Positions 1 to 64,000 of a DNA stretch of 64,000 bases are shown in pieces; the first letter of the stretch is position 1, and each line of letters opens with the position of its first letter. The stretch lies in the NCBI GenBank assembly GCA_043228905.1, contig JBHGNT010000013.1, forward strand, positions 8,308,001 through 8,372,000. The letters run 5' to 3'. Position numbers and translations under genes: made by a program. Below the pieces are notes generated by a model that was given only the letters and a program-made list of their open reading frames with translations, was not told the DNA's origin and did not search any database. The stretch comes from Azolla caroliniana (lineage: Eukaryota > Plantae > Polypodiophyta).

Positions 1-410
1 TATCTTCCATTCGAACCATTGCTTCCATGCGACTTAGCTCACATGCATTGTGATGTGAAACAGGGCGTTGGGGTACAAGTGATGAGAGTGGTCGGCTATG
101 CACACTTTGCCCTAAACAAGTTCGCGAGTCTGAGTATCACACTTTGATACAATGCTCTGTCTTTGATCATATTCGACCATGCTTTCCACATCTCTTCAAT
201 CGAGCCCAATCTTTGCATGAATTCCTCTCACAACCACAATGTGCACTCTCAATTGCAACATTCATTGGTAAAGTTCTTGAACATTGAGAGTCACTACTCA
301 CTTTCACACGTATCACGTGAAATGTAATGTTTTGGTCTCATAGGTCATATTTGACCTCCGAAGACGATAATATAATCTATCTATCTCTCATACACACACA
401 CACACACTCA
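1..410 (+). mobile_element. 3' end of a LINE (RTEX/RTE-like): ORF2 C-terminal CCHC zinc finger, 3' UTR stem-loop, microsatellite tail
   Basis: Frame 3 reads MRLSSHAL*CETGRW...RLCTLC..VRESEYHTLIQC, homologous to RISSHQLEIESGR..RLCRLC..EDEYHFTCKC of the LINE at 46-50.9 kb. Hairpin aggtca-tatt-tgacct at 342-357, then (TC)/(CA)n. Confidence 0.8.
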
Positions 411-429
411 CAACACATATCTCTAGTCT

Positions 430-2954
430 ATTCCGTTGGACAAGAATCACATCGATTCTTTACACTTACAAAGATTCTTCATGAAGACATTCGGCGACAA
501 AAGAAAGCGGCAAATCAACCGTGGCTGCTTCAGTCAATAGATATCAACAATATCAACCAGCAAATCGACAAAGACATAAAGCTTGGAAAGGGAAAGCCCT
601 TGAGTCAAATAAATCAAATAACAAGAATGATGGACAGAGGAGTTATACATATGGAAGTCAACAAAGTGGAAGATTCAAGGTGACATGTAGATATTGTAAA
701 AAGGATGGACACACAAAAAGAGTGTGTCAATTCAAGCAAGCTGATCTAAATAAAGCAAGCCGGCCACAAGCACACAGTAGGGAGATCCAAGAAGTTAATG
801 AGGATAAATCTGAATACTCTTCGGATAATGGAGAAGACCAGAATGAAGAAGTATACATCCATCCATATCACATCAATACTGATGGAGAAATATAGTTTCT
901 CGATACGGGTGCTACACACCATCTTACATATCGGAAGGATTGGATGGAGGACTATCAAGAACTATCAACTCCACTTAGGGTTATATTTGGAGACAATGGA
1001 CAGAAACTAGCAGTGAGAAAAGGTAACATTTGTTTGATAAGGGCAAATGATAATCATATAAAAATTATAGATGTGTATTATGTACCTGGAGTGGCAAAAT
1101 GCTTATTGTCAGTTGGACAAGCTACCAACAATGGGCTGACTATCGAATTCACTGAGAACCGGGCCATGATACATCTCCATAAAGGCAAGAGCAAAGCAAT
1201 AGTATGTCCCAAGCAAGGCCATCTATATCCTGTGGGAGCGCCACAAATAGAGGCATTGTCAATAGAGGTATGTCATAACCATAATCAAGATAATGTTTTG
1301 TCCACATACTTGTGGCATTGCAGGCTTGGACACATACATATTCAAGCGCTACGAGAATGTCAAAAATGGAAATTTGTAAGAGGTTTGGCAAATGTAAGTT
1401 TCAAAACCATCAAGGTATGTGAAGGTTGTCTCTACGGAAAGATGTCACATAAATCATTCTCACCAAGTAGCACAAGCACTACGGAGCCATTACAATTAGT
1501 ACATTTTGATCTATGTGGTCCATTTTCTATTCCATCTATGTTTGGTGCAAAATATTTCATTACATTCATAGACAACTCTACAAGATTCACAGTAGTCAGT
1601 TTCTTGAAGCATAAGGCACAAGCATTTTCAGCATTTAAAATCCTTGCAAAAAACCAAACGAATCATACAATCAAAGTCATCCGTAGTGACAATGGAGGGG
1701 AATTTACTTTAGAAGAGTGGGAAAAGTTTTGCCAACAACGTGGAATCTTTCATCAAATTTCAGTACCATACACCCCTCAACAAAATGGGGTTGCTGAAAG
1801 GAAAAACTGAACACTTCTTAATGCAGCTAGAAGCATGCTAGAAACTAGCAAAATGCACCACCGATTTTGGGAAGCTACAGAGGCAACAACATGTTATCTG
1901 CAAAATAAGACTCGTCACCACGCTCTACAAGGATGGCCAATCTCCTGATGTCTCACATCTCAAAGTCTTTGGAGCAGTACCATATACCTACATACAAACA
2001 AAGAACAGATCAAAGCTAGAGAATCAATGCACCAAAGGGAGGTTTATTGAATATGGAGACCCCTACGGTGTAAAAGCCTACAGGATTTATCGCCCTCAGT
2101 CAGGTAAAATTGTGTTTAGTCAATCTGTCAAGTTTGATGAAGAATTTGTGATTTGTGGTCAGGTTGGAAGATCAGAGATCTCATCCTCGGAGGGCACCTT
2201 GTGTGACATCTTTCAACACATGGCAGCTACAAGGGAAAAATAAATAGACACCATTGGATGCGGACTACAAAGGAAAACTTTAAAACAACCACACATCGAT
2301 GCAAGCATGGGCAAAGAAGTCGACTCAACAGGAGGATTTGAGGAGGAAAATAAATTTTGTAGAAAATCTGATGAAGAAACCCAATATACCATCAAGACAC
2401 GCAATAGAACTCGTCATGGAAACCAAGCAAACCCAGTACCATCAGACTCTACGACAAAATGTGCAGCAAGAGTGGGCATCAACAACAAAACCAAGACATA
2501 CTATAAACATATCCATCATGGAAACTCTTTACTTGAAGCTACAACTAGGTCGAAGAAGGAGATCCCTACCTCAATGAGCTTGGATGATGCGGAAAGGAAC
2601 GAGATAACAAAAGTCGAGCACCACATGAAAGCAATGAAGTCCTCTACAAGCAAAGAACCTACAAATAATAGGGAACGAGTTCAACCAACAAAACCAAATA
2701 AAAAGAAAGTAGGAAAACCTGATACAATCAGTGGAGCAGATGGTCTATAGTAACTCAACAATCCAAAACTACATCAGATCAGAAAACGAAGATTTAGATG
2801 ATGAACGTTGTAACAAAGATGAGGTGTTAGAAAACAATAAAAAAAGGGGCAAGAAAAAGGTAAAACTGTTAAGTGACATCTATAACACCATAGAAGACCT
2901 CTCAAAGCACTTCATTGCTGAACTCGAATCCGACATATCGACATTTACAACAAA
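430..2954 (+). mobile_element. Ty1/Copia internal region (Copia-1), left part: gag zinc knuckle, protease, GAG-pre-integrase, integrase; degenerate, no LTR seen
   Basis: CRYCKKDGHTKRVC knuckle, LDTGATHH protease, LWHCRLGH, DLCGP, RSDNGGEF, PQQNGVAERKN; in-frame stops. Confidence 0.93.
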
Positions 2955-2978
2955 GGGTAAAAGCATGCAAGTGGAAAC
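2955..2978 (+). repeat. Left terminal inverted repeat of the Sola2-like element
   Basis: Reverse complement of 35321-35344 with 2 transitions; preceded by TSD CAAA. Confidence 0.9.
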
Positions 2979-4532
2979 ACTATTATAGCTAATTAGCTAC
3001 TAAAATGGCCACAGCTAATTAGCTAGTTTTTTGTGGGAAAATCATAAGGATGTTTTACGAAATTTTATTATTTATTAGTTAAATACATGTCATTTAATTT
3101 ATGAGAATACTCAAATATTTGAACTTTGGTTTCTAACGTAGTGCAACACAAGGAATAGTGCCATCATCTAAGGTCGACTTGAATGTCATCAAATTCTTGA
3201 TAATCCTGAGTTTGAGTTCGAACTCCAAACAGATGGATTAATCTAAGCATGAACACAGATGAAGCCCCGCAATAGCACAAAAACTCTAAGATCGACATTG
3301 CACCTTTAGAGCTACAACACATGAGCAAGTCGATCCTTGTCCAAGTATGTATCAGTTACATATTAAAAAAACTTTCTTTTTCGTTTCTGATAACTGTTTG
3401 TAACTTTGGTGCCTGTTCATCTTTCCCAAAAATCAAATAGGGTGAAGTCATTGGAGTCCAAAACAAGGATGTCTTGAAGATCGGGGTGTAGCAACATGTG
3501 TGTTTCTGATTGACGGAATTTCGTAGTACGGTTGATTTCTGCCTTTAGTGATGATTAGGGTTTGTGTTTCCCTTAAGTGGTTTAGGGTTTCTTATTACAA
3601 ATTTTTTATTACTGTTGCAATTTGTTGTAATTTTGCACCAATTCTCATGACAAATTTTAATTAGGATTTCTGATTTTTTAAGTGGTTGATTTCTGATACA
3701 TGTTGAAAAGGACAGATTACAAATTTCAGATTACTGTCTCAAAGTGTTGTAATTTTGCACCAAATTCACATTAAAAATTTTATTATTGCACCAATTCTGA
3801 TTACTGATTTTCTATTTCAAGTGGCTCGTTCCTCCCTATCGTAGAGTGCTAAACTTCGCAAACTTTTGCGAGACAGTGGACTTTGACAACATATATGGTC
3901 TGTCGTTCGAGGGTATTAACCCTGCTGTTCTAATAGATAGATTGATTAGTGATGTAGACTGGATGTCAGTATATAAAGTGCCTAGAGTGACAGGCAAGGT
4001 CAAGCTCAAGCATGTACGACCGGACCTGTATGATGACTGCATGAGACTGCACCAGAAAATACATCAAGAGATCTCGGTCAACAACAAGTTGTCCGTTTCA
4101 TTTGCCAGAGCTTTTGCATACGAGTATTGCAAAACAAAGAAGGAATCTCGTGACCCTTAAATGTACAGGGTAGCTTGGGCAGTTTATGGTGAGGCATCGG
4201 TAGAAAGATGTCAGAAGATGGGGAGCTTGCAACATAAAATGGCAAGGTTTTGGAGCATGGCAGTTGATGATGCAACTATTGACTCCCAACAAACCCGCAA
4301 GTATACGCCACACCGACACACAATGAAAGCCAATGTCAATGATACAGGTGAGACATTGATTAGCTCTATGCTAAAAAATGTCCATGAAGCCTGTGAGACA
4401 TTGGAGTTTTTTAAGTCTGATTTAGAGAAAGCAACATTGGCTGCTACGATGGAGAGCAAAGTCACTTTGGTAGTTACAACAATTAGAAATAAGATTCAGG
4501 TACCTATTGTTTTGCTAGTATGTAATATGTTA

Positions 4533-4846
4533 TAAATAACTTGTACATGAAAATGTGCTACTGAGGCATTATCTAGAATAGGTTGCTCAACATGAACTTG
4601 AAATTGAGGGGTCACTGGAGCCCCAACGGAAAATTTAACTCCAAACAGAGATCCAGGTTCTTTCAATGAACCTGGACCTTCTAGGTGTAAATAACTTGTA
4701 CATGAAAATGTGCTACTGAGGCATTATTTGGAATAGGTTGCTCAACATGAACTTGAAATTGAGGGGTCACTGGAGCCCCAATGGAAAATTTAACTCCAAA
4801 CAGAGATCCAGGTTCTTTCAATGAACCTGGACCTTCTAGGTGTAAA
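4533..4846 (+). repeat. 155-bp tandem duplication (2 copies) of an intron/exon segment
   Basis: taaataacttgtacatgaaaatgtgctactgagg starts at both 4533 and 4688. Confidence 0.9.
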
Positions 4847-5379
4847 TACTGCCGCTGATTACACTTTGGAAAAGCTACAAGTAAGTTAATGATTTTTGTT
4901 TCCTGTTGTTGTATCTTCATCATTAAGGAATAATTAATCGGTAAATTTCTCGACTACATTGAAGGATTAATACTCCCGTCAAGAACATGTAGTTAGTTGC
5001 CTTGAGAAGCAGCTACATTTTGTGGAGGGGATGGTAAGGAGCAAACAAGAATTGGACTTGAACATTCTTGCTCCCTTACCAAATGAAGGTGAACCAGGAA
5101 ACGATATATTGACTGTTCAAGCAGGCTGCATCGCTTGTGGATTACGTGTAGAGGACAAATCTACTACTCTGTTGGTTCACCTACAACTATGCCAACACAC
5201 ATACCATATCGTTTGTTTTCAATATCCCTGTCACATTGCTGCATTCTGTTTGGGGGATTGTAGTACAGCTCTCCCAAATGACTGGAGAAAACACATAGGT
5301 AAAATTGTTGCTTGTGACCATAGTGTAGCTTATTAGTTCCATCTTTGCTAATTAGGTAAGCTGTATAAAGTGTGGAAAC

Positions 5380-6040
5380 TATTTAGCTATTATGGTTGTA
5401 GTGTAGTAGCTATTTACCTAACATGTAGTTAATTAGCTAAGTGGTAGCTAATTAGCTATTACCATACTTTAGCTGAGTAGCTAATTAGCTAAGTGGTAGC
5501 CAATTAGCTACTACCATAGTTTAGTACAGCAGCTAATTAGCTAAGTGGTGGCTAATTAGGTACTACCATAGTTTAGTATAGTAGCTAGCTAGCTAAGTGG
5601 TAGCTAATTAGCTACTACCATAGTTTAGTACAATAGCTAACTAGCTAAGTGGTAGCTCATTAGTTACTACCATAGTTTAGTACAGTAGCTAATTAGCTAC
5701 TACCATACGTTAGCTGAGTAGCTAATTAGCTACCACTTAGCTAATTAGCTACTACCATATTTTAATACAATAGCTAATTAGCTAAATGGTAGCTAATTAG
5801 CTACTACCATAGTTTAGTATAGTAGCTAATTAGCTAAGTGGTAAACAATTATCTACTATCATAGTTTAGTACAATAGGTAATTAGTTAAGTAGTAGCTAA
5901 TTAGCTACTACCATAGTTTAGTTAAGTAGGTAATTAGCTAGTACCATACCGAAGCGAAGTAGCTAAGTAGCTCAGTGGTAGCTAATTAGGTACTGTCATA
6001 GTCTAGAAGAATAGCTAGTTAGCTAAGATGTTGCTAACTA
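5380..6040. repeat. TAGCTAATTAGCTA palindromic satellite array (intron of the RING passenger gene)
   Basis: Dozens of degenerate units combining TAGCTAATTAGCTA with CTACCATAGTTTAG and AGTGG. Confidence 0.95.
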
Positions 6041-6837
6041 GCGACCATGTTGTTGTAGAATCGTGTGGATTAAGGAGGGTGCATGAGCTGTCTGGTGCTG
6101 ATGACGGTGCAACCGATGAGGAGATAGTTGCCAACGTGGCTGAAAGTAAGAGTCTTGCTATCACATCTCCTTCAGATCATCTCCCCCCTATTCTTTTGGA
6201 AGATGGTAATGAATTAGGCAACGATGTGAAAAGCCATGGAATATTGGAAACATCATGTAAATATGAGGTTCAGAACAATAGTGTTTTTGAACACTTGATG
6301 CAACATTTCTTCAAATCCCAAAAACTTGATTTCACCCCACTAAGCCCAACTACTGATAATGTCCAAACAGATCCCACTGTACTGGAAAAGCTAGTGCAAG
6401 ATGCAGTTGACCTGCAAGCCGCTGCTGAGGTGATGCAAAGATTGTCGGAGGAGGACACACTTGTGCAATGGGTCAAGGAAGCAAGGCTAAATGGGCTATC
6501 GGCTAGAAAAAGGCTAAAGAAGGGGCCACGATCGGGGACAAGACCAGTTACTCAGTCAAGGGGCTCTTGAATTGGAGCGAAATACTTATTAGTGGGATAT
6601 GATTGTTAGCGATTTTCCTAGGGTTTTATGAAGTTTTACTATGATCTATTTGGACAAGTAAAACCTTAGATTGGTTGTTGCTTGATCCACATTATGTAAT
6701 GGAACTTTATGATGTTTCTCTAAGATAATTATGTTCATGTTTCTATGATGGAAAATATTTCATGTTCATTATGTTGTTTTGTGAGACTCTTACTTACTTT
6801 TTGAGTGTGAATATGTTGGTGTTTTCTGATGTTGCAG

Positions 6838-7799
6838 AGTCTAAAGGGTTTGAATCTATTGCTCCTAAGGCTGATGGTAGTGTGGAAACTGTTGATGTTG
6901 CTGCGTGTTTATAGGGCCACATCTTGAAAGTAGATGTAGCAACTGACACAAATGATCTGGTCACGCAAGTTGATCAAGCATGTTGCACAAATGATCTGAT
7001 TTTGCAGGTAGATGCAACATGTGATACCAGTGGGCTGATATCGACCAGATCAGTATCTACATGCACTGAGCCAATGACTAAGTCGACAACACAAGAGCAC
7101 CAGAATGTGAAGCCAGGCCCAACACAGTCGACCAGGGGTTTGAAGAGGAAAAGGACACCAATTGTGCCGACAAAACCAGAGTTGATTGAAATTGATCGTG
7201 TGCTACCAGTAATTGGTGTAACAGAGGCTCAGTTATGAGAATGGAAACCTAAACCATTAGAAGTCGAAAGAAGAGCCTTGATCTTGGAGCTTGATAAAGT
7301 CCTGATGAGTGTGTGGTATATGACACCAAGGAGGGATGCAAATCAATTTCTGGAGTCGGTTGTGCAATACTTTGATTTGTTTATTTGGAGCGAAAAACCA
7401 CGTATAGATGTGTGGACGTGTGTAGAAAGATTCTTCCCGAAGTGGTGACAACATTTCAAGGGTCAGTGGACACGAGAGAATTGTGAGCAGAATGATGTTG
7501 CAAGATTCAAAAGACGTTCTGATTTTTGGGACACTTGGCCAGATTATAATGCCGACAATATGTTGATTCTGGATACAAAACATTTCCGACATTACTTCAA
7601 CATTCGTAGATGTTGTCTCATTCTACTCAATGAAATTCCTGAACACTATTTGGTGAAAACATTGAGCTGCCAACTAGCTACATGGTGGACTCTATACCGA
7701 GCTCGGTATGCAGATCATATATGTAGAGAAGTTCCACTGACCAACAAGAGGTTAGCTGTTTATAGACGATTTCAAGACATTGGAAATGGGATGTTATAA
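6838..7799 (+). pseudogene. Passenger gene with an FCP1/SCP (NIF) HAD phosphatase-like domain, catalytic motif degenerate
   Basis: Frame from about 7260: RRALILELDKVL..PRRDANQFLESVVQYFDLFIWS..WTRENC..FKRRSDFWD..YNADNMLILD resembles the FCP1-homology domain (LLVLDLDxTL / RP..FL..F.V.IWS / NTLLLDD). In-frame stops at 7236 and 7446. Confidence 0.6.
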
Positions 7800-8185
7800 A
7801 TATGTAATTTGCTACCACTTAATAAATGAAGAATTAAATTTCTTGTTTTGAGTAACTTATCTACTGTGTAATTTTAAGAGTATGTTCATGATTGCTAATT
7901 TCATGATACTACTTTTTCTTAAAATTATGCAAACTATTTTAACTTGTACATGCTTCACTTAAGTAAATCTGTATCTCAGAAAGAAGAACCCTAAACGATA
8001 TTATTAAACTGTATATCAGAAAGAAGACTGTATATAAAAATGACACATGATTTTGTTGCGAAAGAAGCACAAAAAGTAGATTGTATATCAAAAAAATAAA
8101 ATCCCAAATAGGTCCATTAAACTATTTATTTGCAATACACGTGCTTTATTTGTTTTACAAGAAAACTGGTAATTGCTACTTGTAG

Positions 8186-10015
8186 CTACAAATTCCATGG
8201 CATACTATTGTGAATACATTCATGCACATTAGCACTAATTGTGTATAAACCTGAGCAACTATTGTATTGCGACATTGGGACATTGATGCACCTGACCAAA
8301 TGAGAGTACATGTACGCCACTGGTTTGTCTTCTAATAGCCTATACACATAATTGTAATCATCTAGTCTTGCATAAAAAATTCCTTCGATGTAGAATGTCT
8401 CGGTAAATACAACATTTCCCCAAGCATCTAATATATTCTACGTTGCACATTGTTTACTAACCGTGCACTTCAATATATAGAAATCAACACCCTCTAAATT
8501 GCCTTCTTCTACATTTATAGCGAAATTATCCGCAACATTTAAGACATCACTTAGAGTATCTCCACGTCCTTGATATGTGAAGTCCACATTCTTTTTTGTT
8601 TCTCCATCAACTGCTTCCTTATTGTTCAATGTATGATACTCCCAATTCTGAATATATGCTTTGTTTAAACAATACCTCCAATTTCCCTGCACACAATGGA
8701 AGCAAAAACAAGTTAATTCTCTAACCGCAATACAATGACCATCCAACCTAGAATAACCGCGAACAACATGGAGAGATCGCAAGTCGGGAATTCCTTGGCA
8801 CTCCCAGGTCTTCTCCCTATTTACTTCTTCTATCTTCACTTCCCAAAATTCACGTTTGATATCTCGGATCTACGAGGAATAAACACCAGTTGCACTCGTT
8901 GACATATTAGCTTTTAAAAATTCAACTACATGTGCTACACAATTCATCTGCACACCATCTAACCTTTAGTTGTTCATGGGTAAGTGCCCGCTTTATAACA
9001 ATACCTACACCATCATGTTCACCTTTACCATGGCTAGACCCAAAAAAAATCCATCTCATCTCCAAACTTGTTATAGCAGGATACCTCCCCACAAAATAAA
9101 ATGGACGTCTAGCCTTGAATTGTGACGCAGCTCCATCAGACTAGACCCAATGTTGAGTAAGCTCCACATGTTTAGCTAATAACCATTGCCAATGTAAGTT
9201 AAAACAATGTTGGACGAATAAGGTATCATGCTTCTTATCATTAGAAATAAAAAAATGAATGACTTTTTTAACATCACTTGAAACTCGAAAATATGTTATG
9301 TGCACAAAAATGGTTACCTGCGTTGAACACCAATGCATATATTGAATTTCATTCTACTACTTGAATTTATAATTCTCTTCGAAATCTACTACGGACACTA
9401 CTACATCATTTGGAAAATCAGATATGCAAGTCTTAAACTGATGGGCTTGCCATGAATAAATGAAGTTGTGTTGAATGAACTTTCTTAGAGATACTACAAA
9501 TAGAGATGCCAAATCCCTGGGTTTAAGCAACTTCTTAACTAGATCCTTTCTTTTACACACCTTTCCCTCGAAATTGGTGTCAAGTGACTCAAATAACTTG
9601 ACAGAGATTAGTATTTCACTACTCAATTCATTTGGACACCACCTAAATCTACTAGGACCACAATCTTGACGTAAACCCATGACACATTTATGATTGTGAA
9701 ATATGGCCTTAGTTTTTGTCGGACACAATACAGAATCTAAAAGACAACTCATGGAAGAGATAACATGCCGTGATGATTTACAATGCTCATGCGGGCTCGA
9801 TCGACAAATTGGGCACACACAAGTACAAACTACATTTGTCAAGGAGGTGTTATGGTGATGTAGTAGATTAACAGAATCCTTGAGAGAACCCATTTGTACA
9901 TGGTAAATGCAACAACATGTGTATCGATCCTTCAAGCGTCTCACAAAGTGTGGCTTAAGAGACTCTTAAGAGACTCAAATGTTCGTAGTTGAACTTTGAT
10001 ATTTGGATGCATTCA
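8186..10015 (-). pseudogene. Sola2-type DDD transposase, 3' coding part
   Basis: MHPNIKVQLRTFESLK/PHFV..CCCIYH..DFEENYKFK*QNEIQYMHW..QVTIFVH..SNDKKHD..SDGAASQFK..GSSHGKGEHDGVG. Stops present, plus an 11-bp duplication near 9955-9976. Confidence 0.85.
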
Positions 10016-10019
10016 CCTG

Positions 10020-10483
10020 ATTAGCTCTATGGCTAAGTGGTAGCTAATTAGCAACTACCATAGTTTAGTATAGTAGATAATTAGCAACTACCATAGTTTA
10101 GTACAGTAGCTCATTAGCTAAGTGGTAGCTAATTAGCTGCTACCATACTTTAGTTGAGTAGCTAATTAGCTAAGTGGTAACTAATTAGCTACTACCATAG
10201 TTTAGTTTAGTAGCTAATTAGCTAAGTGGTAACTAATTAGCTACTACCATAGTTTAGTACAATACCTAATTAGCTAAGTGGTAGCTAGTTAACTACGACC
10301 AAACTTTAGTTGAGTAGCTAATAAGCTAAGTGGTAGCTAATTAGCTACTACCATAGTTTAATACAGTAGCTAATTAGCTAAGTGGTAGCTAATTAGTACA
10401 ATAGCTAATTAGCTACCAGTTAGCTAATTAGCTACTAGCATACTTCAGCTGAGTAGCTAATTAGCTAAGTGGTAGCTAATTAG
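10020..10483. repeat. TAGCTAATTAGCTA satellite array (transposase intron)
   Basis: Same units as 5380-6040. Confidence 0.95.
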
Positions 10484-11266
10484 TGTGAAAGTGTTTTTAG
10501 AATCTAAGCCATTGAACATTAGAATAATATAAAGTATGAATAATTCACATTTGGAGGCTAAGAACACGAACCAAGACCTTAGGAAGAAGTCAAAAGTAAA
10601 AGTAACAGACCAAGAGAAAAGTAAAAAGAGAAAAAGCGGACCATAAAAAATAGTGAAAAAGGAATGATCATAACTCCTTCGTTTTTCACCCAAATATTAT
10701 GTTTAAATATGGGTTAGAAAGCTTGTAAAGAGAGCTATCTATAATGTTTTAAATCACTAAATGTGGAGCTTTGATGTGGGAGATATGAGGATTAGAAGGT
10801 CGCTGGGTCTTAGCTACAATAGGAGATAAAAAGCTTCTAAAAATAGCGTGAACGAGGAAGAAGAAGAAAATTATAATAAAGGAGGGGGATAAGAAAGAAG
10901 AAGAGGAAGAAGGGTCTTAGTGGAAGGAGGGGATGATAATAGAGGAGGAGGAGGATTAGGAAGAAGGGTCTTAGTGGAAGAGGAAGGGTCTTAATTGTGG
11001 GTTTGAGTGATTGGTAGTAAGAAGGTCTTTGGTTTCTTAGTTGAATGTGGAGTTTATCTCCTTTGTATTGTCTTGATATTGGAATATCATAACAATCTTA
11101 TCTCTTTCTCGTCTTCTCTATCTTTTTTCTTAATTTCTTGAGTCTCTCTCTCTAATTCGTAGATACCTTGATCTATATAATATATTATGAGTCACAATTC
11201 GATCTAACCGGTTTGGTCAAGCCCTCATATAGTGTAAGATTACCCTTTGTCTTAAACACCCTATCA
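10484..11266 (+). repeat. 5' LTR (783 bp) of the Tat-like Gypsy
   Basis: TGTGAAAG...CCCTATCA, preceded by ATTAG and followed by the PBS; homologous to 30818-31007, 32333-33254 and 58658-59442. Confidence 0.95.
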
Positions 11267-11354
11267 TTTTGGCGCTCCAGGGAGGGTCGATCCTTTCCGT
11301 ATAGGAGGGAGAAGTTATCCTTTCTTTGTGTAGCTATACTACATTAACTTAGCT

Positions 11355-14300
11355 ATGCAGTTCACGTTTTCGCGTGAAAGAACACAAGATGTTGGTGCCT
11401 TTTTGGCATCCTTTGAGCATCATGTTGTCTCTATTGGACGCATCATCGACAATGAGAAGCTACCTTTGTTGGTAGCAACATTCTATGGTCGAGCTCGAGA
11501 TTTGTATGACTCTCTTCCACCAAACCAACAAGGAGCATATCAATTGTTGGTGCACCAGTTTCGTGCCAAATATATTCAACGACGAAGTGCAACTGAAAAG
11601 TAAGGGAAGAGCTATTTCGACTAAAGATGGAATCACCACTTGGTTTCATTGAGTATGAAAGAAATTTCAAGTATTTGTGGACAACATGGATTCGTCTTCG
11701 TGGTGGCATTGAAGACGAGTGGTTTAAAATGGAATGATTCAAGATGGGTCTTGATATGTATTTCTGTTTGGAGGCAAACTTGAAGGATCCTACATCTTTT
11801 CAAGCTCTCATTTAAGTTTTTCAAGCTTATGATCGACAAGTGAAGATGATGAGTTCCATGGGGGACCCCCAAATGACGGCTTTGGGTGCAAATTTGATGC
11901 GTCGTGCCAATTTTCAAGCCTCATCTTCAATTGTGCATGGTGGACAAGTGTTTCCAAATGTGTATACCACCACAACAATAAACCCAACAAGTATATCTCA
12001 AGAACTGGAACAAGTGAAGAGTGAACAAGATACAATGACATTGGTGAATCGGCGCTTTGATGAAGTGATGGCCCACTTGCGACAATCCCAAGCAATTCAC
12101 AACACTATTCCCGATGGTGGTGGCTCTAGAGGGCATCAAGGTGTAATTTGTTATTCTTGTCAAGAGGAGGGACACATCTCAACAAGATGTCCTCATCGAC
12201 AACAAAGAGGGATGGGAAGAGGCATGTATCAAGTGCAAAGGAATGGACAACGACCTAACAACAATGAAGTCGAAGGAGGCGTAACACTTCCTATGGCTCA
12301 GGTTCCTACAATTCCTCATAATGTGAATCTTAATTTTATTGATGATAGTGATAATTCTTGTGAAGTAGCTCCTGTGAAAAGGACAAGGTCCTCGCAAAAG
12401 GAGAAAGAACTTGAAGGAGAATCTAGTGCCTCAAGACAAAAGAAGAAGTCTAAGGAGAATGAGAAAGAGGAGAAATTGAGAAGGAGACACTCTAGAAGGA
12501 AGATCAAGATGGAGGACATTCCTATGGGTGAAGGTGTAGAAGCTTTCAATTTGAAGTATGAGTTGATATCAAGTGGACCAAGGATAACATGGCCACAACT
12601 TCTCCAATTATCTCCCACATTACGAAAGGAGTGGGGGCGGCTTGCAAGTATTCGCCAAAGTCGAAAGACTGTGCATTATGTGGGGATCGTGCGAGTAGAA
12701 GATCAAAAGGACATATGACCAACCATCTCCATCTCCATCAAAGGGTTTCACATCAAAGATGCCTTGGTTGATAGTGGTGCTAGAGTAAGTTTGATTTCTG
12801 AATTTGTGGTAAACAAAGTGGGAATTCCTATTAGTAGGTCATCTTCGGCAAGGGTGGCTATCGCCGATGGTGGAGTGGTCCATTGCATTGGCATAGTGGA
12901 GGATGTGGTCATCAAGTGTTTTGGGGTAAGCATTTTGATGGATTTTCATGTAATACCACTAAAAGGACCGTCATATTCTTTGGTACTAGGAAGACCATCA
13001 TCCAACATCACATAAATCTAAAGGAGGGTACAACTCCAGTTGCACAAAAGTTGCGAAGGCTAGGTCACGTGCAAAAGGAGGCCTTATTAAAGGAAGTCAA
13101 AGCTTTGTTGCGTGCACAATTCATTTATCCAGTGGAAGATTCTGAATGGGTTTCACCCATTGTGGTGGTACCTAAAAAGAATGGAAAATGGAGGGTTTGT
13201 GTTGATTACAAACCTCTAAATGCAGCGACCAAGAGGGATCACTTTCCTCTTCCTTTCCAAGATGAAATATTAGATGAAATTGCAGGTCATGAAATGTACT
13301 CTGTTTGTGATGGCTATTCAGGTTATTTTCAAATTCGTATTGCGGAAGAGGATCAAAAGAAGACGACATTCATTACTCCATGGGGATGCTTTGCATATCG
13401 ATGCATGCCCTTTGGACTCACAAATGCTATTTTTACGTTTAATCGTCTTGTTATTCATGTATTCCAACCATTCTTTGGAGATTTTGTTTGAGTCTTTATG
13501 GATGACTTCACAATTTATAGTAGCAGGAAAGACCATTTGGAAAAGGTCCGCTTGGCATTCAAGAGATGGGAGGAATGCAAAATGCAACTCAACCCAAAGA
13601 AGTGTCACATAGGGGAAAAGGAGGTGGTGATGCTTGGTCATGTGGTCTATCAAGAAGGAATCAAAGTTGATAGCTCAAAGATTGAAGCAATTCAAAAGAT
13701 GACAGCACCCATGAGTATCAAAGATTTGGAGGTCTTTGTTCAAAAAGTTCGTTACTTTGAACGGTTCATTCATATGTTGGCTCAAATTCTCTATCCTTTT
13801 CGCATTATTCTCTGCACCAACAACTTCTTGTGGACATCTACAACTGAAGAGCAATATGTAAGAGTAAAAGAACTATTATGTAATGGTCCTATTCTAAAGC
13901 CACCTGATAGAACATCTACCTTCTTTCTTTCTCTTAGTGTTGGCTCTTATGCTATAGGAGCCATTCTTATGCAACAAGATTTTGAAAATAGGCTTATGCA
14001 TCCTATATATTTTATTAGTAAAGCCATGTTTGATGTAGAGAAAGAATTCTTGGAAGTAGAAAAGTCGATGTTAGCTCTTATATATGCTTGTAAAAAGTTT
14101 AGAAGCTTTCTACTACCTCATCATTTTGTAATAATCACTAGCATGTCATTACTCCCATATGTACTCCAACATGTGAGCATTTAAGCAAGGATTGCTGAAT
14201 GGGCTCTACAATTGGCGGAGTTTGATTTTGAAGTCAAATTGGAATCAACTATGCGTGCCGAATTGGCGGATATTCTCACCTTTAGAGAAAATTTTCATGA

Positions 14301-15391
14301 AGAAGAATTGGTAAAGCTACGAAATGCACTTCCCGAACTAGATATGGAGGATGCATTCACCTTATTCTTTGATGGGGCATTTTGCAAAGCCACAAATGTA
14401 GCCGTGGGTGGAATTATTATCAAGGATACTCAAGGAGAAAGAGTTATAAGTGAGGGTATTACATTAAGTGGTGTGAATTCAAATAATGAAGCGGAGTATG
14501 CTACCTTGTGTTATGGTCTTTGTCTATGTAAAGCTATGAAGATAAAAAGACTAATTCTTAAGGGGGATTCCTTATTGGTAATTAAACAAATTCAAGGCAA
14601 TTGGAAATGTCAAAGTGATGGGCTTAGAAATTTTTATAAAGAAGCAATGAGTCTACTAAGGTCTTTTGAAAAGATACAGGTTAAGCACATGGGGAGATTA
14701 TACAATAAAGAAGCGGATTCATTAGCTCAAGCCCAATTAGAGAAGATCAAGGAAGGTTTCATTGGTGTTTTGGAGATGTGCAAAGATGTAGACTCCCTAG
14801 AGGGCGAGATTATAGAGATACTCTTTAAGTTGCATGAAGAATTTTGTGGTGGGCATTTAGCCCATGATATAATGATAAGAAAGATTTTATTAATTGGTTT
14901 TACATGGCCTACTATACATAGGGTTGTGCATGATTGGTGTAGATCTTGTGATGCATGTCAAAAAGCAGGAATAAGGTATCTACAAAGTGGTCCTCTACAA
15001 CCCATTGTGGTGTTTGCTCCATTCAAGAAATGGGGAATTGATGCAGTAGGACCTCTTGCCAAAACTCAACATGGTAAAGAGTTTATTTTGGTGTCCATTG
15101 ACTACATAACAAAGTGGGTTGAAGCTATAACAACTTCCTCGATTAAAGCCAAAGATGTAGCCCAATTTGTGTATAAGAATATTTGTACTAGATTTGGAGT
15201 TCCGATGGAGATTGTATCCGATCATGGACTAGGTTTCAAGAGTGAAATGTTAGCGTGTCTATTAAGCAAGTTGAAGATTAAGCAGTGATATTCAAGCAAA
15301 TGGTGCAGTTGAGAAAGTGAATGGGCTTATAGTGAAGAACTTGACAAAGTTAGTGCAAGACAAAGTAAGAACTTGGGATAGGTATTTGGAT
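11355..15391 (+). pseudogene. gag-pol of the Tat-like Gypsy (gag, PR, RT, RH, aRH, 5' integrase)
   Basis: ORFs 11355-11603, 11840-12718, 12764-13015, 12883-13491, 13498-14184 and 14212-15288 carry the retroelement motifs, with stops, frameshifts and deletions. Confidence 0.92.
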
Positions 15392-15722
15392 TGTTGAGCG
15401 GCAAGCTCAAATGGAGCCGGATCGGCTGAATGAGCCTGAGCCGGTAAGCGAGATGAATCGGTATGCCAGTGAGCAACCGAGCCGGTAAGCAGTAAGGACC
15501 GGTGAGCTGGGGAGCCGGTATGCCGGATCCAATCTGTAACCGGAAGCCTAGTAAAGGTTAGACTACTATGCAGTTATAGTCTCGTAGTTAGTGTCAGATG
15601 CTCGTGTGAGCATTGAAGTACACCGTACTTCTAACAGTCCCGTGTGGACTTGTATAAATAGCGCTGATGAATGCGTTGTAGATACAGAGCACAGAGTATT
15701 CATATAATTTTGAAAAATAGTG

Positions 15723-15772
<50 letters not shown>

Positions 15773-18700
15773 GCGTACTCTCTCTCTCTCTCTCTCTCTT
15801 TGTGTATTGTTCTTTCTAACGCTTCCGCAAGCAATCTTTTACATGGTATCAGAGCGCGTGGGTTGAGAACCTCTGCTGCAGACATCTACGCTTGTGAAGG
15901 AAACCCTAACAGATCGGAAAGCAGACACAAAAGGAGAAATGGACAAAGGTATGGCTACATCGCTCCCGGTGGAGAAGCTCGATAGAACCAACTATGCATC
16001 TTGGTCATACAAGATGCACCAGTACCTGCTTGGGCATGGCTACTGGAGTTATGTTGAAGGAGTGAACGACTCAGCACCGGAGACGACACACAAGGACTTC
16101 CCAGTGTGGGAACAGGCGGCAAGCAGGGTGATGTACTGCTTCGCATCCAGTGTCGGTGACCAGCTGCTCAGCCATATCCGTGACGCTAGGACACCGAAGG
16201 ATGCTTGGGGAAACTTGAAAAAGGTTTTCGCCGCAAGCACCACTGCCCAGAAGCTGCAACTCAGACAGGAGTTGAGCAATGTTCGACAGAAGAACATGTC
16301 GGTGGTAGATTACACAGCTCGGATCAAAGGGATCTGTGACTCGCTTGCCTCTATTAACGTCACCGTAGAGGAAGACTAGATGGTGTAGGTCTGTCTTGGA
16401 GGCTTGGCGTCCAAGTTCGAAGCTTTCCAGACTGTGGTCTGTACAAGGGAGAATACGCCCTCATTTTTCGACTTACAGTCAATGCTCCTTGTAGAGGAGA
16501 ACCACGCTGGTGCATCTACCAATGCATCCCCAGACAACCGGATGCTATACACGGGAGCGGATCTGTCCCAAGGGCGTGGTGGACGAGGCAGGTCGGCACG
16601 CAATGGAGGCGGCCGTCAAGAGCTGGAACGAAGGCACAGTGAGCGTGCCGACAGCAGTTCCGGGACTTCCACAAGTAGAGGGAGTCAAGGTGGTGCCGGA
16701 GGCCGGCAAGACAAATCCGCTACGGAATGTTGGTACTGTGGCAAAAAGGGCCACAGGGAAAGTGAGTGCTGGAGAAAGCATGCCGATACGGACAAATCCG
16801 GATCCGGCAAGACCGGTAAGGAAGGCCGGCAAAGCTCGCACTACGCAAACGGATTGGGAGGATCCAAGAACGGTAAGGGGCCAACCTTGGTGATGAACCA
16901 CAAGGCAAACTCAATGAAGAAGACCACTTCCAAATCGGAGGAAGTGTGGTACATTGTCTCCGGCGCATCGAACCACATGACGAGCCACGGGGAGTGGTTC
17001 TCCTTTTTGGAGAAGCCGGATCAATCGGGAGTTATCGAAACCGGAGACCACACTCCCCACCCGATCGTGCATGTCGAAGAAGTCCCTTTGAGCCACGTCG
17101 GACAGAGGGGGAAGCTAATGAATGTATTACATGTTCCGACAATCACGAAGAACCTGGTGTCGGTCGGACAGATCGTCGACCAGGGGATGCAGGTGAGGTT
17201 TACGCACCTCGGGTGCTTCATTGAGGATGAGGGCGAAGTTATTGCGCAAGGGCGCAGAGATGGGAGGATGTTTATCCTCAACACCAATGATGTCGGCACT
17301 GCACTGTTCACTAAAGGACAGAAGGTCGAGTCGGATATCGACCTGTGGCACAAGCGGTTAGTGGCGAAGGGATATGCGTAGACCCACAGAATCAACTACG
17401 ACGAGACCTTCGCTCTTGTAGCGAAGATGACGACGGTTCGTGTGGTACTAGCGGTTGCTACAGCAAGGGGGTGGCATCTTCATCAGATGGATGTGAAGAA
17501 TGCCTTCCTTCAAGGAGATCTTGAAGAAGAAGTCTTTATGACTCACTCCCCCGGATTTCAGTCGGAGGTGAACAAGTCAGCGCTATGCCGGCTGAGGAAG
17601 TCGTTGTACGGCTTGAAGCAAGCCCCCCGTGCTTGGAATGCTAAGATCATGCAACGGTTGCGAAAAGATGGGGTTTGTTGCCTCTAAGTCCGACTCTTCC
17701 CTGTTCATCCGTCAAGGCTCAAACGGTCTGGTATGTATCTTACTCTATGTTGATGATTTAGTCATCACCAGCCCAGGTCTTCCGGAAATCAACCGCGTCA
17801 AGTCACAGTTGTCAGACGCATTCGATATGAAGGACTTGGGGGACCTTCATTATTTTTTGGGGATCGAGGTGATCCGCACCCCCGACGGCATATTGCTTTG
17901 TCAACGCGATTATGTATTGAATATACTGTACAAGTTCGGCATGACGGAATGTCGACCTGTCTCCACACCCCTAGACCGGAATCAGAAGATCCGTCCCAAC
18001 TCCGGACGAGCCTGCGATGAGAAAAGGTTTCGACAAATAGTCGGAAGCCTGATCTACTTGACCATCCCCCAACCCGACATTAGCTATCCGGTTGGAGTGG
18101 TAAGCCAATTCATGCAGAAGCCGACCGTGGAGCACCTTCAGTGTGCGCAACGAATACTGAGGTATGTAAGCGGCAAGGTATAACCGAAGAGCTTGTTGGC
18201 TACACGGATGCCGACTGGGCTGGCGATGCAACGGATCATTGCTCAACTTCTGGCTTTATGTTTTCTCTTGGGAGTGCGGCTGTTGCGTGGAGTAGCAAAA
18301 AGCAGCCAACAGTGGCTCTATCCAGCACTGAGGCTGAATACTGGGGCACGACCGTTGCCACCTGCGAAGCCATTTGGCTTCGGCGACTACTGCAAGACCT
18401 GCGGATCGAGGTACCGACCCCGATCCTGATCTACTGTGATAACCTCGCCAAGAACCCTGTGTTCCATGCTCGCATAAAGCACATAGAAGTGCATTATCAC
18501 TTCGTGCGTGAGCGGGTCCTGAGCGGTAAAGTTAAACTACGGTATGTTCACACGGATCAACAAGTTGCCGACATCTTCACCAAGCCGCTCGGGTCAGACA
18601 AGTTGCAGCACTTTACCAAAATGCTTGGTGTTCAGCATCTCGACGTGCCGCACTTGAGGGGGAGACGCAAGGGCAAAGATACTACCGAAACGGGTAAAGG

Positions 18701-19808
18701 CAAAAAAACTGTTGAACCCGTAGGTAAGAGAAGAACCGGTAGAGGTGGAGACACGAAGAAAAATGAAGCCGAGTCGGCGAAGGAAGTCGGCACATCCGAA
18801 CAGGTCGGAGTGAGTGGTTGTGAAGAAGAAGTGTACACTCAGGAAGAGAAGTGCATGCTATGCGGAGGTCATCACGATTGTAATGGCCATGATGCGGAGT
18901 CGAATGAAGAATTTGACTTCGGTGAACCGGCTGCAGAAGCCAAGGGAAGCACGGAGAAGGCCAAGACCCGGACGTGGTCCAATGTGGTGAGAGGCCTGAA
19001 GCCGAAAATTGAATCGGAGGATACCGATTCAGACAAGAGTTGGAATGAGTTAGAGACAGCCGATTCGGATCAACAGACGGATCCGGATGAGTCAGATCAA
19101 CGAGAGGCCAAGGAGAGACGAATGTAGCGGAAGTCGATGCCATTGCGGTGGAACCGACGGATCGGCAAGCACCGGAGTCATAGTAGCGAAGGAGCTGAGA
19201 TGGGCCTATTGAGCAGACATGCCGAAGGTCGAGGCGCGCAGAACCAAAGGGGTCGCGGCAAACGGGACCGGACCGAACAAGGAGCGCGACCAAGGTGAAG
19301 CGACGCCAGGAGAAGTCAGTTGGAAGAACCGGCTGCCACAGAGGTTGACACTACGACCCTACCTCAACCGGAGGGGGAGTGTTGAGCGGCAAGCTCAACC
19401 GGAGCCGGATCGGCTGAATAAGCCTGAGCCGGTAAGCGAGATGAATCGGTATGCCGGTGAGCAACCGAGCCGGTAAGTAGTAAGGACCGGTGAGCTAGGG
19501 AGCCGGTATGCCAGATCCAATTTGTAACCAGAAGCCTAGTATAGGTTAGACTACTAGGTAGTTATAGTCTCGTAGTTAGTGTCAGATGCTCGTGTGAGCA
19601 TTGAAGTACACCATACTTCTAACAGTCCCATGTGGACTTGTATAAATAGCACTGATGAGTGCGTTATAGATACAGAGCACAGAGTATTCATATAATTTTG
19701 AAAAATAGTGTGTCTTGACCTTCTCTCTCTCTCTCTCTCTCCCGCGTACTCTCTCTCTCTCTCTTTGTGTATTGTTCTTTCTAACGCTTCCGCAAGCAAT
19801 CTTTTACA
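15392..19808 (+). mobile_element. Ty1/Copia element (Copia-2) with both LTRs, integrase deleted; TSD TGGAT
   Basis: LTRs 15392-15843 and 19380-19808 (TG..CA), PBS TGGTATCAGAGC (tRNA-iMet), PPT GGAGGGGGAG. Gag, CWYCGKKGHRESEC, SGASNHM protease, RT YVDD, RNase H. TGGAT on both sides. Confidence 0.97.
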
Positions 19809-20884
19809 TGGATGATACTCTTTGGCCTTATCGAGTTTCTTATAAATTCTCCATAGGTTTTACTCCTTTTTATTTGGTTTATGTTACCGATTAGGAACAC
19901 GGTCTTCAGTCAGTCCTTCGACCTAGACCTCAAGGTGACTACGTTGCCATGAATGGTACTGTCGTACCGTAATACGTAATGGGATAACTCTTTGTATCCT
20001 AGTAGCGTATAAGAGCGACGGCTACAACCGAATTCCCTAGACAATGCACTAGTCACAACACTCACACTCACGCCTACGCTTCTTACGATTAGAGTGCTTA
20101 CGCTATGCCACCAAGAATCACAGACACACAGTAGATTAACCACAAATTTGCATAGGATATCAGAGAAGATAAAACTCTATTAACATATGCTTTATGCACC
20201 AAAATTTACATGCTACCTCTATCAGAGGATTTCTGCCCTTTATATACACAGGATCTTTTAGCCGTTCACGCTTCCCACGTGAACCGTTTACATGCGTTAC
20301 GTTTATAGTATATTCAATATTTCTGCGCTCCTGTCTGTCGGTTACTATTCCGGTAGACAACACCTGGCACGCCTGTGGGACAGTGCCATGGCACGTCGGA
20401 CCCACCCCTTTAATCTTCCTCCAAAATGTCCCTGATGTTTGGTTATGCTCCAGTGTTTGGGTCCGGGGATGGCGTAGTGTCCGTAGGCGTGTCATTGCGT
20501 CGTTCCACTACTTGCTGGGTAGGACCTCCCCTGGTGTCACTGGCTTCTTGTGTGGGCAGTACGGGCTCTGTGGGCTCATCTTGTGCTATTGTGGTTGGTT
20601 CAGGTGTCGGCGGGCTTGCGGTAGGTCCAAGTTCTCTCTCATCCATAACTTCCTCCGTGGTGTCAGCCATAGTCGTACACTCCGGTGAATGGGGCTGGGG
20701 TTCCTCTTGGATGGCGGTTTCGCTCTCTGGTACCGCGGGGGGCTCCGCTTGCCGTTCCGTGCTGTCCACCGTAGTGGTTATTTCCAGTGACATGGGCTGA
20801 GGTTCCTTTTGGTCGGCAGTATCCGGGATTGGTATCTCGATTGATTCCTCGTTTGTTTGCATGCTGCTAGCTTGCATGATCTGG

Positions 20885-21316
20885 TGAGATGACGCGAACT
20901 GCACGCTCCCTATACGCAACGCTCGGCCACAACCGAGCTTAGAATCATACACAGAAAACGGGAAATAAATGCACGACACAAAGAAGAGAAGAGTACACAG
21001 GATGTTTACATGGAAAACCCAAACTAGGGAAAAACCACGGCAGCCCACAGGCTGCAAACTATCACTATGTTAGAATGTACAACAGTGAGTGCACGGAGGC
21101 AACGACCTCGCGCTCACGATCTTCGCCACAGGCGGCGGTTTAAACAGAGGCAACGACCTCTTCCTCTCTCTCTCTCTCTTATGCCTGTACACAAGAATAA
21201 CAACCAACAACTAAAAGTTTGCCCTAAGTCATATTTATACTAATATGACTTTTCGGCTATTTACAAATATAGCCATGATGGACTCTCAGAAACATATTTA
21301 CGAATATGTCTCTTCA
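20885..21316 (-). mobile_element. Solo LTR (Copia-type) inserted in the Gypsy-2 extra ORF
   Basis: TG..CA ends. Flanks TCTGG / TCCAG are both derivable from TCCGG by methyl-C decay. Contains the GGGTTTTCCA(C/T)GT motif common in plant Copia LTRs, on the minus strand. Confidence 0.75.
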
Positions 21317-21330
21317 TCCAGTGAGCACTC

Positions 21331-21548
21331 CTCACCGGGTCTGCACCATCCGGCTCTCCGTAGCCGGGTACTCCTCATCCGATTCTCACTAGGTCTACAC
21401 CTTCCGGCTCTCCGTAGCCAGGTACTCCTCATCCGGTTCTCACCGGGTCTGCACCATCCGGCTCTCCGTAGCCGGGTACTCCTCATCCGGTTCTCACCGG
21501 GTCTGCACCATCCGGCTCTCCGTAGCCGGGTACTCGTCATACGGTTTC
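21331..21548. repeat. 54-bp tandem repeat, 4 copies
   Basis: ctcaccgggtctgcaccatccggctctccgtagccgggtactcctcatccggtt at 21331, 21385, 21439 and 21493. Confidence 0.95.
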
Positions 21549-24500
21549 CCACAGTTTGTTCATCAACACTGTTCTTCTCCCTTCCCATCCAGAGGGACCT
21601 GTCTCCCAACATGAGACATGTCCTCCTGACTTTCGCCAAAATCGTCTAGTAGCTGCACGAGTTCCTCGGAGTGTTCGTCCACTAGTGTGTGATAGTCCTG
21701 CGCTAGGTCCTCGCGTACGACTGCAATTCTTTCTTCATTAAGTTTGTAGAACCCTCAGCTGTCTTTCCTTCGGTTCTTCCAGTCTGCCCCGTATGTATGC
21801 AATTCCACTGCTTGTGCGGCCCACGCCATCTAGCCTTTGTCTAGCGCTGCTTTTAATTGCACCGTAAACCTCTCCCGATTTGTTTGAAGAAATGCACACG
21901 TTGTCGGTTATTGCTTGGCAACGGTTGCATGCTTCTTCTACGATTTTCTTGAGGTTTTCGATTTCTTGTTTACTAACCGCCACCGCTTCTTCATAAGTGC
22001 TCCTCATTCCTGCCCATAACTGAGATTCCTTCGAATGTAATTCTTCCAGCTTTCCCATTTTATTGTTCAGGCAGATTTTGAGCTAATGCCTTCTCTCCTG
22101 TTCCCCTACAAGCTGCTCGTCGAACCATACTTTCTTCTTCTCCAATAAGGCCCGAAGTCCCGCGATCACCGCTTTCAATTTTTGCGCTTCATCCCGTAAT
22201 TGGGCATTTTCTTCTTTCGTCCGAGTGTGTTGTGTTGCCTCTACTGCGAGTTTCTCTTCAAGGGTCCTCACTGCCTTTTGGCCGTTGGCCTGGATGTCCT
22301 TTTCTATGTCCGAGGACTGGCGAAGTTCGGAGCAGAGACGGTCAAACTTTGATTCCGCCAGTTGCATGGCCCGTTTTGCTTTCGAGGCAATGGCGGTCTG
22401 GGCCTCAATTTCTTCTCTCAGGGTGATTGGGGCGTTGGCTATTGGTTGAGCTGCCTGCTTTGCCGTAATCGCGCTATGTTCCAACTCTGCGATGCGTGCG
22501 TTGGCCTTTTGTAGCTCGGCTTGGGTCAGTTTAATAGTCTTCCAGACATTTTTGTTTTTAATCGCCATATCCTTGGCGCCCATATTGACCTTCGCCAGTT
22601 CCCTATGAACTTCGACAAGGGCCGCATTTAATGGGGGTAGTTCCATCCCCATTCGGCATATACTGGCGTTCCGTTGTCTGCCGACTTTGGTTAACTGCTC
22701 CTCATCATCGCTTTCTGTCGTTTGTGTTAGCGCGCACTCAATCATTTGGCACTGCGCGTGTTCCACGGCTATTCGTTGTGAGACTTTTATTTGTTGTGAT
22801 GCCAAAAATTCCATGAGTTCAAAAGGGGTTCCGAACTGTAATAGTGTGTGGAACTCATGGGCTGTGTCTGGAATGTTCGGATACACCAGGACCTCGCTTT
22901 CCGCCGTAAATACGCCCTTCCCCCACTGTGACTGGGCCATAATGATCGGTCGTGGTTCCTGGATTATTTCGAAGGTGGTGTTGGGCTCTGTAGCTACGGA
23001 GCTGTCGACCACAGTCATCGTCTTTGTGGCTACGAGTGGGTCTTTAACTAACCTGCGCCCATCTTTCCTGTCCAGCCGTCGATGTTTCGGCTTAGGGCTT
23101 CCTTGACTTGGCTCGGCTTCTAGCTCCTGCGCAGTTTCCTCGCTGCGCTCCGCCAGCTCTTCCTATGTTATTTGCGTGTTGAGCTGGGTGGATTGGGGTT
23201 CATCCTCCCACTCTATGGTGGCCAACTCCACTAACCTTCACTTCGTGGAGCGTGGCAGCGACGTGGATTTTTGGGTCTGTGGTGCCGGTAGACCTCGAGG
23301 TGGGAATAGTATCGTCAGATACTGTTGTATGGTAGGCCTTAGCTTTTTGCTGCCTTGATATGCGTGCAGGCCTTCACGTTACGTTGGTCCCATAAGGACC
23401 CCCCAATTGACTGTGCGCCCTTCAATGGTATCAATGATGATACCTGCCTTCTGCTTGGGCATCCCATATGCGTTTACATGTACGCATCCGACCTCTAACA
23501 GGAACTTGGCTATTTCGCTAACAAAGGGGTCGGGGATTTCTTTAGTTCTATATGCCTTGGCAAACGCCGAATATGGCCTGAAATATCTCTGCAACGTTTC
23601 CGCAGGAGGAATTTTGAAATGCCTTTCTCCTAGTGATGACAGGTCCAGCTTTTTCCGGATGAACGTGTTGGTGACCGTGTCGATATTGAGCTTCCTAGCG
23701 ATGTCCACTACATCAGGGTGGGGAGGTGCCCCGACGACTCTGATGTATCCATCCAAGCGTTTCTCCATGAGCCATCGACGTAGGGCGACAGAAATAGGTA
23801 TCGGCATAGTCGAATGGTTAGGCTCGTGGTTAATGGGTGAGGACTATTGGCTATGGCGAACTTGAGCTCTGTGATAGGATGGAGAAGAGGGTGAGGGAGG
23901 GGAGCGATGAGAGTTAGAAGGTTGGTTTCTATACTGTGCAGAAAACCTTCTATTTCCTTCTTTTTGTGGCCTAGGGTTCATTGGTTGTTGAGCCATCGTG
24001 GTGCCGCGTATTCTTGTCCTAGAAGTTTGTGCATGCCTTAAGTCCTTTTAATAGCGTCGCTATCTTCTCTCCCTTTTTTATTTTTATTTTTTCCGGAACA
24101 GTTACATACAATATTCTTTTTACACTATAGTACAAATGGAGCCCCTTACTCCGCGGATTTCCCAGCATTGTCCTGTTCGGCGGGGAACGGGGAACGGGTT
24201 AGGTGGCATAGGTCCTAGATAAGGTTTAAGGCGAAACTCATATTTGCCCTCTAGTAGTCAGGCTCGTACTTGAATCCGCAGACTGGGTACCTGGAATTCG
24301 ACTGGCATCACGGCCTCTAGCCCAAATGCTAGCCTGAAAGGCGTTGATTGTATGATGGTCTTATCACTGGTACGGTATGCCCATAACGCTTGGTGCAATT
24401 TGGTATTCCAATCCGTTCTGTTCTCATTGACTATCTTTTTGAGGATAGTTTGTAGGGTTTTGTTCGTGGATTCTGCCAAGCCATTTGCCTGTGCGTAATA

Positions 24501-27500
24501 TGACGTACGTTTCTTGTGAACCACAACGTAATGTTGGGTCAGTTCGCTGATGACTGTATTCAGAAAGTGACTCCCTTGATCACTAATGAGCTCGATAGGG
24601 CAACTGAAATTACACCAGATGTGTTCGTAAATGAATTTCGTCGTGACTGCCACGGTATTCTCGCGTAGTGGTTTCACTTCTACCCACTTGGTACAGTAAT
24701 CCGTGGCCACCAGGATATACTTATTGCCTGTTCGAGCGGCCGCCGGGGAAAAGGGTCCCACAAAATCTAGCCCCCACTTTTGGAAAGGATCCAGTGGTAA
24801 CACTGGTTGGTGTGGCATTCTCGTGACTTCCGTGGGTTGGCCCAGTCGTTGACATAAATCGCACTGTTTGCAATATTCATACGCATCCTTTTGCGTAGTC
24901 TACTAAACATAAATTTTGACTCCGTACGGTCAGCCGTTCTTTCTCGTCCGTCCGTAATTGGGGTGGCGGTAACCCCGTGATTAGGAAGTAGGTCATTTCC
25001 ATTAGCCACCGTCCGGAAAAGTCTTTTCCGTTCATTCGGCTAGAATGGCTACACGCAGAATGTCCGCAACCGGAAAGTCTTCATCATCCTTTTGCATCGT
25101 TTCTCCATTATCAAGTCTGCTCAAGAAATCCGCCACCACGTGTTGTGTACCCGGTCGATGCTGAATGACAAAGTCAAATTCTTGAAGCAGCAGCATCCAT
25201 CTAGCCAATTTCCCCGTCACCGTTGTTTTCCTACCAAATATAGCAATGCCGAATGATCCACGTGAAACGTGAATTTCTACCCTAGCAGATAATGCCGGAA
25301 CTTATTGATGTTGTAGATCATACCCAACGCCTCACGTTTCGTTGTGGAATAGCTATGCTCAGCCGTTGATAATTTCTGACTAGCGTAGTACACTGGCCGG
25401 TACTAATTTGGCTCCATGAGTTGCATTAGCGCACTACCTATTGCTATGTCCGAGGCATCTACGAACACGTGGAAAGGCTTCGCCCAAACTGGTGGTTGTA
25501 CGATGGGTGTCTGCGTTAGCATTATCTTTAGCGCATCATACGCCTTCTCTTCCATTGTTGTCCATTTGAAAGGAGTTTGATGAACGGCGGCATGTAATGG
25601 CGTAGCAAAGTCTGCCAAATAGCGTATCATCTGACTGTGCCATCGTATTTGTCCCAGAAACCGGTTTAGTGCTTTCGTGTTTCTCGGTGTTTTCGCATGA
25701 GTAATCACGGAGATTTTGTTCGGATCGACCGCTATCCCTTCCTTACTGACTATGTGGTCGAGGAGAGCCCCATTGGTAACGCCGAAGGTGCATTTGGCGG
25801 GATTCAAGCTTAAGCGCGCTGTTCGGCAACGTTCCAGGCAAAGCTGTACATGCGTAAAATGGTCGGTTGTTGTCCCATATACCGCAAAATCATCTAAAAA
25901 AACTTGTAGGAAGGCCAGAATATATTCCCCAAAAATCTCCGTGATTGTTTGTTGAAATGTAGTCGGCGCCGTCTTTAGCCTGAACATCATGACAATTGCG
26001 ACATAGACTACCCAGTCCATGACAAACGTCGTCTTCTCTTGGTCATCGGGGTGCATGCGTACTTGATTGTACCCACTGAAGCCATCTAAAAAGTTGTACA
26101 TGTCATGCCCGGTGACAGCGTCCAATACGTTGTCGGTGAATGGTAAGGGGAATGCGTCGGTAATGGTTACAACGTTCAATTTCGGGCAGTCCACACATAC
26201 ACGTATTTTGCCATTTTTCTTTGGTACGACTACTACTGGGCTTAACCATGTAGCTTGTTTGACTGGTCAAATGAATCCGGCCTTGAGAAATTTGTCAATT
26301 TCTTCTTTTACGCGAGCCGCGTAGTTTGGGTTCATGCGGTATCGACGCTGCTGGACCGGTTTCGCATCTGTCGCTAAATTGAACTTATGTTGATAGAACT
26401 TCGGATCTAGCCCCTTTATGTCCTCGTGGGACCAGGCGAACACATCTTTATACTTCCTGAGTAGTGCTATCATCGTGTCTCTCTGATTCGACAGTAGTTC
26501 TTTTGCGATGGACAAGAATCAGGGTTCTTACTTCTTACAGGGCGGAGGCAGTGACTCATCGTGAAATTTCGATTTCCCTCTCGAATGCTGCCCTTGCTCT
26601 ACTTAGTTCTAATATTGACTCCGGGTTTGGTTCGTAACCCTCGTCGTGGGGTGCAGCAGGCGTGGCATACTCTGCCGCAGTTTTGATGACGTCGATTTCG
26701 AATAGCAGAATGATCTGGGTGCTCGTCTAGGTATACTTCTAATTCTGTATCATCCACCCCCACCAACATATTTATGTCCTCCGCGTATAACGGTGTTATG
26801 CCCTTCGGTTGTACCGTCATTTCCTGTGTTGGTACGCAAACCTTGGTGCGTCTGCGCCGAAAGCCGATGCACTTATGTTGCCAGCTCTGCTTGATATTTG
26901 CTGAACAAAGCCACGGTCTGCCTAGCAACATAGGATACGCTCCTGGGGCGTCGAGGGTGAGGAGTACCGCCAAGATGTCGAAGCGATGTCCTCCCACGAT
27001 AATGGCTAACTTGCGTATTAAACCCAATGGTTGTACTGAGCGGGTATCCACCATGCGAAGCCAAAACGGGCAAGCTTCCCATTCGGAAATTCCCAATTGT
27101 TCGCATGTCTTCGCGCTAATTACATTGACGCCAGAGCCGCCGTCGATTACGCATCCTGTGATTTCCTGACCATGTAGTATCAACTTAATAGCCGGATTGT
27201 GGTGATCCACCACTGTTGGTCCGGCGCTGATGTCTGTAAAATTTGCGGAGATGCTTACCCCAGGTCCGGTGGAATCGTAGGACTAGTTCAAGTAGCTTCT
27301 CCATGGTTAGCGTTATCTCACAGCCTACCAGTGCTTGCCATATGGGATCCGGAGATATTACATCTTCCTCCGACGGCTCCACCATGTTTGTGGACTCCTT
27401 CCGCATGCGTTCCGTATTTGCCGCGTTTACTTTTTCAACCCATGCTTGGGCCGTCTCACGTATCTCATCTTGCATAGTCCAATCAACATTTTTTGTTTGC

Positions 27501-29543
27501 TGGCGTGTCATCACTTGCTGCACTTCCGTTGTAATCATATTGACGGCAGGCCCCTTGCCCTTGCATAATGGGCATTACGTGGCATAATGTACGGGCTGTT
27601 GGCAAACAAAACAATGGACGCTAGATTCACCTTTCTCGGCAACTGGTGGTGTGTGCCGATCCCCAGGTGTGAATTGCTCCTCCCGGTCCTGTTTCGTTCT
27701 TCGGAGCATATGCGGTGCTTGTTGTTAGTCGCGGCGTGGTTCTTGGTGCGAGTCCTCTTCCGAACTTTCGTCGTACTGTCGTTGGTCTCGATACTGACGA
27801 TGTTTTCCGTGAGGCCCATTGAAGCCGCCACGTTTGTTCGTCGGACGATAATTCTCGTAGCGTCGGCCCCCCTTTATTATTTCTGTGGTTGCCATGGTAG
27901 TCTTCATCCTCTGGCTCGTCTTCCTTGGAATCATTGTTATTCCGGCAATTCCGGTAGTGCCGGTCATCGCGTGGGTTCCGATCCATATACCGGGGTCGTT
28001 CTTCTTGGCGCCTTTGCTCATTACGGCGAGGGGGCACTGTGTTTCCACGCTTCGTACCATGGGCATGGCTCTGTTCAACATATTGTACTCACACTGCTTG
28101 ACCGTGTGTGCTTTCGAGTGACAAATTGGGCAGTGGATTCGCATGTTGCAGTCGACTGCGGAATGCCCAGAATTCAAGCAAATCGTGCACTAGATTGCCT
28201 GGAAGAAGGGTCGTTCCTCGTCCTGAGGTAAAGCTTGCCGTAATGAAGACATGGAAAACCTGTCTTCTTCTTCGTCTAGCTCGAGCTGTAGTGCTTGTTC
28301 TATAACCATGTCGGCCATTTCACCTTTCACGCCACTATTGTTAAGCGTCGTCCGTATCGGTCGTCATAGAGCTTCCAGGAATGTCTCCCGAGCCTCATTT
28401 TCCGTCGGGCCCCATTCTAATTTTCGTCGGAGATTTTGGAAGCGTAAACTGAAATCCGCTACAGTTTCAGCCGACAATTGTTTACTTGTATAAAACTACC
28501 CGAGGATTTCGCGTTGCGGCACCTTCTGATGAAAGAAACGCAAAAAGGCCAACTGCAGCTGGTCGAAGGTCTTGATTGCTGGCAGATCCATCTGCGAATG
28601 CCAAAACGCGGCTCTCCCATCTAGAGTTAATCCAAACTCTGTCATTTTGGACTGGTGGGCAACTTCTTCGAGAAGGCTCTGCGCCATGTGATTTGCATTC
28701 CAGACATTTAGGAATAGGCGAATGTGGGTTGCGGCGTCGATTTCGCCGTTGAAGCGGGGATACGAGAAGGCCATGTTGGACCCTATAACGGGTAGGGAAG
28801 GACCACGGTGCTTGTGTGGTGAGCGAACTTTTTGTCTGTCGCCGGGGTATTTGGTGAGAGGGAAGTCGTCTTTGTGGTCCTGACAGGTATCATTGAGGTC
28901 ACTCAGGTGAGGTTTTTGTTGTGCGCGTTCCTCTGCCTGGCATGTGATGGACCTTGTGATTGGTCGGTCTTGTCATGTTGGTTCTCTGGGATGTCTGCGG
29001 CTAAACATCCATTTGTCGTTGTTCGTCTTTGAGAAGACATAGATCACCAAGTGTGCCAAAAGTGTTACCCATTAGGAACACAGTCTTCAGTCAGTCCTTC
29101 AACCTAGACCTCAAGGTGACTGCGTTGCCACGAATGGTACAGTCGTACCGTAATACGTAATGGAATAACTCTTCGTATCCTAGTAGCGTATAAGAGAGAC
29201 GACTACAACCGAACTCCCTAGACAGTGCACTAGTCACAACACTTGCACTCACGCCTATGCTTCTTACGATTACAGTGCTTACGCTACGCCACCAAGAATC
29301 ACAGACACACAGTAGATTAACCACAGATTTGCACAAGATATCAAAGAAGATAAAACTCTATTAAGATACACTCTATGCACCAAAATTTACACGCTACCTC
29401 TATCAGAGGATTTTTGCCCTTTATATACATAGGGTCTTTTAGCCGTTTACGGTTCCCACGTGAACCGTTTACATGCGTTACGTTTATACTATATTCTATA
29501 TTTTTGCGCTCCTGTCCGTCAATTACTATTCCGGGGGACAACA

Positions 29544-30446
29544 GTTTATGGGAAAGAAGCATTACTTCCTATCGAACTTGAGATCAAAAGTAACAGATTA
29601 ATGGAGGCATCACATCTCTCAAAAGGAAATGATGTGATGAGTCGTTTAGCGAGCAACCATCTACTACAATATTCAAGAGAAGAAGCCATGGAGCATTACT
29701 TAAATCAAGCAATGAAGAGAAAGGAGGCATATGACAAAAAACACAAGGGTAACCACATTGAAGAAGGATCATTAGTTCTTAGGTATGATAATAGATATGA
29801 TGTGATGAGTCGTTTAGCGAGCAACCATCTACTACAATATTCAAGAGAAGAAGCCATGGAGCATTACTTAAATCAAGCAATGAAGAGAAAGGAGGCATAT
29901 GACAAAAAACACAAGGGTAACCACATTGAAGAAGGATCATTAGTTCTTAGGTATGATAATAGATATGATGTGATGAGTCGTTTAGCGAGCAACCATCTAC
30001 TACAATATTCAAGAGAAGAAGCCATGGAGCATTACTTAAATCAAGCAATGAAGAGAAAGGAGGCATATGACAAAAAACACAAGGGTAACCACATTGAAGA
30101 AGGATCATTAGTTCTTAGGTATGATAATAGATATGATGTGATGAGTCGTTTAGCGAGCAACCATCTACTACAATATTCAAGAGAAGAAGCCATGGAGCAT
30201 TACTTAAATCAAGCAATGAAGAGAAAGGAGGCATATGACAAAAAACACAAGGGTAACCACATTGAAGAAGGATCATTAGTTCTTAGGTATGATAATAGAT
30301 ATGATTATATTCAAGGACAAAAGCTTGATAATAAGTGGGAAGGACCCTTTGTGGTTCACAAAAAGTATGGCAACGGAAGTTACCAATTGAAAGATGTAGA
30401 TGAAGGAAGCACTTCATTCTTATCGAGTCAACAAATGGCGCCTTAA
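29544..30446 (+). pseudogene. 3' integrase region of the Tat-like Gypsy with a 4x168-bp in-frame repeat
   Basis: Resumes VYGKEALLPIELE after the Gypsy-2 TSD; KWEGPF..GNGSYQL. Confidence 0.9.
29629..30304 (+). repeat. 168-bp (56-codon) perfect tandem repeat, 4 copies
   Basis: gatgtgatgagtcg at 29631, 29799, 29967 and 30135; copies identical by eye. Confidence 0.97.
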
Positions 30447-31007
30447 AAAGTATGTAAGTTGGGGACCTACTTATATTCCCCAAGTTACTCATGATATTGT
30501 TGATACCGATGGATGGGAGCAAGAAGTGGACTTGTTTCCCCATACATTTTTTTCTTAGTAGTCCATATTGTAGACCCATCTTTCTCTCTATTGACAAAGA
30601 GGATGATGGTAATAGTGATTATCATTTTTATTACAGAATGTGAGGTTTTTCCTACTGATTAGCGGGGGTTTTACTCACATCTTTTTATTTTCTTTTTGAT
30701 TATATCTCTCTCATTGTCTATAGCCAAGAGATTGGCGGGAGAGCTTTCCTTTGTTAAGTACTACAATTAAGTGCTTCGCCATAAATGACTTAGCCTCTAG
30801 CAAGGGGGAGGGCTAAATGTGAAAGTGTTTTTAGAATCTAAGCCATTGAACATTAGAATAATATAAAGTATGGATAATTCACATTTGGAGGCTAAGACCA
30901 TGAACCAAGACCTTAGGAAGAAGTCAAAAGTAAAAGTAAGAGACCAAGAGAAAAGTAAAAACATAAAAAGCGGACCATAAAAAATAGTAAAAAAGGAATG
31001 GTCATAA

Positions 31008-32332
31008 CCATATTTTAGTTGAGTAGCTAATTAGCTAAGTGGTAACTAATTAGCTACTACCATAGTTTAGTGCAGTAGCTAATTAGCTAAGTGGTAGGTA
31101 ATTAACTACTACCAAACTTTAGTTGAGTAGCTAATTAGCTACTGCCATAGTTTAGTACAATAGCTAATTAGCTACTACCATAGTTTAGTACAGTAGCTAA
31201 TTAGCTAACTGGTAGCTAATTAACTACCAACATAGTTTAGTACAATAGCTAATTATCTAAGTGGTAACTAATTAGCTACTACCAAACTTTAGTTGAGTAG
31301 CTAAGTAGCTAAGTGGTAGCTAATTATCTACTACCATAGTTTAATACATTAGCTAATTAGCTACTACGATAGTTTAATATAGTAGCAAATTAGCTAAATG
31401 GTAGCTAATTAGCTACTACCATAGTTTAGTACAGTAGTTAATTACCTACTACCATAGTTTAGTACAATAGCTATTCTAGTAGGGGATTAGCAATTCTTGT
31501 AGCTAATTAGCTATAGTCATAAGTAACTAATTAACTACTCTGGTAGCTAATTAGCTATTGTTATAGGCAGCTAATTAGGTACCGTGGTAGCTAAATAGTT
31601 ATTCTAGTAGCTATATAGCTATGTTCGATATACTATGGTAGTAGCTAATTAGCTACTTAGCTAAAGTAACTACTACCATACAAGTATGGTACTAGATAAT
31701 TAGCCACTATAACTAAAGTATGGTAGTAGCTAATTATCTACCACTTAACTATTTAGCTACTACCATACTTTAGCTGACTAGCTAATTAGCTATGTGGTAG
31801 CTAATTAGCCACTACCATACTTTAGTTATAGTGGCTAATTAGCTACTACCATGCTTCAGCTGAGTAGCTAACTAGCTAAGTGGTAGCTAATTAGCTACTA
31901 CCATACTTTAGTTGATTAGCTAACTAGCTAAGTGATAGCTAATTAACTACTATCACACTTTAGCTGTAGCTAATTAGCTACTACCATACTTTAGTTGAGT
32001 AGCTAATTAGCTACTACCATACTTTAGCTAAGTAGCTAATTAGCTAACTTGTAGCTAATTAGCTAGTACCATACTTTAGTTGAGTAGCTAATTAGCTAGT
32101 ACCATACTTTAGTTGAGTAGCTAATTAGCTAGTACCATATTTTAGATGAGTAGCTAATTAGCTACTATCATACTTTAGTTAGAGTGGCTAATTAGCTACT
32201 ACTATACTTTAGCTGAGTCGCTAATTAGATGCTAGCATACTTTAGCTGAGTAGCTAATTAGCTAAGTGGTAGCTAATTAGCTACTACCATACTTCAGTTG
32301 AGTAGCTAATTAACTAAGTGGTAGCTAATTAG
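31008..32332. repeat. TAGCTAATTAGCTA satellite array
   Basis: Same units; part of 31008-31630 is repeated at 33255-33480. Confidence 0.95.
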
Positions 32333-33254
32333 TGTGAAAGTGTTTTTAGAATCTAAGCCATTGAACATTAGAATAATATAAAGTATGGATAATTCACATT
32401 TGAGGCTAAGAACACGAACCAAGACCTTAGGAAGAAGTCAAAAGTAAAAGTAACAGACCAAGAGAAAAGTAAAAAGAGAAAAAGTGGACCATAAAAAATA
32501 GTAAAAAAGGAATGGTCACAACTCCATTTTTCACCCAAATATTATGTTTAAATATGGGTTAGAAATCTTGTAAAGAGAGCTATCTATAACATTTTGATGA
32601 GGGAGATATGACGATTAGAAGGTCGTTGGGTCTTAGCTAAAATAGGAGATAAAAAGCTTCTAAAAATAGCGTGAACGAGGAAGAAGAAGAAAATTATAAT
32701 AAAGGAGGGGGATTAGAAAGAAGAAGAGGAAGAAGGGTCTTAGTGGAAGGAGGGGATCATGATAGAGGAGGAGGGATCCTAATAGAAGAGGAGGAGGATT
32801 AGGAAGAAGGGTCTCAGTGGAAGGAGGGGATCATGATAGAGGAGGAGGGATCCTAATAGAGGAGGAGGATTAGGAAGAAGGGTCTTAGTGGAAGGAGGGG
32901 ATCATGATAGAGGAGGAGGGATCCTAATAGAGGAGGAGGAGGATTAGGAAGAAGGGTCTTAGTGGAAGAGGAAGGGTCTTAATTGTGGGTTTGAGTGATT
33001 GGTAGTAAGAAGGTCTTTGGTTTCTTAGTTGAATGTGGAGTTTATCTCCTTTATATTGTCTTGATATTGGAATATCATAACAATCTTATCTCTTTCTCAT
33101 CTTCTCTATCTTTTTTCTTAATTTCTTGAGTCTCTCTCTCTAATTCGTAGATACCATGATCTATATAATATATTATGAGTCACAATTCGATTTAACCGGT
33201 TTGGTCATGCCCTCATATAGTATAAGATTACCCTTTGTCTTAAACACCCTATCA
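32333..33254 (+). mobile_element. Solo LTR of the Tat-like Gypsy (922 bp, expanded GA-rich repeats); TSD ATTAG
   Basis: Full homology to 10484-11266; ATTAG on both sides. Confidence 0.95.
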
Positions 33255-33590
33255 ATTAGCTAGTACCATAGTTTAATACAGTAGCTAATTAGCTACTACC
33301 ATAGTTTAGTACAATAGCTATTCTAGGAGGGGATTAGCAATTCTGGTAGCTAATTAGCTATAATCATAAGCAGCTAATTAGCTATTGTTATAGGCAGCTA
33401 ATTAGGTATTGTGGTAGCTAAATAGCTATGATTGGTAGCTAATTAGTTATTCTAGTAGCTAAATAACTATGTTCGATATACTTAGGGAGCAATTTAGCTA
33501 ATACTAGTAGTCGTTAGTTATGGTCATATTCTGAGGTAGGTAATTAGCTATTCGGGTATGGTCATATTCAGAGGTAGCTAATAAGCTAAC
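33255..33590. repeat. TAGCTAATTAGCTA satellite array next to the transposase exon-1 donor
   Basis: Same units. Confidence 0.9.
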
Positions 33591-33637
33591 TAACTAAGCT
33601 CAAAAGTCAAAACAAATGTAGAGATAAATGTAAATAC

Positions 33638-34396
33638 CTGAGGTACATCAAGAAGATGAATGGGATGCTCCTCGAATTGACTCCTTCCAACACGTTTCCT
33701 GCATAAATCCTTCTTATTGGGTGAAACCCTACTCTCATTAGTCCAAAATATTGTGATTATATTCTTGATTTCTGTTGTTATTGGTGTCATTGGCATACAT
33801 CTTGTTGTTAGCTTTAGCATACTAGTTCCTTCACCCGAGGAAACTATCGGATTCAATGTATTGTACACACTTTTTCTACTAACACCAATTACCTTAGATA
33901 GCACACCGATGTTAATATTGTCAACATCACTATTAAGTAACATCATTAGAGTAGACCTGTTTAAGACAAGATTATCTTCTGAACAGCTCATGGATACGAA
34001 ACTATTACGGAGATTATTTACCAATAGAGATGTTATGTTTGCATTAAGACCATCACAATCAACTAACTCCTTTATCGATGGATCATTTAATATTCCATAG
34101 AGTACTACCTTCTTTTCTTCATTGCTGATGTGCTTGGTTTGAACATTGAAATAGTCTACAACCTTTCTCTCTATGATAGTAGTCTCATTACTTCCATTCT
34201 CACTGATATTTAAACCTATATCCCAACCAATACTATCTTTAGCTTTAGTGAGTGTGGCTTTCATATCCTTCAACAATTGACGATTTTTATTATTTTCTGC
34301 CCAATACTTTCATATTGCTTGTTGTGTCCTGATAGCGTCATCCCTATCCTGATGATCATTGAGGGGTAATTCTAAACACCCTCCTTCCCCTTCCAT
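33638..34396 (-). pseudogene. Probable first coding exon of the Sola2 transposase (N-terminal part)
   Basis: ORF 33590-34276 (..FWTNESRVSPNKKD..HLLDVPQ) ends at a CAG|GTATTT donor at 33638. It is on the same strand and inside the same TIRs as the catalytic exon. Candidate ATG at 34394-34396. Confidence 0.7.
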
Positions 34397-34554
34397 TTGG
34401 CTTGACGGGGATAAACCCTAATTTTCCCGAAAAAAAGACACGTATTAAAGATGGCTATGGGCAACAACAATACACAAAAATATTCCACAATACACAAGAT
34501 TATACACAACAATACCCAAGATAATTAATAGACAAAATAGTTATTCAAATCCAA

Positions 34555-35035
34555 GACCGAACAATGGCAGTAATCCAAGGGCGGCAGTGGAGGAGTGAAC
34601 TCCATTTTATCGAACAGTTTTGACAATCTAGGACCAAACAATGACGGCAACTGAGTGTAGAATGATGGCAATGGAGGAGTGAATTCCGTCGGATCGAATA
34701 GTGGCAGATGATGCTTGGAACGCACAGTGATGGCAACTGAGAGGAGAATGGCGGTAGTGGAGAAGGAGTTTAACTCCATCGGATCGAAAAGTGGCAGCAA
34801 TATACGACCTTCACAGTATCAGCAACCGAGTGTACAGTAGCGACAATGGAGGAGTGAACTTGGCAGATGATGCTTGGACTGAACAGTGGCGACAACTGAG
34901 TGCAGAATGGAGGCAATGGAGGTGTGAACTCCATCGGATTGAACAGTGGCAGATGATACTTGGACCACACAGTGCTGGTAACTGAGTGTAGAATGGCGGC
35001 AATGGAGGAGTGGACTCAATAGGGTTTAGCAACAG
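34555..35035. repeat. Degenerate ~85-bp subterminal tandem repeats of Sola2 (about 6 copies)
   Basis: Recurrent ctgagtgtagaatggcggcaatggaggagtgaactccatcgga units. Confidence 0.8.
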
Positions 35036-35320
35036 TGGTAGTAATGTAAGCCAAAATACTTAACCAAAGATAGCCCACGTGATGTGGCAAAGGATCATGC
35101 ATAATGGACCTCGGAATTCAGTATATAATTTATGGTGCACATATCAATCAATTTATGTTGCACATTTATGGTGCTCATTTATATAATTAAAACTCTCTAC
35201 TATTTTCAATGGTAGTTTTTTGCATAGCTAGTTTATCAATGGTAGCTCCTTGCAAAAATGACTATTTAGCAATGGCAGCTTTTTGCATAGCTAATTAGCT
35301 ATGTCAAGACATAGCTAATT

Positions 35321-35344
35321 GTTTCCACTCGCATGCTTTCACCC
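35321..35344 (-). repeat. Right terminal inverted repeat of the Sola2-like element
   Basis: Inverted copy of 2955-2978; followed by TSD CAAA. Confidence 0.9.
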
Positions 35345-35442
35345 CAAACATGAAAGACGATGGACAGGATCTTGCACCGATCATTAATCTTAAGCAAGCG
35401 CTTTAGAGCACAGAGAAGGAATCTTGGATAGATGCTATGCAA
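35345..35442 (+). mobile_element. Continuation of Copia-1 after the Sola2 insertion (start of RT region), truncated
   Basis: Removing 2955-35344 and one CAAA restores the frame STFTT-NMKDDGQDLAPIINLKQAL*STEKESWIDAMQIE, the Copia pre-RT 'AL...W..AM..E' motif. Confidence 0.85.
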
Positions 35443-36650
35443 ATCGAGGCAGCTGCTCTTACAAAAACAAGACATCTAAATACGAGAAACGGATGACACA
35501 AGGAAAGGAGCTCGAGGTGCTTGAGGACTCAGATACCATAAAAAGCTTTTTGCACAAGGGTGATCCTTTCCGACAATTGGATTATAGTGTACATAATGGT
35601 GATATGGGTAATATGCTTGACATAGTACCCAAGAGACATTGTACATTTCTCGTGGCGGATATACCATATGGCTTTAGAATATCAGGCTCAACATACAACA
35701 GTGTGCCATACAAATATCCGCAAATAGAGAAGATGGTTAAGGACTTTGCGGAGCTGACCCTGGCACCATTATGGTGTATTGTTATATTTCACAGTATGGG
35801 TTAGGCGTTATCGTTTACGACTGCATTGAAGTCGAGGTGCCATGCCACCAAACATATCCATTGCTAGGGATTATGTTACTATATATTTAATGTATGGATT
35901 CTATAATGCTTACTACATATTTATTAACTTGTTTCAATTCAATTATAAAATAGGGTTAAAACAAACATAACTTGTATCCTGGGTGATCAAATGGTGAGCG
36001 TTGTGGAGCACATGTGCGTGGGCTACTATGACGCAATTTCTAAGAAGAAGGCTCAGGCACATGTTAATGAGCGGAATGTTGTCAACTATATCATGTGCCC
36101 AGCTGTAACAAAGAAATTGCGGCACGTGTCTGGCGATAAGAGTTTAGTAAACCCTTATCAAAGCCCCAACGATTGATTAATCGATTGGTTGAGTTGTTCT
36201 CAAACCCTGATCATTAGGTTCTTGACTTATTTTCTGGAACAGGTAATCTCATAAATTTCATCAATTTTTTTAAAAATGAAATATTATTTCTTGTTTGGTT
36301 TTCTTACTTTTGTATGTGTGATTGTTTATTTATGAACGATGACTACATGTGCTCTTAATTTGTTCAGGAACTACGTTGCATTAGAAAAGGACCCCGACCA
36401 AGTCAATTTTATTAAGATGAGGATCCAAGGCATCTGGGAATGTCCCAACTAGGACCAAGAGGTTGGGGCTAAGCATATCAACGAAACAGGGATATTTCAG
36501 ATGGCCTCTAGAGAGCCGATGGAACTTATAGACGAGAAAGGAGGCGACCTTGTCGACCTTGAAGATGCACCGGGTTCTAATCATATACAAGATTCAACTG
36601 AGGAGGCAGAACATGTTGATGCAGCACCAATGTCAGCTGATCTTGGATAG
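35443..36650 (+). pseudogene. Intron-containing beta-class N4-cytosine/N6-adenine DNA methyltransferase (N6_N4_Mtase-like), 5'-truncated and disrupted
   Basis: Exon A: VHNGD..FLVADIPYG (motif IV, 35658-35669). Exon B, 35954-36242: (W)VKTN..VEH..NPYQ/PQRLINRLVELFSNPDH*VLDLFSGTG (motifs VIII, X, I). Exon C from about 36334: TMTTCALNLFRNYVALEKDP..R (motif II). Motif IV before motif I defines the beta class. Confidence 0.85.
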
Positions 36651-37338
36651 TAGCCTATTCCAGACCTCCTAATGGAGTGATTGTATATTAGTTTGAATTT
36701 GTAACTATAAAATTGTAACACTAAACTTGTTTTGGAATATAAGATTATTTTGTTTGAGTACCATTTCTTTACATTATCTGATTGGTTTGCCAACTTTAAG
36801 TGTCCATCATATATTTGTATTGGTTGACTCGCAAAGTATGTGGTTGTTAAGTATAATTTTTATTGAATAGATGATGATGAACTTATCTATTGTATGACAA
36901 ATGTTGGTTATAATAGTTTCTTTATTAATATAATTGAATTTAGCTTTATTCTAGGATTTCTGAGCTCTTTAATCTTGGTTATTTAGTTTCGAGTGTACAG
37001 AATAATATTAAGTCAATGTTGTTGCTCACTTGATCTTACATTTAGGTTATTCGTATATGATTGGATATAATGTTCGTAGAAGTTTTTGGGCATGTGAGGT
37101 ATATAATGTGATATTCACTTGTGAATATGTGTCTAATTATACCCAAAAATGCAATTTGCTCATTTAATATAACAAGCTTTATAGGAGTTAGAGAGAAATA
37201 TAGCATTAAATTTGTGTTTCTAAAATTGTTCAATTGAATTCAAATTCAACATTATGTAAAATGAAGCATATTAAATTGATAGTTGAAAGCATTCTTGTAA
37301 TCCAAGTGAATGTTTGGCTAAATATGTGTATATATTTA

Positions 37339-39640
37339 AAAGCTTCGAAGATTTTCAGCTCCCCCTCGTCGGTCAACAATATTCGCTCTTCTTCTAGAAA
37401 TCTCTGGGGGACCCTACTATCTCTTAGAGGGTATCTCAATCCTTGGTTTTCGATCACTGGTTCCTCTATCACTTCTTCATTAGAATCTGATTTGGGGACT
37501 TGTCCGGTTCTGGTGTCCGATTCTTTGTCTTCGGTTGACTCCGTTCTTTGTCTGAATCTAACTGGTTCATCATGTTCTTTGGTTGATGTCCGGCTTCCGA
37601 TCGGATGTGTCCTAGCATCTTCCAACTGATCTCTGTTGCTCGACCCAGAATCCATTATCTTCTTCTCCGACTCCTAGTCGGCAATGGTCTTGTTTTCCAT
37701 GAAGACTATGTCTCGACTTCGGAAAACCTTCTTGTCAACCAGGTCCCATGCTCGGTAGCCGAACTCATCATCGCCATACCCAAGAAATATGCATGGCCGG
37801 AACTTCGGATCCAATTTTTCTCTCTTGTCCCTTGCTACATGTACGTAGGTGAGACAACTGAACACCTTCAAGTGCTAGTAAGACACATCTTTACCGGTCC
37901 ATATTCTCTACGGTGTGTCTCCATCCAAAGGTGCTAAGGGTGATCTGTTTATCACGTACCTCATTGTCATTAGCGCCTCAGCCCAAAACTTCTTGGGTAG
38001 CTTAGCATATGCCAACATGCTCTGGACTCTCTCCATCAAAGTCTAGTTCATCCTTTCGGTCAATCCGTTCAGCTCCAGTGTCTTCGGCATGGTAAATTCA
38101 AGCTGTATTCCTCGAACTACCCCTAGTACTCTCTACGGTTGTCGGCTCTAACTGCCTTCAGTTTCCAGCCGGTTCCTCTTTCCACTCTTGCATGGAGCTC
38201 CTTGAAGAAGGTCAGTACCTAATCCTTTGTCTTCAACGGTGGGACCCACAACTTCCGACTATGGTCATCTATGAACGTCACGAAGTGATGCAGCGTAGCA
38301 TGTGACTTCGTGTCCACATGACATACAACAGTATGCACAAGCTCTAGTGGTTCTTTCCATGTTGACGGTGGTCTTGACTGGAAAGAGGTACGGTTCTACT
38401 TGTCGACCAAATAGTCGGTGCACTTCTCAAGTTGCACGTCTTTCTCCTCCGGAATGAGGTTATCTTTGGCAAGTGTCCACATTCCCTTCTAGCTCATGTG
38501 GCACAACCTCTTGTGCCACAACTCACCGGCAATGTCGGATACCACGTTCACTTCTTCTTGGCATATCCGGGCATGCATAAGGTACAATGTGTTGATATTT
38601 CAGGCTCAGCCCACGATCAAGCTTCCTTTGCTGAATTTCATAACTCCGTTCCGGATGTTACATGTGTAGCCTTCATCATCCAACCGACCGACTGATATCA
38701 AGTTCAACCACCAATTCCAGATGAACCATTGGAGACTCTCGAACAAAGCATTCTGGATATTTTGGATGAAGAATAGCAAGGTACTGTCCCATGGGCGTGC
38801 CATGTGTTACCGGTCGGCAAAGTAGTCCAGAGTGTGAAATGGAGGAGTTATATAATTATTAGGAATGGTTGTAAGTAAGCTATTAGTGTGGACGGACGGA
38901 CCGGAATCGGTATGCCGTTCCAAATCCGGACCGATCTCAAACAGGTGCGGATGGCACCGTTTTGTACTACGGACCGGAAACCTATTTAAAGGCCCGGATA
39001 CAATGTAATGAGCAGCGGTTAATTAATAAAGCTTAGTGTTTTTATCTCTCTGTGTTAATTGTCGTTCTGCATTCATTGTTATATCTTACGCATGTGATTA
39101 TTAAGGACGATATTGCTAAGTAACCTAATTAAGTTGGATTAATCGTTGAACCTAATCCTCTTGTCGTAACACCCCTTTGGTTAAGTGTCTTCTGTGGACA
39201 CCCTGTGTTAGGCCATTGTCCGGCCCTAAGAGTTAACAATGATCTCTGGCTCTGTAGGATGAGAAGCACTTCCAATCGGGGGTCAGATGGAACGACGCTC
39301 CAGAGTCGACCTACCACGTTGTTTCGTCGCTGCTAAATGTAGCTCGCTCTCTTCGGTGATAAGCATCAATTCTTCTTCACTTGTCGCGATTTCCAACTTT
39401 CTTCTCTGATCCGAACCCTTCTTAGAGACGACATTGTTGGTCCCCCCTTTCTCCTTCCAGAAGTGTTGGCAGTTCTTCTGGAAGTGCCCCGGCTTCCCAC
39501 AATAGAAGCACATGGGCCTACTTGACTTTGACCTCCTCCCCGATATTTCCCGGTTCTGAGGACTCCAATTCCGGCATCTTCCCCTGTTATTGTCGTCTTC
39601 TATAACCAAGGCCTTCGGATTTGTTCCGGATTCCTGGTAC
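37339..39640 (-). mobile_element. Copia internal fragment A (Tnt1-like): gag knuckle, protease, integrase
   Basis: CFYCGKPGHFQKNC, VDSGASFHL, LWHKRL, FIDDHSRK, KLDPKFRPCIFLGYG; interrupted at 38710-39238. Confidence 0.9.
38710..39238 (+). mobile_element. 3' fragment of a Gypsy-2-related element: end of extra ORF, tRNA-like motif and 3' LTR (38805-39238)
   Basis: ..DILDEE* matches the Gypsy-2 ..DILEED*. LTR TGTT..AACA has TATTTAAA and AATAAA on the + strand. The LTR sequence differs from the Gypsy-2 LTR. Confidence 0.75.
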
Positions 39641-42540
39641 TTCTGTTGTCAATAGTGCACATTGAAGTCCTTCATCCCGATTACCTCCTTGTCAGCTTCT
39701 ATAGCCACCATATACTCCTCTTCTGTTGTCAATAGTGCAATGGACTTCCGCAACCTCGACTTCCACGATACAACTCCCCCTACATATGTCATGACGTATC
39801 CGGATATAGACTAGTTGGTATCTGCATCAACTCACATGTTTGAATTGGTGAGGCCTTCCAATAGAGGTTTACCAGAGCCGACTCGAAGGCACATACTCGT
39901 GGTGCCTTTTAGGTACTGGAGGATCCACTTGACAACGGCTGAGTGGTCCTTTCCCGGATTGCTCAAGAACCGGTTGACCACTCCGACTGCATATCCGATA
40001 TCCGGTCGTGTGCACAACATTGTGTACATTAAGCTTCCGACGGCAAAGGAATATGGTATCTTCATCATCTCCGACTTCTCCTTCTTCGTCTTCGGGCTTT
40101 GTTTCTCGAAAAGCTTCTAGTTTGCCGGAAGTGTCGATCTGACCATCTTCATGTCCGACATGTTGAACCTTTGGAGCACCTTTGTCATATACTTCTCCTC
40201 TGACAACCACAATAGCTTCTTCGTTTGGTCCCAGATTATATGCATCCCCAATATCTGTCTCGCCGGACCCAAATCTTTCATTGAGAACGTCCAGTTCAAG
40301 GCCTTCTTCAGATTCTTGATTTTGATTCGGTCTGGTCCAATGATCAACATGTCATCCACATACAACAAGTGTAGCAGGATGTCGCCTCTATCAAAATTCT
40401 TCACGAACATGTAGTGGTCAGACTGCGTCTCGTGGTATCCTTGGTCAGTCAAGAAGGAGTCGAACTTCTGGTACCATTGCAAGGGAGCTTGCTTCAGTCC
40501 CTATAAGCTCTTCTTCAACTGGCACATCAAGCTCTCCATGCCTTTCATGACAAATTCCTCTGGTTGCTGCATGTAGATCTCCTCCTCGAGGTCCCCGTGA
40601 AGGAATGTCATCTTAACATCGAGTTGTTCGACCTCGAGGTCCATGCTCGCTGCTATGCTCAACACCGTCCGGATGGATGTCATCTTCACTATTGGGGTAA
40701 GGATCTCATCGAAATCCACTCCTTTCTTCTACTGGAAGCCCTTTACCACAATGCGGGCTTTGTATCTCAATGGATTTCTGGCGTCTCCCAATTTCAGCTT
40801 GTACACCCACTTGTTCTAGAGTGCTCTCTTTCCTTTCAGAAGCTCCTTCAATTCATATGTATGCTTCTCATGTAGCCAATCCATCTCATCCTGTGCGGCA
40901 CTTAACCACTTGCGGTTGTGGGTGTCTTTCTTTGCTTCTTCGAAGATTTTCGGCTCCCCCTCGTCAGTCAACAGTATTCGCTCTTTTTCTAGAAATCTCT
41001 GGGGGACCCTTCTGTCTCTTAGAGAGTATCTCCATCCTTGGTTTTCGATCACTAGTTCCTCTGTCACTTCTTTGGCCGAATCTAACCGATTCATCATGTT
41101 CTTTGGTTAACGTTCGGCTTCCGACTGGATGTGTCCTAACATCTTCCAACTGATCTCTGTTGTTCGACCCAGAATCCAGTATCTTCTTCTCCGACTCCCA
41201 GTCGGCAATGGTTTTGTTTTCCATGAAGACTATGTCTCGACTTCGGAAAACCTTCTTGTCAACCAAGTCCCACGCTCGGTAGCCGAACTCATCATCGCCA
41301 TACCCAAGAAATATGCATGGCCGGAACTTCGGACCCAAATTTTCTCTCTTGTCCCTTGCTACATGTACGTAGGTGAGACCACCGAACACTTTCAAGTGCT
41401 GGTAAGACACATCTTTACCGGTCCATATTCTCTGCGGTGTGTCTCCATCCAAAGGTGCTAAGGGTGATCTGTTTATCACGTACGTCGTTGTCATTAGCGC
41501 CTCATCCCAAAACTTCTTGGGTAGCTTAGCATATGCCAACATGCTCTGGACTCTCTCCATCAAAGTCTGGTTCATCCTTTCGGTCAATCTGTTCAACTCC
41601 AATGTCTTCGGCACGGTAAATTCAAGCCGTATTCCTCGAACTACCCCTAGTACTCTCTATTGTTGTCGGCTCGAACCGCCTTCAGTTTCCATCCGGTTTC
41701 TCTTTCCACTCTTGCATGGAGCTGCTTGAAGATGGGTAGTACCTGATCCTTTGTCTTCAACGGTGGAACCCACAGCTTCCGACTATGGTCATCTATGAAC
41801 GTCACGAAGTACTGTAGCCTAGCATGTGACTTCGTGTCCACATGACATACATCAATATGCACAAGCTCTAGTGGTTCTTTCCATGTTGACGATGGTCTTG
41901 ACTGGAAAGAGGTTCAGTTCTACTTGCCGACCAAATAGTCGGTGCACTCGTCAAGTTGCACGTCTTTCTCCTCCGGAATGAGGTTATCTTTGGCAAGTGT
42001 CCACATTCCCTTCTAGCTCATGTGCCACAACCTCTTGTGCCACAACTCACCGGCAATGTCGAATACCACGTTCACTTCTTCCCTGCATATCCAGGCATGC
42101 ATAAGGTACAATGTGTTGATATTTCGGGCTCGGCCACGATCAAGCTTCCTTTTCTGAATTTCATAACTCCGTTCCGGATGCTACATGTGTAGCCTTCATC
42201 ATCCGGCCGATGGACTTATATCAGGTTCAACCGAAGCTCTGCAATGTGTCTGACGTCTTTTAGCAACAACTTGCAACTGGTTGACGTTGTCAGCAATACG
42301 TCTCCTATGCCGATACTTCTGCGCACACCTTCATTCCCCAGCCGGACACAACCATGTAGGATGAGAAGCACTTCCAATTGCGGGTCAGATGGAACGACGC
42401 TCCAGAGTCGACCACCCACGTTGTTTCGTCGCTGCTAGATGTAGCTTGCTCTCTTCGGTGATAAGCATCAATTCTTCTTCACTTGTCGTGATTTCCAACT
42501 TTCTTCTCCGATCCGAACCCTTCTTAGAGACAACATTGTT
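39640..42540 (-). mobile_element. Copia internal fragment B (same family as A): protease, integrase, RT, RNase H start
   Basis: QLDVKMTFLHGDLEEEIYMQQP, LYVDDMLI, IPYSFAVGSLMY..TRPDI. 40935-42540 is a direct homolog of 37339-39440. Confidence 0.92.
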
Positions 42541-42552
42541 GGCCCATTTTTT

Positions 42553-42567
42553 GTATGTGTATGTGTA

Positions 42568-42664
<97 letters not shown>

Positions 42665-42668
42665 GTGT
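42553..42668. repeat. (GTATGT)n microsatellite
   Basis: About 19 hexamer units. Confidence 0.97.
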
Positions 42669-42967
42669 AGCTGTGCCAATATCTAAGACTATGAGTGTCT
42701 GTGTGGCTACGGCTATTATCTATGTTGCTATGGCTATATATCTGTGCTTGTGGAAGTGTCTATGCGGCTATATCTTTGTCTGTAGCGGTGTGCCTATACC
42801 TATTATGGCTATATTTGTGTCTATAGCTGTGTGGCTATATTTTCCTCTAGGTCTATGTAAAACATGGAAATCTTTAATTTTGAATAGTATATTGTGCTTC
42901 TGTAGATTATACTAACAAAAATTAATTTGCAACTAACAAACAACTGTTTTCATGGCTTTGGAGATAC

Positions 42968-43044
42968 CTTCTTTGGAATAATGGGTCTGGCTCTTCTAAT
43001 GATAAATCTGCACCGAACGAAATCGTGCTTACTCCACCCGCGGG
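42968..43044 (-). CDS. Host gene, DUF4057-like plant protein, coding exon 2
   Basis: TTTAG|PAGGVSTISFGADLSLEEPDPLFQR(R)|GTATC; phase-compatible with exon 1; resembles QPSDGISKVVFGGQVTDEE..KR of DUF4057. Confidence 0.7.
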
Positions 43045-43181
43045 CTAAAGTTTGGTGAGAAAAAATAAGTAAAGTTTGTTAGAAAACTAGAAGAGGCAAA
43101 TAGTAAATTAGCAAAGATTTGCTTCAAAACATGTGATTATGGAAGGCACACGAAAAAAGACGATAAAAACCAAATAGTAAG

Positions 43182-43822
43182 TGAAAAGAGAGATGATGAT
43201 AGAAAAGAGAGAGAAGGAAGATATAGAAACCCAAATCTACAAAGATATATTAATAAGGAGTGATGATCATAGAAACAAGAGAAAGAAGATACATAAACTC
43301 AAGCCTACAAGGATCAATTGATCACTAGAAAAACGCACTACATGAATAGGCAAGAAAAACACCACAAGAAAAAAAACTCTTCCTCACCACCTCACTCTTC
43401 TTGCTTTATATGAAGTTCTCCTCTAGTAGATAAGTTTCGCTTGCTTTCTTTTCCACGCTTTTTTTAGAGCTTTTCCATCTCCTATTCTTAGCTATGACAC
43501 AATGATCTTCTAATCGTCATATCTCCCTCATCCATGCTCCAAATTTAGAGTTTTAAAAAGCTACGGATAGCTCTCGTCATAAGCTTTCTAACCCATATTT
43601 ACACGTGATATTTGGGTGTCAAACGAGAGAGTTATGAGCATTTGTTTCTGACTGCGTTTTGGTGGTCTGCTTTTTCTCTTTTTAACTTTTCTCCATCTTT
43701 ATTGCTTTTATTTGGACTTATCCACGAGATGTTAGTTCATGTCCTTGTCCTCCAAATGTGAATCCTCCATACCTTATATTCTTTTAGTGTCCAATGGCTT
43801 GAATTCTAAAAACAGTTTCACA
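43182..43822 (-). mobile_element. Diverged solo LTR related to the Tat-like Gypsy LTR, in intron 1 of the host gene
   Basis: Minus strand begins TGTGAAACTGTTTTTAGAATTCAAGCCATTG (compare TGTGAAAGTGTTTTTAGAATCTAAGCCATTG). Candidate TSD GTAAG at 43177-43181 and 43823-43827. The left boundary is less certain. Confidence 0.7.
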
Positions 43823-44269
43823 GTAAGAACCACTAAATATTGACAATTGTCCATGGTACTGTTCCCGCAGAAAACTTCCTTAGGAATGATGAGTTTGTTG
43901 ACCAAAGGTTGTTTTGATTTTCAATGTTATCTTGTCAACCTAAGACTTATGAATTCAAGGGTTGAGACTGGCTTTAGATTAGATAGACTTGGTTTTCAGC
44001 AATTGTTTTCTTTTCTTAGAGATCAAATAGAGCGCTCAAGGTATTCCTTGATAATCTTGGAGACAGTAACAGAATCTAAGACAGCCAAGAAAACAAGAGA
44101 GGCTTAGTCAGAGAGATTTTATAGAATAGAGGATCTTAATGAGACAGTATTTCCATGCACACAGAGCAGAGCGCTCTACTCGGTCTTGTCCCGAGTTCCA
44201 AAAGCGGCCCTACTAGTCTTTGGGGAGGGTAGTGAGAGGTAAATTATTGGCAAAGAAGAAGAACCTTAC

Positions 44270-44557
44270 CTGGTTCGTGCGTACAACAACAGAGCGGGGA
44301 GGCATGGGGGGGTGTGGTCGTTCATCCGAGGCGTTCATGAAGGCACTGCTATCATTAGTTGCAGATGATCGGCGAGGAGGGCAGTGGACACCGTTGCTTG
44401 CAGGAGCTTCATCACACCAATACAGGAGGTCCAGCGACAGCGGAGCTCTGCCGGATGCCGCAAATCTGTCACAACCATCGCCATGGCCATGGCCATGACC
44501 TTCTTCTTCATGCTCATCATCATCATCATCAGCAGCAGCAGCGTATGCCTCAGACAT
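44270..44557 (-). CDS. Host gene, DUF4057-like plant protein, coding exon 1
   Basis: MSEAY..SLDLLYWCDE..RTNQ followed by a GTAAG donor (phase 0); resembles STADLLTWSE..RSHQ of DUF4057 proteins. Confidence 0.7.
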
Positions 44558-44602
44558 GGTATGGGGGTTTCTGTGGAGGGAAACAGAGCAAAAGGAAAGA
44601 AG

Positions 44603-44634
<32 letters not shown>

Positions 44635-45001
44635 GCAACAACCCTAGCCAAAGAAACATAAACAGGAGGAAGAAATCATCATCATCGTCATCATCCTTCT
44701 TCTTCTTCCTTCTTTTTCTACTGCAGGAAAAGCAAAGCGGCTATCTATAACTTACACCCAACACAACCCCCATCCCATCCCATCCCATCCCATCCAACAA
44801 CGTTTTTTTACTTCATCATCGTCTGCATTTCACGTGAACAACAATGAAACAACTGCTACTACTGCTGCTACCACTAGTAACATATGCACATAACACACAT
44901 ACATATTAGCCATAGCCATTCCCATTCTCGTCTACCCATTCCATCTGCCCAAAGGCATGCATGCATGCATGTATGCACCACATCAGCGGGGACCACTGGG
45001 G

Positions 45002-45687
45002 GTGGTCCGGCGGTCACATTCGACCTCCTCCCAAGGCACATAATAACATACCTTTGGTCTCATAGGTCATATTTGACCTCCAAAGACGATAATATAATCT
45101 CTTTCTCTCCCTCTTTTTTTATTATCATAATTAGCTTACCCTATTGGTAAGTTGTTACACTTAACAAGTCACTATATCTTGGGTTCGAAACCCAATTTTA
45201 CTCACCTCTCTATTATATACTCCATACCCCAGTGGTCCGGCGGTCACATTCGACCTCCTCCCAAGGCACATAATAACATACCTTTGGTCTCATAGGTCAT
45301 ATTTGACCTCCAAAGACGATAATATAATCTCTTTCTCTCCCTCTTTTTTTATTATCATAATTAGCTTACCCTATTGGTAAGTTGTTACACTTAACAAGTC
45401 ACTATATCTTGGGTTCGAAACCCAATTTTACTCACCTCTCTATTATATACTCCATACCCCAGTGGTCCGGCGGTCACATTCGACCTCCTCCCAAGGCACA
45501 TAATAACATACCTTTGGTCTCATAGGTCATATTTGACCTCCAAAGACGATAATATAATCTCTTTCTCTCCCTCTTTTTTTATTATCATAATTAGCTTACC
45601 CTATTGGTAAGTTGTTACACTTAACAAGTCACTATATCTTGGGTTCGAAACCCAATTTTACTCACCTCTCTATTATATACTCCATAC
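45002..45687 (+). repeat. 230-bp perfect tandem repeat (3 copies) containing a LINE 3' tail and a Pol III B-box
   Basis: Units start at 45002, 45232 and 45462. Each contains tttggtctcataggtcatatttgacctccaaagacgataatataatct (nearly identical to 331-378) and GGTTCGAAACC. Confidence 0.95.
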
Positions 45688-45709
45688 ATATCTCTTAATT
45701 CACTAGATG

Positions 45710-45787
45710 CCACTGTGGAATGTAGGGAGGGTTGAACCCATGACCACGTGGTCTCCATTGGGCAACCTTACCAACTGAGCTACATCC
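45710..45787 (-). mobile_element. tRNA-derived SINE-like head
   Basis: Minus strand GGATGTAGCTCAGTTGGTAA (A box) ... GGTTCAACCC (B box); no canonical cloverleaf. Confidence 0.5.
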
Positions 45788-45999
45788 ATGTGGGCTCTCT
45801 CTCTTTCTCTCGTCGTCTGCTACTGTCATCGCTTGCTACCACCGTCGTCTACGGTCGCCGTCGTTTGCCAACTATTGTCTTCGTTGTTTGTCATCTGCCA
45901 TCGTCACCGTTGTTGTCAGTTCTTGGCCGTCATCGTTGCCGTTGTCATATGTAGTCGTTGTTGTTGTTGTCGTTGTCCGCTATCACCTACACTTCTAAC

Positions 46000-48900
46000 G
46001 ACGTAATCGGCTGAAAACGAGACAACATACATGTCTTTCTACACTCGAACCTAGCGCGCAAGGCATCGATGCTCGACTAAGTTTTTTCTGTCATCTTTGT
46101 CTTTTCTTTCTTTTATCTTTTGATTTACAACATGACTTCTAGACGAAACCACAAGGAAACACATGAAGAAATTATAAGTAAGGAAGAATTTTTAGATGTC
46201 CTTAACCGTTTAGTTAAGATAGAAAAATGGGCGAAAGAGATTGAAGCTGAAAAACAAAAAGATAAGGAAGAAAAAGAAGTGCTTATTGCTGAAATAACGA
46301 AACTTAAAGTAGACAACATGAACCTTTAGAAACAAGTTAAGGACCTTGAGACATCTAGGGAAGATGGTGAAATATCTTCCCTAGAGGATATTAAGGACGA
46401 GATCAAAAAGGTTAAGGAAGAGGTTAAAAGTGATATGGAATTAGCAAAAACTGGGTGGGTTGAAGTAGTAAAACGTAATATTAAAAAGGAACTAAAGGAT
46501 GAAAATATTGTAAACACTACCCTTGAGGAGCTAAAAAAGCATCAAGATCGACGCCTAAATGTACGAGTTACTGGGCTCAAGGAAGGGACATCTCCTAACG
46601 AAGATGCACAAACATTAGGGAAAATGTTGGGGTACGAAGCCCTACCAATCACTAAAACTTGGAGGGTAGGACGTGACACCACCAGGAAAAGAGCTTTGGT
46701 CCTTCAGTTTAAGGACTCAGAATTTAGAATCACATTTTTTTAAAAGAGAACAATTCTTCGAGGATTGGGCGGGGACCCTATCTACCTTGATGAAGACCTG
46801 ACCAAGATGCAAATTGAGCATCGTAAAATGTGTATGCCGCGAGTCATACAAGCTCGTAAAGAGGGGCATCGTGCTTTTGACCGAGACGGGCGTGTGATAA
46901 TAAATGATCGCGTCGCCAATTGACGGCGTGTGGTCCATGTGACAAACAATAAACTTAGGATGACATCCATGTGGAACTGTAACGGTGCATTTTGGACACA
47001 CCCTGACCGCCTAGAGGAGATTTTGAAGGTATTTGACATACTTTTTTTTACTAGAAACACATTAGAGCCCAAATTGAGGACTGCCACGAGTTGATGGTTT
47101 TCGTTGGGAATCTATCTTTAGACAAACCTCACGTCGACATACTACTATAGGGTCTAGAGGGGTTGCGATACTATTTCAGAGAGAGATACAAAATAGGATA
47201 GAAATACTAAAGAAAGACCCAGAAGCCCGTTTTATGTGGGTGAAAGTCCTTAGTAGCAAGGATCAGGTGATATTTATCGTCATGTGTTATTTCCCCCCGA
47301 AAGGATACAGATATAATATGGCTGGAGAGGTGAGTATAGTTGATGAAGGAACGCCGCATGGGCCTTCTCCATACGAACCTTTATCAGATGACATAATCCA
47401 ATATTCTTCTTAAGGGGAAGTCTTCCTTGTAGGAAATTTCAATGCAAGAACCCAATCCTGACAATGCACAATATTTCAGATGGATAGAAACCTCGAAATG
47501 GTGAATGTCAACCCTTTAGACTTAGACATAATGCGTACTTCAAATGATCAAGGTGTAGAGGCCACAAGCTTTGGCCATCATCTGCTTGAACTTGGAAGCT
47601 AACACCAGATGATCATATATAATGGCTTAGCCAAGTGGCTGGGCTCGGAAGCACTCACATGTTTCCCACATGGAGGAGGGGAAAGCACAGTTGATTACCT
47701 AATAGGACTCCATGAAGCTACCCACATGGTTAACTCCTTCCAGGTGGCCCCATGCCCCATTGGTGCAGACCATAGATTCCTATACTTTGAGCTAAAATGC
47801 AACATCTCCCACGCCACCAACTCTAGTCAACCAAACTATCACACCACAATACATTTCACGCATGAGATCGCTGACATCTACTCTCGACATGTTCAAGCCC
47901 ATCTCTCCTCTTTTGATTCTTCTTTGCCTTTAGAGAACCTCACTACAGAACTTGCACACACCCTTCACTCAGCAGCAATTAATAGCTTCCCATACACGAA
48001 ACACTCCAATCATAGTAGAATAAGGTCTATGCCATAGAACAAGTGGTATGATGAGGATTGTAGAGATTTGTATAGACAACTTAAAGTTCGCGACTTAGTG
48101 GTACTATTTCCTCAGTACAGGCTCGAAAAGAGATGCGCAAGATGACATGTCATAAAAGACAACCTTGGGAATCATCCCAATATTGGGAACTCTACCATAT
48201 GCTCATGAGTAGGGATTGCACCCTTGCATGGAAGAGACTACCGGAACCGTAACCACAAACACCCATTGAGGATCCCAATATTTGGCACACATATATCGAG
48301 AGACTCTACCATGTCCCGAACCAACCACCCATCCCAATGCCTTCCACACCTCGACCTAACATGGGGACACTTTTCATGACCTCTAGGGTCACGAAGGTCA
48401 TAAAAAAATTACAACATAGGAAATCCATGGACCACATAGGATTGCGAGCCGATCACATCATATATACTCGAGAGTGCCTAGCCCCCTTTCTCACTCTAAT
48501 CTTCAACCGCACCCTTGCTGAGGGTTTTCCACCACAATGGACCATGAACACAGTGGCCCCTATACATAAAGGAGGGGACCCAATGGACCCAAATACATAT
48601 AGGACCATTATGATAGGCCATACGCTCGCTAAACTATATGGTGCGGTAATGGAAGCAGAGCTTAGCAATTATATGGAAACATTAAGTCTTCGAGCACCTG
48701 AGCAGGCTGGCTTTAGACGAGCCTTCTCCACTATTGACCATATCTTCACACTTAGGTGCTTAATTGACTAAACAAAGGTTTGTAGGAAGAAACTATATTG
48801 TTGCTTTGTGGACTTCCGCAAAGCCTTTGACACAGTTCCTAGGGAGAAGTTGTTTGATAGACTTAAGAGCTTGGAGGTACCAAATGACATGATCTGGGCC

Positions 48901-50860
48901 ATTTATGCCTTATATGAGCAAGCCTCTAGGTGTGTAAGATGCCCAGGTGGCCCATCCGATTGTTTCACTATCACCATTGGTATAAAATAGGGGGCCCCCC
49001 TATCACCGACTCTTTTTGGGATCTACATTGATGAGATCACTGATTTTATTGCTCGTAAGGGAAGCAAGGGAGTAGCTATTGGGGATACGCAAGTTAGTCT
49101 CTTACTCTACACAGACGACATTGTCTTGCTCGAGGAGTCGGAACATGACCTACAAAAGCATCTTAATGCCCTAGATGACTTTTGTACACAACGAGGACTG
49201 GTAGTGAATCTAGCGAAAACTAAAGTCCTTATCTTTCATACATTGTCTCGAGTTAGGAGTCAATGTCAGCTAATCCTCTCTCATAAACTAGTTGAGGTAG
49301 TTGGATCATATATATACTTGGGAGTCACTTTTAGTGCTCGCTCAAGTAAATTCTCGATGACCCGGGCTGCCAAAGATAGGCTAACGAGAGGGTATGCATC
49401 CCTCTCACTCTTAGAGAGACAATGCCACCAAGCATACTTTCAAGAGCCACGGACTAAGGAATGGCTCTTCGACTCATTAGTGACCCCTTCCCTCATGTAT
49501 GCATCGGTAGTATGGGCTCTAGGTCTACCATCTTTCATGTGGACGCAATTAGAGAGACCTTTGGTGACGATGTTATCACGTCGACTTCGAAGCAAATCGA
49601 CAATACCACATAGCATTATTAGAGCAGAGTTCAGTCTACCCCCGATGTTAGTAGAAGCACTGTTTCAAGTGGTAGTTTTTATTCATCGGATACATAGCCA
49701 ACCACAAGATAGGATATCTCGTCGAGCCTTTGAGGCATCTCGATCCCTACATGCGTATGGAGACACTAGCTCTTGGTATAGCAATGTGGTGAGTTGGTTA
49801 CTTGCAAACGGCATAGACATTAATAACCTACCCCCCCTTAAGTACAACCATGGGACTGACCAAACTCTAATATCTCATGAAGACCGTAATAAAGTGATAT
49901 GCCAAGAAATATGGCAAATTTACAGCTGATATAAATGGATCACCCCACGAGGGCCACTCCCATCTAAAATGTTGTACTATAAGGAACACTTCTTGTACTT
50001 CTCTTAGTTAGGTTTTATTACACGACCAAGATATCCAGATACATTCTTATCAAATGCACTAAGGGTTGCCATTGGACAACTTAGGATATCATCTCACCAA
50101 CTTGAGATTGAGAGTGGTCGGGCTAATAGAGTCCCTAGGGAGGAAAGGCTATGTAGGTTGTGCCACATAGAGATAGAGGATGAGTATCACTTCACATGCA
50201 AGTGCCCAACTTATGCTAAGATACGAGTGGAATACCAAGACATATTAGGACCCTCTCCCACCCTCTCCAAACTATTAGATACCCCGGATGTAAAGAGACT
50301 AGGTAGGTATATCTTAGAGCTAAAACAACATAGGGAGAAAAAATTACAAAGTGTTAACCATAACCCGTTTACTATTCATAAACTTGTAACTAGTGTAATT
50401 TTTCAGGAACAAGGGGAGATAATGAATGTGGATACACTTACGGCATTCAGCCTCTCTCTTGACGAAGCCGAAACGCAAAGAACAACCAAACGCCCTTGGA
50501 TGTTGGGTTTCAAAACAAGTCGACACAAAGTAGAAAGGATTAAGAAGATAAGGTAATGTGAGCTACGTCGACTAGAAGCTATGGTTGGGGTACCTTTTAC
50601 ATTGGGGCCACGGGCCACATCCACCTCAAAACCCTTTGACCTCCCGCTTCTCTTCAAGAGACTTGGATGGAAATGAAATTAGGCCTAGTATACATCATTT
50701 TCATTGTAGAACATGTTTGTTATTTTATTTTACTAGAACTATTTAGCTTAAAACTCTATTTTTATTTTTACTTTCGATGAATGGGTAAATATCCCATTTT
50801 TGTTGTAAACCATTTGTCTCACGGGCCAATTTTGGTCTTAGAAGACATTAATATAGGCAA
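46000..50860 (+). mobile_element. Near-full-length degenerate LINE (RTEX-like): ORF1 and ORF2 (APE endonuclease, RT, CCHC)
   Basis: ORF1 46134-46923 has a coiled coil, NVRVTGLKE and IYLDEDLT. ORF2 has WNCNG, STVDY, ADH, EQAGFR, DFRKAFD, PLSPTLF, YTDD and RLCRLC..EDEYH..C. 3' stem-loop at 50816-50846. The 5' end is approximate and no TSD was found. Confidence 0.92.
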
Positions 50861-50889
50861 CTTTTTTTTTCCCCAAAAGAAAAATTTAT

Positions 50890-51749
50890 AGGTAGCTAAT
50901 TAGGTACTGTGGTAGCTAAATAGCTATGAATGGTAGCTAGTTAGTTATTCTAGTAGCTATATAGCTATGTTCGATATACTATGGTAGTAGCTAATTAGCT
51001 AAGTGTTAGCTAATTAGCTACTTAGCTACTTAGCTACTTAGCTACTACCATAGTTTAGTACAATAGCTAAATAGTTAAGTGGTAGATAATTAGCTACTAC
51101 GATACTTTAGTTATAGTGGCTAATTATCTAGTACCATACTTTAGTTGAGTCACTAATTAGCTAACTAGTAGCTAATTAGCTACTACCATACTTCAGTTGA
51201 GTAGCTAATTAGCTAAGTGGTAGCTATTTAGCTACTACCATACTTTAGCTGAGTAGCTAATTAGCTAAGTGGTAGCTAATTAGTTACTACCATACTTTAG
51301 TTATAGTGGCTAATTAGCTACTACCATACTTTAGTTATAGTGGCTAATTAGCTACTACCATACTTTAGCTGAGTCGCTAATTAGCTAACTAGTAACTAAT
51401 TAGCTACTACCATACTTCAACTGAGTAGCTAATTAGCTAAGTGGTAGCTAATTAGCTACTACCATACTTTAGCTGAGTAGCTAATTAGCTAACTAGTAAC
51501 TAATTAGCTACTACCATACTTCAGTTGAGTAGCTAATTAGCTACTACCATACTTTAGCTGAGTAGCTAATTAGCTACTACCATACTTCAGTTGAGTAGCT
51601 AATTAGCTACTACCATACTTTAGCTGAGTAGCTAATTAGCTAGTATCATACTTTAGCTGAGTAGCTAATTAGCTAGTACCATACTTTAGCTGAGTAGCTA
51701 ACTAGCTACTACTATACTTTAGTTAGAGTGGCTTATTAGCTACTACTAT
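50890..51749. repeat. TAGCTAATTAGCTA satellite array (continues at 58507-58657 and 59443-59880)
   Basis: Same units. Confidence 0.95.
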
Positions 51750-54700
51750 TGTTATGGGCATGACCATATAATATCCCGTGGTGAGAATTTACCGTAGTAT
51801 TCTATACACGTGGATAAGTGTGAGGGTTAAACGAGAGTGTAAAGAAGGGGAGGATTACTTTTAATCCTCAGGATTGAGACAACCCATGAGGTCAAGTGTG
51901 AACTTGCTTGGGGGCCTTGGGTATCGCTATAAATAAGAGGCCTAGCTACCCTCATTTGGGAATCTTTTGACTACATCGAGACTTTGCTCTTGTGGTGGGT
52001 CAACTCTTGTAGCGAGTGCGCCAGCACCAGGTACGACTCAACGCCACGGCTGTGGTATGGGACGCCGATCGAGGCTCGAGTCCGTCTCGATCCCTTCGCT
52101 CGGGGGTGGTCGGGTGGATCGGCACCCTTCTTTCTCTTTCTCCTTTCTATCTATCATTAGTTTATCCTTATCTTAAGCTTACTTTAGTACCAAGATCTCT
52201 AATATTTGGTATCAGAGCTATGTACTAATGTTTCTTTGTTTGTCTTTTGTCTTTTGATTGATGGTGATCGATTGATGTGCGGTCGGCCTTGATCCAGACA
52301 ACGATCAACAAAGAACTTCGGTAACTCTTTCCATAATTTTTTCTTCTATTCTCTCTTCTCCCATTTAATCATGTGTTTAGTTTATATGTCATTTTTTTTC
52401 ATTAAGTCAATGATGTTGTAGTGGTCTTTAATTGATTATCTAAAACGTTTACATATGTGCACGAGGTCAATACCTCGTTTGACATATAAATAATATGTGA
52501 TGAGTGTCGTATGCGTACGAGGTTAATACCTCAATTACATATTACGTTCACGAACATATGTTTTGTTTGCGTATGAGTTTAATACCTTGATTTATTGTAA
52601 AGGATATGTGTTTGGTCTTGTATGCGTAAGAGGTCAATACCTCAATTGCGTATTACGATGATCTCTTATTTGTGGATGTTTCATGTGCGTAGAGGTATAT
52701 ACCTCGATTACATATCTCGATCACATCACTTGTGGCTATTTAATATAATGATATGTTTAATATAGGCATATGTGGTTACGTATATACGTGTTTGATCGTA
52801 TATATGTGATAAGTAAACATATGTGTATATTCGTTATTACGTGATTATATCGAAAGTTGTCCTTGTCGGGAAAAGGATGTCGGTGGCCGTCCTCACATTT
52901 TTGTGAGAATGGCGTTATCACCATCCCTTTTTCAACAATTTTTTCTTGTTCACAACCCCGTTGATGACCTCGATTTCGTTATGTAAAGAAACGCCTATAG
53001 CCATAATGATGTTGAGTACGTAGGGCTTGACCCACTTCAAGTGAGGTCGCTCCAATGACACATGTATCCAACATCCCTCCCTCGTTACATGGATACGATG
53101 CCACCATGAGCTCGTTCTTACGAGAGGCATTCGTAATGACGTGACCATGTGATGGGCCACGTGGGCCTACTACGAAACGAGGGCTCATTTGGCTTGACCA
53201 TTAGGTTCCACTTTGGCGTATGCCATCGTAATTACGAGACTTGAGGTTAGGTAACGTACCAACATAGTTTTGGTAAATGAGGGCGAAATAAGGACCCTTG
53301 ACATATATGTTCTTTTAAAAAAAACATATATGATCAAATGCCTCGCATATCTCTTATGACCAAGACCATACAACATCCTTGATACATATGACTATAACAC
53401 ATGTTTAGACTTAAGGTCTAAGTGCACCTAGGGGTACTCATAATAGGACTTAAAGAGCCGAAACCACATATGTGGGCACCGAAACATAGTTTATTGTTAA
53501 CATTTTTTTCGTGTATAAACTATTCATGACGCGAACATACATGGTTGAGCCTTGGGGAGCCACCATGAAAAAATCGATATAGAGATCAGGGAAAGACATT
53601 TATTTGTCACCCCCATGGTTTTTAAAACACCTTTGTGTCACCATAGTAACTTGATCTTGAACCTCATCTCCTACGTCTAGAGGGGTATTGACGTGAGATC
53701 ATGATATCGATTAATGTTTGCCCATGATATGTTTACATCACGACATGATGTTATGACTATCTCTCTGACCTTATCCTATTTCTTTTCCAGAAATAATCTT
53801 TAATGGCTCAAATTAACGACCCGATGTCATCCGCTCAAGCGGAAGGAACTCAAGGGAATCCTCCTGGACAAATGTCCACTGAGATGTATTTGGCACAAAT
53901 AACCCAATACCTTAGTTTCGCCGCTCAACAGATGACCGAACTTCGGCAATCTCAAAGTGCTCTCGAGGCACGTGTCATTAGTCTACAACGTGAGACTAAT
54001 AGACCTAATGAGTGACAGGGTGAACCATCGTTTGTCGTTAAGCCATTTACGGGAGACAAAAAGGAAAGAATCGAAGAAGCAATCTGCACGTGGCTGGGCC
54101 GATGGGAGTCTCATTTTGAGCTCTATCCCACGCCAGATAGTACGAAGATTGCATATGTCGACCGAGAACTCGGGGGTAAGGCCGCCGCCTGGTGGCGTGG
54201 CCTCCGTACTATGGGGAAATTGCCCGATACCTGGACAGATTTTGTCACGGTTTTTAAGGGCCAATTTCTGCAACCTCCCTCTCGAACCGAGGCAGCACAA
54301 GCTTTAATGAACCTCTCTAGCAGGAAATTTTCCTCTCTAGAAGACTATGTTCACCATTATAGAACCCAAATCCAAAAATCGGGTCTAGAAGGGGACAATT
54401 GGTTGATAGCTTGTTTTGTCAATGGCATCCCCAATTCGGACTAACACTGGATAGTGCACGATAAGGATCCAAAATCCTTCGAAGAGGCCGTTGAAATAGT
54501 TCTTCGCTATCAACGCTCTTCGAAGGACCACAACAAACCCAACGAAGCGCCCGGGACTAAGCAATCGCAATTTGTTAGGAAACGCAAGACACCCAATGAA
54601 TTCCTGGATCACGATTGTAAGCGACAACATCCTTTTTGCGTATTCTGCAAAAAGAAGGGTCATACAAAAGATCAATGTCAAAAGCTCCAATGGAAAGAGC

Positions 54701-57700
54701 ACGACAACAAAGCTAAAGCTGCAGACCATAAAGGTCAGATTCCTAATATCCTTCAGGTCTATACACATCATTTAAGTAATTGTCAATGTTCTTTCCCTCA
54801 CTATGTATTGGGTCCCAATGATTTACTACGTGCAAACGGGTATATCAATGGATCTCCCATACAATTTTTATTTGATTCGGGAAGCTCACACAATTTTGTG
54901 AATGATCGTTTGGTTCAGATATGGGGAATCCAACCCATCGTAAGTGATCACACGTACACAGTGCACTTGGCTGATGGAAGAGTACAATACATCAACGGGG
55001 CGATTCATTCATTAGGAATTTCTATTGATACTTATATAGAGGAAGTAGACTTCCATGTAATGAATTTCTGTACCACCGATGTAATACTGGGTTATCCCTG
55101 GTTCTATAATAAAAGCTCTTCTTTATCTATTGATTGGGTTCATCATTCAATTACATTTTTACTGAACAACTGTACTCATTTTATTCAATGTGTAAAAAAA
55201 CAATCCCTCTCGATTGTTTCCTCATGTCCATCAATATCCGAGTTGTCTTGTTCTACTCTATTTTATTGTGTACTTGATCCGGACATTCACGTTTATAATA
55301 TCGATAATGTCTTGGTTCAATTAACATATTTTAAATGATTTTCGTGATGTTTTTCCAAGTGAACTACCAGATGGCTTACCTCCTAAATGTAATATAGACC
55401 ATCGTATAGATATTGTACCTGGTGTTGCACCAATAAGTATAACTCCTTATCGCTTAAGTCGATCCGAAGAGGATGAGGTATCTAAGCAACTCAAGGACTA
55501 TTTACGAATGGGTTATATACATTATAGTAAATCTCCATGGGGTGCACCAGTTCTCTTGGTAAAAAAGAAAGAGGGCACATGGCGTATGTGTATTAATTAC
55601 CGACGCTCGAATAAAGTGACGATCAAGAATTCGTACCCATTGCCCCGAGCTGACGATCTAATTGACCGTCTCCAAGGAGCTCGGTATTTTGCGAAACTTG
55701 ATCTCCGTACTGGCTACCATCAAATACGAATAAGTGAGGACGATGTTCCTAAAATGGCATTTCGTACGCGCTATGGCCATTACAAGTTTTTGGTTATGCC
55801 TTTTGGTTTGACCAATGCTCCGGCTACTTTTCAACAAGAAATGAATGACATTTTCCGAGAACAACTTAGAAAATTTGTCGTTATTTTCTTGGATGATATT
55901 TTAGTTTATAGCCGTACATTACAAGAACATGCTAGACATGTCCGCTTTGTTTTACAAACATTGCCTGACAAACAGTTTTATGCGAAGATCTCAAAATGTG
56001 AGTTCTTCAAGAAATCAATTACTTATCTTGGACATCTCATAACCGAACGAGGAGTTGAAATTGATCCTTCTTGCATGGAGAAAATCAAGCTTTGGCCCAC
56101 TCTTCGGAATATTCGAGAAGTTCGATCATTCCTTGGTTTTGTCAGGTTTTTGCGAAAGTCTCTTCGTAATTACTCCCAATTGACGACGCCGTTTATTGAT
56201 CTTTTAAAAGGTCAAATGCGTAAGTCTACAAAACCTATTGTGTGGAATGCTACAGTAGACCACATCTTTAAGGAACTCAAGGACCTGGTTTGCAAGGCTC
56301 CTTCACTTCTTTTACTTGATCCTTCAAAACCTTTTGAGGTTGAAACCGATGCAAACGATTATGCTATAGGTGCTGTCTTACATCAAGATGGTAAACCAAT
56401 AGCATTCGAGAGTAAGAAACTTGATTTTGCTCAATGTTAGTATACTGTTCAAGAAAAGGAATTATTTGTAGTTATACATGCGCTCAAAACATGGCGCCAT
56501 TATCTTTATGGAAATCGCTTTGTGGTAACTACGGACCACGAGTCCTTGAAATATTTTTGTGACCAACAAGACCTGAAAGGTCGTAAGGCATGATGGGCTG
56601 ATCTCATCCAGGACTTTGATTTTTCCATACAATATCGTAAAGGTTCCATGAACACTGTCTCTAATGCACTAAATCGCATCCGTGAAGTTAACATGCTTAG
56701 CTTCACTGAAATAACATCAGATCTTTATGATCACCTTCGAGGAAAGTATCCTGATGACAGTTATTTTGCAAAATATTGGGCAAGAGTTGAGTTTGGAACA
56801 GACACCACCACATCCTCGAAGGAATACTTCCACATTGCTAACGGTTTGCTCTACTGTAATGGGAAGGTTTGTGTTCCAGATTTACCCGAGGTCAAAAAGA
56901 GGATTCTTTTTGAATGCCATGATGCACCCTCAACAGGGCACCCTGTAATACATCGTACACTCGTTCTCATCTCCACTCAATTTTATTGGCCTAAGATGTG
57001 TCCTGACATACATAGCTATGTGACTAAATGTCACTAGTGTCAGGTTAACAAAGCCGAGCGACTTAAAGCCGCGGGACTTTTACATCCCTTGGACATTCCC
57101 AATAATAAGTGGGAAAGTATATCCATGGATTTTATTGTTAGCCTTCCTCGCACCCAAAAAGGTCATGATGCCATCTGGGTTGTCGTTGATTGACTAACTA
57201 AAATGGCCATATTTATTGTTACTAAAACCACGGTAACAACTCCTGAATTGGCTTACCAATTCGTTTTTATGGATTGCCGTTGGATATCATGAGTGATTGA
57301 GATCCAAAGTTTACTAGTGACTTCTGGATGCAAGTCTTTAAGAAGTTAGAAACTACGTTGAGCATGAGCTCCACGGATCATCCTCAATCCGATGGACAGA
57401 TAGAACGAGTAAATCAAATTATTGAGGACATGCTTCGAGCATACGTTGGTGCAAAACCAACAAAATGGGAACGTTATCTCCCAATTTTGGAGTTTGCATA
57501 TAACAACTCCAAGCATACGTCGACAAGATATAGTCCTTTTATATTGATGTATGGTTTTCAGCCACAAGCCCCGATTGATGTTAATATACATCATGATGAG
57601 TTGCAAAGTATGCAAAACTTTCTTCGGGATATGCAAGATGTGTTGCATATTGCATGAGATAATATAAAAACAGCTCAAGATAGAGCGCGTTTTTATGCCG

Positions 57701-58506
57701 ACCATCATAGGCAACCTCGTGTATTCACCCCTGGACAGAAGGTATTTTTGCGTGTACCTCACAATTTAAGACATTGTCTACGGGTAAGTGCGCTAAGTTA
57801 GCCCCACGGTTTTGTGGACCTTTTACAGTCCTCAAACGCATTGGGTCATCAACCTATCGTCTCGCTCTTCCCGATGGTGTCAGAATTCATCCAGTCTTTC
57901 ATGTGAGTCGTCTAAAAGAACTTCTAGGTTCTGGCAACAATAAAGTTACAACTGAAACTCTGGGTACTTCTGAAGAATTATCTTCTAAACCACATGTACC
58001 AAAAAGAATTCTCGATGTTAAAACAAAAAAATTACGTACTAAAGAAATCCGAGAATTTAAAATAAAATGGATGGATAAATCAATAAAAGATGCCACATGG
58101 GAACGCGAAAATACTCTTAGAACTAACTTCCCTAACTTTCCATTGCAAGAGTGCAATGTTTTAAAGAGCTCAGGATTGAGACAACCCATGAGGTCAAGTG
58201 TGAACTTGCCTGGGGGCCTTGGGTATCACTATAAATAAGAGGCCTAGCTACCCTCATTTGGGAATCTTTTGACTACATCGAGACTCTGCTCTTGTGGTGG
58301 GTCAACTCTTGTAGCGAGCACGCCAGCACTAGGTACGACTCGACGCCACGGCGGTGGTATGGGACGCCGATCGAGGCTCGAGTCCGTCTCAATCCCTTCG
58401 CTCGGGGGTGGTCGGGTGGATCGACACCCTTCTTTCTCTTTCTCCTTTCTATCTATCATTAGTTTATCCTTATCTTAAGCTTACTTTAGTACCAAGATCT
58501 CTAATA
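51750..58506 (+). mobile_element. Ty3/Gypsy chromovirus; TSD ACTAT; PPT and 5' part of the 3' LTR deleted
   Basis: 5' LTR 51750-52204, PBS TGGTATCAGAGC, gag from 53803, CVFCKKKGHTKDQC, FDSGS protease, RT FLDD, RH, integrase, GPF motif, chromodomain PKRILD..IKW..DATWE. 3' LTR 58169-58506. ACTAT on both sides. Confidence 0.96.
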
Positions 58507-58657
58507 ACTATACTTTAGCTGAGTTGCTAATTAGCTAATCGATAGCTAATTAGCTACTAGCATACTTCAACTGAGGAGCTACTTAGCTAAGTGGCAGCTA
58601 ATTAGCTACTACCATACTTTAGTTGAGTAGCTAATTAGCTAAGTGGTAGCTAATTAG

Positions 58658-59442
58658 TGTGAAAGTGTTTTTAGAATCTAAGCCATTGTACATTAGAATA
58701 ATATAAAGTATGGATAATTCACATTTGGAGGCTAAGAATACGAACCAAGACCTTAGGAAGAAGTCAAAAGTAAAAGTAAGAGACCAAGAGAAAAGTAAAA
58801 AGAGAAAAAGGGGACCATAAAAAATATTAAAAAAGGAATGGTCATAACTCCTTCGTTTTTCACCCAAATATTATGTTTAAATATGGGTTAGAAAGGTTGT
58901 AAAGAGACCTATCTATAACATTTTAAATCACTAAATGTGGAGCTTTGATGAGGGAGATATGACGATTAGAAGGTCGCTGGGTCTTAGCTAAAATAGGAGA
59001 TAAAAAGCTTCTAAAAATAGCGTGAACGAGGAGGAAGAAGAAAATTATAATAAAGGAGGGGGATTAGGCAGAAGAAGAGGAAGAAGGGTCTTAGTGGAAG
59101 GAGGGGATCATAATAGAGGAGGAGGACGATTAGGAAGAAGGGTCTTAGTGGAAGAGGAAGGGTCTTAATTGTGGGTTTGAGTGATTGGTAGTAAGAAGGT
59201 CCTTGGTTTCTTAGATGAATGTGGAGTTTATCTCCTTTGTATTGTCTTGATATTGGAATATCATAACAATCTTATCTCTTTCTCATCTTCTCTATCTTTT
59301 TTCTTAATTTCTTGAGTCTCTCTCTCTCTAATTCGTAGATACCATGATCTATATAATATATTATGAGTCACAATTCGATCTAACCGGTTTGGTCAAGCCC
59401 TCATATAGTGTAAGATTACCCTTTGTCTTAAACACCCTATCA
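58658..59442 (+). mobile_element. Solo LTR of the Tat-like Gypsy (785 bp); TSD ATTAG
   Basis: Homologous to 10484-11266; ATTAG on both sides. Confidence 0.95.
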
Positions 59443-59926
59443 ATTAGCTACTACCATAGTTTAATACAGTATCTAATTAGCTAAATGGTAGCTAATTAGC
59501 TATTACCATAGTTTAATACAGTAGCTAATTAGCTACTACCATAGTTTAGTACAGTAGCTATTCCAGGAGGGGATTAGAAATTTGGGTAGCTAATTAGCTA
59601 TAGTCATAAGCAGCTAATTAGCTATAGTCATAAGCAGCTAATTAGCTATAGTCATAAGCAGCTAATTAGCTATTGTTATAGGCAACTAATTAGGTGTTGT
59701 GGTAGCTAAATAGCTATGAATGGTAGCTAATTAGTTATTCTAGTAGCTAAATAACTATGTTCGATATACTTAGGGAGCTAATTAGCTATTACTGGTAACT
59801 AGTTAGTTATGGTCATATTCTGAGGTAGGTAATTAGCTATTCGGGTATGGTCATATTCAGAGGTAGCTAATAAGCTAACTAACCAAGCTCAAAAGTCAAA
59901 ACAAATGTAGAGATAAATGTAAATAC

Positions 59927-60683
59927 CTGAGGTACATCCAGAAGATGAATGGGATGCTCCTCGAATTGACTCCTTCCAACACGTTTCCTACATAAATCCT
60001 TCTTATTGGGTGAAACCCTACTCTCATTAGTCCAAAATATTGTGATTATATTCTTGATTTCTGTTGTTATGGGTGTCATTGGCTTACATCTTGTTGTTAG
60101 CTTTAGCATACTAGTTCCTTCACCCGAGGAAACTATCCGATTCAATGTATTGTACACACTTTTTCTACTAACACCAATTACCTTAGATAGCACACCGATG
60201 TTAATATCGTCAACATCACTATTAAGTAACATCATTAGAGTAGACCTGTTTAAGACAAGATTATCTTCTGACCTGCTCATGGATACGAAACTATTACGAA
60301 GATTATTTACCAATAGAGATGTTATGTTTGCATTAAGACCATCACAATCAACTAACTCCTTTATCGATGGATCATTTAATATTCCATAGAGTACTACCTT
60401 CTTTTCTTCATTGCTGATGTGCTTGGTTTGAACATTGCAATAGTCTACAACCTTTCTCTCTATGATAGTAGTCTCATTACTTCCATTCTCATTGATATTT
60501 AAACCTATATCCCAACCAATACTATCTTTACCTTTAGTGAGTGTGGCTTTCGTATCCTTCAACAATTGTCAAAAAAAAATTTTCTGTCCAATACTTTCGT
60601 ATTGCTTCTTGTGTCCTGATAGCGTCATCCCTATCCTGATGATCATTGAGGGGTAATTCTAAACACCCTCCTTCCCCTTCCAT
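59927..60683 (-). pseudogene. Duplicate of the Sola2 transposase exon 1
   Basis: 228-aa ORF 59879-60565 is nearly identical to 33590-34276. Confidence 0.75.
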
Positions 60684-61086
60684 TTGGCTTGACGGGTTTA
60701 AACCCTAATTTTCCTGAAAAAAAGACACGTATTAAAGATGGCTATGGGCAACAACAATACACAAAAATATTCCGCAATACACAAGATTATACACAACAAT
60801 ACACAAGATAATTAATAGACAGAATAGTTATTCAAATCCAAGACCGAACAATGGCGGTAATCCAGGGGCGGCAGTGGAGGAGTGAACTCTGTTTGATCGA
60901 ACAGTTTTGACAATCTAGGACCAAACAATGACGGCAACTGAGTGTAGAATGATGGCAATGGAGGAGTGAATTCCGTCGGATCGAATAGTGGCAGATGATC
61001 TCATAAGTTTCATCAATTTTTTTTTAAAATGAAATATTATTTCTTGTTTGGTTTTCTTACTTTTGTATGTGTGATTGTTTATTTAC

Positions 61087-61405
61087 GAACGATGACTGCA
61101 TGTGCTCTTAATTTGTTTAGGAACTGCGTCGCATTAGAAAAGGACCCCGACCAAGTCAATTTTATTAAGATGAGGATCCAAGGCATCTGGGAATGTCCCG
61201 ACTAGGACCAAGAGGTTGGGGCAAAGCATATCAACGAAACAGGGATGTTTCAGATGGCCTCTAGAGAGCCGATGGAACCTATAAACGAGAAAGGAGGCAA
61301 CCTTGTCGACCTTGAAGATGCACTGGGTTCTGATCATATACAAGATTCAACTGAGGAGGCAGAACATGTTGATGTAGCACCACTGTCAGCTGATCTTGGA
61401 GAGTA
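61087..61405 (+). pseudogene. Duplicate of the last exon of the DNA methyltransferase pseudogene
   Basis: TMTACALNLFRNCVALEKDPDQVNFIKMRIQG, homologous to 36334-36650. Confidence 0.8.
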
Positions 61406-62221
61406 GCTTGTTCCAGACAGACCTCCTAATGGAGTGATTGTATAGTAGTTTGAATTTGTAACTATAAAATTGTAAAACTAAACTTGTTTTGGAATATAAG
61501 ATTATTTTGTTTGAGTGCCATTTCTTTACATTATCTGATTGGTTTGCCAACTTTAAGTATCCATCATATATTTGTATTGGTTGACTCGCAAAGTATGTGG
61601 TTGTTAAGTATAATTTTTATTGAATAGATGATGATGAACTTATCTATTGTATGACAAATGTTGGTTATAATAGTTTCTTTATTAATATAATTGAATTTAG
61701 CTTTATTCTAGGATTTCTGAGCTCTTTAATCTTGGTTATTTAGTTTTGAGTGTACAGAATAATATTAAGTCAATGTTGTTGCTCACTTGATCTTACATTT
61801 AGGTTGTTCGTATATGATTGGATATAATGTTCGTAGAAGTTTTTGGGCATGTGAGGTATATAATGTGATATTCACTTGTGAATATGTGTCTAATTATATT
61901 CAAAAATGCAATTTGCTCATTTAATATAACAAGCTTTATGGGAGTTAGAGAGAAATATAGCATTAAATTTGTGTTTCTAAAATTGTTCGATTGAATTCAA
62001 ATTCAACATTATGTAAAATGAAACATATTACAATGATAGTTGAAAGCATTCTCGTAATCCAAGCGAATGTCTGGCTAAATATGTGTATATATTTAAAAAT
62101 ATAGGTTAAAATTGAAATCTTGATAATATTAATTGTGTTTTTTATTAATGTTTTTAAAAGTCATGTGCGCATGTGTGATACATTCTTGAAAGTTTGTTAT
62201 AAAATTGTAATTCTTGACATC

Positions 62222-63467
62222 TCATGTATTTATCAATAAAGGTATGCGACATATTACCTGTTCTAAATGACCCGGTGTTAGTCGTAAAATTTCAAATTGG
62301 ATCACAAATTGTGATACCGTTTCGTGTGACTCTTGATAGGCCAGATAGAGTTGACCTATTAGATCCTTGTATGGGATCTTTTGATGAAACAATTGTGTGA
62401 ATTTCGCAGCTAATTGTTTGAACGAGTCGAACGCGTTTGGCCCGTTCTGGGCATACCAATTTGTCGACGGACCGTCAAATGATAAGACAAACTTAACAAC
62501 TTTTAATTTTCCCTCAGTTGCTGCCGACAATCGTTGTGCCACTTGTTTCACCTCCCATGTGGTCAAAAAATCTCTTATATGTGCTTCCACATTAGCACCA
62601 TCTCAATACTTCGAGTTAGAGTAAGGCATAGTGTCGTCTCCCTAAATGTCGTAAAAAGAATTTTCATCAAACCTCTCCTCGTTTGAATGATTATTTGTTA
62701 GATCCGGAATTTTGCTCCACTCCCGATCAACTTGTTGCTGATGTTGATGGCTATGTTCGAAATTGTCAGCACTACCTTCTGCTACACGTTAAGACTTTGC
62801 TCGTGTGCAAGGATGTTTACGGCTGACAGGTGTTTCTGGACTAGACGAGATCCATTCTACCTTGTTCTCTACCTATTGCGGATGTAACTGGGCGTGCCAA
62901 AATTATTGTGTTGTTCGACCGACAGTCGATTTAAGTACATAGCGGACACAATAGGTCAAGCGTTCAGATCCGAACGTTCTATCAAGATGACTGTGGTAGA
63001 AGGATGGATAGACGTACTAGTCAATAAATAAGACTTGTTGTCTGAGTAACTATGATCGACTATTAGATTTTAATATAATTACTTAGTGAGCAAAGCAATT
63101 CAGAAGTCGACACTTAGAATAATAATGAATAGAGAGACCTGCCGACACAAAGATACTCTAACCACTAACTATATTAATTTACAAAATAGAACAACAACTT
63201 TATAATGTTTTCGTTCCCTCTTTTATAGTAAAACTGAGAGTCTCTTTTCAAGATTACATTTGCCCTTGTTCGGCAAGAACTATTACAAAACTGTCTAACT
63301 AATTCTAATACATATTTTTACTACTTGGGAAAATTTGTAACTGTTGACTCATTGATCCACCGCAACAATCTGACTCCGACTCCTTCGTACTTCCGAACAT
63401 TGTCGACTCCGATCCTTTCACACCTGTCTGATTCCGACCTTTCGACCCTATAGCTGACCGACTAACA
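62222..63467 (-). mobile_element. 5' fragment of a Gypsy-2-related element: 5' LTR (about 62909-63467), PBS, gag start
   Basis: PBS TGGCACGCCCAGT at 62899-62887. Gag AHIRDFLTTWE..WYAQ..FTQLFHQKIP is homologous to 28496-28774. Confidence 0.85.
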
Positions 63468-63835
63468 ACTGGAGTGAGCAGCGCCTCGGCCTAGAAACCA
63501 TTTCATAGTCCTGCGTGTTGCATCATGGAGACAATTTGTTCCTGAATTATCCGATTCATCTGTCCGGAAATTCCATTATGCTTCGGACTATATGGTGTCG
63601 TATATTCACATCGAATGCTGTGCTGTTGGCAAAACCTGATGAATTCCTCTAACTTGTACTCTCTTCCATTATCAAACCGCAAGCATTTTAGCTTCCGGCC
63701 GGATTGGTTCTCCACCAAGGCAAGCCATTCCTAGAAGCTCGAGAACACTTGATCTCTACTTCTAGTTGGGTATGCCCACACTTTCCTGGTCGAGTCGTTA
63801 ATAAAGTACACGAAGTAGGAAGTGCCACCAAGGGA
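63468..63835 (-). mobile_element. Copia integrase fragment
   Basis: VENQSGRKLKCLRFDNGREY..TTPYSPKHNG; interrupted by the Gypsy LTR ending at 63467. Confidence 0.85.
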
Positions 63836-64000
63836 TTGATGTGACATCGGGCCACAAACTGACCTAGGGCAAGTACCCTTTCCACTATTTACAGAAATAG
63901 CGTAAACCTAGTATGTTCAATGGGACAATGTGAATACGGCCATTATGCACCCGTATTCAACATTTGTGTCGTTAGCCACATGTTGTAGGACAATTACACT

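Follow-up and report, generated by a model that had tools for sequence, protein, structure and literature searches.

How does a DNA methyltransferase gene of prokaryotic type come to lie among the transposons of a fern, what brought it there, and what might such a gene do for its carrier? The question is raised by a stretch of 64,000 nucleotides from Azolla caroliniana (contig JBHGNT010000013.1 of assembly GCA_043228905.1, positions 8,308,001 to 8,372,000; here called the window). An earlier note, made from the letters alone, had described there a spliced, three-exon beta-class amino-methyltransferase gene embedded in transposon DNA. Six-frame translation bears this out: on the plus strand, three exons between 35476 and 36680 encode a beta-class amino-methyltransferase with DIPY ahead of FSGTG, and all the motifs that the note had listed lie on this strand. 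We are nearly certain that 35476-36680 represents the 3' half, now dead, of a gene with introns that encoded a ParB-like/beta-class DNA methyltransferase and was carried as cargo by a Sola1-like transposon. That the gene is the 3' half of such a fusion is what the earlier reading missed.

Anatomy of the methyltransferase remnant

The anatomy was fixed by alignment to five relatives and by a list of differences against one of them, L019. The true homology runs from 35476 to 36680, which overlaps most of the span first proposed (35443..36650) and shifts both its ends: the first 33 bases belong to Copia, and the natural stop comes later. The remnant of the motif-IV exon (35476-35863) is truncated in mid-exon at its 5' end, has a GD at about 35602 and DIPY at 35658-35669, and is interrupted by a premature TAG at 35802. 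The first intron (35864-35953, 90 nt) has CT at its donor, where the relatives have GT, and an intact AG acceptor; a split tryptophan codon followed by VKTN bridges it (35862-35966). The middle exon (35954-36242) carries W-x-K-x-N, PYQKP and the DLFSG of motif I (36224-36238); a one-base deletion at 36159 cuts through PYQ.P (about 36153-36166), and a TAG stands at 36215. The second intron (36243-36333, 91 nt) splits the last glycine of FxGxG, and its acceptor reads AT here and AG in the relatives. The last exon (36334-36680) encodes VALEKD, which begins at about 36375, and an acidic tail, with TAG at 36450, 36648 and 36651; the tandem TAG TAG at 36648-36653 represents lesions, the natural stop being the TGA at 36678-36680. 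Both introns are placed where they are because all five aligned relatives keep GT..AG at them. With DIPY (35658) N-terminal to DLFSGTG (36224), the beta-class motif order is present in the window copy itself. The 3' non-coding part of the Sola1-like element follows on the same strand (36681-37341); homology to the element stops at 37341, against another Copia fragment that begins at 37343.

Is this copy alive? The earlier note had judged it dead, rightly: it has five TAG stops, one frameshift and two ruined splice sites, and its 5' part is lost. It cannot encode a full protein and has no 4mC- or 6mA-writing capacity, a capacity that we infer for the gene family. Contigs of four sequencing runs have the first-donor base and the tryptophan codon intact, and a minority of them restore the missing base.

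Profile searches in Pfam reflect this decay. The 27-residue motif-I piece of the window copy matches PF01555 at E=4.6e-5 and 23.9 bits, below the cut-off of 26.7, and the other three exon pieces, taken alone, gave no methyltransferase match; nor did a phmmer search with the window protein translated through its introns place a methyltransferase among its PDB matches. The corresponding exon of L019, which is 94.5% identical, reaches 34.7 bits, above the cut-off, and a Ceratopteris homologue 57.3 bits. Among 24 homologues, 18 have PF01555 as their best Pfam match. Membership in this family, which had been suggested earlier, thus holds for the relatives, and the window piece falls short of the threshold.

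Neighbouring elements and a duplicate fragment

Upstream, the gene abuts a Copia pol remnant on the plus strand (35349-35475), which lies outside the methyltransferase gene and continues the frame of a Copia element at 321-2954 (Copia domains at 896-2240). Its 43-residue piece had no Pfam match, and we take it to hold a pre-RT motif. The two Copia parts are separated by a Sola2-like element (2955-35344) with 25-bp terminal inverted repeats (TIRs), the left at 2955-2979 and the right at 35320-35344 on the minus strand, and with a CAAA duplication on each side; with it taken out, the Copia frame reads on without interruption to about 35475. The TIRs and duplication close the Sola2 element at 35344-35348 and methyltransferase homology starts only at 35476, so that the gene lies outside the Sola2 TIR, as had been noted before, and Sola2 is a bystander and not its carrier. 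The fusion of the Copia piece to the methyltransferase in mid-exon we infer to be a deletion junction. Transposase remnants of the Sola2 element lie on the minus strand at about 8400-9960, where DFEENY, SDG and HGKG are presumably motifs of the Sola2 transposase family.

A second fragment of the same dead copy (60992-62279, plus strand) comprises the second intron, the last exon and the 3' region, joined by a deletion to internal Sola2 DNA. It is 96% identical to the first copy and lacks the equivalent of 34713-36239. At its end stands the right TIR of the carrier (62244-62279, minus strand), which matches the 37-bp TIR of a complete relative, L014, and abuts a Gypsy gag fragment. Over 1,099 aligned columns, the two fragments depart from L019 in the same way at 33 positions, and a further 18 and 19 differences are peculiar to one or the other. 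Since the second-intron acceptor is lost and TAG 36450 is present in both, the gene was dead before the local duplication.

The surroundings hold further features of their own. A segmental duplication (58510-62098 against 32170-37341) is about 96-97% identical, and a 1.5-kb deletion at imperfect microhomology has cost it the Sola2 TIR and the greater part of the methyltransferase. The Sola2-like element (2955-35344) is swollen to 32 kb by nested insertions and has extra plus-strand frames at 3801-5336 and 6019-7799 with no significant Pfam match; an ESM Atlas query with one Sola2 cargo frame gave no usable match. Arrays of 52- and 33-bp units (5341-6070, 9970-10500, 31000-32330, 50886-51750 and 59440-59840) are built on a short palindrome, found likewise in the Sola2 subterminal DNA, and are possibly protein-binding arrays of that element. 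Three LTR retrotransposons (51867-58506, 15388-19811 and 19882-29543) have paired LTRs that are 97%, 90% and 92% identical, respectively. Near-perfect tandem repeats at 29458-30429 (units of 168 bp that stay in frame inside Gypsy coding sequence) and at 45002-45691 (three 230-bp units) are either recent duplications or assembly artefacts. On the minus strand, a low-complexity frame at 44213-44740 that runs into a GT donor may represent a host gene's first exon in the midst of the repeats.

A Sola1-like transposon as carrier

If Sola2 is a bystander, what carried the gene? A scan of metagenome contigs for relatives yielded 54 loci. One of them, L014, is a complete element of 7.6 kb, whose TIRs, each of 37 bp, lie at 180-216 and 7737-7773. 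On its minus strand it encodes a transposase of 897 residues (PF25273/DUF7869, E=1.7e-52) and on its plus strand, divergently, the spliced ParB-like/methyltransferase fusion gene; no restriction enzyme gene was seen in it. The window duplicate at 60992-62279 ends in the same type of TIR, as do the right ends of 10 further loci of the subfamily, and related TIR pairs occur in L009, L010 and L029. L019 is 94.5% identical to the window over 35476-37331 and 94.8% over 60992-62279; its 280 methyltransferase codons are free of stops, and a 547-residue frame upstream contains the N-terminal domain. Where the sequence extends 700 bp or more upstream of the motif-IV exon (30 loci), 27 loci have this ParB-like domain; where it extends 3.5 kb or more (six loci), five have the transposase. 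The window itself has neither the N-terminal domain nor the transposase of the carrier element. Among the other loci, L009 has lost the spacer between the transposase and ParB-like frames (3487-3511), L026 has a second, inverted element directly past its TIR (4012-6332) and L010 has a Sola2 transposase fragment as well (151-541).

Acidic motifs of the DUF7869 transposase read DGMDQ, LDN and GHTHDHIDQ. The label Sola1 is our assumption, drawn from the layout and termini of an element in Ectocarpus. A 4-bp target site duplication was present in one of four two-ended loci (TGTT, in L029); it does not fit AWWT, and the contigs probably collapse several copies. The 4-bp AWWT is the target site duplication of insect Sola1 (PMC3845634). 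Judged from its sequence, the carrier of the methyltransferase gene is a Sola1-like cut-and-paste transposon with TIRs. The suggestion that the gene is transposon-borne was therefore sound, and its carrier, formerly called unknown, is identified through L014, L019 and the window TIR at 62244-62279; the search for intact paralogues and the inspection of their flanks, both proposed with that suggestion, led to L019 without stops and to L014 with its TIRs and transposase. A single mobile unit made of Sola2 and the methyltransferase was considered and is ruled out by the closed TIRs with CAAA and by the history of the duplication.

How abundant is the family? One DNA run with the window sequence covers L019 throughout (30 of 30 bins, those of the N-terminal part and the TIR among them), and 1,813-3,203 contigs per run match a 2.7-kb stretch around the gene. 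Summed contig depth is about 900-18,000 on the exons versus 143-514 on the adjoining Copia piece, a measure that gives no copy count and fits a high-copy repeat. Two runs presumed to be RNA gave 4 and 0 partial contigs matching L019, with no spliced joint, and are uninformative on expression.

Predicted folds and catalytic motif of the fusion protein

What kind of protein does an intact element encode? The structural model of the L019 N-terminal part matches ParB/Noc at E=4e-6 (PadC: Z 9.4, rmsd 2.6 over 97 residues), and ParB, Noc, KorB and Srx occupy the top fold ranks; in Pfam this part finds DUF6551 only, at E=0.04. The N-terminal part is thus predicted to have the ParB nucleotide-binding fold. 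Its ParB motif region reads GGSHS, presumably without the arginines of the bacterial CTP-binding motif, and the ParB-like part had no credible phage match. The ParB-like part of L019 (nucleotides 1050-1946 of the locus) falls near fungal DUF3723 clusters in the ESM Atlas (score 0.96, 180 of 256 features), a likeness that hints, as a lead only, at a wider family of eukaryotic ParB-like proteins.

For the methyltransferase part, the model of P0047 (pLDDT 77.6), a 36%-identical homologue from another subfamily, retrieves CcrM first (E=3e-15) and N4CMT third (E=1e-12), with BceJIV and RsrI also listed, and METTL3 from rank 42 down (E about 3e-7). The predicted fold is therefore CcrM-like. When the family profile was run against the PDB, the top 11 matches were DNA amino-methyltransferases or putative modification methylases; the 6mA enzymes MboIIA, HpyAVI, CcrM and RsrI scored 38-45 bits, N4CMT 27.6 and PvuII 18.1, and rRNA dimethylases came in at E of 0.009 or worse.

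Which base would such an enzyme modify? Motif IV is DIPY in 37 of the 44 aligned sequences, NIPY in 4 and SPPY in none. M.HindIII, we assume, writes 6mA. DIPY is the motif IV of HindIII-like methyltransferases (PMC12294265); DPPY marks bacterial 6mA enzymes and SPPY most 4mC enzymes, and the N6_N4 domain has switched repeatedly between the two specificities (PMC8885841). Together, DIPY and the profile scores favour 6mA over 4mC of the SPPY type. A bias in methylation-target words was rejected as evidence, being a mild excess of AGCT (1.26-fold) in eight related and non-independent elements, and AAGCTT was absent among the enriched 6-mers.

Selection, palindromes and decay

Intact copies are under strong purifying selection. 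Of 18 locus pairs compared over the methyltransferase, five were saturated, and dN/dS is 0.00-0.10 in ten of the 13 that gave a ratio; the exceptions are 0.38 and two that involve the window copy, 0.17 and 0.36, the latter against L019.

A second conserved feature lies outside the coding sequence. The loci, 205 kb in all, contain the palindrome GATGC-N3-GCATC 30 times versus 0.11 in shuffles, always 0.88-1.63 kb upstream of the ParB core. The palindromes occupy the spacer that separates the transposase gene from the divergent fusion gene, a short way upstream of the latter. Of the 18 loci whose sequence extends 850 bp or more upstream, 13 have the palindrome. The five without the exact motif are L019, where one base differs, L009, which has no spacer, and three loci that break off about 1 kb upstream. 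The window has no such palindrome.

Along the window branch, C-to-T changes affect 19 of 81 CG (23%), 8 of 62 CHG (13%) and 11 of 285 CHH sites (4%). This order of decay, CG>CHG>CHH, is the pattern expected of host 5mC, and the fossil in the window records its own silencing. CpG observed/expected in the intact relatives is 0.66-0.93, inside the range of other window elements (0.40-0.96); CpG retention was tried as a mark of intact elements and does not separate them from other transposons.

Relatives and known systems

Homologues occur in Chara, Riccia, Diphasiastrum, Adiantum, Ceratopteris and Ginkgo, and the layout is known in Ectocarpus, so the earlier statement that eukaryotic examples are rare was too strong. 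In a tree of 46 rows (six of them prokaryotic, on long branches; MpDN4MT1 and N4CMT not among the rows), the window copy groups with L019 and L015 (100/99), within a clade that includes a Ceratopteris protein (98/99), and all 40 non-prokaryotic rows are separate from the six prokaryotic ones. With six long-branch prokaryotic rows, such a tree cannot name the donor. Prokaryotic matches are only 23-35% identical, so that no near donor was found; the closest phage matches have DLPY or DPPY, and the viral contigs searched yielded no relative. A Diphasiastrum gene model, P0044, fuses a cytochrome P450 to a fragment of this methyltransferase family and is probably an annotation chimera with a transposon remnant.

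The closest described counterpart is Sola1-1_Ec32 of Ectocarpus (PMC12477816). It is likewise a TIR element, there classed as Sola-1, whose termini begin AAC, and on the strand opposite the transposase it has an accessory gene with ParB-like and N4C/N6A methyltransferase parts; its authors proposed a role in self-modification. Compared by description, it differs in its host, a brown alga, in its length of 21.5 kb, in its imperfect TIRs of 282 bp and in its protein of 1104 residues (PMC12477816), whereas here the host is a land plant, and the family has a 7.6-kb element, 37-bp TIRs and a conserved spacer palindrome. The red-algal Plavaka (EnSpm) DNA transposons likewise have a PF01555 methylase and a ParB-like protein, encoded by their accessory genes PAG2 and PAG3, beside inverted-repeat arrays; in that description the domains lie in two genes, fused to SET and to a 2OG-oxygenase, in another superfamily (bioRxiv 10.1101/2025.02.11.637652), whereas here they are one protein.

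Outside transposons of this kind, CcrM, M.MboIIA, M1.HpyAVI, M.RsrI and the HindIII-like DIPY enzymes have the same fold and the same order of motif IV before motif I; the bacterial and phage beta-class enzymes differ from our family by their low identity (23-35%), and the family has introns and a ParB-like fusion. Marchantia MpDN4MT1a/b and bdelloid N4CMT are also prokaryote-type beta-class amino-methyltransferases in eukaryotes, yet they belong to the host, have (T)SPPY as motif IV and are proven to write 4mC, and N4CMT has a chromodomain (bioRxiv 10.1101/2021.02.12.428880; PMC8885841), whereas the enzymes here are DIPY-bearing, ParB-fused, multicopy and transposon-borne. The likeness to these 4mC enzymes that the earlier note drew was, on motif IV, overstated. 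DIRS and LTR retrotransposons that carry DAM have also co-opted a prokaryotic adenine methyltransferase, and 6mA is raised on some of them; their methylase domain is a different one, and the accessible text of that preprint mentions neither PF01555 nor ParB nor Sola (bioRxiv 10.64898/2026.05.21.726589). Chlorophytes are described as having Dams fused to ParB-HTH, and land plants few N6A methyltransferases (PMC4738411). Our literature search, whose coverage mostly left aside subscription papers, Repbase and preprint supplements, found no land-plant report of a ParB-methyltransferase transposon; the journal version of the Marchantia work or the red-algal tables could hold such a mention.

Competing explanations

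Could the gene after all be a domesticated host gene, or cargo of the adjoining Sola2? It does lie beside Sola2 DNA in both window copies; yet both derive from one local duplication, as their 33 common differences indicate, Sola2 is closed before the gene starts, the relatives' gene has its own TIR and transposase, and 1,813-3,203 contigs per run speak against a host gene. This reading is largely refuted and retains scarcely any probability. An RNA methyltransferase of MT-A70 or Trm11 type, or a methyltransferase domain serving as a mere binding module, is very improbable as well. METTL3 has the same fold, and UPF0020 gives weak matches in 2 of 24 homologues; against this, METTL3 appears only from rank 42, PF01555 is best in 18 of 24, DNA enzymes lead the PDB profile matches, and purifying selection has kept motifs IV and I. 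The finding that the earlier note had named as fatal to its reading, an affinity to RNA methyltransferases, did not emerge.

Two further explanations, both unlikely, keep the gene as cargo of the same transposon. Might the intact enzyme write N4-methylcytosine like DN4MT1 and N4CMT, and so block host 5mC on those same cytosines? The beta-class fold is common to both kinds of enzyme and N4CMT ranks third in the fold search; switches of specificity are documented (PMC8885841), and Marchantia is a plant that uses such an enzyme at CG. Opposed to this are a motif IV of D-I-P-Y and not (T)SPPY, profile scores that put the 6mA enzymes above N4CMT and PvuII, and the lack of special CpG preservation in intact elements. 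Or does the protein regulate transposition itself, binding the internal palindromes so that the mark controls the divergent promoters or access of the transposase? Dam methylation controls IS10 and offers a model; the palindromes sit in the spacer of the divergent genes, just upstream of the fusion gene, and transposase and fusion gene travel together. In the red-algal relatives, however, comparable domains come together with chromatin modifiers of SET and 2OG-oxygenase type, which points to control of chromatin (bioRxiv 10.1101/2025.02.11.637652).

Proposed mechanism and significance

The explanation that we lean towards, with some confidence, is that the fusion protein binds the palindromes, methylates adenine on its own element and so helps it to remain active under silencing. 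An intact element would make the ParB-like/methyltransferase protein; its likely binding sites are the palindromes that lie between the two genes, and its likely product is 6mA rather than 4mC, on the element's own DNA, a methylation that would help the element to stay active under host silencing. The proposal builds on what is observed of anatomy, lesions, TIRs, transposase, fusion, purifying selection, palindrome and CG>CHG>CHH decay; the step from this anatomy to function is read from sequence, and we hold it to be evenly balanced. Counted against it are the lack of a target word and of any CpG sign of protection, and the report that the DAMs of retrotransposons produced no 6mA in E. coli (bioRxiv 10.64898/2026.05.21.726589). 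A more specific version, possible and in our view doubtful, is that the ParB-like domain loads at the parS-like palindromes and spreads, so that the fused methyltransferase writes 6mA over the element; a bacterial plasmid-partition module would then have been repurposed, in multiple copies, in seed-free plants.

What does the locus mean for plant DNA modification? The reality of 6mA and 4mC in land-plant DNA, and of their writers, is contested, and an abundant transposon family with an intact, selected amino-methyltransferase of bacterial type is a concrete candidate writer. The layout was already described for Sola1-1_Ec32 of Ectocarpus (PMC12477816), and its occurrence in land plants would be the new part. 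The value lies in the intact relatives, the window copy being a fossil: with L014 as a compact, complete element, and with a candidate site for binding, the self-methylation idea from algae becomes assayable in land plants. Should the reading in which the protein spreads from the palindromes be true, land-plant DNA would bear an epigenetic mark that a transposon encodes and that is nucleated at a specific site, and the system would be so old that its relatives range from Chara to Ginkgo.
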